Shown here one piece after another: positions 1 to 64,000 of a DNA stretch of 64,000 nt. Source of the stretch: Octopus sinensis (taxonomy: Eukaryota); contig NW_021832284.1 of the NCBI RefSeq assembly GCF_006345805.1, positions 68,738-132,737 of the forward strand. The letters are read 5' to 3'. The position numbers and the translations under genes were made by a program. Position 1 is the first letter of the stretch. Each line of letters begins with the position of its first letter. The notes under the pieces were generated by a model. It saw nothing but the letters and a program-made list of their open reading frames with translations, did not search any database and had not been told where the DNA came from.

Positions 1-379
1 CTGTGCTTACGTTCTGAGTTGGAATTCCGCCGAGGTCGATTTTTCCTTTTGAGGTGGATAAAATAGGTACCGGTTGGGCAACTTTACTCCTGGATATGAG
101 TGTAAAAGCTGCACACCTCTGCCAAGTCATGTCAATCCAGTGTGCCAGAATACGATCACCAAACCAGTATGTTCTCAAGTTCAAAATCACGGCCTCCACC
201 TCAGACCGTGGTTGTTGGAGAGAATATGCTGAGGCCTTCGTCCTTCATGTGGACTGAACATGGCCAAAGAAAAAAAAGAAAGAATACGATTTATCAGTTG
301 AAGCTTAAGCATTCGATCGAAATTTTAACAAGATCGATAGAACAAGAGAATCGATGACCCAACTCTCCTATCACTAAAA

Positions 380-705
380 GGGTAAAGACCCACTTCAGTT
401 ATGACTGACCATGGGATTGTACCTACAAAGTCACCCTCCGTGGCACAAGTCTGGACAAGGTTTTTATGGAAGACCAGCAGTCACCCATGCATACCAGCCT
501 CCTCCTCTCCACACCACAAAGGGAAAGGAAAAGGCCGATACAGCTTGGCACCAGTGACGTGGCAGCACATTGCTACAGCTGAGTGAACTGGAGCAACATG
601 AAATAAAGTGTCTTGCTCAAGAGCACAACACACAGCCCTGGTCAGGAATCGAACTCACTACTTCATGATTGTGAGTCCGATGCTCTAACCATTGACCCAT
701 GCGCT
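380..705 (-). mobile_element. tRNA-derived SINE family D (copy at about 15040-15362)
   Basis: Minus-strand head tggttagagcatcggactc...gagttcgattcc. Confidence 0.8.
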
Positions 706-958
706 TCAACACTAAGCAATATATTATGGACAACTAAGGATTAAGTACTTACGAGCTGTTACGTGAATAACAATACAAAATCTAGGTAAATATATAAAAA
801 CACGAAACATCAAATTATTTGTTTTGTGATTATAAATCGGTATTTATCGGAAATAAACAACCTGCCGGAGTGCAAAACACAAGTTTTATATAAATATATA
901 TACATATATTTGCGCACGCATGTATGTTTATGTGTGTGTATGTTTGTGTGTGTGTGTG

Positions 959-1008
<50 letters not shown>

Positions 1009-1032
1009 AGGGAACAGCTTTTCTTTTGCACA

Positions 1033-1440
1033 GGCGCAGGAGTGGCTGTGTGGTAAGTAGCTTGTTTACCAACCACATAGTTCCGGGTTCAGTCCCACTG
1101 CGTGGCACATTGGGCAAGTGTCTTCTACTATAGCCTCGGACCGACCAAAGCCTTGTGAGTGGATTTGGTAGACGGAAACTGAAAGAAGCTCGTCGAATGT
1201 ATGTATATATATATATATGCGTGTGTGTGTTTGTGTGTCTCTGTTTGTCCCCCTAGCATTGCTTGACAACCGATGCTGGTGTGTTTATGTCCCCGTTACT
1301 TAGCGGTTCGGCAAAAGAGACTGATAGAATAAGTACAGGGCTTACAAAAGAATAAGTCCCGTAGTCGAGTGGCTCGATTAAAGGCGGTGCTCCAGCATGG
1401 CCGCAGTCAAATGACTGAAACTAATAAAAGAGTAAAGAGA
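1033..1440 (+). mobile_element. tRNA-derived SINE family A (other copies 15692-16100+, 23813-24220+, 16575-16995-)
   Basis: A/B-box-like head ggcgcaggagtggctgtgtggtaag...ggttcagtccc, internal microsatellite, agagtaa tail, several copies. Confidence 0.9.
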
Positions 1441-2117
1441 GAGTAAAGGGATATAATATTCAAAAACACGACTATGTTCATGTTTGATGTTTTTTGTGTA
1501 TACATATGTATATATGTTCACGTTTGATGTTTTTTATATGGTTTTTGTTTGTTTATATATGTCGTAAATCTTTATGAGTTCTTTATGTTTGGTCTGGAAC
1601 AACAGCGATTGTTAATCCTATAGTTTGATACTCCGAGCCTTTTTTTTATCGTCTTAATCTTAAAATAAACTATTGTAATCGCGTGTTGTCCGTATGATCT
1701 GCATAAAGTTGCAAAACGTCTTGGCAATAATTTTATAACTGATAAAATTATTAACTCCGAATTTAAAATTATACACCGTTAAATCCAGATAGATTTCAAG
1801 ATATGATTTTTTTAACACTTTTTTTATTATTTTTCATTATATATTTAAGTGTTAAGCATTTGTGTGCTTAATTTATTGAGTATTTCGCTATTTTTATTCC
1901 TTTTCTTTTATTCATTTATTTGTTTCAGTCATTTGACAGCGGCCATGCTGGAGCACCGCCTTTAGTCGAGCAAATCGACCCCAGGACTTATTCTTCTTAA
2001 GCCTAGTACTTATTCTATCGGTGTAGCTTGCCGAACCGCTAAGTTAGGGGGACGTAAACACACCAGCATCGGTTGTCAAGCGGTGTTGGGTGAACAAACA
2101 CAGACACAAACATATAT

Positions 2118-2150
<33 letters not shown>

Positions 2151-2184
2151 CATACACATATATATATACATATACATATATGTA

Positions 2185-2494
2185 TATATATATTAGAATA
2201 AATGAAGTAATCAGATCGCATGGTTCATATTTATAGATATTTATTTATATATTACATTTTTTACATATATATCATATCATTCAGATCATATCATTCGGAT
2301 TAGCGCTTTCTCCCAATCCAGTGGGGTTTTCAAATCAAAATTGATTTGAAAACCCCACTGGATTGGGAGAAAGCGCTAATCCGAATGATATGATCTGAAT
2401 GATATGATATATATATGTAAAAAATGTAATATATAAATAAATATCTATAAATATGAACCATCCGATCTGATTACCTCATTTTTTCTAATATATA
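2185..2494. repeat. About 155-bp-arm palindrome
   Basis: Arms mirror about 2339/2340 with a 2-nt spacer. Confidence 0.95.
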
Positions 2495-2530
2495 ATACCT
2501 GTACATCATCTCCAAACCTTCTAATATATA

Positions 2531-2636
<106 letters not shown>

Positions 2637-2894
2637 ATCAACTAATAAGGGTGAGAAAATTGGATACTAATTTAATAGTACCATCAATTTAACACCAAGT
2701 GGCTTAGTGAATAAAAACCAGGAATACAATAAATTTTATACGTAAATATAAGAGGGTGACCACTATGTGGTCGACTCTAGCACTAAAAATAGATCCGCTA
2801 CGGTTTCAGCCACGAAGAATTGTTTCCGATGAAAGTTAGCACAACTATTAGCGTAAACGAACAGGGCAAATAAAAAATAACAAAAATGCAAATC

Positions 2895-2973
2895 AATTCA
2901 GGACAATTGTTTCGCTATTAATAAATTATATAATTTTACTCACATAACATATCTGTAGCTCCTCAGCTGAATT
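2895..2973 (-). ncRNA. Type I hammerhead ribozyme (PLE remnant)
   Basis: Minus strand aattcag-CTGAGGA-gcta...tagc-GAAA-CAATTG-TC-ctgaatt. Canonical core with 7-bp stem I. Confidence 0.85.
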
Positions 2974-3353
2974 TGTCTAGAATACAATTTACTCAACCGC
3001 ATGCCAGATTTTACCATAACGATAAACACGCATGCGGTCCAGTCGATTGCATTCGCCGTTATAATTCAAATGCCCCCGCCAAAGCCCGCCAAAATTCACG
3101 GAAACAGATACTACGTGGCACATTGGGCAAGTGACTTCTACTATAGCCTCGAGCCGACCAAAGCCTTATGAGTGGATTTGGTAGACCGTCGTATATATAT
3201 GTATATATATATATATACATATATATATACGACGGTCTACCAAATCTACACACAAGGCTTTGGTCGGCTCGAGGCTATAGTAGAAGTCACTTGCCCAATG
3301 TACCACGCAGTGGGACTGAACCCGGAACTATGTGGTTGGTAAGCAAGCTTCTT

Positions 3354-5570
3354 TATTTCATTACATTTGCCATGAAGGCAGTACATAGAGTAAAGTAGCT
3401 TTGCGGGCTGGATGAGGACATTAATGAAATGAATGATAATGAAAGAAAGATGATAAGGATGGGAGAAGACAAAAAGCGCCCGCCGACTTCTGCTGCTCTA
3501 AAACATTGTTCTTTAAAATCAAACACAAAACGAGGTATTAAACCTCTTACAACTTTTACAACTATTACATATAATATAAATACAATACACAAAGCCCCTC
3601 CTCCCAGACCTGGCTTACACTTCCCTTAGGAATGCGCCAGCTCTAGGTCGGGGCCTCTCAAGTCGTATCTAAACATGTCCTATCAAACGTAAAAAATACA
3701 TTATCACTTCTCCGTTCCTCCTCTTTCTGGACCTCCAGTCAAATATCTAGCCGCCTGCAGAGCAAACCACGTTGACTGCCGGGGAGTTCAGAAAGAAAGC
3801 AAAGTGCCTATTATCAAATGTTTGTGTCACACAGTGCCACAATTTATGACTCATCCTCAAAATAACTTGTGCCCGCATCCTCTGCCATCCTCCACGCCTC
3901 TACCAAAACCACATCGAGTTCCGTGTTAGCGTTGCCCGGGAACAAGCCATATTCCTCATTGAGCTCCTTCAGCTCAAACGTCACGTCGAACGTCGTGGCC
4001 TCCACAGCTATCTGCGGAGGCCATTCGGGGTCCTGTGTGAAGACTGAAGGTGCTCCCTTATGGTGCTTTTCCATCACCTTTTCAATCTCTCCGCCTCTAT
4101 GGAAGAAGATCAATATATCGTCTTTCTCCGGGGGCGGGATATTCAATTCTTTCATTGGCGGCACAGTTCCCGGCCAACGGTGTTTCTTCTCCTGTCGGTG
4201 GCACAATCCCAACCTTCTTCCTCTTTCGGCCCCTGTTCGAGGAGTCCTCCGCTTCCTCGGCCGTCTTCATTCCCTCTTCTACAGGGGTCTCACTTAACTG
4301 CTTCGGGATCTTATTTTGTTCCCGGGGACAGTTTTACTTTATATGGCCGGACTCCAGGCACCGATGACACCTGGGGGTGGGCCGACCCTCAAGTAACACC
4401 GGGTCCCTGCACCCGGCCATTTTCAAAAAATCTGGAAAAACCAGATTGGCTGGTTGGGTCCAAAGGATCAAAATTGCTTTTCACCCAACCCAAACAGCCG
4501 CAGGAAGAAATTTCACATTAAGGAGCTTGGTCCCGCTGCCACCCAGACCCCGGCGGATAGTCTCCTCTATCCACTCGGGTTTTATCACGGGGGGCAGCCC
4601 GCAGATCCAAGCTTTCGTCAACCTCTTCCCATGATACGTGGGAAGAAATAAAATTTCCTTACCCTCCAGGGGTTGACTAGCAAATTTGCGAGCCTCTTCA
4701 GGGGTGTCAAGTAGCAACCACACCGTTGCATATCTGACACCCCTGGAATTGAATTTAATTGTTGGCAAATACTCTGCCAACTCCTTTTCAATTGCCGTCT
4801 TTTCGAGTAGGGCGATGGTTTCGAGTGCCTTGGAGTAGGTTCTCAATACCACCGTCCTATCTTCACGGTCTTTTAACCACCTTTTAGGCGGTATAATCTC
4901 CCATTCCAAAATTTTGTCATTTTTCATTGCCATGTTTCTTTTCTTTTTTTTTAAATATATTCAAAATAAAACTTAAAAAGCGAGAAAAATAAATTAAAAG
5001 AAAGTCACAATAAACAAAAAGGAGAAAGTCAAATAAAGTTTAGAAGAAAGTCAATAGTTCAGGAACACAGCAGAAAAAAAATCTTCTGGCCATTCGGTAC
5101 TCCCGGCCTAGGTTGAACTCGAAACGCCACAACTGGAACACAACTTCCACAAAAATTGATATACAAATTGTTCAATCTTCGGAGGCAAAGCACTCCCTCA
5201 TACAGCAGTTCTTACAATTATTAAAGTTCTTCAAATGGTACAATACAAGCAATAATTCTCATACTTAAGTGAGAAAAATATTCACTCAACGTAAACCGAA
5301 GACGAGGATACGCCCCACCAAAAAATGAATCCAATAGATTCTCAATGCACAAAAACAGCAGCCGCCGAGAGCAGGCGAAATTGTGCAAGAGCTGGGCACA
5401 ATTTACTGAAAAAATGATTCGCATGCGATAAATTATGCCCAGCTCACAATAAACAATCACCTACCTCGACAAACTTCTGTTTTTGTTCTTTTTTTTCTTT
5501 TTAGGACGGAGCTCAACGCTCACGTCCTCACCGTTCTGTGTCAAGGAATCGACTCCACGACCGGAACCGA
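3354..5570 (-). mobile_element. ORF1-only L1/Tx1-type (half-L1-like) retroelement
   Basis: 13-bp TSD aagcaagcttctt (3341-3353, 5571-5583), decayed ORF1 4933->3844 with CHRCLESGHIK*NC zinc knuckle, AATAAA at the 3' end, no ORF2. Confidence 0.75.
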
Positions 5571-5789
5571 AAGCAAGCTTCTTACCACACGGTCACTCCT
5601 GCGCTCCTATTAGTAAAGTTGCTGCAATTATTCTCATTAAATGTGGAATTCAATATAAATCTTGATGTACTGTGAACTCACATACCACATTATTATGAGT
5701 TGAAATGGCTCCTTGTTGTAAATGTATGGTCTAGCAGCAGGAAGCATCGCCCTTGTTAGTCTGGCGTAGGTATTTGACTTATGTAAATT

Positions 5790-6000
5790 ACATCACTTTG
5801 GTCCATGAAATCCTCACAACGGCGAACAAAAAGAAAGCTGAGAGACATAACCATGTAAGAAGTTGCGGTGGTCTTGCAAGGACAATTCTGCATGGAAACA
5901 AAGAGTTAAGAAAAAAGAAGAAAGGCAGACAAAGGTAAAAATGAAAGGAAAACTTCAAGGAATGGAAAGACGAATCCTGCACGGTGAGCTAAGATGTGGC
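5790..6000 (+). mobile_element. Decayed RTE-type LINE C-terminal fragment (paralog at about 17190-17330)
   Basis: ILTT.KKK...HVR..GLARTILHG...KKKKGRQ resembles RTE ORF C-termini. Confidence 0.55.
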
Positions 6001-6487
6001 ACACAGCTGCGACTGATGGAGAAGATTAGTATATACTATGTCACATCATCGGAATTTAAGGTCCCACGTAACCAATGCACACACATAAATACTAATAATA
6101 CGTGTGTGTGTGTGTGTGTGTAAGTTTTGGGATTTGGTTTACAAGATTCTTTATGTGAGTTCGTGTATTGAAGTTTATTTTGTTGTCTGGGGAGAGGTAT
6201 TCCCTTTTAGTGTCTTATTATTTAACGCACTCACCGGTAAAGTTTCCCCTCATTTCCTTTATTTTTCTTAAAATTTTTCATACGTAGACCCACACACATG
6301 CGCACAAACAAACAAAAAGAACGCAACTCGGACAACGGACAATGTCAACGACTATTGAAAAGGTCGTAAGCCGCAACGAAAATTTAAAAAAATAAATAAG
6401 TAAATGAGTGGACACTTTATCGGTGAAATGTTAAATAATAAGGCACTAAAAGAGAATGACTCGCCCCAAACACAACAGTACACAACA

Positions 6488-6488
6488 T

Positions 6489-6550
<62 letters not shown>

Positions 6551-6551
6551 C

Positions 6552-6614
<63 letters not shown>

Positions 6615-6615
6615 C

Positions 6616-6654
<39 letters not shown>

Positions 6655-6683
6655 CAGATAGATAGATAGATAGATAGATAGAC

Positions 6684-6722
<39 letters not shown>

Positions 6723-6723
6723 C

Positions 6724-6800
<77 letters not shown>
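6488..6800. repeat. (GATA)n microsatellite (also 8015-8085, 22336-22629, about 40810-41080, 43635-43777)
   Basis: Directly visible in the sequence. Confidence 0.98.
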
Positions 6801-8014
6801 TGTTTCTTTATTAGCCACACAGGGATGCACACAGACGGGACAAATTACAAGGTAGAGCTTTTCTTTTGGGGAGAAAGAAGGGGATTTGGTTTTTGATCAA
6901 AAGGGATCGTAAAAGGAAAGAAAGAGGAAAGCAAAAAAAAGGGGGGAAGGGGTAAAAAATAAAAGGAAAAGGAAAAAATCGATCAATAGGGATCGTTATC
7001 ACAGAAATGTCAATATAAAGTGTAAAGGGGAGGACAGGTGAGGTTTGCCCGTGGAAAGAAAAGCCTACGGAAAAGACCACGGTAACCTCGGTCAATGAAG
7101 TCACATGTTATATTTGTTTTACAAATAAGCAACTCTCTGTATTGATTTTTACGGTTCATCGGATCATAGTCAAGGTGGCTTCGTCATCCATACGTGCCAT
7201 CCTTGCTACATTCACCCATCTTTTTTAAAAACATTTACTAGACAAAACTTGCCTCTCTACTCTCACTTTCCTCTTCAAGTGATACTTGAAGAAGTTGATG
7301 AGAGATTGACCAGAGGGGAAAGTGTTTGTCTCTAATCCTTTCAGGCGCGTCCACCAGATACATTCTTTCGCCATAGCCACAAGTATGATAAAAATAGCAC
7401 TTCCTTCCCGTTTGATGGAAGGAGGCGTGACGATATTAACGATAGACTCGGCTGATAAACCGACACGTCCCACACGTGACAGCAGTCGTTCGACATAAGC
7501 CCACAGGTCGGAGATTGTTGGACACTGCACGATTGCATGCAGAACGGTTTCGTCGCTCTCACCGCATCTCGGGCAGGTCGGCCCGGTGTTTCTCGAGCCA
7601 TGCCTATAGAGCTTATCCCGAACGGGTAGCGCTTCTCGGTAGCACCGCCAGGCCAGGGATCTCTGGAAATTGTCCATAGGTCCCGGCCCGAAAGTCATTT
7701 CAAACAGGCTGGTCAGGTATTTTTGAAACGACTTTCGGGCCGGGACCTATGGACAACTTCCAGAGATCCCTGGCCTGGGGTGCTACCGAATAGCGCTACC
7801 CGTTCAGGATAAGCTCTATAGGCATGGGTCGAGAAACACAGGGACGACCTGCCCGAGATGCGGTCAGAGCGACGAAACCGTTCTGCACGCGATCGTGCAT
7901 TGTCCAACAATCTCCGACCTGTGGGCTTATGTCGAACGACTGCTGTCACGTGTGGGACGTGTCGGTTTATCAGCCAAGTCTGATAAACCGACACGTCCCA
8001 CACGTGACAGCAGT
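6800..8014 (-). mobile_element. Tx1/L1-clade LINE 3' fragment with inverted 5' segments
   Basis: ORF 7225..7698 has the C-terminal zinc finger CPRC...ETVLH...C. 7714-7975 is an inverted copy. Flanked by (GATA)n. Confidence 0.85.
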
Positions 8015-8015
8015 C

Positions 8016-8083
<68 letters not shown>

Positions 8084-9220
8084 GAGATAAGAAAAGAAAT
8101 AGAACAACAATTAACAATTAGACGTTGAGCATTTGTATTAAATGGTCAAAATTTAATTATAGCTAAAATAACATTAACAGCTGTTACATTTTGTTATTTT
8201 TGAGGTAGATTTGCATTTATCTCGTTCCATATAACAAGCATCGTCAGAATGATTTGGAGTTTATCAGAGGAATATTGATAGGAGGAAAAAGGAAAAAGGA
8301 AAAGAAAAAAGAAAAAGGGAAAAAAGTTACATTTTTGTTTCCTCTAAAGGTTGCTCGTGTGTGTACATTTATTTTAGCTATAATTAAACTGTGACCATTT
8401 AATACCAATGATCAACTTCTAATTGTTAATTGTTGCCCCATTTCTTTTCTTATCTGAATATATTAAACCACAGTTTACCATTAAAAGTTACCAATTACTA
8501 TTAACCTTATAGCAAGGCCTCTACATAGTTAGGTAATACACCAGTAATGCCTACGGATACATTTATCCCTTAGACAGTTGCATATTATTTTCATCAACAA
8601 GATAAGTAACGTTTTTTATTTAACAATATTATTTAACTTTTGATCGTATTAAGTTTGATTATTATTATTTTTATTATTGTTGTTGTTGTTGTTAAAATAT
8701 ATTGTTGTTAAAAAATTATATATAATTTCTTGATAATTATTAGTTATGATAAGTATATCTATATATTTATTATGCTTTATTATAATTTTTTAGTGTGATT
8801 TAACCTATTACATATAATTTAACTTGAGAATTAGTTTTGTAAGACAATACATTATTTAATAGTTAGATGGTCTATTTATTACGTAGTATTACATTTAAGT
8901 AAACTAGTTTAAGATAAATCGATATTTTGGTTAACTATTTTATTGAGTAAAATATTAAATCTATAGATACTATTTATATATTAATAATATAGTTAGTTTA
9001 TCTAATAGGTGTGAACTATTTCTTATTTTTTATACTAATATTTATAGCTTGTACTAACATTATGTATATTACTTAACATTAAAGTTTTTAATATAAATTA
9101 CTTAATGAGTATAAAATTATATTTAGATATTTATTAAATAAATTAATTAATTAATAATTTAATTTAATGAATATAGTTTAAATTATAGTATTTAGTTTTC
9201 ACTTAATGTATATTTTGTAT

Positions 9221-9288
<68 letters not shown>

Positions 9289-9413
9289 TACTTGGAGGAA
9301 AGAAACGAACCGACGCGAGGGCGCTCAGTCATATAATAACAATTTAATAAATTAAATATATGCATGCATGCATACATATATGTACGTACCTAAATCTATA
9401 TGTATATATACAA

Positions 9414-9469
<56 letters not shown>

Positions 9470-10009
9470 TATATATATGAGTACAGGACACCACAAATAA
9501 ACGTAGAACACAACGAGAAAGGAAAACATAAAAACAAACTAGGAAACGGACTTTTTTTAACAACGAAAAAACAGAGTACAAGACAAACAATACAAGGAAT
9601 ATTCCCCTTCATCAGCTGTCCCTGGCTCGACTCAATGCGTTTGTCGAAGGTAAGGACAGAACTCGATCCGGCCGAAGCAGTCCTTCCTGCAAAATGAATT
9701 AAATAAAATTCTTTTGCAGAGGGGTAAAACAAAGAAAGAAAAAAAGTGACAAGAGCAGGAAGTAAAAGCAATACAAATAAAAATACAGTACACATAAAGA
9801 ATAAAAACAGGACAATGAAACCAACATTGAGGGCTATTTTGTAAGCCTAGACGATGGAAAAAAAGATATATATATATATTTCAAATATTTTAATTAATTT
9901 TATCTTATTTTTTAAACGAGAATATATTTGTTAAGATATTCCGTATTTTACAAGATTATTTATATGTATTAATTAATTTATCTAATTAATTATTTTATTG
10001 TTGTTATCT

Positions 10010-10115
10010 TTAACCTGAAGAGAGACTATATTTATATTGAAGTGATTTTACTACTACTACTATTAGTATTACTATTATCATTTCTTAAATATAGCCACGA
10101 AACACGTGTCGATAT
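10010..10115 (+). ncRNA. Degenerate hammerhead ribozyme
   Basis: CTGAAGA...ctatattt/aaatatag stem II...GAAACACGTGTC. Stem I is poor. Confidence 0.55.
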
Positions 10116-10349
10116 TCTACCATATATATGCGTTTTATTTATTATTTTGCACATTACTTAATCATTGTTATATGTTTTATCTTATATTTAATCTTTCTAT
10201 AATATGTAATTTTTCTAAATGGCGTAATTTAATTTTTCATTATTGAATTGATAAAAGGTGCTTTTTCTAATTTATATATATATATATATATATATATGTT
10301 ATATTTTTGGAAATTTGATTTAGTATTTCTAAATTGAACTTACCCTGTA

Positions 10350-11427
10350 AGATTTTACCTTGATCGCTCCAGCTTTCTTTTTTGTGTTATAGAATAAAAA
10401 TGAGCGCTCCACTAGCACTGTGCACCAGGGAAGAACAGAAATCAGTGATCCGATTTCTCTGAAGTTGTGGTAGGGGCTGAAATTCATCGCAGGCTTTCAG
10501 TACAATATGGGGACTTCTCGAGAAGTCTAAAAATTGCCAAACAAGAATGAAACACGAAGAGGGAGAAGGGTGCCAATAACCTCCATCGCTAAAGTGAAGA
10601 TTTCAAGAGCTCAAGAGATGGTTCTGGCATACTGACGAGTGAACATTGATGAGGTGGCATGTTCTCTACAAATTAGTCATGGTTCTGCATACGAAATTAT
10701 CCACGGCAAACTTCGCTTCTGTAAGGTTTGTGCGACATGGGTGCCAAGATAGCTTGCAGAAGTGCATAAACGGAGTTTGTGGATATCTGCCAACGCTTAC
10801 TCAACTGCTACAACGATGAAGGGAAAGTGTTTTTTGGAAAGAGCCACGGATGAGACTTTGATTCAGAATCGAAACAGCAGAGTATAGAGTAGAGACACCC
10901 AAAATCACAAGCGTAAAAGACATTAAAAACTCAAACTTCCAAAGAATAAATTACATTAACTGTTTTTTTATGTGTAAAAGGGCCTATGCAAGAACATTAC
11001 CTGGAAAGTGGGTCTACAGTCGCCAGTAACAGTAGAATGTTAGTCAACAAATTGAAACCAGTAATTTGCACCAAACGCCGAGGTCTACCATCAAATAAGT
11101 TTTATTGTAGCACGACAATTCACGCCCACCCCATATACGGCCGCCCACACCATTGAAACCATTGAAAAATTTTATTTTTAGCTGCTGGAAAACCCTGCAT
11201 ACACTCCAGATCTCTCCCCTTCCGTTAATCACCTCTTTTGGGTCGCCCAAACATCCTTTACGAGTTCGTCGATTTGCTGTGAAGAAGAGCAAGAAGCGAC
11301 GCATGAATGGCTGCGTGACCAGCCGAAAGTCTTCGATAGAATAAGCAAGTTGTGAACCGCTAGAAGTGCATTGAAAAGACAGGAGTGAATACAAGTGTCC
11401 ATATGATTTTTGACTCACCCTCGCGTA
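10350..11427 (+). mobile_element. Highly decayed mariner element
   Basis: MSAPLALCTREEQKSVIRFL start, WVPR and HDN remnants, right end ...tgactcaccctcg..ta. Confidence 0.8.
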
Positions 11428-12569
11428 AGGGCGTGCACATATATGCGTGAATGTGTGTACATAAAGGTTTCATTTTGCTTGCACTGTATTGCAGAACATT
11501 CGCTTCATCAAATTGGACGTAGATTAAAATGATTTCGATGCCTTCCGAGAGTCCCGTGTGCTTTTGGCTCGCATGCTTTGCTACGGTTGTGTTAATCACA
11601 TAACCATGAAGAATCGACCTAGGCTTCTCTCTGCAGTTTACCAATTCTATAATTACTAATATTTCTTACCCCAACCAACACTGAAGAGCATTGTTGAATC
11701 TAGCTAATACGAAACCTAACGTACTAATTATTATAAAGATACACTGGTTATTTTGTTTTCAAGAGATCTCTTTACTACTTTTCGTGGTTGTAATAGCTGG
11801 TCTGTGTTCTTACAACAGTGAGTAACCCACTAAAGGGCAAATGTTTCCCTTTAAGTTTTATCAACTTCCGAAGATCAGTTCTTTGAGCTTATGCTTCATC
11901 CCCCATCTACTCAATTTCACTCAGAGAATAAGGGTTACCAAAATCACTTCGTAATAGTATATTTTATGGCATACAAATCGACGTAATATATAGTGTAAAT
12001 ATATAGTGTAAACATTCAAACATCGACACTATTTTCCCAGATAATGTTGCATTTCACATAGAATGTTTTGTCTTCCAAATTCATCTTTGCTTATAAGTTG
12101 GCCTACTCATTTTAGCAGTAAATTCTGGTCCGCAAAAGTTCAATTTGTATATCGGAAAATAGTACAGCCTGTTAGTAATTTTACTTAGTAAAACCTTGGG
12201 GCTTTTTTATGCCATTACAAATAAATATATTTGTATGTATTAATATATATTCGTGTATACAACATGTGATACACTCCTGTATTTTGGGAGCGTACGTGAA
12301 TGTTTCTTATCAATTATGGGATTTCAACAGATTCTGAACGTGTGTAAAGTCCATGAAATTACAAGTTCGTAAAATATTTTGCAAATTGTGTGATGCCTTG
12401 TAGATGTGTTATGCGTATGTATAGTATACCTGTTGAATTTAGAACTGCCGTACAAGCTACTAGAAGTAAATGTTTGTTATGCGTATTGTTCTTAAAATCA
12501 ATATCATGTCTTAAATTTATCCTTGTTGGATATGTGGCAAGGTGGACGAGGGTGTCTTGCTTGAAAATT

Positions 12570-12860
12570 CGTCGTTTAAATTGTTGTTTGTGCATACAGA
12601 GAGAGCGGTTTACATCCCTAAATTTCAAAATGTTCGCTGTTGAAGTTATGCTTTTTTCTCTGATATAGATATACAGATTTCGTCTACTGCCTCATCCCTT
12701 GTATTTGCTGAGCTTAGATATGATACTCAATTTAATTTGGGTAGGTTGTCGACGTTTCATGCCATATTAGGCAAAGAGATTAGCATCCCTTTTATTCTTA
12801 TATCTAAACGAACCCAAATGGTGTGTCTCTCGCTTTGAAGGTATTTCCTGTCATTCCAAT
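12570..12860 (-). mobile_element. Degenerate Penelope-like GIY-YIG C-terminal fragment
   Basis: Minus-strand translation IGMTGNTFKAR...HLGSFRYKNKRDA...IKLSIISK...NL, with frameshifts. Confidence 0.6.
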
Positions 12861-13848
12861 GTGTGTGTATATATATGCGTGGGTATCCGTGTATATATAT
12901 ATATAAATTAAATTAGAGATAAAACCACTATTAGGCAAATCAAACAGTGAAAAACATAAACCAAAACATAAAAATAAAAATAATTAATATAATTTACAAA
13001 ATATATAAAATATGAAATTTAGAATTTAAAAAATTTTAATTATTTAAATTTAAAATTATTATTTATATTTTATTTAAAAGCAGCAGAAATATAACAAAAG
13101 CTGTTACTCAGAGTTTCACGTTCCCATTCGTCGGAGTAACAGCTTTTGTTATATTTCTGCTGCTTTTAAATAAAGCATATTACTCTACCTCTGGTATTTG
13201 AGTACTCTTTATTCCACCTTATTTCACATTTATGTGGTTACTCCGCTATATATATATATATATATATATATAGATATATATATATATATACCATACTGGT
13301 TTCAACAAATTTGGGGTTTGCGCTGATAAGGAAGAAATTGAAGATAAGCAAGAAAGTTCAGTAAAACATGATTAAAACATCAAATGTTCATACAAATACC
13401 AATATTCAATAAATTTAGAAAATGATAAAGGTTCAAATATTTGATGAATTGCATATCGATTATATTTGATTGAGTTCAGTAGCTTCCAATAACTTATATT
13501 AACAAGTGGTTATGATGATGTATGGACATTTGATTTTTAAGCGTGTTTTACCAAATTTATTCTTATACTTTCAATCTCTATGAAACTTTATTGTGTACCA
13601 TTGAAAATTGGATGCAAAAATTTGTTAAAACCGCTATGGTAGTTTAATAAGCGTATTAAAAATAGTTATACTAACAAGTAGATACTATTAAATTTTAAAA
13701 CTGAACATTGGAGTTTGTTTGAATATTTCATTTTTAAACCAGTTTTACCGATTTTTCTAGGGTATCTTCAGTATCTCTTAAACAGTTTTTCTTTACTATT
13801 GACAAGCAAAGCATTGTTGAAACGGGTATGGTATTATAATACGTTTTG

Positions 13849-14735
13849 AAGGCGGCGCTCTGGCAGAAACGTTAGCACGCCGGGTGAAATTCTTGGCGGT
13901 ATTTTGTCTGCCGTTACGTTCTGAGTTCAAATTCCGCCGAGATCGACTTTGCCTTTCATCCATCCGGGATCGATAAATGAAGTACCAGTTGTCCCCTCTG
14001 TGTTTGGCCCCTTGTGGGTAGTAAAGAAATAGGTATTTCGTCTGCCGTTACGTTCTGAGTTCAAATTCCGTGGAGGTCGACTATGCCATTCATCTTTTCG
14101 GGGTCGATTAAATAAGTACCAGTTACGCACTGGGGTCGATGTAATCGACTTAATCCGTTTGTCTGTCCTTGTTTGTTCCCTCTGTGTGTAGCCCTTTGTG
14201 GACAGTAAAGAAATAAGAATCGTTAGCACGCTGGGCGAAATGCTTAGCGGTATTTTGTCTGCCGTTACGTTCTGAGTTCAAATTCCGCCGGGTCGACTTT
14301 GCCTTTCATCCATCCGGGATCGATAAATGAAGTACCAGTTACGCACTGAGGTCGATATAATCGACTTAATCCCTTTGTCTTTCCTTGCTTGTCCCCTCTG
14401 TGTTTGGCCCCTTGTGGGTTGTAAAGAAATAGGTATTTCGTCTTCCGTTACGTTCTGAGTTCAAATTCCGTGGAGGTCGACTGTGCCTTTCATCATTTCG
14501 GGGTCGATTAAATAAGTACCAGTTACGCACTGGGGTCGATGTAATCGACTTAATCCGTTTGTCTGTCCTTGTTTGTCCCCTCTGTGTGTAGCCCTTTGTG
14601 GGCAATAAAGCAATAAGAATCGTTACCACGCCGGGCGAAATGCTTAGCGCTATTTTTTCTGTGCTTACGTTCTGAGTTGGAATTCCGCCGAGGTCGATTT
14701 TTCCTTTTGAGGTGGATAAAATAAGTACCAGTTGA
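13849..14735 (+). mobile_element. Tandem array of SINE family B units
   Basis: About five head-to-tail units containing cgttctgagttcaaattcc...gcctttcatc...ggtcgataaa. Confidence 0.85.
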
Positions 14736-15590
14736 GCAACGTTACTCATGGATATGAGTATAAAAGCTGCACACCTCTGCCAAGTCATGTCAATCCAGTG
14801 TGCCAGAATACGATCACCAAACCAGTATGTTCTCAAGTTCAAAATCACGGCCTCCACCTCAGACCGTGGTTGTTGGAGAGAACATGCTGAGGCCTTCGTC
14901 CTTCATGTGGACTGAACATGGCCAAAGAAAAAAAAGAAAGAATACGATTTATCAGTTGAAGCTTAAGCATTCGATCGTAATTTTAACAAGATCGATAGAA
15001 CAAGAGAATCGATGACCCAACTCCCCTATCACTAAAAGGGTAAAGACCCACTTCAGTTATGACTGACCATGGGATTGTACCTACAAAGTCACCCTCCGAG
15101 GCACAAGTCCGGGCAAGGTTTTTATGGAAGACCAGCAGTCACCCATGCATACCAGCCTCCTCCTCTCCACACCACAAAGGAAAGGGAAAGGCCGATACAG
15201 CTTGGTGTCAGTGACGTGGCAACTCATTGCTACAGCTGAGTGAACTGGAGCAACCTGAAATAAAGTGTCTTGCTCAAGAGCACAACACACAGCCCTCGTC
15301 AGGAATCGAACTCACTACTTCATGATTGTGAGTCCGATGCTCTAACCATTGACCCATGCGCTGCAACAATAAGCAATATATTATGGACAACTAAGGATTA
15401 AGTACTTACGAGCTGTTACGTGAAAAACAATACAAAATCTAGGTAAATATATAAAAACACGAAACAACAAATTATTTGTTGCGTGATTATAAATCGATAT
15501 TTATCGGAAATAAACAATCTGCCGGAATGCAAAACACAAGTTTTATATAAATATAAATATATTTGCGCACGCATGTGTGTTTGTGGGTGC

Positions 15591-15660
<70 letters not shown>

Positions 15661-16800
15661 CGTAAATAGGGAACAGCTTTTCTTTTGCACAGGCGCAGGA
15701 GTGGCTGTGTGGTAAGTAGCTTGTTTACCAACCACATGGTTCCGGATTCAGTCCCACTGCGTGGCACCTTGGGCAAGTGTCTTCTACTATAGCCTCGGAC
15801 CGACCAAAGCCTTGTGAGTGGATTTGGTAGACGGAAACTGAAAGAAGCCCGTCGAATGTATGTATATATATATATGCGTGTGTGTGTTTGTGTGTCTGTG
15901 TTTGTCCCCCTAGCATTGCTTGACAACCGATGCTGGTGTGTTTATGTCCCCGTTACTTAGCGGTTCGGCAAAGGAGCCCGATAGGATAAGTACAGGGCTT
16001 ACAAAAGATTAAGTCCCGGGGTCGAGTGGCTCGATTAAAGGAGGTGCTCCAGCATGGCCGCAGTCAAATGACTGAAACTAATAAAAGAGTAAAGAGAGAG
16101 TAAAGAGATATAATATTCAAAAACACGACTATGTTCATGTTTGATGTTTTTTGTGTATACATATGTATATATGTTCATGTTTGATGTTTTTTTGATGGTT
16201 TTTGTTTGTGTATATATGTCGTAAATCTTTATGAGTTCTTTATGTTTGGTCCGGAACAACAGCGATTGTTAATCCTATAGTTTCATACTCCGAGCCTTTT
16301 TTGATCGTCTTAATCTTAAAATAAACTATTGTAATGGCGTGTTGTCCGTATGTTCTACACAAAGTTGAAAAACGTCTTGGCAATAATTTTATAACTGATA
16401 AAATTATTAACTCCGGATTTAAAATTATACACCGTTAAATCCAGATGAATTTCAAGATATGATTTTTTTAACACTTTTTTTATTATTTTTCATTATATAT
16501 TTTTAAGTGTTAAGCATTTGTGTGCTTAATTTATTGAGTATTTCGCTATTTTTATTCTTTTTTACTTTTACTCTTTTATTTGTTTCAGTCACTTGACTGC
16601 GGCCATGCTGGAGCACCAGCTTTAGTCGAGCAAATCGACCCCAGGACTTATTCTTTGTAAGCCTAGTACTTATTCTATCAGTGTCTCTTGCCGAACCGCT
16701 AAGTTACGGGGACGTAAACACACCAGAATCGGTTGTCAAGTGATGTTGGGGGGACAAACACAGACACATAAACATACACACACACACACAAACGTACACT

Positions 16801-16834
<34 letters not shown>

Positions 16835-17600
16835 CGACGGGCTTCTCTCAGTTTCCATCTACCAAATCCACTCACAAGGCTTTGGTCTGCCCGAGGCAAT
16901 ACTAGAAGACACTTGCCCAATGTGCCACGCAGTCGGACTAACCCGGAACTATGTGGTTCGTAAGCAAGCTCCTTACCACACAGTCACTCCTGCGTTCTTA
17001 TTAGTAAAGTTGCTGCAATTATTCTTATTTATTGTGTAATTTGATATAAAAATGCATGTGCTGTGAACTAACAGACTACATTATAATGAGTTTAAATGGC
17101 TCCTTGTTTTAAATGTATGGACTAGCAGCAGGAAGCATCGCCCTTGTTTGTCTGACGTAGGCATGTGACTTATGTAAATTACATCATTTTGGTCCCTATG
17201 AATTCGTCACAACGGCGAACAAAAAGAAAGCTGAGAGACATAACCATGTAAGAAGATGCAGAGGTCTTGCAAGGACAATTCTTCATGGAAGCAAAGTTAA
17301 GAAAAAAGAAGAAAGGCAGACAAAGGTTAAATATAAAGGATATTAAAGATTAAATTATATATAATGATAGAGACTACTTATATGCACTAAATGTATGTTT
17401 TTGCCAATGCTTACACTAATTTAAACTTTAATTTCCTTTATATTTAACATTCACTATTGGTATCACTACTCTTTCTGTTAGCTACTTATGACGTTATATC
17501 ATATAACGTTTTTTTTAACAATATTAATAGTGTTCTGTCTATCGCTATACAAATCCATCATTTTTTGCTAAAATGTCTTATTGACGAGTTTCGCTTTTTT

Positions 17601-17687
17601 CACTTTTCTGAGGAGGAGATTGCATTGTTTATACCATTTATTCTTTTGAATAGTATCAGTGGAATTTTCGAAACATGTGTCGAAAGT
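17601..17687 (+). ncRNA. Type I hammerhead ribozyme in 5' pLTR
   Basis: actttt-CTGAGGA-stem II-GAAA-CATGTG-TC-gaaagt. Confidence 0.75.
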
Positions 17688-20465
17688 AAAAATATTTGAT
17701 TACACCTGCGTTAAACTCCATTTATTTATTCATATATTATTCAAAATATTCCACGTAAACACGAAGTTTCTACCTTTATAAACAAGGAGTTACAACATCT
17801 TTACTTGTGCGATTTTTGCTACCCTGGTAACTATTTATTTATTTTTTCCGTGTTAATTGTTAACAAGGTAAAATACACTCATCTATTTATAATACTTTAA
17901 TCAGGTTTATTAATAACCTGCTAACTGAAGAGTTACAGCATATGGAGTTATTGAATATTAACGCATCTCTTAAGGACATTCCTATTCCACCTAAGAATGT
18001 TTTCCTTAAACAACTTGTCAATAAGATAAATTCATTCATCAACCGAATAAGATGGCTTACCTTTTTCTTTGACAAAAATGACACTCAACAACATGCTAAT
18101 GATAAAACATCTGAGTTCAACAAGTTATTTAAATTTAAAAATAGTCCACCGCTTAACCCAAGATTGAAGCAATTTGAATATGATCTCTGGTCCATTGTAA
18201 GACATGTAAATTTTCAACGATCAACACTAAGAAATAAACATCTGAGGTATCTTCGCAACATCACCAAAGAAATCAATTCTATGGATACTATGTTGGTTCA
18301 ATCTGATAAGACTGGAAATCTATACATACTTGATAAAGACTATTATTTGGAATTACTTAAAAAAGAAATTCAGAAAAAGTATAAAATTGCTGATAAAAGA
18401 ATACTTAAGAAAGCCAACATTGAGGCTATGAAAATCATGGTGAAATATAACCTACAAATGAAGACAGAACCACTTGATCCTAAGCTACCTCGGTTCATTT
18501 TGAAGGATCGCAAACTAAATTTTTTTACTAACCCATCATTAAGGCTTATCTGCCCTTCTAGCTCTGACATCGGTATCCTTAGTAAAAATATGCTAGATAA
18601 ATATATTCCTAATTTAATCAAACATTAAAACTTAGTTTATGGACTAATTCGTTTGAAGTAGTTAACTGGTTTAGTTCTATTACCAATAAGGTGAGTACTA
18701 AGTTTATCCAGTTTGATATTTCTAATTTTTATTCATCTATCAATCCAATAGTACTTAATAAGGCTCTTTGGCTTGCTCATAACAAAGCTGGTCTCACCCG
18801 AGAAGAAATTAATGTTGTGTTGGCAGCCAGAAGATCTATTATTAAATTTGATGGTAAGTTGTGGGTCCGTAAAGACACACCAGATAGTTTCGATATACCA
18901 ATGGGAAGTTCTGATTCAGCACAGATAGCTGATTTGGTCTGTATATATATTCTTTTTGAAATGGCTGAAGAGTTCCCTAACATTTATGGAGGTCTATATC
19001 GTGATGATTGTTTACCTCCAAAATGTTTCCAACCAAAAGGTACAAAAAGTTAAGAATAGTTTAGTTAATTTTTTCAGTAGAATGGGCTTAAAATCGTTTT
19101 TGATGACGATATGACGAAGGCCAACTTTTTAGATATTACACTTAATTTACACAGTGACACTTACTTCCCATATCGTAAACCGTTAACCAATCTAAAGTAC
19201 ATTAGCAAATTTAGTAATCATCCTGGAGCAATTACTAAGAACTTAGTTAAGAATATTTCATTTAGATTATCTAAATTATCTGCTAATGTTGATATTTTCA
19301 ATAATAACGCTAAATTCTATAACTCTGCCTTAATTAAAGCAAGTTATACAGAGAAGATTTTCTACATTGATTCTGCTCAGTCTAATTGTAAATTCAATAA
19401 TGTAGATAAGATTTCTAGTCGTAAAAGAATTATTGATTACAAACATAAATTACGCACCGATACAAAGCGAATGAAGGCAGATAACCCTTATTTAATCCCC
19501 TATTATCGATCTAAAAGTAAATATAACACCTTCAAAAGTAATTACGCTATGAATACTAGTAAAAATATTTGGTTAATAATTCCTTACAGGAGACAAATTA
19601 AATCTAATCTCCCACTGCTGTTTCGTCAAGCTTTTGCTGGGAATTTTCCAAACAATTCTAAATATTACTCTACTATCAATTCACATAAGGTTAGGATAGG
19701 TTTTTCAAACACAAAAAATCTCTTGCAAATTATCTCTTCACATAATAACAAACTGTTAATTATTAATACATTTACAAATACTAACATTAATTTAGCTAAT
19801 ACCATCCAACCCTCTAGAAATATTAATAACAAGGTTATTGTATCTGAAGTCAATTCCAATAGAATTAAGTTTATGTCAAGTAACTCTAAGATTAAAAATT
19901 CTATATACCAGTGTATAATCAGTACTCGTAATAAAGTACGATTTTACATTGGAATCACATCGTTAGAGTTATCTAAGAGAATTTCTATTCATTACTCAAC
20001 ATTTAGGGATAGAAATAAACGTAATAGTACCGGTCTCAGCAAACTGATTTGGGATTTAAAAGACCACAATGAACAATTTCATTTAGAATAGTTGATTCTC
20101 TCAATTTCGATACCATATGACAAAGGCAAGGAATTCTGTCTTCTCTGCAATTCTGAGCTATTTTTCATTATTTTTTTCTAAAAAATACTCTAGTAAACAC
20201 GGTTATAGAGCAAGCCTACAGATGTAAGCATTGGCAAAAACATACATTTAGTGAATATAAGTAGCCTCTATCATTATATATAATTGAAACTTTAATTTCC
20301 TTTATATTTAACATTCACTATTAATATCCCTACTCTTTCTGTTAGCTACTTATGACGTTATATCATATAACGTTTTTTTAAACAATATTAATAGCGTTCT
20401 GTCTATCGCTATACAAATCCATCATTTTTTGCTAAAATGTCTTAGTGACGAGTTTCGCTTTTTTC

Positions 20466-20551
20466 ACTTTCCTGAGGAGAAGATTGCATTGTTTATACCA
20501 TGTATTCTTTTGAATAGTATCAGTGGAATTTTCGAAACATGTGTCGAAAGT
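20466..20551 (+). ncRNA. Type I hammerhead ribozyme in 3' pLTR
   Basis: Stem I actttc/gaaagt, CTGAGGA, stem II gaagatt/aattttc, GAAACATGTGTC. Confidence 0.82.
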
Positions 20552-21659
20552 AAAAATATTTGATTACACCTGCGTTAAACTCCATTTATTTATTCATATA
20601 TTATTCAAAATATTCCACGTAAACACGAAGTTTCTACCTTTATAAACAAGGAGTTACAACATCTTTACTTGTGAGATTTTTGCTACCCTGGTAACTATTT
20701 ATTTTTTCCGTGTTAATTGTTAACAAGGTAAAATACACTCATCTATTTATATATATATATGTATATATATGTGTATGTATGTTTAAGGTTGAAAAGGAAA
20801 AGTATTTTAAAAAACCTCTTAGTTTCACCGAATTGTACCGAAATATCGATCCATTTTTGTTGCTTTTTTCTTGTTTATAATCACCCTGCATTATCTTATG
20901 GTTAATACCGGAGGCGCAATGGCCCAGTGGTTAGAGCAGCGTTAGACCAGACCGGGCGTTGTGAGTGTTTATTGAGCGAAAACACCTAAAACTCCACGAG
21001 GCCATGTCACTCTCTGTGTCACGCTGAATATCTCTGAGAACTACGTTAAGGGTACACGTGTCTGTGGAGTGCTCAGCCACTTACACGTTAATTTCACGGG
21101 CAGGCTGTTCCGTTGATCGGATCAACCGGAACCCTCCTCGTCGTAATCGACGGAGTGCTTCTTTTTTTTTTAGGTATTATAATACATTTGCTTAAAAAAT
21201 TAAAAACTACAATTCGATTTAAACACAGATACATTTCCAACCCTACATTTGTTCATGTGTGGGAATATATCTCTTTTCTTCAAATATTTTTATGTATTTG
21301 TATGTGAATGAGTGTGTGCGTGCATGTATGTTTGTATGTTTATGTTTATATATACACACGTATCTGTCTATATCATTGTATATAACTTACACATATTTGT
21401 GTCTATGTATATCTACACATGCAAGAATACAAGACACTTTTATTATCATGGAGTTGTTAGTAAATTTATACCAAGAAATTTACAGAGCTCAGAGTGAGGC
21501 CGGTTGGATGATTGTCGTAGATATATTTAGTAAGAACATTCAAATAGTTTTAAAACAAAGTTAAGAATAAGGTATGGCAAACACATATTTTCAAATGCAT
21601 CAATTAGTTATTAGAAATAATTTAAATGCAAAAGCAAGACATCAACAGCAGTAGCAAGT

Positions 21660-21850
21660 GGAGGCGCAATGGCCCAATGGTTAGGGCAGCGGACTCGCGG
21701 TAGGAGGATCGCGGTTTCGATTCCCAGACCGGGCGTTGTGTGTATTTATTGAGCGAAAACACCTAAAGCTCCACGAGGCTCCAGCAGGGCGTGGTGGCGA
21801 CTCCTGTTGTACTCTTTTGCCCCAACTTTCTCTCACTCTTTCTTCCTGTT
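21660..21850 (+). mobile_element. tRNA-derived SINE family C (also about 20908-21160 and 47561-47725)
   Basis: Head ggaggcgcaatggccca.tggttagggcagcggac...ggtttcgattccc repeated three times. Confidence 0.85.
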
Positions 21851-22135
21851 TCTTGTCCCCGACTTCCTACGCAACGGCTGAGACTGAATGCGCATTCATC
21901 TATCCGTCGATACTCTCGGTGTCGGGGGTTGGCCTGCTTTCTCTTCTGCGGGTCTTACGAATAGCAAAGGACTACGTTTCGGACTTCTCCCAAGAACGAA
22001 GACCGCTTCGCTCAACAAACAAACAAACAGCAGCAGCAATTTCTAATAACCACAAGAAGATTTTAAAGACGAAACATTTTTAAAAGAAGAATTTAAAGAA
22101 AGACTAAGAATTTTTTCAAATAGATATTTAGACTC

Positions 22136-22141
22136 TTTATT
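22136..22141 (-). terminator. Putative polyadenylation signal AATAAA
   Basis: tttatt on + strand just after the predicted stop codon. Confidence 0.5.
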
Positions 22142-22188
22142 TGTGCTTGTACATATAATGGTTTACTTGACGTAATTTAGGATATAGG

Positions 22189-22202
22189 TCATTCAGAAAA
22201 AC
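22189..22202 (-). CDS. Probable terminal coding exon (GFSE*)
   Basis: Pyrimidine-rich tttgcag acceptor, phase 1 fits, TGA stop, AATAAA about 50 nt downstream. Confidence 0.6.
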
Positions 22203-22335
22203 CTGCAAAGTATTAAAAAATGAAAAACTTTAGAAATCTTTAAAACATATCAATATTTATCTATATAAAATACAATGTTTTCAATTCAAATACCGGGAAA
22301 CAAGCAAGCTGAGAACTAAACAAAGTGAAGCAAAT

Positions 22336-22431
<96 letters not shown>

Positions 22432-22458
22432 GAGATAGATAGAGAGATTGATAGATAA

Positions 22459-22523
<65 letters not shown>

Positions 22524-22538
22524 GAGATTGATAGATAA

Positions 22539-22630
<92 letters not shown>

Positions 22631-23439
22631 CCAAACACAGACAGATAACTACATTTTACTCTGAAAGAACCTTAAAAGATAAGAAATATAATGGTTAGCT
22701 CGGCTCTACGAGGAGGTGGTGATCGTTAGAACACCTTCGATCACAAGTCCACTCAGTCGAGTGAATTGCGATTAAGAAGAACAATGCAACTGTTAAATAA
22801 TTAATGCAATTGTTATATGAATAACTAATTTATTCACAAACTAATAATATCTAACGTGATTTTTTTAATTGTCTTCAATGTGTGCAGCGTGTAAAGTCCG
22901 TCTCAGAATTCACAATAGAAATACGGCTGCCCAATAATAATCCATTCTACTTGGAGCACAAGGCCTATAATTTGGGATACAAGGGACAAGTCGATTACAT
23001 TAACCTTAGTACTCAACTATTTGTTATTTCATCGACCCCGGTGCGCAACTGGTTGTTATTTCATCGACCCCGAATGGATAAAAGTCGATCTCGGCGGAAT
23101 TTGAACTCAGAACGTAAGGAAGAAAAAATGCTGCTAAACATTATACCAGTTTGCCACATTCGAATGTCAAATAACATCCTTTCTGCTAAAGGTAAAAGGT
23201 CTGAAACGTTGAGGGAGGGACTAGATGATTACAGCTGATACATATTCTGTAAACCACCGAAGGGCAAATGCAGCCTCGGCGGAACTTGATTTCACGAATA
23301 TCCAACAATATCGAGAGTAAACTTACCAACGTATACTGTGTCTTCGTCACCATACAAACCATGATGCTTTATAGCATGTTCGCAGATATGACATTGCTTT
23401 TTAGGAGCCTCTCCAGATGGTAACCGCACGAACACACAC

Positions 23440-23483
<44 letters not shown>

Positions 23484-23734
23484 AATCACATGGCCTCGTG
23501 ATTAGAGCAGGACGATGTGTGTGTTTATGAGGGAAACTCCTAAGCTCCACGCGGCCCCTGCAGAAGATAATGGCGAACTACAACCGACTCTTTCACCACA
23601 ACTTTCTCACAGTCTTTCTTCTGGCATCTAGAAGCTCACCTGCGACGGACCGGCGTCCCTGCCGGATGGGGAACCTACTCCAATGAAACCGGGGAACCGG
23701 CCCTTATGAGCCAGGCATGGATCGAGAAGGAACG

Positions 23735-23815
<81 letters not shown>

Positions 23816-24220
23816 CGCAGGAGTGGCTGTGTGGTAAGTAGCTTGCTAACCAACCACTTTGTTCCGGGTTCAGTCCCACTGCGTGGCATCTTGGGCAAGT
23901 GTCTTCTGCTACAGCCTCGGGCCGACCAAAGCCTTGTGAGTGGATTTGGTAGACGGAAACTGAAAGAAGCCTGTCGTATATATGTATATGTATGTATGTG
24001 TATGCGTTTGTGTGTCAGTGTTTGTACCCCTAGCATTCCTTACAACCGATGCTGGTGTGTTTACGTCCCCGTCACTTAGCGGTTCGGCAAAAGAGACCGA
24101 TTGAATAAGTACTGGGCTTACAAAGAATAAGTCCCGGGGTCGATTTGCTCGACTAAAGGCGGTGCTCCAGCATGGCCGCAGTCAAATGACTGAAACATGT
24201 AAAAGAGTAAAGAGTAAAGA

Positions 24221-24258
<38 letters not shown>

Positions 24259-24394
24259 CATATATATATATACACTTAGAAAAGGATGCGTGGCGTTCGA
24301 TCATATATTAACATAAATGATATAAAATATATGTATATTTACATACATATATTTACATACCTAATTATTTTTCTCTTCTTCACCGTGCTCTCTT

Positions 24395-24470
<76 letters not shown>

Positions 24471-25120
24471 TTCCTCCTTGGCTCTCTCGTTGCTGACACG
24501 TGACGAAAGGGAATCTATCTTTCTCTCCATTTCTCTCCTAAAGTCAAAACTGTCTCCTCTCATAGCTCATCCTCCTAGCGTTAATAATAATTTATCTATC
24601 GTCTTGGCTCAACAGCCTTCACCGTTTGTTTTTACTGTCTTGTTTTCACTGTCCTGTTCTTGTTACCACTTTCACCCTCCGCAAAAAATCCCAAAATTTA
24701 TTTGATTTACTTTTCGGGAAGTACTGTTACAACGAAGTCGCGTATTGTCCTTGCCTTCGCGAAGCAGTGTAGATGAAACAGGGGAAAATTATGAAGGGGA
24801 ATATTCTTTATGTTGCATGTCTCGTTTCTCTGTATTTTTCGCTGTTCGAAAAAAAGTACGTTTTCTATGTTTTCGTTTTTATGTTTTCGTTTCTTATTGT
24901 GTTAAAAGTTTTTTTGATGTCCATAAGCAGGTATGCATGTATATATACATATACGTAGGTATGTACTTATATGTATGTATATATGCATATATTTATACAT
25001 TATTTTATTTATATATATATATATACGTAAGTACATGTATAAATATACATTTATATATAAGTATATATATTTTTTTTTGTATATGCTTATATCTATATAC
25101 GTATTTATATATATACATAC

Positions 25121-25280
<160 letters not shown>

Positions 25281-26047
25281 GTATGTATATATATATATGT
25301 ATATATACATGTGTGTGTATGTCTGTGTGTGTTTGCGTAATGCTTTGCAGTATTTAATCTGCATCTACGTTCTCAGTTCAAATTCCGCCGAGGTTGTCTT
25401 TGCCTTTCACTCTTTCCGGGCCGATTAACTTTCTATTGTTCATATCTCCCCAACAATCATTGACTTATTCTGTTCAAAGAGATTTTAACCCAATATTTGC
25501 ATTCTGTTATTTATATCTGAATCTCAGGCAACGAATTTGCAGAATTGTTACTGCGCCGGGCAGAATCGTTACTGCGCTGAGTTCAATTTCCTCAGTGGTT
25601 GAATTTTGGCTTTCATTTTCTCAAAGCTAATGAAATAAGTACCAGTTGAGCACTTGGGCTGACGTAATCCACTTTCCTTCCACAAAATTTGTAGCGATCT
25701 GCCAAAATTTGTAACCATTATTATAAAAATAAAGCCAGAGAGCTGGTTCAATCGTTTCTTCACCGCAGAAATACTTAGCAGAATTTCGTCCATCTTGGCA
25801 TATTGGATCCAGATTCCGCCCAGGTCAAGCAGTGCCTCTCATTCTTATCTAATCAATAAAACAAGTACTACTTGAAGACTGGTCCCCATTTTATCAACTT
25901 ACAACCTCACAAGAAATTATTGGATTTCGACTAAAATTTGAAAAGTGTATTACAATTATACTTGAAAACAACGAAGAACAAATTATTTGCCTAAAATTAC
26001 CAGTTCAATGAAAATGCATTAATAATAATTACAAAACCTTTACTCAC

Positions 26048-26231
26048 CAGTGTGAACACATTTTCCGTTCTGAAGAATGAAATTTTCCTTACAAACACAG
26101 GCATATCTTCCTCTTTCAATTCCGCAGTGGCTGTTTTCACCACAAGGAGTGATATCTTCTGTTACGACTTCGTTACCAGGTTTACATATTTTCTTTGTTT
26201 TACAATCTGCTGATATAATTTCCTCATTAAC
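26048..26231 (-). CDS. Cys-rich TILa/EGF-like exon (VNEEIISADC...CGENSHC...CVCKENFILQNGKCVHT)
   Basis: ctacag/gtgagt sites, 184 nt, phase 0-1, Cys-rich. Confidence 0.85.
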
Positions 26232-26676
26232 CTGTAGGTAAGTTTCAATAAATTGAAACCTTATTATACCAGTGTATATTTATGGACTGAACATTTAATG
26301 AAACTTTAAAATATTCCAGTAGAATATTGATGGTGTTTCTAAGACTGAAGCTCAAAGCCTTGTTTTATCACGTATGATAATACATTAGAATACGCTATCA
26401 TTGATAATCCTAGTTTAATTTCTGTTAGTGTAACACGTGAGCTTTTATATAAAGAAAATATACATCGTGACCAGATGGTCGGTTCCAAAGTAAACACCAA
26501 CAGTAATTAATTTAATAAATGATAACCTATCCATATCTTTTATGCCTAATGGTATTTATTATACAGCCCAAAGTCTGTCTGAGTCTGTGTATATGTGTGT
26601 CTATGTGTGTGTGCGTGCGCGCGTGTATTAGTATCTATTTTCATCTATGTATACAAATTTTCATACAGTATTTTAC

Positions 26677-26867
26677 CTTCATATATATCTTGTTGTCGAT
26701 ACAGCCGCATTCTGTTTCAGGTACACACTGTTCACCACTCAGAATAAAGCCTTGTCTACAAACACAACCTTGACTGGAACCTGTGCAATTTGGTGATCTA
26801 TCAGCGCACGAAGGTTGACAGCTGCTAGTCTTGTATTGGAACTCTTCCTTTTCCTTGCATTTCATCG
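26677..26867 (-). CDS. TIL domain exon (...SSCQPSC...GCVCRQGFILSGEQCVPETECGC...)
   Basis: TIL motif GCxCxxGF...CVPxxxCGC, 191 nt, phase 1-0. Confidence 0.9.
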
Positions 26868-27251
26868 CTGGAATAAAATACAATGGAGAATCATAACAAA
26901 CAGGTATTTTCTTATAAATAGCAAAATATTTACGAGGAACACAATAACTATGTCGATAATATGTAAACCTTCAGTGCAATGTTTTGGGAATCAAACAAAA
27001 TATCAAATATTTGTCTGAAAATTTATGTATAAGAAACAGGGATGGATCGAATTCGAAAGTAATAATCAACTTAAATTCTAATAAATACAAATCAAATCTA
27101 CCAAGTCTCTACAATATATCGAAGAAGAATTGTGTCGCGTATTCAGTAAGGTTTGTTGAAAAAAGGCTGATATCTATTCGCAAATTTCTTAAGTAATGCA
27201 CTTGGAGGCATTTCAGAATTCTATACTTCGTTATATATACATACAGAAATA

Positions 27252-27599
27252 CGAGGTCTGATCACTAAGTATACGGACTGTTGCGATAGTAACGAAGCTA
27301 AACCACGTAGACTGAAGCCGCTTGGCAGGAATTCACTTTGGATACGGTTGTGCAAACTCATGAAGTATTAAAGTTCTAGCTCACTTCTGCTGTTTACAGC
27401 AGTTCTTGGAATGGACGCGTGTAACATATGATCGTCGCATTGACCATGCCAGAGAAAGTTGTCATGGTGATACCAGCTCAGAGGTCGACGGATAGTTGCA
27501 GACAGTGTACGCACCGCGCACAAATGTACGAGTGGTCCAGATATTTGCTTTGGCTTCGTTACTATAGCAACAGTCCGGATACTCACTGATCAGACATCG
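27252..27599. mobile_element. Mariner-derived MITE
   Basis: About 50-bp imperfect TIRs cgaggtctgatcactaagtat.cggactgttgc.atagtaacgaagc, preceded by TA. Confidence 0.75.
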
Positions 27600-27805
27600 A
27601 AAGTTTTTTCTTGAGTTTATGAATTAGTGTTATCTAAAAGCCCAAACAGTCGAACAATATATATTCGAAGGATTTAGCAAATATTATTTCATAGTCTCTC
27701 GAAGAACTGAGATGTAATTCGACAATATCTTATCTTGGACACATCAAGATGTAATGCGCCATATATCATGTTCTTAGAGGAATGTAAAGAAACAGTAAAT
27801 CTTAC

Positions 27806-28074
27806 GGCATTGTGATATTTCTCTCCAATTAACGAAAATTCCCACACTTTCGCATTCTGTAGCAAAACCTTCAATGATTCGACAGAAAACAGAGTGGTGG
27901 TTCGTAGGATCATTGTGATAACTACAGACATCGATTCTACAAGACTCCAAGTATTCTTCTAGATGCGAAGCTCCGATCTTTTCAATGCAGGCTTCAAAGA
28001 TTTTGTCATTCATTAAATCACATTCTTTTGTCTGCTCCTTTGAACAAGTCGAATTAACATCATTCACTTTGCAT
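27806..28074 (-). CDS. C8 domain exon (...FEAC...YLESCRIDVC...C...C...WREISQC)
   Basis: C8 Cys pattern and WR motif, 269 nt, phase 2-1. Confidence 0.9.
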
Positions 28075-29160
28075 CTGAAAATAAAAATAGAAAGCGAAAT
28101 GATGAAGTTAAGAATAGTTGTTATGATGTATGATTTCTCATTTGCTAACTAGAAACCATGCGTATTTTCTGAGTAAAAACTTACTGGTGAGTTAATTAAT
28201 TATGATTCACATCTCTCTACTTTTGTTAGCATCTGATGTACAACAAAATTCCAGATGTCAAATATTCCCTTCATCTAAAATCTTACCAAATCATCCAACA
28301 TTCTTAACTCATTTCTTGCCTTATATATAAAAACAGAAGCAAATAAACAACCCATATGCAAGTCATGCATGCGCGCATTCTTTGATCGTCGATCAGCTCG
28401 ATTAGAACAGTCCAATTCTTTCTCTACTCTAGGCACAAGGCCCGAAATTTTTGGACAAGGGGCCAGTCGATTAGATCGACCCCATTATGCAACTGGTACT
28501 TAATGTATCGACCCTGAAAGGATGAAAAGCAAAGTCGACCTCGGCGGTAATTTCGTAACACATTTCCTCCGCTTTGACTGAAAACTTTCAAAGTTAAAAC
28601 ATAAATAGTTATTTCTACGACAGGCACAAAATCTGAGGTTTGAGAGGATGGAGTAAGTCGGTTTCATCTCGATTTCTACTTCCTTTATCGAGTCTGAACA
28701 GATGAAAAGCAAAGATGTCTTCATCAACGTTTCAACGCAGAACGCAAAAAGCTGACAGAAATAATACTAAACATTTTGATGTGTGCCGTAACGGAAACTA
28801 TTTTTATTTATGGCTGACCATCTTAAATAACCATACTTCAAGATTTCAGCACAATACCAGCGGTTTATCGGTATGGGTGCTAATCGAAAACATTGACCTA
28901 GGTTTTGACTGGTAATTTTATCGACCCCAAGATCAGAACGTATGGAACCCAAGGGAACGCCGCTAATCATTTTTTGCCACGCTCTAAACATTCTGCCAGC
29001 TCACTCATTAACCGTTCTATATTAGTTTTATAACCCCTAAAACTGACTCAATAACTGCCCATGGGCATATAGCGTAATGGTTAAGAGCGCGGGATTCTAA
29101 ATCCAAGTTGCGAGTTCAATTCCTTTGAATAATAATAATAAGAAGAAGAAGAAGAAGAAG

Positions 29161-29191
<31 letters not shown>

Positions 29192-29384
29192 TAAGCAAAA
29201 AAATACCTTTGTAATGAGAACCAAGGGTTCAAAATTCTACGGAAACGTTGTGGTAACAACAAACAAAATCAGGAGACATATCCGTCTAATGTAAATAATG
29301 TGAATAATCACAGATTAACGTGAAAACAGCTAAATCTTGATAATAAGACATAATACTGTGGCATATTCATTGCGCCATTTGATA

Positions 29385-30668
29385 CGGGGGGCGTTCAATA
29401 AGTAATGCCCCTGACCCACTTCCCATAGCAGTAGAGCAACGAAACTTTATTAGTCTTTTTCTACATAGGAACCACCCAGAGTTATGCATTTTTCCCATCG
29501 TTTGATGCAGCTCTGGAGACCATTTTTTGTAGAAGACACCAGCTTGGTCCTCCAACCTCGACGTGACTTCAGAAATCAAGACTGCATCATCTGGGAAACG
29601 CTTTCCTTTCAAAAACAACTTCATGGCTGGGAAGAGCTGAAAATCAGAGGGTGGAAGGTCAGGAGAGTAGGGGGGATGGGGGAGGAGTTCATAGCCGCAC
29701 GCCTGTGCTTCTGATCTGGCGACAAGCGAGTTGTGGACCGGAGCGTTGTCCTGCAGGAGGAGGATGCCTTTGCTGATCTTGCCCTGCCTCTTGATTTTGA
29801 TAGCTTCTCTTAATTTCCTCAAAAGTGAAGCATAATAGGCTCCTATAATTGTGGTACCCTTTGCCAGGAAATCTGTCATCACTACTCCGTCCTGGACCCA
29901 GAAGACTGTGAGCATGACCTTGCCAGCGGAGGGCTGAACCCTTGCCTTCTTTGGAGGAGGTGAGTCACGGTGCTTCAACTGCATTGATTGGGCTTTGGTC
30001 TCTGGATCATAGTGATGGACCCATGTTTCATCCTGTGTAATCAGTCTTTTGAAAAAGTTTGACTCATCTTCTTGGCACTTCTCCAAATTCATCCTCAAGC
30101 ACTCGACGCGTTCTTGCTTCTGGAAAGGTGTGAGCAACTTGGGAATCCATCTGACAGACACCTTTTGCATATGCAAATGGTCATAAATGATAGTTTCCAC
30201 AGACCCGGTACTAATTTTGACCTCATGGGCTATTTGGCGAATAGTTATGCGTCGAGCTTCTAAAATGTCAGCCTCAACTTGACGGACAGATGCCTCATCA
30301 ATGGCAGAAAGGGGCGACCAGATCTGGGAGCTGTTTCCACTGAGTTCCGACCATGTTTGAATTCACGATGCTAGCGTTTTACAAGGTCATATAATGGGGC
30401 ATCATCACCATAAGTTACTTTCATTTCATCAAAGTCTCCCGTGGTGTGCGTCCTTTCAAATACAAAAACCGGATCACTGCTCGACACTCAACAGTCTCCA
30501 TTTCACACTTGACTCAGTTCAAACACCTGTAAATCAGAAACCACAATTAGTTCAGAGCTGTAATTTGCCAATTAATCTATAGAGATATAAATAATTGCAC
30601 ATGCAAAATTTCAGCTAGATCAAACAAATGCAAGTGGGTCAGGGGCATTACTTATTGAACGTCCCTCG
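29385..30668 (-). mobile_element. Full-length mariner (DD34D) element with inactivated transposase
   Basis: TA TSDs, about 37-bp TIRs (cg.ggg.cgttcaataagtaatgcccctgacccactt), DETW, QDNA, YSPDLPPSDF. Frameshifts and a stop between ATG 30501 and about 29450. Confidence 0.95.
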
Positions 30669-30736
30669 TATACTATCAACAATTTACATAATATTTATTT
30701 TTGATTTTGGAGTTTGAGAAAGAAAATAATCATTAC

Positions 30737-31044
30737 TTTGTTTCGGGTTTATCACTGTCATCTTCAACTTGATAACTGGCACCAATTAAAGAAAATTTAT
30801 TTGCTTTCTGAGAAACATCTTCACCAGATTTCGGACGAAAGTCATCTTTTTCTCCGTTACAATCTCCACAGATTCCAGTCAGTTGATCGGCAAATATTGG
30901 TGGTAATGTAACAGTGACTCTATGTCTACCATCAAACATGATCTTCAAACCCCATTCAGTGGTAACTGTAATCCACCCGACAGAGTACGTGGCTGAAAAC
31001 TCTTTATAATTTCTTACGGGTAACGACTTCTCTTCTGAATTTAT
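30737..31044 (-). CDS. VWD domain exon b (...GLKIMFDG...TGICGDCNGEKDDF...)
   Basis: GICG-x-CNG-x2-DD motif, 308 nt, phase 0-2. Confidence 0.9.
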
Positions 31045-31964
31045 CTGAAAATTAAATTCAAGAAAATAGGACAGGTATGGAAATCAAGTATTTTTTTTTA
31101 TATATAATGCATGTATTATTTTTAATACTTTACTTGATTTAGTCATTGGACTTTGCCCATGCTTGAGAAGTTTAGTCGAACAAATCTCAAATCCTTATTT
31201 GTTTTTCATGTCTAGTACATATTCAATTGATTGCTTTTTTGTACGGGGGCGAAAAAAAATAAAAATAAAAATTAATTTTTTTTTACAGAAATAAAAATAA
31301 AAATATAAATAATTTTTTTTACAGAAATAAATATTAAAATAAAAACAAAAAATAATAAAAAAATAATAATAATTATATATATATATATCACGTGACCGAC
31401 CAGACCATCAGATGTTGCTACACATCGCTGGTCACAATGCGTTCGCATTGTTTTAGCATTCGAATGACGCCACCCCGCTGGCTAAGCGAGCAGGCCAACA
31501 TATATATATATATATATATAAATTTATATTGGAAATAAGTAGACTCTGTGTCAGCTGCTGACGTGTTTACCAAACCACAAACTGAAAAATATTTTGTTAC
31601 TATTCCAACGATTGGAGATCATTTGGTTATACTCTTGTATTATTTTTTGTATGGCAAATCCTACGAACCGTCATAAATCCTATTATACATATTATGATTA
31701 ATTCCACATTCTATAAATTATTTTATATCTATTTTAAAGCATAATTTTTTTTTTAAAGTTTTAGCTCAGAGCTGCAGCCATGCTGATGCACCGCCGTTTT
31801 GCGCTACACTGTTATTACTAGGGGCCTCCTCTAATATGTGGGACTTGGTGAAGAATGGAGTTTGATATAGCTACCCTCATTTGCACCTCTTGCCGTGAGG
31901 TAGGCTCATCTGGGACTCTCGACATGAAGAGGTCCAGCTTTGATTTAAAAACCCCTACATCTAC

Positions 31965-32222
31965 TTTGTGCTAATTTGAACTAAATTCAAATAGCCGTAT
32001 CTGCTAACGCAATTCATTTTGTCTTGCGTTTTATCTTTCCCAGCTTCCAGTGACTTTATGTTAAGTTTATATAAATACTTACCATTGCATGCTTTAGTTG
32101 AGAATGTCGATGATATACTCTGTAAGACATCAAAACTATTCACTGAAAATACATATTTCGAACTCGGCTCGCTACCAATTGCTTTGAGTTCGGTATTCGA
32201 AATCTTTTTCCCGACTCCAAAT
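31965..32222 (-). pseudogene. Duplicated 3' fragment of the VWA exon plus adjacent intron
   Basis: GVGKKISNTELKAIGSEPSSKYVF... is nearly identical to 34459-34597, and the 5' part is missing. Confidence 0.85.
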
Positions 32223-32474
32223 TTATACAGCATCATAATATTGTTTCGTTATGTTCAATATTACAAATATTTCTTTCCATAATTCTTTCTCTTAAGAAGT
32301 TTAAGGCTTACATTTCTTTCATTAAGTCCAAGATTTCGATTATCTTCGATTCGTTCCTTGGTTCCAGTTGTTAAGTGCGTGGCATTCGAAAATACAACGT
32401 ATCAAGCAGAATAATCTTTTGGATTCTTATACATTTACATAACTATAGGGTAAAGAGAGACAAAACGTACGTAC

Positions 32475-32722
32475 CAAGATTTTGTTAGCTGGCAACAGAC
32501 GAATTGTGAAACCAGTGAGTTTGACATCCACTAAACGTGTGCAAGATATACGGTTATTCCCTCGGTGTTCGTTCTTTACTTCAACAGAAAAGTAGGTATT
32601 ATTCGATCCGTTCTTAATAGTAGCCAGTGTATATTTGCATGTGCCCATGAAATGTATCAATTGTCCATCGAACGTATCATAGTGAAGGTCACCAGACACT
32701 TTACATATACATGGTTTCGAAG
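32475..32722 (-). CDS. VWD domain exon a (ASKPCICKVSGDLHYDTFDG...GTCKYTL...)
   Basis: GDxHYxTFDG...GTCxY VWD motif, 248 nt, phase 1-0. Confidence 0.9.
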
Positions 32723-32914
32723 CTGAAAATATTCATTATATAAACTTGTAAACATTATAATATAAGCCCCTGAATAATGCTTCGAAATGACAACATAGGT
32801 GAAATGTATATTTAAAATATTCGTTTATTATCATCGTCGTCGTCGTCGTTACTCTCACCACCATCATCTACCTCATACCCATTATCATCCTCACCACGTA
32901 ACATGTTTCTATTA

Positions 32915-33052
32915 TTATTATTCAGTAGTCTTATTTTTATAGCGTGCTTTCACTTCACTATCGAGCGCAGCTTTGTGTGCCTTGGGTATGTGCTGTGGTT
33001 TGCTGTGATGCTCTTATTCTTACTGTATTGAAAGTGTTTTACATAAGATGTG
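32915..33052 (-). mobile_element. Short R4/Dong 3' end
   Basis: Similar to 61965-62095. Confidence 0.75.
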
Positions 33053-33220
<168 letters not shown>

Positions 33221-33776
33221 TCAATGGAGACTTATAGCACAGACAATGGCAAATAAAACTGACCACAGTTGTTCATTTTATTGACTGCTAGGGTATGAAA
33301 AGCTTAGATAACTCGGAAGGAGATTTAATACTCTGAAGATGCAAAGGGAAATAACTTAAAACCATAAAATGTTTATCCCACTCAGTATTTACTGCTATAT
33401 GCCTAGTGCTACACATTTAAAAGAAGAGCGGAGATAATTCCGTGGATCCTGTATGTGGTTGATACTTTATTTAATCCACAACATAATAAAGAAAGGTAAT
33501 ATTTACTCTGCCCGTATTTGGATTCAGAATGGAGACAGCAACTAAATGCTGCATGAAGTTGAGCGTTCTACCAATTCTGCCCATCCTTTGCCCGATTATA
33601 ATAATGACTTGTATGACTTTTATTACTACCTCAGTCAATCTAAATGTATATATTTGTCGTTACCTGTCAGAAATAGCCTTTTTTTATATGCAACGTGCAT
33701 TTTCGTTGATTTTTCATATTTTACCCTTACATTTCCACGTGTATTTTATATTTTCTTTTTGTAACATATTTCTACT

Positions 33777-33821
<45 letters not shown>

Positions 33822-33887
33822 TTATTTATTTATTTTATAGAAGGAGCTTCTACAGGACTAGAACTGTTTCATTCAAATGAAATCATC

Positions 33888-33988
<101 letters not shown>

Positions 33989-34198
33989 ATATATATATAG
34001 TTCATCCAAACAAGAAAGCACAAAAAAACACAACAACGTGAGGACGTGGAACAAATATATTTATATAGCTTCAAAGCAGATTTGAATAATTTGAATTAAA
34101 TTCAAATGGCCGTAACTGCTAACTCAATTCATTTTGTCTTGCGTTTTATCTATCCCAGCTTCCAGTGCATTTTATGTTAAGTTTATATAAATACTTAT

Positions 34199-34430
34199 CT
34201 ATTTCTTTACTACCCACAAGGGGCCAAACATAGAGGGGACAAACAAGGACAAACAAACGGATTAAGTCGATTATATCGACCCCAGTGCGTAACTGGTACT
34301 TAATTTATCGACCTCGAAAGGATGAAAGGCAAAGTCGGCCTCGGCGGAATTTGAACTCAGAACGTAGCGGCAGACGAAATACCGATAAGCATTTCGCCCG
34401 ACTTGCTAGCGTTTCTGCCAGCTCGCCGCC
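34199..34430 (-). mobile_element. SINE family B with TSD ttatataaatacttat
   Basis: TSD at 34183-34198 and 34431-34446. Absent in the paralogous site near 32070. Confidence 0.9.
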
Positions 34431-34458
34431 TTATATAAATACTTATATAAATACTTAC

Positions 34459-35025
34459 CATTGCATGCTTTAGCTGAGAATGTCGATGATATACTCTGTA
34501 AGACATCAAAACTATTCACTGAAAATACGTATTTCGAACTCGGCTCGCTACCAATTGCTTTGAGTTCGGTATTCGAAATTTTTTTCCCGACTCCAATTGC
34601 GAATATCATAGTTCCACTCTTTTTCACCTTTTCAGCTGCTTTTACTGTCAAGACCTGATTATTTGAGTTTCCGTCTGTGATGACAACTGCAATATTCAAC
34701 ACATCTTTTCGGTCACCAGACATTGCAGTGAACGAAGAATCTTTAAGGTAATTTAAAGCGGCATAGGTGTGTGTCCAGCCTCCGATGTGAGCTATTCTGT
34801 CAATCGCTGTGTTTAAATCAAGGATATTCCTGAATTTATTCAAATTAAATTGGTTCTTTACATTGGTGCTAAATGTGATAATACCAACTTGGACAGCATT
34901 TGATGATATTGGAAAAGTTGAGACAAGTTTCTTGACAAAAGTTTTCATCACTAGAAAATCCTTTTTAGAAATGCTTCCAGAGTCGTCTAATACAAACATG
35001 ATATCTGCCACAGCATTTCCACACG
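34459..35025 (-). CDS. von Willebrand factor A (VWA) domain exon
   Basis: ADIMFVLDDSGS (MIDAS DxSxS), GGWTHT, VVITDG, IFAIGVG. 567 nt, phase 1-1, within ORF 34406..35119. Confidence 0.95.
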
Positions 35026-35138
35026 CTGAAACTAAAATGAAATAAAAATGTATTACAATAGTAATATATATATATCGAGAAGTATTATGTAAATAAATTG
35101 ATTTTCTTTGTTCACACACACCATTTTCTTTATATCAA

Positions 35139-35179
<41 letters not shown>

Positions 35180-35520
35180 ATATAAAGAAAATGGTGTGTG
35201 TGAACAAAGAAAATCAATTTATTTACATAATACTTCTCGATTTCATGTCGCCGATGCACGTTTCAATTCCTACCTTCATTCATATATTAATATTAAATTG
35301 AATTTAAAAGGTAAAAGTCTCCTCAAAGCAAAATTGACGTAAATTCATGTACATCCTAAAGGATAGAGTTCCTTACAAACAGACATACTAGCTTGTGTGT
35401 ATGTTTGTGTGTGTTTGTGTGTGAGTGTATGTGTGTGCTATGTGTGCTTGTGTGTGTGTATTTATGTGTGTGGGTGTGTATGCCAGTGTGCTTGTGTGTG
35501 TCTGTTTGTGCGTGCGTGTA

Positions 35521-35572
<52 letters not shown>

Positions 35573-36064
35573 TGTGTGTGTGTGTGTGTGATTGTCAATA
35601 ATGTATACATATGCATTTGTAGCGTCAATGGCGTTAGAAATAAACTAGATAAAAGTATCATCATACCAATGTTTTCTGCATCTGAAAAAGATGAAAATGA
35701 GAGTCTTGTAGAATTATAAAATGAATATACTTTTCATAATTTTACAAGACCCTCATTTTCATCCTTTTCAGGGGCAGAAAATAAGGTTATTATTCAAGGA
35801 CAACGATACTCAAACCAGAAACTCCCCTAATCCCAAGGAATGTCCTAAGGAGATTTACTTAAGGGCTGTCTAATCATAATTTGCAAGGGTGGGTGGAGGG
35901 AAAATGGTACAGTACCCCGTAACAATGGAGAATATCCAACCTGTTAGGATGTACTATTCCGAAAGTTCGCCAAGGCATACTATTGTGAATATAACCGGGC
36001 AACGACGGGATACTCAGTTAATTTGTGTGTTTGTGTGTGTGTAGAAAGAGAGAGAGAGAAAGAG

Positions 36065-36111
<47 letters not shown>

Positions 36112-36297
36112 GGGGGTATTTTGAGGAATATCATGCAAACATTCTCCTAAATTCCTAACCAAGCCATTCAACCAATCGCGCCTTTCTCAATATGCGTTCA
36201 CGAGGAACCTACCTTGGCTCTTTAAATATACTTGTAAAACAAAATTTATGATAAATCTATGCCTATAAATTATGGCTATTTGTTATGTTATACTTAC

Positions 36298-36408
36298 ATG
36301 TATTACAGTAACTTCCAGAGTAACCAGGTTTACATTTACAGGTGAAACTATGTCCTTTCCTGATACATGTACCGCCGTTCTTACATGGTTTCGTATGGCA
36401 TGGATCGA
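36298..36408 (-). CDS. EGF exon 7 ([37 protein letters not shown])
   Basis: EGF Cys pattern, 111 nt, phase 1-1. Confidence 0.9.
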
Positions 36409-36591
36409 CTAGAGTATAAAAGAAATCGATGTTTTATTTCACAATCACATCTTTATTTACAACGGAATATAACAGAATTCGCATTTTGAATTTCCTGTCT
36501 AAACCTTTTACATATTTTCTCGATTTCTCTTTACTTTTTAAATCATTTTCTCCCGTATTCTTCCTGATTTGTAGCAAGAGAAATTAATTTT

Positions 36592-36623
<32 letters not shown>

Positions 36624-36874
36624 TATCATCATCATCATCATCATCATCATCGCCAGATGCGTTAAATGATGTAGCCAGTCATTGGGGTGCCACTAAAGAA
36701 ACTTTTATTTTCAGCCATCGCCACTTCGTAGTAGGTTCGTTGTGATGTGGACTGTCCAGTCCTTAACGTTGTCAAACCAGGAATTTCTATGTCTGTGTGT
36801 GTGTATATAAGTCAGGACGCCATGATAGATCGTTAGCTCCTACACACATTTTTTCTCTCCTTTTTTTCTGTGTA

Positions 36875-36912
36875 TCTTTCTGTCGAAGAGCGTAGGCTCG
36901 AAACGTAAAAGA
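36875..36912 (+). ncRNA. Minimal hammerhead-like motif with A6U core variant
   Basis: tcttt-CTGTCGA-A-gagc-gtag-gctc-GAAA-CG-TA-aaaga. A related copy lies at 48701-48735. Confidence 0.55.
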
Positions 36913-37000
36913 CTTTTTCTATTCCTGAGCGCTATACTAATACATTTGTTTGTTTGTACTCCACCTGCCTTCGTCTTTTGTTTACTTTCGAAAACTTTCC

Positions 37001-37050
<50 letters not shown>

Positions 37051-37085
37051 TATAATATATATATATTATAATATATATATATAAT

Positions 37086-37172
<87 letters not shown>

Positions 37173-38124
37173 ATATATATTATATATATATAATATATAT
37201 ATATATATATTATATATATAATATATATATATATAATATATATATATATATAAAATAGAGATAAAACCACTATTATGCAACTCAAACAGTAATAGACATA
37301 AACCAATACATAAATAACCAAGTGGTTTTATCTCTAATTCCTATTTTATATATTTATACTGTGAAATTTGATTTAATACTTAATTGAATTTTTCCCTGTA
37401 AATTTGGAGTTATACTCCCTAATATTATTATTAGTATTATATATATATATATATATAATATATATATATATATATTTGTATATATATATGTATACTTTTC
37501 TCGTCTAGGTTCAAGGAACGAAATTTTGAGGGAGTGGTTCTAGTCGATTACATCCACACCAGTACGCAACTGGTACTTAATTTATTGACCTCGAAAGGTT
37601 GAAGACCAGAGTCAACCTCGGTGCAACGAAAAGACAGACGAAAATCCTCTTAGCATTTCGTTCGGCGTGCTAAGTTGTAGATATATATATATATATAGTA
37701 TGAAGAAAATGGAAAGTAAAAATCAATTTATTTACATAATAGCAGTCAATTTCATGTCTCCTATGCAGGTTTCAATTCCTACCTTCATTCATATTTTCCA
37801 ATTAAATTGAATTTAAAAGGTAAAAATCACATTGTCGTGCAGTTACTGTTTACATCTCGTTCAGATATTTATTATTGCTATGAAATGAATAGATTTTACA
37901 TAATTTTACAAGATTCATTTTCATCCTTTTCAGAAGCAGAAAATAACAGTATGATGCAAGGTCAACAAAATTAAAACCAGCAGCTCCCCTAATCCCAATG
38001 AATGTCCCAAGGGGATCTATAATTTTGAGGGCCGCCAAATTTGGTCCCCACTCACACCCTATTTTTACTGCCAGCTAAACTAAATACAAATTATTGGCGA
38101 CCTAATCGGAGCAATAACAATGAA

Positions 38125-38442
38125 GGTACTACTTGAGAACCGTGGTCCCAGTGCGCGCACTCGCGTAGTCGCACATCCGCGCTAGCTAGTCGTGACTAGT
38201 CGATCCTACAACGACTACCTAGCAAAGTAAATAAAACACAAAATAAATAATTTTTTACACAAAGTAAATAATTTTTGTTAAACAAAGTAAATAAAACACA
38301 AAAACACATGTTAAATAATTTTTTCAAACAAAGTAAATAACACAAAAAAACACAAAGTAAGGATCGACTAGTCACGACTAGCTAGCGCGGATGCGCGAGT
38401 ACGCGAGTGCTCGCACCGGAACTACTGTTCTCAAGCAGTACC
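38125..38442. mobile_element. MITE with about 80-bp TIRs and 9-bp TSD (Mutator-like)
   Basis: ggtac...gtacc termini, TSD aacaatgaa at 38116-38124 and 38443-38451. Confidence 0.85.
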
Positions 38443-38703
38443 AACAATGAATTTCATACCATGAACTCACAGTGAGTATCCTAAAGAGTTTCAATTTCTG
38501 AAGGGCCGCTTAAATAGGTCCCCACTGACACCCGCAACTTTTGTGGGTAGGGAGTTTGGAATGGAACCTCGAATAATTAATACCAGGAAAATACATACAC
38601 AATGAACGTGTCCGAGACCACTACAGTACAGAAGTTATACGTCGCAAGGTTGGCTAGAAAGACGCCCGATTGGCAGCTTCAAGGCTGCTAATATTATACT
38701 TAC

Positions 38704-38817
38704 ATACAGTACAGCATATTCCGGAGTAACCAGGTCTGCATGTACAGAAGAATTTACGACCTCTCCTGAAACATGTCCTGCGGTTCTTAAACGATATCCT
38801 AAGACATGGATTTATCA
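38704..38817 (-). CDS. EGF exon 6, divergent (LINPCLRISFKNRRTCFRRGRKFFCTCRPGYSGICCTV)
   Basis: Open frame, 114 nt, phase 1-1, tacag/gtaagt. Cys2 is replaced by Phe. Confidence 0.7.
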
Positions 38818-39929
38818 CTGTATAAAAGAAATATGAGCCTTATTTCGCTGTCTTCTCTATATTCATATGGATATAACGATAGAATATCCTGTAACGAATG
38901 TTTATCTCTGTATATATTTATTTATTTCTCTTCATCTCTCTGAGTAAGAAAAATTATTGGATTTGTTTTTTAAATAATAATTTGCTATAACATCGAAAGT
39001 TAAAGCATAAAATTTTATACAAAATTATCTAACGAGAAACCAGCAAGAATCCGGATTTCGCAATTTTACCAACATTGCAGGGACGTTTCCACAGCTATTG
39101 ATACTCTTCCGTCGCTTTTAGCCCTATACAACTCTAGGAGGAGAAGCCTCCTCAAGAAGGAATTCTGCAGTTTTGTGGCTTATACGTTATGCCCATGTTA
39201 AGGAATATATGCAGAATGCTATTATGAAGCCATACAGCTTTCGTGGCTAATAACGATTATGCTTACATATATGTATATGTGTATGCGTACGTCTGTGTTT
39301 CGGTATGTGTGGTGTATGTGAGTGTGAGTGTGTATATGTATGTGTACTCTGAATTTTTTCTTTAAAAACAAAATCTGGGCTTCGGGTTTCAAAACAATTT
39401 GTAAATTTTCAAAATCTCTTTCTTAAACAAAAGCGTCACTCTTTGTTTTTAAGTGCGGACTGCAAAAGAAAATTGGACAAAAAAATCTATTCTGAGGCTG
39501 GGAGCCGAGATTAATAAATTTTCAAACATTTTCTTCCAATGAAAAGTTCCCCAAATCAGCATTTGAAAGGGTGTAAGGAAGAAAACTGAAGAATAATCGT
39601 CGCAATTGAGAAAATCCAACCTGTTTCGGAGTACTATGCTGAAAGTCCGCCAAGTCACCCAATTGCGAAAATTACACGGCAACTACGGCAGATTCAGTAA
39701 ATGCGAGTATGTGTATATATACGTGTATATTAGAGAGAGTAGCGACAGAGGGATGGGGATTCATTACGTGGATTAACACGCGAAGTTTCTCCCAATATAT
39801 TTCCATTAACCAAACCATTCAACCAAGCACCTTTCTTAATATGTATTGGCTCTTTAAATATACTTGTAAAACAAAGTCTATGATAAATCTATGTCTATAA
39901 ATGATAGCTATTTGTTATGTTATACTTAC

Positions 39930-40040
39930 ATATATTACAGTATCTTCCAGAGTAACCAGGTCTGCATTTACAGGTGAAACTACTTCCTTTCCTGATACAA
40001 AAACCACCGTTCTTACATGGTCTCCTATGGCATCGATTGA
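39930..40040 (-). CDS. EGF exon 5 (FNRCHRRPCKNGGFCIRKGSSFTCKCRPGYSGRYCNI)
   Basis: EGF Cys pattern, 111 nt, phase 1-1. Confidence 0.88.
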
Positions 40041-40625
40041 CTAGTGTATAAAATAAATATGAGCGTTATTCGACAGCGTTCTATATATTTATAAGTTTAT
40101 AACGATAAAAAAACGGTAAATAGAACGAAAGTTCTATTTACCGTTGTACTTATTGTTTATCTCTGTATATATTTAATTTCTTTCTCTTCATCTCTCTGAG
40201 TAAGAAAAATTATTGGATTTGTTTTTTAAATAATAAATTGCTATAACATCGAAAGTTAAAGCATAAAATTTTATCCAAAATTATCTACCGACAAACCAGC
40301 AAAAATCCGGATTTCGCAATGTTACCAACATTGCTCGGACATTTCCACAGCTATTGATACTCTTCCGTCGCTTTTAGCCCTATACAACTCTAGGAGGAGA
40401 GCCTCCTCAAGAAGGAATTCTGCAGTTTTGTGGCTTATACGTTATGCCCAAGTTAAGGAATATATGCAGAATGCTATTATGAAGTCATACATCTTTTGTG
40501 GCTAATAACGATTATGCTTACATATATGTATATGTGTATGCGTACATCTGTGTTTCGGTATATGTGGGTGTATGTGAGTGTGCATATGTGTGTGTGCTCT
40601 CTATTTGTGCGTGCGAGCGCGTGTA

Positions 40626-40669
<44 letters not shown>

Positions 40670-41084
40670 TTGATAGAAAGAAAGAAAAAACAAAGAAAGA
40701 TCCACAGACAGACTGCCAGACTGATAGATAAATACAAAGGGAAACACACAAACGGACAGACAGACAACCAAACAGACAGATAGACAGACAGACAAACAAA
40801 GAGACAGCCAGATAGATAGATAGATAGATTAGATAGATAGATAGATGGATAGATAGATAGATTAGATAGATAGATAGCAAGATAGATAGATAGATAGATA
40901 TATAGATAGATAGATAGATATAGATAGATAGATAGACAGATACATAAATAGATAGATAGATAGACAGATAGATAGATAGATACATAGATAGATAGATAGA
41001 TGGATGGATAGATAGACAGATAGATAGATAGATAGATAGATGGATGGATAGATAGACAGATACATAAATAGATAGATAGATAAC

Positions 41085-41377
41085 TTTCTCAATTGGTCAC
41101 ACAGGGGTGGACACAGAGGGGACAATACAAATGTAGAGCTTTTCTTTTCGGAGATGGAAAAGGAAAAAGAAAAAATAGGAAACAAATGTAAAATTTCGAT
41201 GAAAAGGGATCGTGTATCACAGAAGAAAAAAATTCTTTTATCAATTTTTCAAAGTAACAGACAAGATTAGGTTCATCAGTGGAAAGAAAAGTTTACAGAA
41301 AAGACCACGGTAACCTCAGGCAGGGAGTAAATAAACACATGAATGCAATGTACTCTCTCTTTCTCTCTCTCACTCTC

Positions 41378-41443
<66 letters not shown>

Positions 41444-41810
41444 ACGATTTACAGGATCATGCTCAATGTGGTTTCGTCTTTCGCACGCACCATCTTTGCT
41501 ACATTCACCCACCTTTTTGAAACTTTCACGAAACAAATCTTGCCTCCTCATTCTCACCTTCCTTTTGAAGTGGTACTTGAAAAAGATGATGAGCGATTGG
41601 CCAGAGAGATAAGTATTTCTCTCTAATCTTTTCGCTTAAGTCCAGCACACACATTCTTTCGCCATAGCCACAAGTACGATGAAAACTGCCTTGCTTTCCT
41701 GGTTGAGGGAATGGAGCCGTGCAACACTCACAACAGTCTCGGCCGACAGGCGGACATGACCCACACATGACAGCAGCCGTTAGGCATAAACCCGCATGTC
41801 CGAAATGGTC
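41085..41810 (-). mobile_element. Shorter duplicate of the Tx1/L1 fragment at 43780-45330
   Basis: Near-identical to 43780-44520. Confidence 0.85.
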
Positions 41811-41948
41811 CCCAAAACTAAGCATGGTACATTCATACACCTTGCTTTTCATTAAAGCAAATTCCTTTCTATGAATGTATAACATTCCAAGCTCCTTTAA
41901 TATATTTATAAAAGGACACCTTAGGATTATTTTTAGTGTTATACTTAC

Positions 41949-42059
41949 ACGAACGACAGTATCGTCCCATATAACCACGTCGGCATTTACAGATGAATCT
42001 ACGTCCTCTCCTGATACATGCGCCACCGTTCTTACAAGGTTTCTTATAGCATAGATTGA
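41949..42059 (-). CDS. EGF exon 4 (FNLCYKKPCKNGGACIRRGRRFICKCRRGYMGRYCRS)
   Basis: Near-identical to EGF exon 2, 111 nt, phase 1-1. Confidence 0.88.
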
Positions 42060-42746
42060 CTTGTATATAAAAGACTTAAAATTACAATTTCACAATCTTG
42101 TGTATAATGGAGGAATTCCATTTTACAAACTTCCTGTCTAGTGCTTTTAATTACTTTCTTTAAATAAAAAATATTAACTACGTGTTTCAAAACAATTTGT
42201 AAATATTCAAAGTCTTTTTCTTAAGCAAAAGCGTCACTCCTTGTTTTTTAGTGCGTACTGCAAACAGAAAATTGGACAAAAAAAATCTGTCCTGAGGCTG
42301 GGAGCCGAGATTCATAAATTTTCAAACATTTTTTTCCTATGAAAAGTTCCCCAAATCATCATTTGAAAGAGTGTAAGGAAGAAAAACTGAAGATTAACCG
42401 TCACAATTGAGAAAATTCAACCTGTTTCGGTGTACTATTCTGAAAGTCCGCCAAGTCACTCAATTGCTAAAATTACCCGGCAACGACGGAAAATTCAGTT
42501 AATGCGAGTATGTGTATATATACGTGTATATTAGAGAGAGGGGCGACAGAGGGATGGGGATTCATTACCTGGATTAACACGCGAAGTTTCTCCCAATATA
42601 TTTTCATTAACCAAGCCATTCAACCAAGCACCTTTCTTAATATGAATTCATGAGAAACCTACCTTGGCTCTTAAATATACTTGTAAAACAACATCTATGA
42701 TAAATCTATGCCTATAAATTATGGCTATTGGTTATGTTATACTTAC

Positions 42747-42857
42747 ATATATTACAGTATCTTCCAGAGTAACCAGGTCTGCATTTACAGGTGAAACTAC
42801 GTCCTTTCCTGATACACAAACCACCGCTCTTACATGGTCTCCTATGGCATGGATTGA
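42747..42857 (-). CDS. EGF exon 3 (FNPCHRRPCKSGGLCIRKGRSFTCKCRPGYSGRYCNI)
   Basis: EGF Cys pattern, 111 nt, phase 1-1. Confidence 0.88.
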
Positions 42858-43437
42858 CTAGTGTATAAAATAAATATGAGCCTTATTCGACAGTGTTCTA
42901 TTTATTTATAAGGGTATAACGATAGAATATCCTTTAACGAAAGTTCTATTTACCGTTGTACTTATTGTTTATCTCTGTATATATTTATTTTCTTTCTCTT
43001 CATCTCTCTGAGTAAGAAAAATTATTGGATTTGTTTTTTAAATAATAATTTGCTATAACATCGAAAAGTAAAGCATAAATTTTATCCAAAATTATCTACT
43101 GAGAAACCATCAAAAATCGGGATTTCGCAATTTTACCAACGTTGCAGGGACGTTTCCACAGCTATTGATACTCTTTCGTCGCTTTTAGCCCTATACAACT
43201 CTAGGAGGAGAAGCCTCCTCAAGAAGGGATTCTGCAGTTTTGTGGCTTATACGTTATGCCCATGTTGAGTAATATATGCAGAATGCTATTATGAAGCCAT
43301 ACAGCTTTCGTGGGTAATAACGATTATGCTTACATATATGTATATGTATATGCGTACATCTGTGTTTCGGTATATGTGGGTGTATGTGAGTGTGCATATG
43401 TGTGTGTGCTCTGTATTTGTGTTTGCGAGAGCGTGTA

Positions 43438-43479
<42 letters not shown>

Positions 43480-43573
43480 ATATATGCGTAGATAGAAAGA
43501 AAGAAAAAACAAAGAAAGATCGACAGACAGACTGCCAGACTGATAGATAAATACAAAGGGAAACACACAAACG

Positions 43574-43621
<48 letters not shown>

Positions 43622-43680
43622 AAGAGACAGACAAATAGATAGATAGACAGATACATAAATAGATAGATAGATAGATAGAG

Positions 43681-43778
<98 letters not shown>

Positions 43779-43779
43779 T

Positions 43780-44083
43780 TTGATAACTTTCTTTATTGGA
43801 AACACATGGTTTGGACACAGAGTGGACAATACAAATGCAGAGCTTTTCTTTTCGGAGATGGAAAAGGAAAAAGAAAAAGAAGGAAACAAATGTAAAATTT
43901 TGATCAAAAGGGATCGGGAAAAAAAAGCGATCAAATGGGATCGCGTATCACAGAAGGAAAAAAAAATTTTATCAATTTTCTCAAAGTAACAAACAAGATT
44001 AGGTTCATCAGTGGAAAGAAAAGTTTACAGAAAAGACCACGGTAACCTCAGGCAGGGAGTAAATAAACACATGAATGCAATGT

Positions 44084-44156
<73 letters not shown>

Positions 44157-45330
44157 TACGATTTACAGGATCATGCTCAATGTGGTTTCGTCTTTCGCAC
44201 GCACCATCTTTGTTACATTCACCCACCTTTTTGAAACTTTCACGAAACAAATCTTGCCTCCTCATTCTCATCTTCCTTTTAAAGTGGTACTTGAAAGAGT
44301 TGATGAGGGATTGGCCAGAGAGATAAGTATTTCTCTCTAATCTTTGCGCTTGAGTCCACCACACACATTCTTTCGCCATAGCCACAAGTACGATGAAAAC
44401 TGCCTTGCTTTCCTGGTTGAGGGAAGGGAGCGGTGCAATATTCGAAACAGTCTCGGCCGACAGGCGGACTTGTCCCACACATGACAGCAGCCGTTCGGCA
44501 TAATCCCACAGGTCCGAAATGGATGGACACTGCACGAATGCGTGCAGAACGGTTTCGTCGCTCCGGTCGCATCTCGAGCAAGTAGGTCCAGTGTGTTTCG
44601 AACCGTGCCTGTAGAGCTTATCCTGAACAGGTACTGCTTCTCGATAGCACTACCAGGCCAAGGATCTTTGGTGATTGTCCATAGGTCCAGGTCCGAATGT
44701 TGTCCTGAACAGGCGGGTCAGGTGTCTCTCGTCGACGCCGAGATTCTGCCCGAGAATGTCGTCGCACCTCCCCTCCACCAATCCTCTATAACACGTCTTT
44801 GTTCTAATGAAGTCGAACAAATTTGATCCCGGACGGCAGAGTTACTGAAGAGCAACCTGACACTCGCGGTGCCATTCGCCTAGCCTCGGTCTCTGTTTGA
44901 TCCACGATTGTAGTTCGGCCAAGGAGACGAGCTGCGGAAACGCGTGTCGCACAAATGGCATCCATACCTGTTCACCGTCGTCTATGAAGTGCCAGAGACG
45001 TCGAGGTCTCAGCGCATGTCTGCGCATCATCAACCACGGCATGCCTAGCCCTCCATTTAGCGGGTGATGACAGCAAATGGATCGCCTAACCATCGGAACG
45101 CTTCCCTTCCACATGAAGCGGAAGAGTATGCGTTCCAGTTTCGTAATGGTAGGGTCGGGACAAGGCACGACGGTCAGACGGTACTCGATGACGGATGCGA
45201 TGTACGCGTTCGCCAACTCCTCCCGACCTTTTACGGATAGCTTCCTCTCAGATTTTTGCTGGGTGAGAGTGGCCACCCTAGTTGTTATTTCGCCCCAATT
45301 CTTCTCCATTTGGAGGTCCGGACCATACAT
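43780..45330 (-). mobile_element. Tx1/L1-clade LINE ORF2 3' fragment
   Basis: LSVKGR...LFRFMWKG...GGLGMP motifs (ORF 44842..45396), zinc-finger region, and 3' UTR ending at (GATA)n. Confidence 0.88.
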
Positions 45331-45499
45331 AGCGAGGAAAATTACGTTTTGAAATAAAGTCCAATTAATCCCCAAAACTAAGCAATGTACATTCATACAC
45401 CTTGCTTTTCATTAAATCAAATTCCTTTCTATGAATGTATAACTCCTTTAATATATTTATAAAAGGACACCTTAGGATTATTTTTAGTGTTATACTTAC

Positions 45500-45610
45500 A
45501 CGAACGACAGTATCGTCCAATATAACCACGTCGGCATTTACAGATGAATCTACGTCCTCTCCTGATACATGCGCCACCGTTCTTACAAGGTTTCTTATAG
45601 CATGGATTCA
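45500..45610 (-). CDS. EGF exon 2 (LNPCYKKPCKNGGACIRRGRRFICKCRRGYIGRYCRS)
   Basis: EGF Cys pattern, 111 nt, phase 1-1. Overlaps ORF 45429..45611. Confidence 0.9.
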
Positions 45611-46310
45611 CTTGTATATAAAAGAATTAAAATTAGAATTTCACAATCTTGTGTATATTTACAATGAAGTAATGGAGGAATTCCATTTTACAAATTTCCT
45701 GTCTAGTGCTTTTAATTATTTTCTTTAAAAAAAAAATGTGAGCTTCGGGTTTCAAAACAATTTGTAAATTTTCAAAATTTTTTTCTTAAACAAAAGCGTC
45801 ACTCTTTGTTTTTAATTGCGGACTGCAAAAAGAAAATTGGACAAAAAAGTCTGTCCTGAGGCTGGGAGCCGAGATTCATAAATTTTCAAACATTTTCTTC
45901 CAATAAAAATTTCCCCAAATCATCATTTGAAAGGGTGTAAGGAAGAAAACTGAAGAATAACCATCGCAATTAAGAAAATCCAACCTGTTTCGGTGTACTA
46001 TTCTGAAAGTCCGCCAAGTCACTCAATTGCGAAAATTACCCGGCAACGACGGAAAATTCAGTTAATGCGAGTATGTGTATATATACATCTATATTAGAGA
46101 GGGGGTTGACAGAGGGATGGGGGTTCAGGACGTCGAATAACACACAAAGTTTCTACCAAGATATTTCCATTAAACGAGCCATTCAACCTATCACCTTTCT
46201 TAATATGTATTCATGAGAAACCTGTCTTGGCTCTTTAAATATACTTGTAAAACAAAATCTATGATAAATCTATGCCTATAAATTATGGCTACTTGTTATG
46301 TTATACTTAC

Positions 46311-46421
46311 ATATATTACAGCATTTTCCAGAGTAACCAGGTCTGCATTTACAGGTAAATCTATGTCCTTTCCTGATACATGTGCCGCCATTCTTACATG
46401 GTCTCCTATAGCATGGATTGA
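46311..46421 (-). CDS. EGF exon 1 ([37 protein letters not shown])
   Basis: EGF Cys pattern plus one extra Cys, 111 nt, phase 1-1, ag/gtaagt. Confidence 0.9.
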
Positions 46422-46602
46422 CTAGTGTATAAAATAAATATGAGCCTTATTCCACAGTGTTCTATATATTTATAAGGGTATAACGATAGAATATCCTTTA
46501 ACGAAAGTTCTATTTACCGTTGTACTTATTGTCTATCTCTGTATATATTTATTTTCTTTGTCATCATCTCTCTGTGTAAGAAATATGATTGGATTTTTTT
46601 TT

Positions 46603-46900
46603 AACAAAGAGCTGTTCTTCACTCCTGCTCCAGAGCGTAGGCTGCTGGGTCACTCTGAAAAGCTCTATCTGCGACGATTTCATCTCAATCGAACGAGAAG
46701 GGCTTTCTCCGTCCGAGTTGCGTATCCGTGGAATAAGCTGCCGGACGAGATAGTGAAGCTGCCGACGACCGCTCGGTTCAAAGCCTCTCTTGATCAGAAA
46801 TGGCCTGAACTCTTTGCATGAACACCACCCTGTACATAACTCCATGTCCCCCTACATGGCCTTCCTTTTTGCTTTTTGAGCCAAAAACTTAGCTTAACTT
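46603..46900 (+). mobile_element. CR1-type LINE 3' end
   Basis: GHSEKL...FSVRVAYPWNKLP...FKASLD. Absent from the paralogous repeat units. Confidence 0.8.
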
Positions 46901-47740
46901 TTAAATAATAATTTGCTATAACAATGAAAAGTAAAGCATAAAATTTTATCCAAAATTAGCCACCGAGAAAATTTTTGTGTCGAGGAGTGCTATTTACGGA
47001 ACCATCATTGTCATGAATTAGAAGAATTGGGGAACTCGCAAAAGTGATAGATATTCTTCAAGCAAAGTACAAAAAGGATTAGCTATACATTGTAAGATGC
47101 GAGATCTGGTACTTTGCAGTTTATGCACCCAGTCACACTTCGCGATTCGAATGATGGTCTTTTCAAAGTTGCGATACTGAGTAAGGGCCTCCCAGTTTGC
47201 AAGAATGGGTAAATATCTTCAAGCGTTTTATGCCGGGTTATTTTCGTGTAATATCTAACACACTTATGAAGGAATCATTCGAAAGACTTGGAGTGTGAAT
47301 TTGGTTCCGTGGAAATTTAAAACGAAGTTCCTATGAGGACAGATTTACTCACCCTTTTAGTTGTTTCTGATGTTGCCTTAAATATTGGGTGTTTGGCATG
47401 TAATTTTGAATGTAGCAATTTCAATAAGTGTAATTAATTATAACCTGCTAGTTTCATTAAGAATCCTGTTAATTTCATATTAATGTGTAACTATTTAGCC
47501 GATTAAAACCTTGTAATAATTACAATCAGGCTTTTAAAAATATAATCGATATTAAAAATGTGGAGGTGCAATGGCCCAGTGGTTAGGGCAGCGGATCGTG
47601 GTCGGAGGATCGCGGTTTCGATTCCCAGACCGGGCGTTGTGTGTGTTTATTGAGCGAAAGCACCTAAAAAGCTCCACGATGCTCCGGCAGGGGGTGGTGG
47701 CGACTCCTGTTGTACTCTTTCGCCACACAAAAAAAAAATA

Positions 47741-47970
47741 AGGCGGCGAGCTGGCAGAAACGTTAGCAGACCGGACGAAATTCTTCGCGGTATTGCGTCT
47801 GTCGTTGCGTTCTGAGTTCAAATTCCGCCGAGGTCGACTTTGTCTTTCATCCTTTCGGGGTCGATAAATTAAGTACCAGTTACGCACTGGGGTCGATGTA
47901 ATCGACTTAATCCATTTGTCTGTCCTTGTTTGTCCCCTCTATGTTTAGCCCCTTGTGGGCAATAAAGAAA
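47741..47970 (+). mobile_element. SINE family B
   Basis: ggcggcgagctggcagaaacgttagc... full unit. Confidence 0.9.
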
Positions 47971-48002
47971 GAGATATCAAAAATGAATAAACCATAACTA
48001 AC

Positions 48003-48126
48003 CAATTTCGTAAACACTGTTTGCCAAGAATCCGCCACACGTCTGCCCTGACTTGCATTTCATATTACAATTATGGGCTCCACCATATTTGGAATACCTT
48101 CCGCTACAAAAACATTGTTTTCCATA
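48003..48126 (-). CDS. Exon 4, WSC domain C-half (YGKQCFCSG...CNMKC...[10 protein letters not shown])
   Basis: QCFC, CNMKC and CGG...NSVY WSC motifs, tttcag/gttagt sites, phase 0-1. Confidence 0.9.
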
Positions 48127-48207
48127 CTGAAAGCATAAATAAAATAGATAATTATATCAAAATAAATTCTGATCTGTTAATTAGATAGTTATTGAAACTG
48201 AAAAACT

Positions 48208-48253
<46 letters not shown>

Positions 48254-48277
48254 ATGTATATATATATATGTATGTAG

Positions 48278-48308
<31 letters not shown>

Positions 48309-48592
48309 TGTATATATGTATATATAGTCACAATGAGAGTATTCAAAACTCTTATAGGGATATTTATCCAAGATACACAGGTTTAATATATTAAATTTTG
48401 ATGAGACAATCCTTCAATGAATATATTACATGAATATATTATATAGAATATGATAAGATATCAGTTATTTTTATTGAGAGAGATGTAATGGACACAAATT
48501 AATTTATTAATATGCTGATTAATTAATAAATTAATTTGTATCCATTACATCTCTGTTTTCTAACTCAATAAAGATGTATTTATATACATATA

Positions 48593-48633
<41 letters not shown>

Positions 48634-49440
48634 GGCATGATTGAACGCTAATTCCACAAGTTTTTTTATATTCTCTCTCTGTTTATTTCCTCATGAACCA
48701 TTCTGTTGAAGAGCATAGGCTCGAAACATAAAAGACCTTCTCGTCTTCTCGATCCTCAAACTAATACACCTGCTTGTTGTTTATATATCTATCTTCTTTT
48801 GTTTTCCTGTAAATTTCAACTATGTGTGTGTGTTTGTATGTGTGTGTGCGTGCATGTGTGTGTGTGTGTCTGTGTTTGTGTAAATTTTTTTTATTGAAGA
48901 TGAAAAACTTCACAAGCTGTTGCTTGGAGTTTCTCGTAATTACTCATCGGACTTCTGCCTGATGGTCAGTGAAGTGAAACGTTGAGCCAAAATTTGTGGA
49001 ATTTTCAGCTCAAGGAAACAGAATTTTTACTCTAGCTTTTGGTAGTCTAGTACTATTTTTTCAACCCTATTTCATACAAGTGTGCTCATAAGTGTGTAGT
49101 GGTCAGTCAGTCAGTCAGAAAGGTGTTTACGTACATCACGGAGAGATGTAAGTTGAATTCAATTGGATTTTGAAAAGACGTAACTAAATGCGATAAGCTA
49201 TCTTGCCAGCACTTTACCACTCTGCCTTCTCAGTTAGTTTTCGATCAATTTTAATATAAATTAGCGGGACCCGTGAATCTTTCATGGAATTTATAGTAAA
49301 CCTATTGGGTTATTCTTGAAAACTTTATCCAAAAAGCCTGAAAGCGTAACCTCTGTTGTGTCTGTATCAAAATCCGTTCATCTGCTCTTTATTGAAAAAT
49401 GAAGGAAATTGGAATACGATGATTACTAAATGGACTTTAG

Positions 49441-49531
<91 letters not shown>

Positions 49532-50470
49532 CTTTGTGCACAATTTTATTGACTTAATACACAGTACTCATGAAATAAATATTCACTCATATTTTTTCCG
49601 TTTTTCCCATAAACAGAAAAACTTACATTTTAAAATTTACATTGTCATAATTTCATATCTAGAAAGCGAAAGTTTTATAGTAAAATAATTATTTTATATG
49701 TAAAATATAGGGGTTACAACTTCACGGGGGTAAAAATTTAATGCAACATGGCATACTCTGAAAACCACATCGTTGGTAACTTATAAGCCAAGGTGATGGC
49801 TCAGAGCCAATACACATTTTAGTTTGTGTACCCCTATCAACTCGATATTTCTTTGCAGACTATGTTCTTCATGCCAGTTCTCCTTCTTCTTTTCCCTTGT
49901 TTGTCAGTGTTGAAAACTTTAACTCTTACATCAGATAATTTACGAGCTCTTGGAGAATGCAACATATAGTTGACCATGGCTAGAATAGCCCCACTTTATC
50001 AACAGTCTACTCTCGTAATTTATTGATTGTTAAAGCATATGGCAGGCGAACGGGAAACTACTTTCTTTCTAAAGTGAATGGCAAGTTTCGGAAGCGCATG
50101 CGTTAAGTAATAGGTGATATTAAAAAAAACTTGGTTCAATTAAATAAAAAATATAACTTTTCATCATGCACTTACCATCACCGCCACCACCAACACCACT
50201 ACCACCATCATCTCTCTCTATCTATCTCTCTTTCTTTCTCTCTCTCTCTCTCTCTCTCTCGCCATCACAACATCACCCCTCTGCTAAATTTATATTCCTA
50301 ACTCTCCTCTATATCACTACCTTCAACTAACCTTTTTAACTACGTAATAAATATTGCGTTCCCCTTACTACATATCATGGAGGCTTCTCTCTCCGCTTTT
50401 CCCTTCACTCTTTTTCTTTCTCTCTCTTTCTACCTCACTCTTCGCTTTATCTTCTTTCTCTCTCTCTCTT

Positions 50471-50519
<49 letters not shown>

Positions 50520-51198
50520 TTATTCTTTCTCTTCTTCTGTCTTTCCCTTACATTCCCTCTTCCTCACGTCATGGGCACTTCTCTCTCCCTCTTTTAATCT
50601 CTAATCATGTGAAAGCGTTACCGACGGGTCACGTTACATAATGATAAGCATAATTATTATAAGATTAATAAACAACGTGACCCCGTGCCGTCAAAACTGA
50701 CGGCTAATTATAGTATTTCATATATAAATATGGATGGTAAATCAAATATACTTGTCAATGTAATCTAGTGGTTGTCTTTTGAGATGTGACATCGATCATC
50801 ATTTGTTTCTGAAAGAACGCTGGTTCACACAAACATTCACATACGTCCCTTGTACACGCACACACATACACACATATATATTCACAGAGTTGAAACGCTG
50901 TTTGATTTTTCCTTTCGGAGTTGAATGTTCATCATCCCACTTTTATTGCATACACACACACATACTCACACAAACACACACACACACACACATACTCACA
51001 CAAACATATACACACACACATACTCACACAAACACATACACACACACATTCACATGCCCCCCCCCCTTTATCTACACACACATGTACTCACACAGAATTG
51101 AAACGATCTCACTATCAGTTTGCCATCACCCCTTCCTTTCTCATTCATATATTGTGACGGAGAAAAACACGAGAATATTATAACAAATAGATGTTTAC

Positions 51199-51326
51199 CT
51201 GTAATCCAGCGTATCTGTCTTTCTTCCAACTGCAAATTTTTAAGCATTCCTCAATAGAATGTACTGCTCCAGAACCCCAGTGCATGACTCGAGGAAAAAA
51301 GAAATCCCTAAAACAACCAATATATT
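51199..51326 (-). CDS. Exon 3, WSC domain N-half (KYIGCFRD...EECLKICSWKKDRYAGLQ)
   Basis: YIGCF-D and C-x3-C...YAGLQ WSC motifs, tttcag/gtaaac sites, phase 1-0. Confidence 0.88.
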
Positions 51327-51614
51327 CTGAAATAAAGAAATAACGAACAGTTTTAACAATATTTTCTAAATAATATCTACTGTATCTCTGTTGCGCTTAT
51401 TGTATTTAACATTTTAAGTATAGAACACAATTGAATATGAAATCCATTATATTTGTATATGTAAATACCTAAATACTGTACCTTTACAAGAAGAGTAGTA
51501 CATACATACATTCATACATACATACATACATACATACATACATCATACATACATACATACATACATACATACATACATAATACATACATACATACATACA
51601 TACATACATACATT

Positions 51615-52497
51615 TCTAAAAAGGATTACAGCCGATTAAAGAAAATTTGGACCTCAGAACTCTCTCCATTCAATAAAACAGTGGCTCACAATGTGCTTGC
51701 AGTGCCAGCACTCTTACCAACATTTGAGGTGCTTCATTGACAGCTTGGTGAGACCCGAGCTATTTATGTGAAAACTCGAAAAATACTAACCGGCACACAT
51801 AATTTCCACATAAAGAGTGATGTAAACTGCTTCTGCCTAAAACGAAAACAAGGTGGCAGAGGTTTAAAATCGATCCAAAATGTCGCAACATTTTTTAACC
51901 ACCAAGCATCGAAGTGCATCCTTTGACCAAGTTTGCATACATGGGGCTGATAACATTATAAGACGTGGAAAGCAGCTCTTTGAGCAACACTCTTTGTCTG
52001 ATAATATACCCAAAGAAGTCGCACGACTCTACAGCAACATATCATCAGATGAAATGATGAGCCTATATCAGCAAAAGACTATGCATGGATATGTTACTAG
52101 AAATCTCCGTGATGATAGTAACATCGATCAGTTTATTATGGACGTGTAGCCGGATTACTACTTCCCAGGATGTACAAAAGGGATAGAGATGCAGGAAAAG
52201 CCGTAAAATGTGACAACCGATGCAGCCTTTGTGGAGTTCACACTGAAGATATCACTCTCATCATAAGTAGTTGTCCGTCATATCATCACAGAATTATCTA
52301 CCGATGAGACATGACGCTGTGGCTAGGACACTCAATAATGAAATCCGTCAGAAGGGTTATCCCGAGGACAAAGAAATAAGAACCCACAATATGGTTGAAG
52401 CCATAGCCACTCATAATGAAAAGGAATACTGGTGGAATGTCCCAGTGAAGACCTCAATAAAATGTAAGCACAACAGACCTGATATAAGGATTTAGAA
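51615..52497 (+). mobile_element. Decayed R4-like RLE LINE fragment in (CATA)n
   Basis: GGRGL, MHG, CSLC, RHDAVA and NRPDI motifs. Confidence 0.8.
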
Positions 52498-52544
52498 TTT
52501 CAACATCAACAACAGGGATTTTTTGTATGTATGTACGTACGTAC

Positions 52545-52575
<31 letters not shown>

Positions 52576-52660
52576 TGTATGTATGTATGTATGTATGTAT
52601 GTATTATGTATGTATGTATGTATGTATGTATGTATGTATCGATGCGTGTATGTATGTATG

Positions 52661-52694
<34 letters not shown>

Positions 52695-52777
52695 TGTATG
52701 TATGTATGTATCGATGCGTGTATGTATGTATGTATGTATGTATGTATGTATGTATGTATGTATGTATGCATGTATGT

Positions 52778-53323
52778 CAGGTCACTTTCGAGTGCTACTG
52801 GTAACATGTAACCCAGAACAACCTGTTGCATGGTCGGGTCTTCGGTGACTAAACTGGCAACCCCACCAAGCTTGCTTGGTGAGGAGAGTGTTTTTTGGAC
52901 ACCCCACAGGATGGAAAACAAAACCCGTCAAAGGGCGGAGGAACTCTTGAGAATCGACGGCCATCAAATAGTCTTAAGGCTATATCATGCGCGGGGACAT
53001 AGAAATAATCGGACTGAATACCCGATCGCGCGGTTAAACCATTGGGAGTGAAGGGATTCCCAGCCTTTGTTAGAGCATCCTTCTAGGAGAAGGTAACTCA
53101 GATAACTGGGATAACTCTGACATAAAACCTGCGGCTCAGTGGTTACCGATGATGTTGACTTGTTCTTCTTTTCGGATTATGACTGCCGTTGCTTAGTGAG
53201 TGGGATTGACTCAGTGCACAGCCTTTCCTCACTTTAAAAAAGATCTTGCACAGGCATTGCACGATAACAACATTGATTAAGCTTCGTTCAATGGTCATAC
53301 TCGATAACGAGGGGGCAGCCACC
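52778..53323 (+). repeat. Non-coding interspersed repeat in (TATG)n, possibly a LINE 5' UTR
   Basis: GC-richer island with hairpins and a ctaggagaaggtaactc...aaacc motif of the kind I associate with RTE 5' UTRs. Confidence 0.35.
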
Positions 53324-53356
<33 letters not shown>

Positions 53357-53499
53357 TGTATGTATGTATGTATGTATGTATGTATGTATGAATGAATGTA
53401 TGTATGTATGTATGTATGTATGTATGTATGTATGTATGTATGTATGTATGTGCAGATTTGTATGTTTTATGTATGTATTCTTATGCATATAGTTGCATA

Positions 53500-53840
53500 C
53501 CTGGACATGCTCATATATATTTAAATGATAATCTTCTGGAGAGTTGTACAGATTTTTACAGTTCCAGTAAAGGATTGGATCTGTAGTCTTCGAATTAGCT
53601 TTTTCCTTTCAGAAGCCTTTCTCAAGATCGGCATTTAGGCAGTGTGTTACATATGTCAGGACCTCGATAATTACAGGTATAAACCTGAACTTGTAATCTG
53701 GATAGAGTGACTGCAGATTTCTCGATAGTTCAGCATAGGTATTTTCTTTTTCACTGATCTTTCAGCTTTATGTTTACATCTGCTGGGCAGTTAATTTCTA
53801 CAACTGTGCACAGTTTCTCTTCTTTTCTCTATCTCTTCTG
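53500..53840 (-). mobile_element. R4-like RLE 3' fragment in (CATA)n
   Basis: Minus strand EKLCTVVEI.CPADVNI...FIPVII, the segment expected after NRPDI. Confidence 0.7.
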
Positions 53841-53844
53841 ATAC

Positions 53845-53845
<1 letters not shown>

Positions 53846-53875
<30 letters not shown>

Positions 53876-54755
53876 TGTATGTATGTATGTATGTTTGTAT
53901 GTATGTATGTATGTGTGTGTGTATATATGTATGCATGTATTTATTTTTATATGTATGTGTGTATGTATGTATGTATGTATATATGTATGTCTATATGTAT
54001 GTATGTATGTATGTATGTATATATGTATGAATGTATGTATGTATGTATATATGTATGTATGTATGAATGTATGTATGAATGTATGTATGTATGTATGTGT
54101 GTATGTATGTATGTATGTATGTATGTATGTATGTATGTGTGTATGTATGTATGTATGTGTGTATGTGTGTATGTATGTATGTATGTGTGTGTGTATGTAT
54201 GTATGTATGTATGTATGTATGTGTGTATGTATGTATGTATGTATGTATGTGTGTATGTGTGTATGTATGTATGTATGTATGTGTATGTATGTATGTATGT
54301 ATGTATGTATGTATGTATGTATGTGTGTGTGTATGTATGTATGTATGTATGTGTGTATGTGTGTGTATGTATGTATGTATGTATGTATGTATGTGTGTAT
54401 GTATGTATGTATGGTGTATGTATGTATGTATGTATGTATGTATGTGTGTATGTATGTGTGTATGTGTGTATGTATGTATGTATGTATGTATGTATGTATG
54501 TATGTATGTATGTGTGTATGTATGTGTGTATGTGTGTATGTATGTATGTATGTATGTATGTATGTGTGTGTATGTATGTGTGTATGTGTGTATGTATGTA
54601 TGTATGTGTGTGTATGTATGTATGTATGTATGTATGTATGTATGTATGTGTGTATGTATGTATGTATGTATGTATGTATGTGTGTATGTGTGTATGTATG
54701 TATGTGTGTATGTGTGTATGTATGTATGTATGTATGTATGTGTGTATGTATGCAT
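53846..54755. repeat. Long (TATG)n/(TG)n microsatellite
   Basis: Directly visible. It is the source of the spurious MYVC/HTYI ORFs. Confidence 0.98.
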
Positions 54756-55186
54756 GCACGTAGACATTCGGTGGTCTCGAGTGTCCGTGGATCTGCGTCC
54801 GAAGAAATAGTGTCAGCTGCTGGTAACGGCACTTCGTTTGCTGTGGTTGTAGATGCCCACACAGGAGTGGCTGTCACGCATGAACCGACTACATTTGAAG
54901 GAGCTCTCTGCCGGCGCAACTGGTTTTACCTTCCGTCGGGTGTACTTTTTTTTTGGTGGTGAGTTCCTGTTTTTCTTCCCCTCACTTCATCCCCTTTTCA
55001 ATATCTCGAATGGCGGCGATCATCTGCCGCATCCTCCCACCTCAGGACGACCAGATAAAGCGACTTCATATCTCTCTCGCAGACCTCCTTGAAACAAAGA
55101 TGAACTCGCCATCGAGTCCTTGTGCCAGTGGCATATATCTATGATATTATTCGTAGGAGAATGTTCTGCCATCTCTAAATTAAATA

Positions 55187-55642
55187 TTGGGTTGTCCGGA
55201 AAGTTCGTGCCGATTTATAGTAGCATACCTTTCGACTTACCCTCCCAGGCACCTCAATTCTGGGAAGATGATATTTTCAAGTTAATAAGGCGGCGAGCAG
55301 GCGGAAACGTTAGCACGCCAGGCGAATTGCTTAACGTATTTCGTTCGCCGTTACGTTCGGAGTTCAAATTCCACCGAGGTCGACTTTACCTTTCATCCTT
55401 TCGGGGTCGATAAATTAAGTACCAGTTACACACATTAATCGACTTAATACCTTTGGGTGTCCTTGTCTTTTCCCCTCTGTGTATAGCCCCTTTTGGGTAG
55501 TAAAGAAATAAGTATTTTCAAGTTAAAGGAAAAATTGTGCAACAAAATGGTTCATATTTGGTTGATTAAAAATGTAATGGCAAGTATTTATTGGCATTTT
55601 TCTTTCCTTTAAAAATCGGTACGAACTTTCCGGATAACCCAA
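55187..55642. mobile_element. Tc1/mariner MITE with nested SINE (about 55288-55510)
   Basis: TIR ttgggttgtccggaaagttcgtgccgattt with TA TSDs. The nested SINE is flanked by tattttcaagttaa direct repeats. Confidence 0.8.
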
Positions 55643-55695
55643 TAGATATTAAACTTGCTTTTTAAAAATTTAACATATATTACCATCAAGTTGTT

Positions 55696-55822
<127 letters not shown>

Positions 55823-55824
55823 GC

Positions 55825-55870
<46 letters not shown>

Positions 55871-55911
55871 TATATGCGTGTGTGTGTGTGTGTATATATA
55901 TATATACTTAC

Positions 55912-55950
55912 TGGCACCTTCACTGGCTGGCAGAATAATTGCAGGGAAAG
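55912..55950 (-). CDS. Exon 2 ([13 protein letters not shown], end of signal peptide)
   Basis: tttcag acceptor, gtaagt donor, 39 nt, phase 1-1, small residues at the predicted cleavage site. Confidence 0.75.
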
Positions 55951-56063
55951 CTGAAATAAAGAAACCAGAATGTTAGAAATGAACAGAACAAAAGACGCGT
56001 TCTTTGTAAGAAATCTACAATGAAAATAAGATCTTTTGTTGAATAGTGAAGATTTGATCTTAC

Positions 56064-56103
56064 CAATTATTGCAAGCAGTTTGAATGCTCCTACGTTAAA
56101 CAT
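56064..56103 (-). CDS. Secreted WSC-EGF-VWA-VWD protein, coding exon 1 ([13 protein letters not shown], signal peptide start)
   Basis: ATG at 56103, donor G|gtaaga, phase 1. It joins exon 2 to give a hydrophobic signal peptide [26 protein letters not shown]. Confidence 0.75.
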
Positions 56104-56123
56104 GTTGCTCTGTGAATACTCGG

Positions 56124-56163
56124 CAAATGATGTACGTTCCTCATATCTTCACATCTATATATA
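56124..56163 (-). promoter_or_regulatory. Putative TATA box and initiator (also in the duplicate at about 57045-57084)
   Basis: TATATATAG about 30-35 nt upstream of Inr-like TCATTTG, which lies about 25 nt before the ATG. Confidence 0.45.
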
Positions 56164-56503
56164 GAGGGATGTATATATGCGTGTGTGTGTGTGTGTGTGT
56201 GGTGTGTGTGTGTGTGTGTGTGCGTGTGTGCCTGTGTGCGTGTGTGAATGTAAGCAAGTGTATGTATTTGTATAAGCGTGTATATGGCCTGGATTTTTAT
56301 ACGTGTTTATCTCTATGTATATATGTGTGTGTGTGTGTGTGTATTTGTATATATGTGTGTATTTGTATATATGTGTGTATATCTATATACATAAAAGCCA
56401 ACATGCTTGCATACATACGTGCATACGAGTTTGTTTTTTTATATCACCGAAATTGGCATGTTCATACATCAATCGAATTATATGTGCGCGTGTGGATTTG
56501 TAT

Positions 56504-56579
<76 letters not shown>

Positions 56580-56743
56580 ATGTATGTATGTATGTGTGTA
56601 TGTATGTATATATGTATGTATGTATATATGTATGTATGTATATATGTATGTATGTATATGTATGTATGTATATATGTATGTATGTATGTTGTATGTATGT
56701 ATGTGTATGTATGTATATATGTATGTATGTATATATGTATGTA

Positions 56744-56801
<58 letters not shown>

Positions 56802-56832
56802 TGTGTGTGTGTGTATATATATATATACTTAC

Positions 56833-57024
56833 TGGCACCTTCACTGGCTGGCAGAATAATTGCAGGGAAAGCTGAAATAAAGAAACCAGAATGTTAGAAA
56901 TGAACAGAACAAAAGACGCGTTCTTTGTAAGAAATCTACAATGAAAATAAGATCTTTTGTTGAATAGTGAAGATTTGATCTTACCAATTATTGCAAGCAG
57001 TTTGAATGCTCCTACGTTAAACAT
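56833..57024 (-). other. Duplicate copy of exon 1 (56985-57024) and exon 2 (56833-56871)
   Basis: Same sequence as 55912-56103 at offset 921. Confidence 0.85.
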
Positions 57025-57420
57025 GTTGCTCTGTGAATACTCGGCAAATGATGTACGTTCCTCATATCTTCACATCTATATATAGAGGGATGTATATATG
57101 CGTGTGTGTGTGTGTGTGTGTTGTGTGTGTGTGTGTGTGTGTGTGCGTGTGTGCCTGTGTGCGTGTGTGAATGTAAGCAAGTGTATGTATTTGTATAAGC
57201 GTGTATATGGCCTGGATTTTTATACGTGTTTATCTCTATGTATATATGTGTGTGTGTGTATTTGTATATATGTGTGTATTTGTATATATGTGTGTATATC
57301 TATATACATAAAAGCCAACATGCTTGCATACATACGTGCATACGAGTTTGTTTTTTTATATCACCGAAATTGGCATGTTCATACATCAATCGAATTATAT
57401 GTGCGCGTGTGGATTTGTAT

Positions 57421-57476
<56 letters not shown>

Positions 57477-58101
57477 ATATATATATATATATGTATGTAT
57501 GTATGTTTGTATGTATGTATGTATGTATGTATATATGTATGTATGTATATATGTATGTATGTATATGTATGTATGTATATATGTATGTATGTATGTATGG
57601 TATGTATGTATGTGTATGTGTGTATGTATGTATATATGTATGTATGTATATATGTATGTATGTATTATGTATGTATGTATATATGTATGTATGTGTGTGT
57701 GTGTGTGTGTTTTATGTGTGTTGAAGTGTATGAGTATATATGTGCGTGCATGCACGTGTACGTGTGTGCATGTGTGCATTATTATTCACAGGTTTCTTAC
57801 ATTGGATTCCTATAAAAGAAAAAAAGAAAACAAGAAAATAAACTTAATACCAACAGGTGTTTTCTTTTTCATTGTTTGAAATCACGTTTGAAAACATTGT
57901 CAATATTTATTTCAGTTCTTACAAATAACCATCAATATTCTAACACAACTTTCAATAAGTGGACTGTTGTTTTAACGCATTTTTAGAACCTCAACGATTA
58001 AGTACACGCCTTAAAGCATCTGCTGCCATTTTACTTAATCACGATCAGAACTTGTTTTAAATCATAATACATAACATAAAGACATATCGATATTCTTATC
58101 C

Positions 58102-58170
<69 letters not shown>

Positions 58171-58184
58171 CATCATTATTATTG

Positions 58185-58740
58185 TGTGAGAGAGCAGTGC
58201 ATGCCATCAAAGTGACACTGGGGTAAAATATACGAAGCCCAGTATACCCGTCACGACTACCCATCTGATAAGGGTACGCTAGGCACATGCATTACAACTA
58301 TATGTGTGCGACATGGTGATCTCATATCAGAATAAACAGCACATCACCTTGCAGGTGGGACCCAATTACAATTATCTTCTGGTCGAGTAGCCCATCTCGC
58401 TCAAAAGGTCCCTGAATAAGGGTTGTTTAAAGATGTTGAACGAAACACCCATGTTTCCAGAGGTGAATTTTTCAAACTCCAAAGAATCCCTCTCAACACA
58501 TGTCTGAAATGCTCCCCCACTACTTCTGCTCATGATCAGAGATGCACATATCGTCAGCCACTAAGGGACATGGTCAACTGGTTAAGGTCAAACAACTGAC
58601 AGGCAAATCTGTGATATTGAGCAGTATGTTTGCTGTATCCCATCTTTTATACCAAGACAAAACAATGTACATGATAACACTTCCAATCAGTTAAGATCAG
58701 AAGCCATGAGAGCCACTGTCTGGTACTGCATCAGAGCATT
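58185..58740. repeat. Non-coding insert between (TAA)n arrays
   Basis: Complex sequence bounded on both sides by (ATT)n, with no convincing ORF. Confidence 0.4.
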
Positions 58741-58744
58741 TATG

Positions 58745-58822
<78 letters not shown>

Positions 58823-59059
58823 GTTTGACCTTTGCTTTATGTCTGTACAATTTGGCTCCAAGTCTCACCCAGAGACCTCAAGAGACAACAGGTTGGAAGT
58901 TCACATTGTTGTTATGCCTAGTGTGCCATATATTTTTTTTTGGGGGGGGGTTGTGTTGTACTAGTGAATGTCTAATACATAAAAATAAAAAAAATAAATA
59001 GAAAAATAAAATTTAAAAAAATTTTTTAAATAAAATAAAAAAGTTTGTTGTAAACCTTG

Positions 59060-61310
59060 GGATTACATAGAGAGTATTTTGCGTAGGATATGAGCAGTTC
59101 CCATGAGCACTATCTTTTGAATTTCTGCCATTTTGGGGTTTCCTGGTATCTGAGTTAGGTAGCTATCATTCCCAGGGCACCTATGACAACAGGTATTGTT
59201 TTAGTCTTCAGCTTCCACATTTTTGCTGATTTCTATTTCAAGATCTTTATATTTGCTCAGTTTTTGGTAGGTCTTGACAGATACGTTTATATCGATTGGG
59301 ACAGTCATATCAATGAGGAGGCATGTTCTTTGTCTGAAGTCTTTCAATATGATGTCTGGCCTATTTGCATCTATCTTCCTGTCAGTTTGAATGGTGAAGT
59401 TCCAGAGGAGTGAGATGTTGTCATTTTCAAGCACTGAAGGTGGATTGTGCTCCCACCAGTTTTTTTCATGGGGCAAATCCAGGTTTTTGCAAATTACCCA
59501 GTGAATATATTGTGCAGCTCTATCATGCCTGTTGAGGTACTCTGTAGGCGCTAGAAGACTGCATTTGGAGACAACATGATCAATGGTTTCATTTTGTTGT
59601 CGGCATACACGACATGTTGGGCTACTGCCGTTCTTTAATATGTTGGCCTGGTAGTTTCTTGTTGGTAGGCATTGATCTTGAGCTGCTATGATAAACCCCT
59701 CTGTTTCAGATTTTAAGCCAGAGGCCATTAGCCATTGATGGGTCAGGGCTTTGTCAATATCTGCATTATTCGCTCTCTTTGGGTATTTGCCATATAGAGG
59801 TTTTTCTTGCCATTTATTATTCAGAATATCTAAGGCCGCAGTTTTGGCACGGGTTTTCATGCGCCTAGCTTTTTCTGTGCTTGTTTCTTGTATGTCTATC
59901 TCTGATTCCGAAATTGGTTGTATTCGGAATTCACTTAGATATTCCTTTGCCTGTTTTGTGACTGAGTATGATGCTTTCTTGTTTTCATGTTTTGAGACAA
60001 GTTTTAACATCCAGTCCTCAGAGCTTTTCAGGTAGGTGTCTAGGCCAATTGTAGCAATCTTCATTGTTATTGCCAGTTGCAAAAGACCACGGCCTCCCTC
60101 TTTTCTTGGCAGATAAAGTCGTTCTGTATCTTCCTTAGGGTGGTGCATTCTATGCATTGTCAACAGTTTTCTTATTTTTCTGTCGAGCTGACATATTTCA
60201 GTAATTGACCAGTTAACAATATTGAAACTGTAAGTCACGACTGGTATCGCTTCGATCCTGTTTCTTGCATTCAGCTCTGTCTTGAGTATTGCTCTCACTC
60301 TTCGATAGCATTCTCTCCTGATCCTTTCCTTCATCTCTGAATGCCTTATTCCGTTCCCTTCAATTACCCCTAGGTACTTGTAGCTCTCCGCTGGGTCTAG
60401 TTCTTTTATGACATTCTGCTGGTCAAGGTTAACGTTAGATGTTTCTGTCATTTTTCCTTTGATAAAGGTAGCTTTTGCACATTTATCAAGGCCGAATTGC
60501 ATTCTGATGTCGTCACTGAATTGTTTGACTATCGCTAGTAAGCCCTTGAGTTGTTGATCATTTTTTGCAAAAAGCTTTAAATCATCCATGTAAATGAGAT
60601 GATTTATATTTTTATCAAACATTTTATACCCGTACTGCGCGTCATTGAGCAGCTTCGAGAGAGATATTAAAGATAAACAAAAGAGGAGTGGTGACAGTGA
60701 GTCACCCTGGAAAATGCCACACGAAATTTTTACATCACCAGCATTTAGGGATTCATTGTCACTGTTCAGAGTTAGTGTGGTTCTCCATGATCTCATATTT
60801 ACAGTCAAGAAGTTTCGCAGAGTAGGTGCTATCTTATACATTTCCAGGCATTTCCTAATCCAGCCATGTGGTAGGCTATCAAAAGCCTTTTTATAGTCTA
60901 TCCAGGCTATTGATAAGATTTTGTGTCGTTTGTGACAATCTTCTAAGATCATCTTATTGATGAGTAGTTGGTCTTTACAGCCGTAGGATCCACGTTTACA
61001 TCCTTTCTGTTCATTAGGGAATACGCTGCTGTCTGTTAAAAAACTATAGATATATTCCGTCAGGACAGATGTTAGCGTTTTGTACATAGTTGTTAAGCAG
61101 GTTATGGGTCTATAGTTTTTTGGTTCATTTGTTTCTTCACTTTTTGGAAGCAGGAATGTTAACCCATTAACTAGCCAAGGAGGCATCCTACTAGGGTGTT
61201 GCAAAACATCATTGTACAGTTCTGTTAGCAGTTCATGGCTCTCTGGGAAGGCATTCAGCCAGAAGTTAGGAATTTTATCCTTTCCTGGAGACTTCCATTT
61301 GCTTGACCTT
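59060..61310 (-). mobile_element. R4/Dong-type RLE non-LTR retrotransposon (5'-truncated)
   Basis: 667-aa ORF with RT (YRPI, QGDSLSP, YMDD), CCHC finger, RHD and PD-(D/E)xK nuclease. Bounded by (TAA)n. Confidence 0.95.
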
Positions 61311-61319
61311 ATTATTATT

Positions 61320-61355
<36 letters not shown>

Positions 61356-61371
61356 ATTATTATTATTATTA

Positions 61372-61862
61372 TTGCCTTTGCACAGCTTCTAATGCTGGAG
61401 ATGTATTACAGTGTCAGCTGTTCACTACAAGTGAACTAAGGTAACACCTCTTATTTTTCGAGGACCTTCCGGAGTATTCGAGCGGTTCCAAGCAGTGCTA
61501 TTTTTTGCAAGAGCTCCGCCCTTTTTGCAGCCCCTATTCCTTCCACGTACTTCTAGAGGCTTTTGCTCTCTGTTTCCAGGGCTCCGACAATTATTGGTAC
61601 TACTGCTTCCTTTTTCATCGCCCACAACTGCTTTACTTCCCAGCTAACCTGTCATATCTCTCAACTTTTCTTTCTTCCTTATCGCATACCTTATTGTCGG
61701 CTGGGCATGCTATATCTATAATCCATCATAGTTTGTTTTCTTTCCCAATTAAGACTATGTCCGGCTTCGTATTCTGTATCTCATAGTCGCACTGAATCAT
61801 AAAATCCCATACAATCTTTGCATTTCCATTTCGACGATACCTTCAGGTTTGTAGTGGTACCA
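61372..61862 (-). mobile_element. R4/Dong 3' fragment (RLE domain)
   Basis: WDF...KPDIVL...IIDIACP remnants between (TAA)n/(CAA)n arrays. Confidence 0.8.
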
Positions 61863-61864
61863 AT

Positions 61865-63255
<1,391 letters not shown>

Positions 63256-63299
63256 GTCATTATTATTATTATTATCATTATTATTATTATTATTATTAT

Positions 63300-64000
63300 T
63301 ACTTTTTTTTTCTTCTTTCAAATTTTCTTCCATTTCTTGCCGAGTGTCTTCCCGACTCCTAGGGCAAAGAAACTCATAGTGTATATTGGTAGGCTATTAA
63401 ACCAAACTCAGTAGTTCGTTCATTTTTTTTTTTTTTTTTTTAAGTTAAATTAAAATACATGAGCAGCAACAGTTCTCACATCGACAATGCTCTTCTCAAT
63501 ACGTGTGATGTACCAGTTAAGACAATCTTTTGCACTTCTTGCAGGGATGGTAAGCCAGGGATCATTCTCATATAATTTTCGGTTCCCTTCTTGATCATTC
63601 CTAGTGCTCCTACGATCACTGGTATTGTAACCGCCTTGAGATGCCACATTTTCTCAATTTCAATGAGTAGGTCTTTATATTTTCTGAGCTTGTCAAACTC
63701 TTTCGCTGAGATATTATGATCACAGGGGATGCTCATGTCGATCAATAAGCAAACTTTATTGTTTTGGTCTTTCACAACAATATCTGGTTTATTGGCCTTG
63801 GTGGTTCGGTCTGTATGTACTGGAAAGTCCCACAGAATGGTTACATTTTCTCCTTCAGTTACAGCCTCAGGGTGGTGATTATACCACTTGTCGGCAGTTT
63901 TGATATTGTAATGCCGACGTATTAGCCAGTGGAGATATTGGCCAACTCTGTCATGTCTTAATTTATACTCCACTGGTGCTAAGACTTTACATCCAGAGAT
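63300..64000 (-). mobile_element. R4/Dong 3' fragment (runs off window)
   Basis: RHD, WDF, KPDIVV, LIDMSIP and K..KY motifs, with 3' end at (TAA)n. Confidence 0.9.

What the first reader, a model, noticed from the sequence alone, without database searches (positions are those of the whole stretch)
36298..46421. Extremely cationic EGF array resembling mussel foot protein-2-type repeats, paired with an acidic C-terminal region
Seen: by my count the seven EGF units hold 66 Lys/Arg and one Asp (e.g. CIRRGRRFICKCRRGYIGRYC), with recurrent Tyr and no Ca-binding acidic consensus, while the C8 and tail exons are Glu/Asp-rich. Known: mussel plaque protein mfp-2 consists of Lys/Tyr-rich tandem EGF repeats, and cationic disulfide-rich modules often bind membranes or polyanions. 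Inference: this could be a charge-polarised self-assembling or coacervating adhesive, or an antimicrobial arm tethered to a mucin-like scaffold behind a glycan-binding WSC head.
Basis: partly seen in the sequence, partly recalled or inferred. Interest (0 to 1): 0.72.

Follow-up and report, generated by a model that had tools for sequence, protein, structure and literature searches.

The report
Octopus mucus protein with polycationic arm
This octopus gene encodes a spliced, likely secreted protein whose seven EGF repeats are far more positively charged than other octopus EGF domains, and the arm likely works as an electrostatic clamp that cross-links negatively charged slime components, rather than as a relative of mussel glue protein.

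Summary
The count is exact: the seven EGF exons encode 25 Lys + 41 Arg, one Asp, no Glu (net +65). They lie in an intact 17-exon minus-strand gene, signal peptide-WSC-EGFx7-VWA-VWD-C8-TIL-tail, matching Octopus sinensis proteins. The bias is rare: 1 of 228 other octopus EGF cores reaches +7, against 6 of 7 here. The arm is not skipped: EGF7-VWA-VWD joins appear in 4 of 4 runs. The interpretation mostly fails. The repeats group with octopod paralogues, Tyr is ordinary (2.1 per repeat), there is no mucin PTS domain, the C-terminus is only -13 (whole protein +70), and paralogues with cationic EGFs have basic C-termini. The C-terminus is an FCGBP-type D assembly. Two of its peptides occur in O. 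vulgaris skin mucus, but they are shared with an EGF-less paralogue. Best reading: an FCGBP/matrilin-like mucus protein whose disulfide-braced polycationic rod likely binds polyanions in trans. Similar hypercationic EGF rods occur in abalone and a soft coral. No function was tested.

The parts
56064..56103 (-). Exon 1, start codon and first half of a hydrophobic leader (second identical copy at about 57024-56986)
   Evidence: tblastn of XP_036355134, splice sites; 55692-56814 duplicated at 56605-57710. Signal-peptide status judged by eye; no predictor was run
55912..55950 (-). Exon 2, end of leader (second copy near 56878)
51199..51326 (-). WSC domain, first half
   Evidence: PF01822 E 1.9e-10 on the whole domain
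48003..48126 (-). WSC domain, second half
   Evidence: covered by contigs ending at the exon limits in X1, X2 and X5
46311..46421 (-). EGF1, net +9, seven Cys
   Evidence: covered in X1; absent from the WSC-EGF2 join in X5 record 25
45500..45610 (-). EGF2, net +12
   Evidence: exact exon in X1 and X5 contigs
42747..42857 (-). EGF3, net +9
41949..42059 (-). EGF4, net +12, 98% nucleotide identity to EGF2
39930..40040 (-). EGF5, net +9
38704..38817 (-). EGF6, net +9, second Cys replaced by Phe, extra Cys before the last
36298..36408 (-). EGF7, net +5, holds the single Asp
   Evidence: its 3' end is the loose end upstream of VWA in 4 of 4 runs
34459..35031 (-). VWA domain with intact DxSxS motif, net +7
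   Evidence: PF00092 E 9e-42, RNA contigs
33053..33193 (-). Truncated VWD pseudo-exon with an in-frame TGA; carries GDPH; skipped in RNA
   Evidence: VWA joins the intact exon instead
32475..32722 (-). VWD first half; GDLH in place of the GDPH self-cleavage motif
32084..32233 (-). Stray duplicate of the VWA 3' end (intronic remnant)
30737..31044 (-). VWD second half, net -5; encodes a peptide seen in O. vulgaris skin mucus (shared with paralogues)
27806..28074 (-). C8 domain, net -7
   Evidence: PF08742 E 1.6e-12
26677..26867 (-). TIL domain, net 0
   Evidence: PF01826 E 9e-8
26048..26231 (-). Cys-rich tail of the FCGBP-type unit (weak EGF-like hit), net -1; ends at a phase-1 donor that RefSeq reads through to a stop two codons on; encodes the second shared mucus peptide
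23325..23408 (-). Remnant of the terminal PAN-domain exon of paralogue LOC115209189

Best explanation
The window encodes a spliced octopus protein of WSC, seven strongly cationic EGF repeats, VWA and one FCGBP-type D assembly, which is likely secreted into mucus or an epithelial coat, where the EGF rod would bind polyanions on other molecules and so likely cross-link the gel. Shown: gene structure, charge, rarity of the charge, splicing of arm to VWA and VWD, FCGBP-type C-terminus. Inferred: secretion (hydrophobic leader), mucus location (from shared peptides), a stiff rod displaying about +9 per repeat, and partners in trans (sulfated or acidic glycoconjugates, acidic EGF-less paralogues from the same gene cluster, microbial surfaces). 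WSC (glycans) and VWA (metal-dependent protein binding) would add specific contacts; the extra Cys in EGF1 and the odd Cys count (31) after VWA could allow intermolecular disulfides.
For: 961 codons without a stop over 17 GT/AG exons. Net +65, with XBBXBX heparin-type motifs in 6 places (the motif is recalled). 1 of 228 background octopus cores at +7 or more. The cationic repeat is kept in O. bimaculoides and O. sinensis paralogues (mean +6.6 and +5.4) and more weakly in Argonauta (+3.7), with dN/dS 0.31 between window and chr3 repeats (105 non-independent pairs). EGF7-VWA-VWD joins in 4 of 4 runs from 3 studies. The best PDB match of the near-identical paralogue's D assembly is FCGBP (E 1e-112), a mucus protein (PMC8267560, abstract). 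Two peptides encoded here are in O. vulgaris skin mucus (PMC10138644 Table S1). Precedent for a polycation as cohesive agent blocked by heparin: flatworm Mlig-ap1, which also has VWD-C8-TIL and EGFs (PMC6410801, passages).
Against: No binding was measured. Both mucus peptides are shared with other models, and the third, unique peptide belongs to the EGF-less paralogue type, not to this copy. Six probes for EGF- or VWA-derived peptides found nothing in the 3,654 rows held of 5,937 spectra. The tissue of the RNA runs is not given. The test for avoidance of Asp/Glu among substitutions was not significant (P 0.09), and dN/dS within the window's own repeats is 0.67. [quoted passage not shown]
Confidence: 0.5

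Rival explanations
1. The arm is a tethered antimicrobial or microbe-trapping module: the cationic disulfide-rich repeats bind LPS or teichoic acids, WSC binds fungal or algal glycans, and the D assembly anchors the protein in mucus.
For: 25% K/R with no acidic residues; WSC head; family peptides in skin mucus, which the paper describes as a defence barrier (PMC10138644 abstract); repeat number varies between copies (7 vs 9 exons); two RGRR dibasic sites could release fragments.
Against: Only 15% ILVFWM residues, low for membrane-inserting peptides (own knowledge); seawater salt weakens purely electrostatic killing (own knowledge); no activity data. Trapping without killing would overlap with the best explanation.
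Confidence: 0.2
2. It is an internal extracellular-matrix adaptor of matrilin type (VWA plus EGF) that binds heparan or chondroitin sulfate proteoglycans in skin, cartilage or basement membrane, and reaches mucus samples only by shedding.
For: VWA+EGF architecture; the scaffold C11288 paralogue is named matrilin-2; the mucus table also lists cellular and blood proteins such as hnRNP and hemocyanin; heparin-type motifs.
Against: The C-terminus is FCGBP-type; no coiled-coil oligomerisation tail is evident in the sequence.
Confidence: 0.13
3. It is an mfp-2-like Dopa adhesive or cement (for example egg-string cement or sucker cuticle) that uses Tyr/Dopa-cation synergy.
For: Tandem non-Ca EGFs with pI 10.15 against 9.5 for mfp-2 (PMC9999432 table); 7 Tyr-K/R adjacencies; Pvfp-5beta, a Lys/Tyr two-EGF protein, coacervates without Dopa (PMC9314366 passages); octopus eggs have an EGF-repeat tether protein and an uncharacterised cement (PMC10336842, parts 2-3 read).
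Against: Tyr content is ordinary; no closer likeness to Pvfp-5 than to Notch; no row named as a Mytilus mfp-2 among the 120+120 best hits; octovafibrin peptides map to a different, near-neutral array on C18.
Confidence: 0.1
4. The protein self-assembles head to tail or coacervates through its own acidic C-terminal region.
For: A real gradient from +65 to -13. In O. vulgaris, adjacent models hold about ten such acidic units (CAI9719089, CAI9719090; net -58 for the latter), so a longer, more balanced form may exist.
Against: This copy is +70 overall; three relatives with cationic EGFs have basic D assemblies (+11, +12, +15), and acidic D assemblies also occur without any cationic arm in a chiton (-4 to -12) and in the EGF-less paralogue.
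Confidence: 0.07

Closest known systems
FCGBP (IgGFc-binding protein) / zonadhesin-like D-assembly proteins
   Same: VWD-C8-TIL-tail unit aligns end to end with FCGBP repeats (PDB 8rde); family peptides in mucus; paralogues carry tandem units with GDPH.
   Different: One unit only in this copy, GDLH instead of GDPH, and an N-terminal WSC-EGF7-VWA head that FCGBP lacks.
Flatworm Mlig-ap1 (Macrostomum lignano cohesive protein)
   Same: Lectin-type head, VWD-C8-TIL, EGF array and a strongly K/R-rich part; inhibited by heparin (PMC6410801 passages).
   Different: There the charge sits in separate KR regions of over 3,600 aa and the 17 EGFs are Ca-binding; here the charge is on the EGF fold itself and a VWA is present. 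No sequence comparison was made.
Mussel mfp-2 and Pvfp-5beta
   Same: Basic tandem disulfide-bonded EGF repeats.
   Different: mfp-2 is a 45 kDa, 11-EGF plaque protein with 5 mol% Dopa (PMC9999432 passages); this protein is about 105 kDa, Arg-dominated and multidomain, its EGFs group with octopod paralogues, and Dopa is unknown.
Octovafibrin (Octopus bimaculoides egg tether)
   Same: Octopus tandem non-Ca EGF array with the same Cys spacing.
   Different: C-type lectin-EGF29-C-type lectin (PMC10336842); its counterpart lies on C18 with mean core charge +0.9.
Matrilin-like (VWA+EGF) proteins of gastropod glue, and limpet VWD/EGF mucus proteins
   Same: Same domain toolkit in molluscan mucus (PMC11178922 and PMC7333891, passages); limpet P-vulgata_4 has a VWD plus basic C-terminal repeats.
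   Different: No hypercationic EGF array is described in the passages read; slug-glue primary papers were not held.
Haliotis rufescens LOC124110407 and a Xenia sp. 755-aa protein (both uncharacterised)
   Same: Hypercationic EGF rods: 34 repeats at +12 between VWA domains; 10 repeats at +7 to +9.
   Different: No VWD-C8-TIL; different repeat spacing (abalone) or flanking domains (coral); probably convergent (inferred).

Membership tests
mfp-2 (mussel plaque matrix protein) | Protein made essentially of 11 tandem EGFs, about 45 kDa | tested here: not met
   7 EGFs within 961 aa with WSC, VWA, VWD, C8, TIL; definition from PMC9999432
mfp-2 (mussel plaque matrix protein) | Basic tandem EGF repeats | tested here: met
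   pI 10.15 against 9.5
mfp-2 (mussel plaque matrix protein) | Sequence descent from mfp-2-type EGFs | tested here: inconclusive
   No authentic mfp-2 was retrieved. Nearest relatives are octopod paralogues (support 0.91 on 32 columns); Pvfp-5 scores 27.6 bits against 44 for a Notch1 EGF
mfp-2 (mussel plaque matrix protein) | About 5 mol% Dopa and location in an adhesive plaque | not testable with these tools
   Tyr is 5.8 mol% of the arm, ordinary for EGFs
FCGBP / zonadhesin-like | VWD-C8-TIL-(tail) D assembly | tested here: met
FCGBP / zonadhesin-like | Many tandem D assemblies | tested here: inconclusive
   One in this copy; three on C3 at 23.72-23.74 Mb and about ten over two adjacent O. 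vulgaris models; true 3' end unresolved
FCGBP / zonadhesin-like | GDPH autocleavage motif | tested here: not met
   GDLH in the spliced exon; GDPH only in the skipped pseudo-exon and in paralogues
Gel-forming mucin | PTS domain | tested here: not met
   S+T+P at most 26% in any 50-aa block
Calcium-binding (Notch/fibrillin-type) EGF array | Acidic Ca-binding consensus | tested here: not met
   1 Asp and 0 Glu in 260 aa; no EGF_CA hit at E 0.01
Matrilin-like | VWA with metal-site motif plus EGFs | tested here: met
   DDSGS at residue 386, PF00092
Matrilin-like | C-terminal coiled-coil oligomerisation domain | tested here: not met
   The C-terminus is a Cys-rich D assembly; judged from domain content, no coiled-coil predictor run
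Octovafibrin | C-type lectin ends and matching peptides | tested here: not met
   Peptide motifs map to C18 loci L058-L062; no C-type lectin hit
Cationic antimicrobial peptide | Killing activity and amphipathic surface | not testable with these tools
   15% ILVFWM; no model obtained

The most novel reading that the evidence does not exclude
One octopus gene cluster encodes both halves of a two-component complex coacervate for slime: a polycation built from folded EGF repeats (this gene, +65) and acidic FCGBP-like polyanions (EGF-less paralogues, about -8 to -15 per unit, with a near-identical leader), while abalone and a soft coral independently evolved the same hypercationic EGF rod, making it an unrecognised convergent module of marine mucus.
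Probability: 0.17. Interest if true: 0.72.

Novelty: new variant of a known kind. Interest (0 to 1): 0.43.

Why it matters
Basic EGF repeats are known from mussel glue, and polycationic cohesive regions from flatworm glue, but a folded EGF rod at about +9 per repeat fused to an FCGBP-type mucus unit did not turn up in my ten paper searches (an accession search gave 0 full-text papers). It offers a small, expressible module for testing how cephalopod mucus gains cohesion or holds microbes in seawater, names a candidate acidic partner from the same cluster, and points to uncharacterised abalone and coral proteins with the same design. The domain toolkit itself is familiar and the gene is annotated in RefSeq, so interest is moderate until a function is shown.

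Tried and rejected
mfp-2 retrieval: no row named as a Mytilus mfp-2 among the best 120 of 1594 or 120 of 1059; automatic 'adhesive plaque matrix protein 2' names from limpet, coral and priapulid appear, and the limpet one has cores of -2 to +1. ESM Atlas gave only generic EGF clusters under 0.9. No RNA holder is listed on record (runs are 'RNA?' or '?'); splicing is inferred from joins at exon limits. X16 had no cover over WSC, EGF1 or EGF2; no conclusion drawn. The AlphaFold job on alignment A1 had not finished, so no model or fold search is reported. No complex prediction was sent, since charge-driven association is not what it scores. The Asp/Glu-avoidance test was not significant. Octovafibrin identity rejected. 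Reading-frame artefact rejected: RefSeq/CAI models of paralogues translate the same exons in a shifted acidic frame (N-termini of P0022, P0023, P0030), but here the phase-1 GT/AG chain and the RNA joins fix the Cys-rich frame. Papers not held: JBC 2010 mfp-2 paper and two slug-glue papers. Searches of earlier scan findings returned nothing.
Full report
Identity and gene model. The VWA exon is 100% identical to Octopus sinensis XP_036355134 (LOC115229549) and 99% to O. vulgaris CAI9719089. The window is the last 64 kb of unplaced contig C8755, 132,737 bp. Mapping by tblastn and splice sites gives 17 minus-strand exons, all GT/AG, 961 codons without a stop: leader, WSC, EGF1-7, VWA, VWD, C8, TIL and a Cys-rich tail. 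Pfam supports EGF, VWA and VWD and WSC, C8 and TIL. The D assembly of the near-identical paralogue P0029 matches FCGBP best among 12 PDB sequences. The VWA keeps its DxSxS motif; the VWD has GDLH in place of the GDPH that is cleaved in FCGBP (PMC8267560, abstract and outline read). There is no PTS domain.

The observation. For background I took loci around hits of an EGF2 search (92 matches) and of PF00008 (150 of 1208 candidates scored); this is a sample, not the whole genome, and it leans towards EGFs like the query. After setting aside 24 cores from the family's own cluster, 228 unique cores average +0.6 (SD 2.1), 7 reach +5 and 1 reaches +7; the window's cores are +9, +11, +9, +11, +8, +9 and +6. 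In other taxa 8 of 2054 cores (236 proteins) and 2 of 1449 cores (68 of 146 proteins) reach +7. The acidic end is weaker than claimed: VWD second half -5, C8 -7, TIL 0, tail -1; the mature chain is +70.

Is the arm spliced in? No run is on record as RNA, but contigs stop at exon limits and continue into the next exon. On the VWA exon, 4 of 4 runs from 3 studies have a loose end equal to the 3' end of EGF7 on one side and to the start of the intact VWD exon on the other, skipping the broken VWD pseudo-exon. X16 and X17 carry about 500 further bases upstream, of which only the first 30 were shown. In X5 one contig joins the second WSC exon directly to EGF2, without EGF1, while X1 covers EGF1, so repeat use varies. 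These reads cannot be assigned to one copy, and tissues are not given.

Copies and family. The 76-kb unit recurs on C8755 and C9304 at 99.6-99.9% identity; those copies have nine EGF exons instead of seven. This is either a very recent tandem array or assembly redundancy; the VWA exon occurs at 100% in three places, none on a chromosome. RefSeq XP_036354931 appears to fuse two of these copies (inferred). A paralogue cluster on C3 at 23.65-23.86 Mb holds LOC115209189 with 15 cationic EGF exons ahead of its VWA, an EGF-less gene with a near-identical leader and three GDPH-bearing D units, and a damaged copy 98% identical to window 33105-10535. O. bimaculoides and Argonauta hians have the same architecture with mean core charge +6.6 and +3.7. 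Pooled dN/dS is 0.31 between window and C3 repeats and 0.67 within the window; a test for avoidance of acidic residues gave P 0.09. The charge is thus a conserved octopod family trait that is strongest in Octopus, but selection on charge itself is not shown.

Against the mfp-2 reading. In a FastTree of 301 cores of 32 residues (40 sampled from each large set; the abalone repeat left out for its different spacing; no authentic mfp-2 available), the smallest clade with all seven window repeats has 38 tips, all from octopod family members, support 0.91. The alignment is short and Xenia repeats fall close by, probably through composition. A profile of the seven repeats ranks mussel Pvfp-5 31 of 123 PDB hits. 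Tyr per core is 2.1, against 0.9-2.2 in eleven of the twelve comparison sets with three or more cores listed. mfp-2 is an 11-EGF, 45 kDa, pI 9.5 protein with 5 mol% Dopa (PMC9999432, passages). The octopus egg-tether protein octovafibrin (PMC10336842, parts 2-3 and supplement passages) maps to a near-neutral array on C18. The likeness to mfp-2 is therefore an analogy of basic EGF arrays, not membership.

Against self-neutralisation. Relatives with cationic EGFs have basic D assemblies (+11, +12, +15), while acidic ones occur without a cationic arm in a chiton and in the EGF-less paralogue. Polarity within one chain is not the conserved feature; the cationic arm is. One opening remains: adjacent O. 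vulgaris models carry about ten acidic units downstream of the same leader and VWA, and the window's tail exon ends at a phase-1 donor compatible with another VWD exon, so a longer chain may exist.

Where it acts. [quoted passage not shown] Two peptides are encoded in the window but shared with paralogues; the third carries a variant found in the EGF-less paralogue and in O. vulgaris models, not in this copy. Six probes for EGF or VWA peptides found nothing; the arm gives 56 tryptic pieces, 17 of them 7 residues or longer, and trypsin likewise missed the K/R regions of Mlig-ap1 (PMC6410801, passages). The unseen rows may bear on this. Mucus location is thus shown for the subfamily and inferred for this protein.

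Mechanism. I favour (0.5) a mucus or surface-coat cross-linker whose disulfide-braced polycationic rod binds polyanions in trans, aided by WSC and VWA contacts and possibly by spare cysteines. Rivals are a tethered antimicrobial or trapping arm (0.2), an internal proteoglycan-binding matrix adaptor (0.13), a Dopa adhesive (0.1) and self-coacervation (0.07). Nothing functional was tested, and no structural model was obtained.

Novelty. The domain toolkit is that of known molluscan mucus and adhesive proteins (PMC7333891, PMC11178922, PMC12817120, passages). The hypercationic folded EGF rod on an FCGBP-type unit did not appear in ten paper searches, and abalone LOC124110407 (7 VWA, 34 EGFs at +12, VWA) and a Xenia protein (10 EGFs at +7 to +9) suggest repeated origin. 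Verdict: real, spliced, rare and testable, but a new variant of a known kind; interest 0.43.

Noticed in passing
P0277, Haliotis rufescens LOC124110407: Seven identical basic VWA domains, then 34 identical EGF repeats of net +12, then a VWA; an even more extreme cationic EGF rod. The perfect identity of the repeats may be an assembly effect.
   Followed up: partly
P0052, Xenia sp.: Ten EGF repeats at +7 to +9 between two Trp/Cys-rich domains without a Pfam hit.
   Followed up: partly
G000:C3:23,722,000-23,751,000 (L027-L030): EGF-less paralogue: near-identical leader, then three acidic VWD-C8-TIL units with GDPH; carries the unique mucus peptide variant.
   Followed up: partly
G000:C8755 and C9304: A 76-kb unit repeated at 99.6-99.98% identity, with 7 or 9 EGF exons per copy; true tandem array or assembly redundancy is unresolved. 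One extra EGF exon lacks two cysteines.
   Followed up: partly
G000:C18:3,495,000-3,545,000 (L058-L062): EGF array matching octovafibrin peptides: the likely O. sinensis egg-tether gene.
   Followed up: partly
G000:C3:139,226,481 (L097): The only non-cluster EGF core at +8 lies beside a VWA 50% identical to this one; possibly an outlying family member.
   Followed up: no
G000:C3:23,950,000-24,140,000 (L040-L053): Neighbouring arrays of at least 85 near-neutral EGF exons interspersed with related VWA exons.
   Followed up: no
P0022, P0023, P0030, P0031 N-termini: Public models of LOC115209189 translate cationic EGF exons in a shifted frame, giving a false acidic repeat.
   Followed up: partly
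window 33053-33193, 32084-32233, 23325-23408, 55692-57710: Remnants of unequal crossing over: broken VWD exon, VWA fragment, PAN-exon remnant and duplicated leader exons; the block shared with C3 begins inside the broken VWD exon (33105).
   Followed up: partly
window 32693-32722, runs X16 and X17: Both contigs stop exactly 30 bases into the VWD exon, as expected where an assembly graph branches; may reflect another exon splicing to the same acceptor.
   Followed up: no
window 29367-30362, 59201-61405, 62364-63176, 44008-45408, 17864-20091: Mobile-element remnants in the ORF lists: a mariner-like transposase in the VWD-C8 intron and reverse-transcriptase or endonuclease-like frames (labels recalled, not searched).
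   Followed up: no
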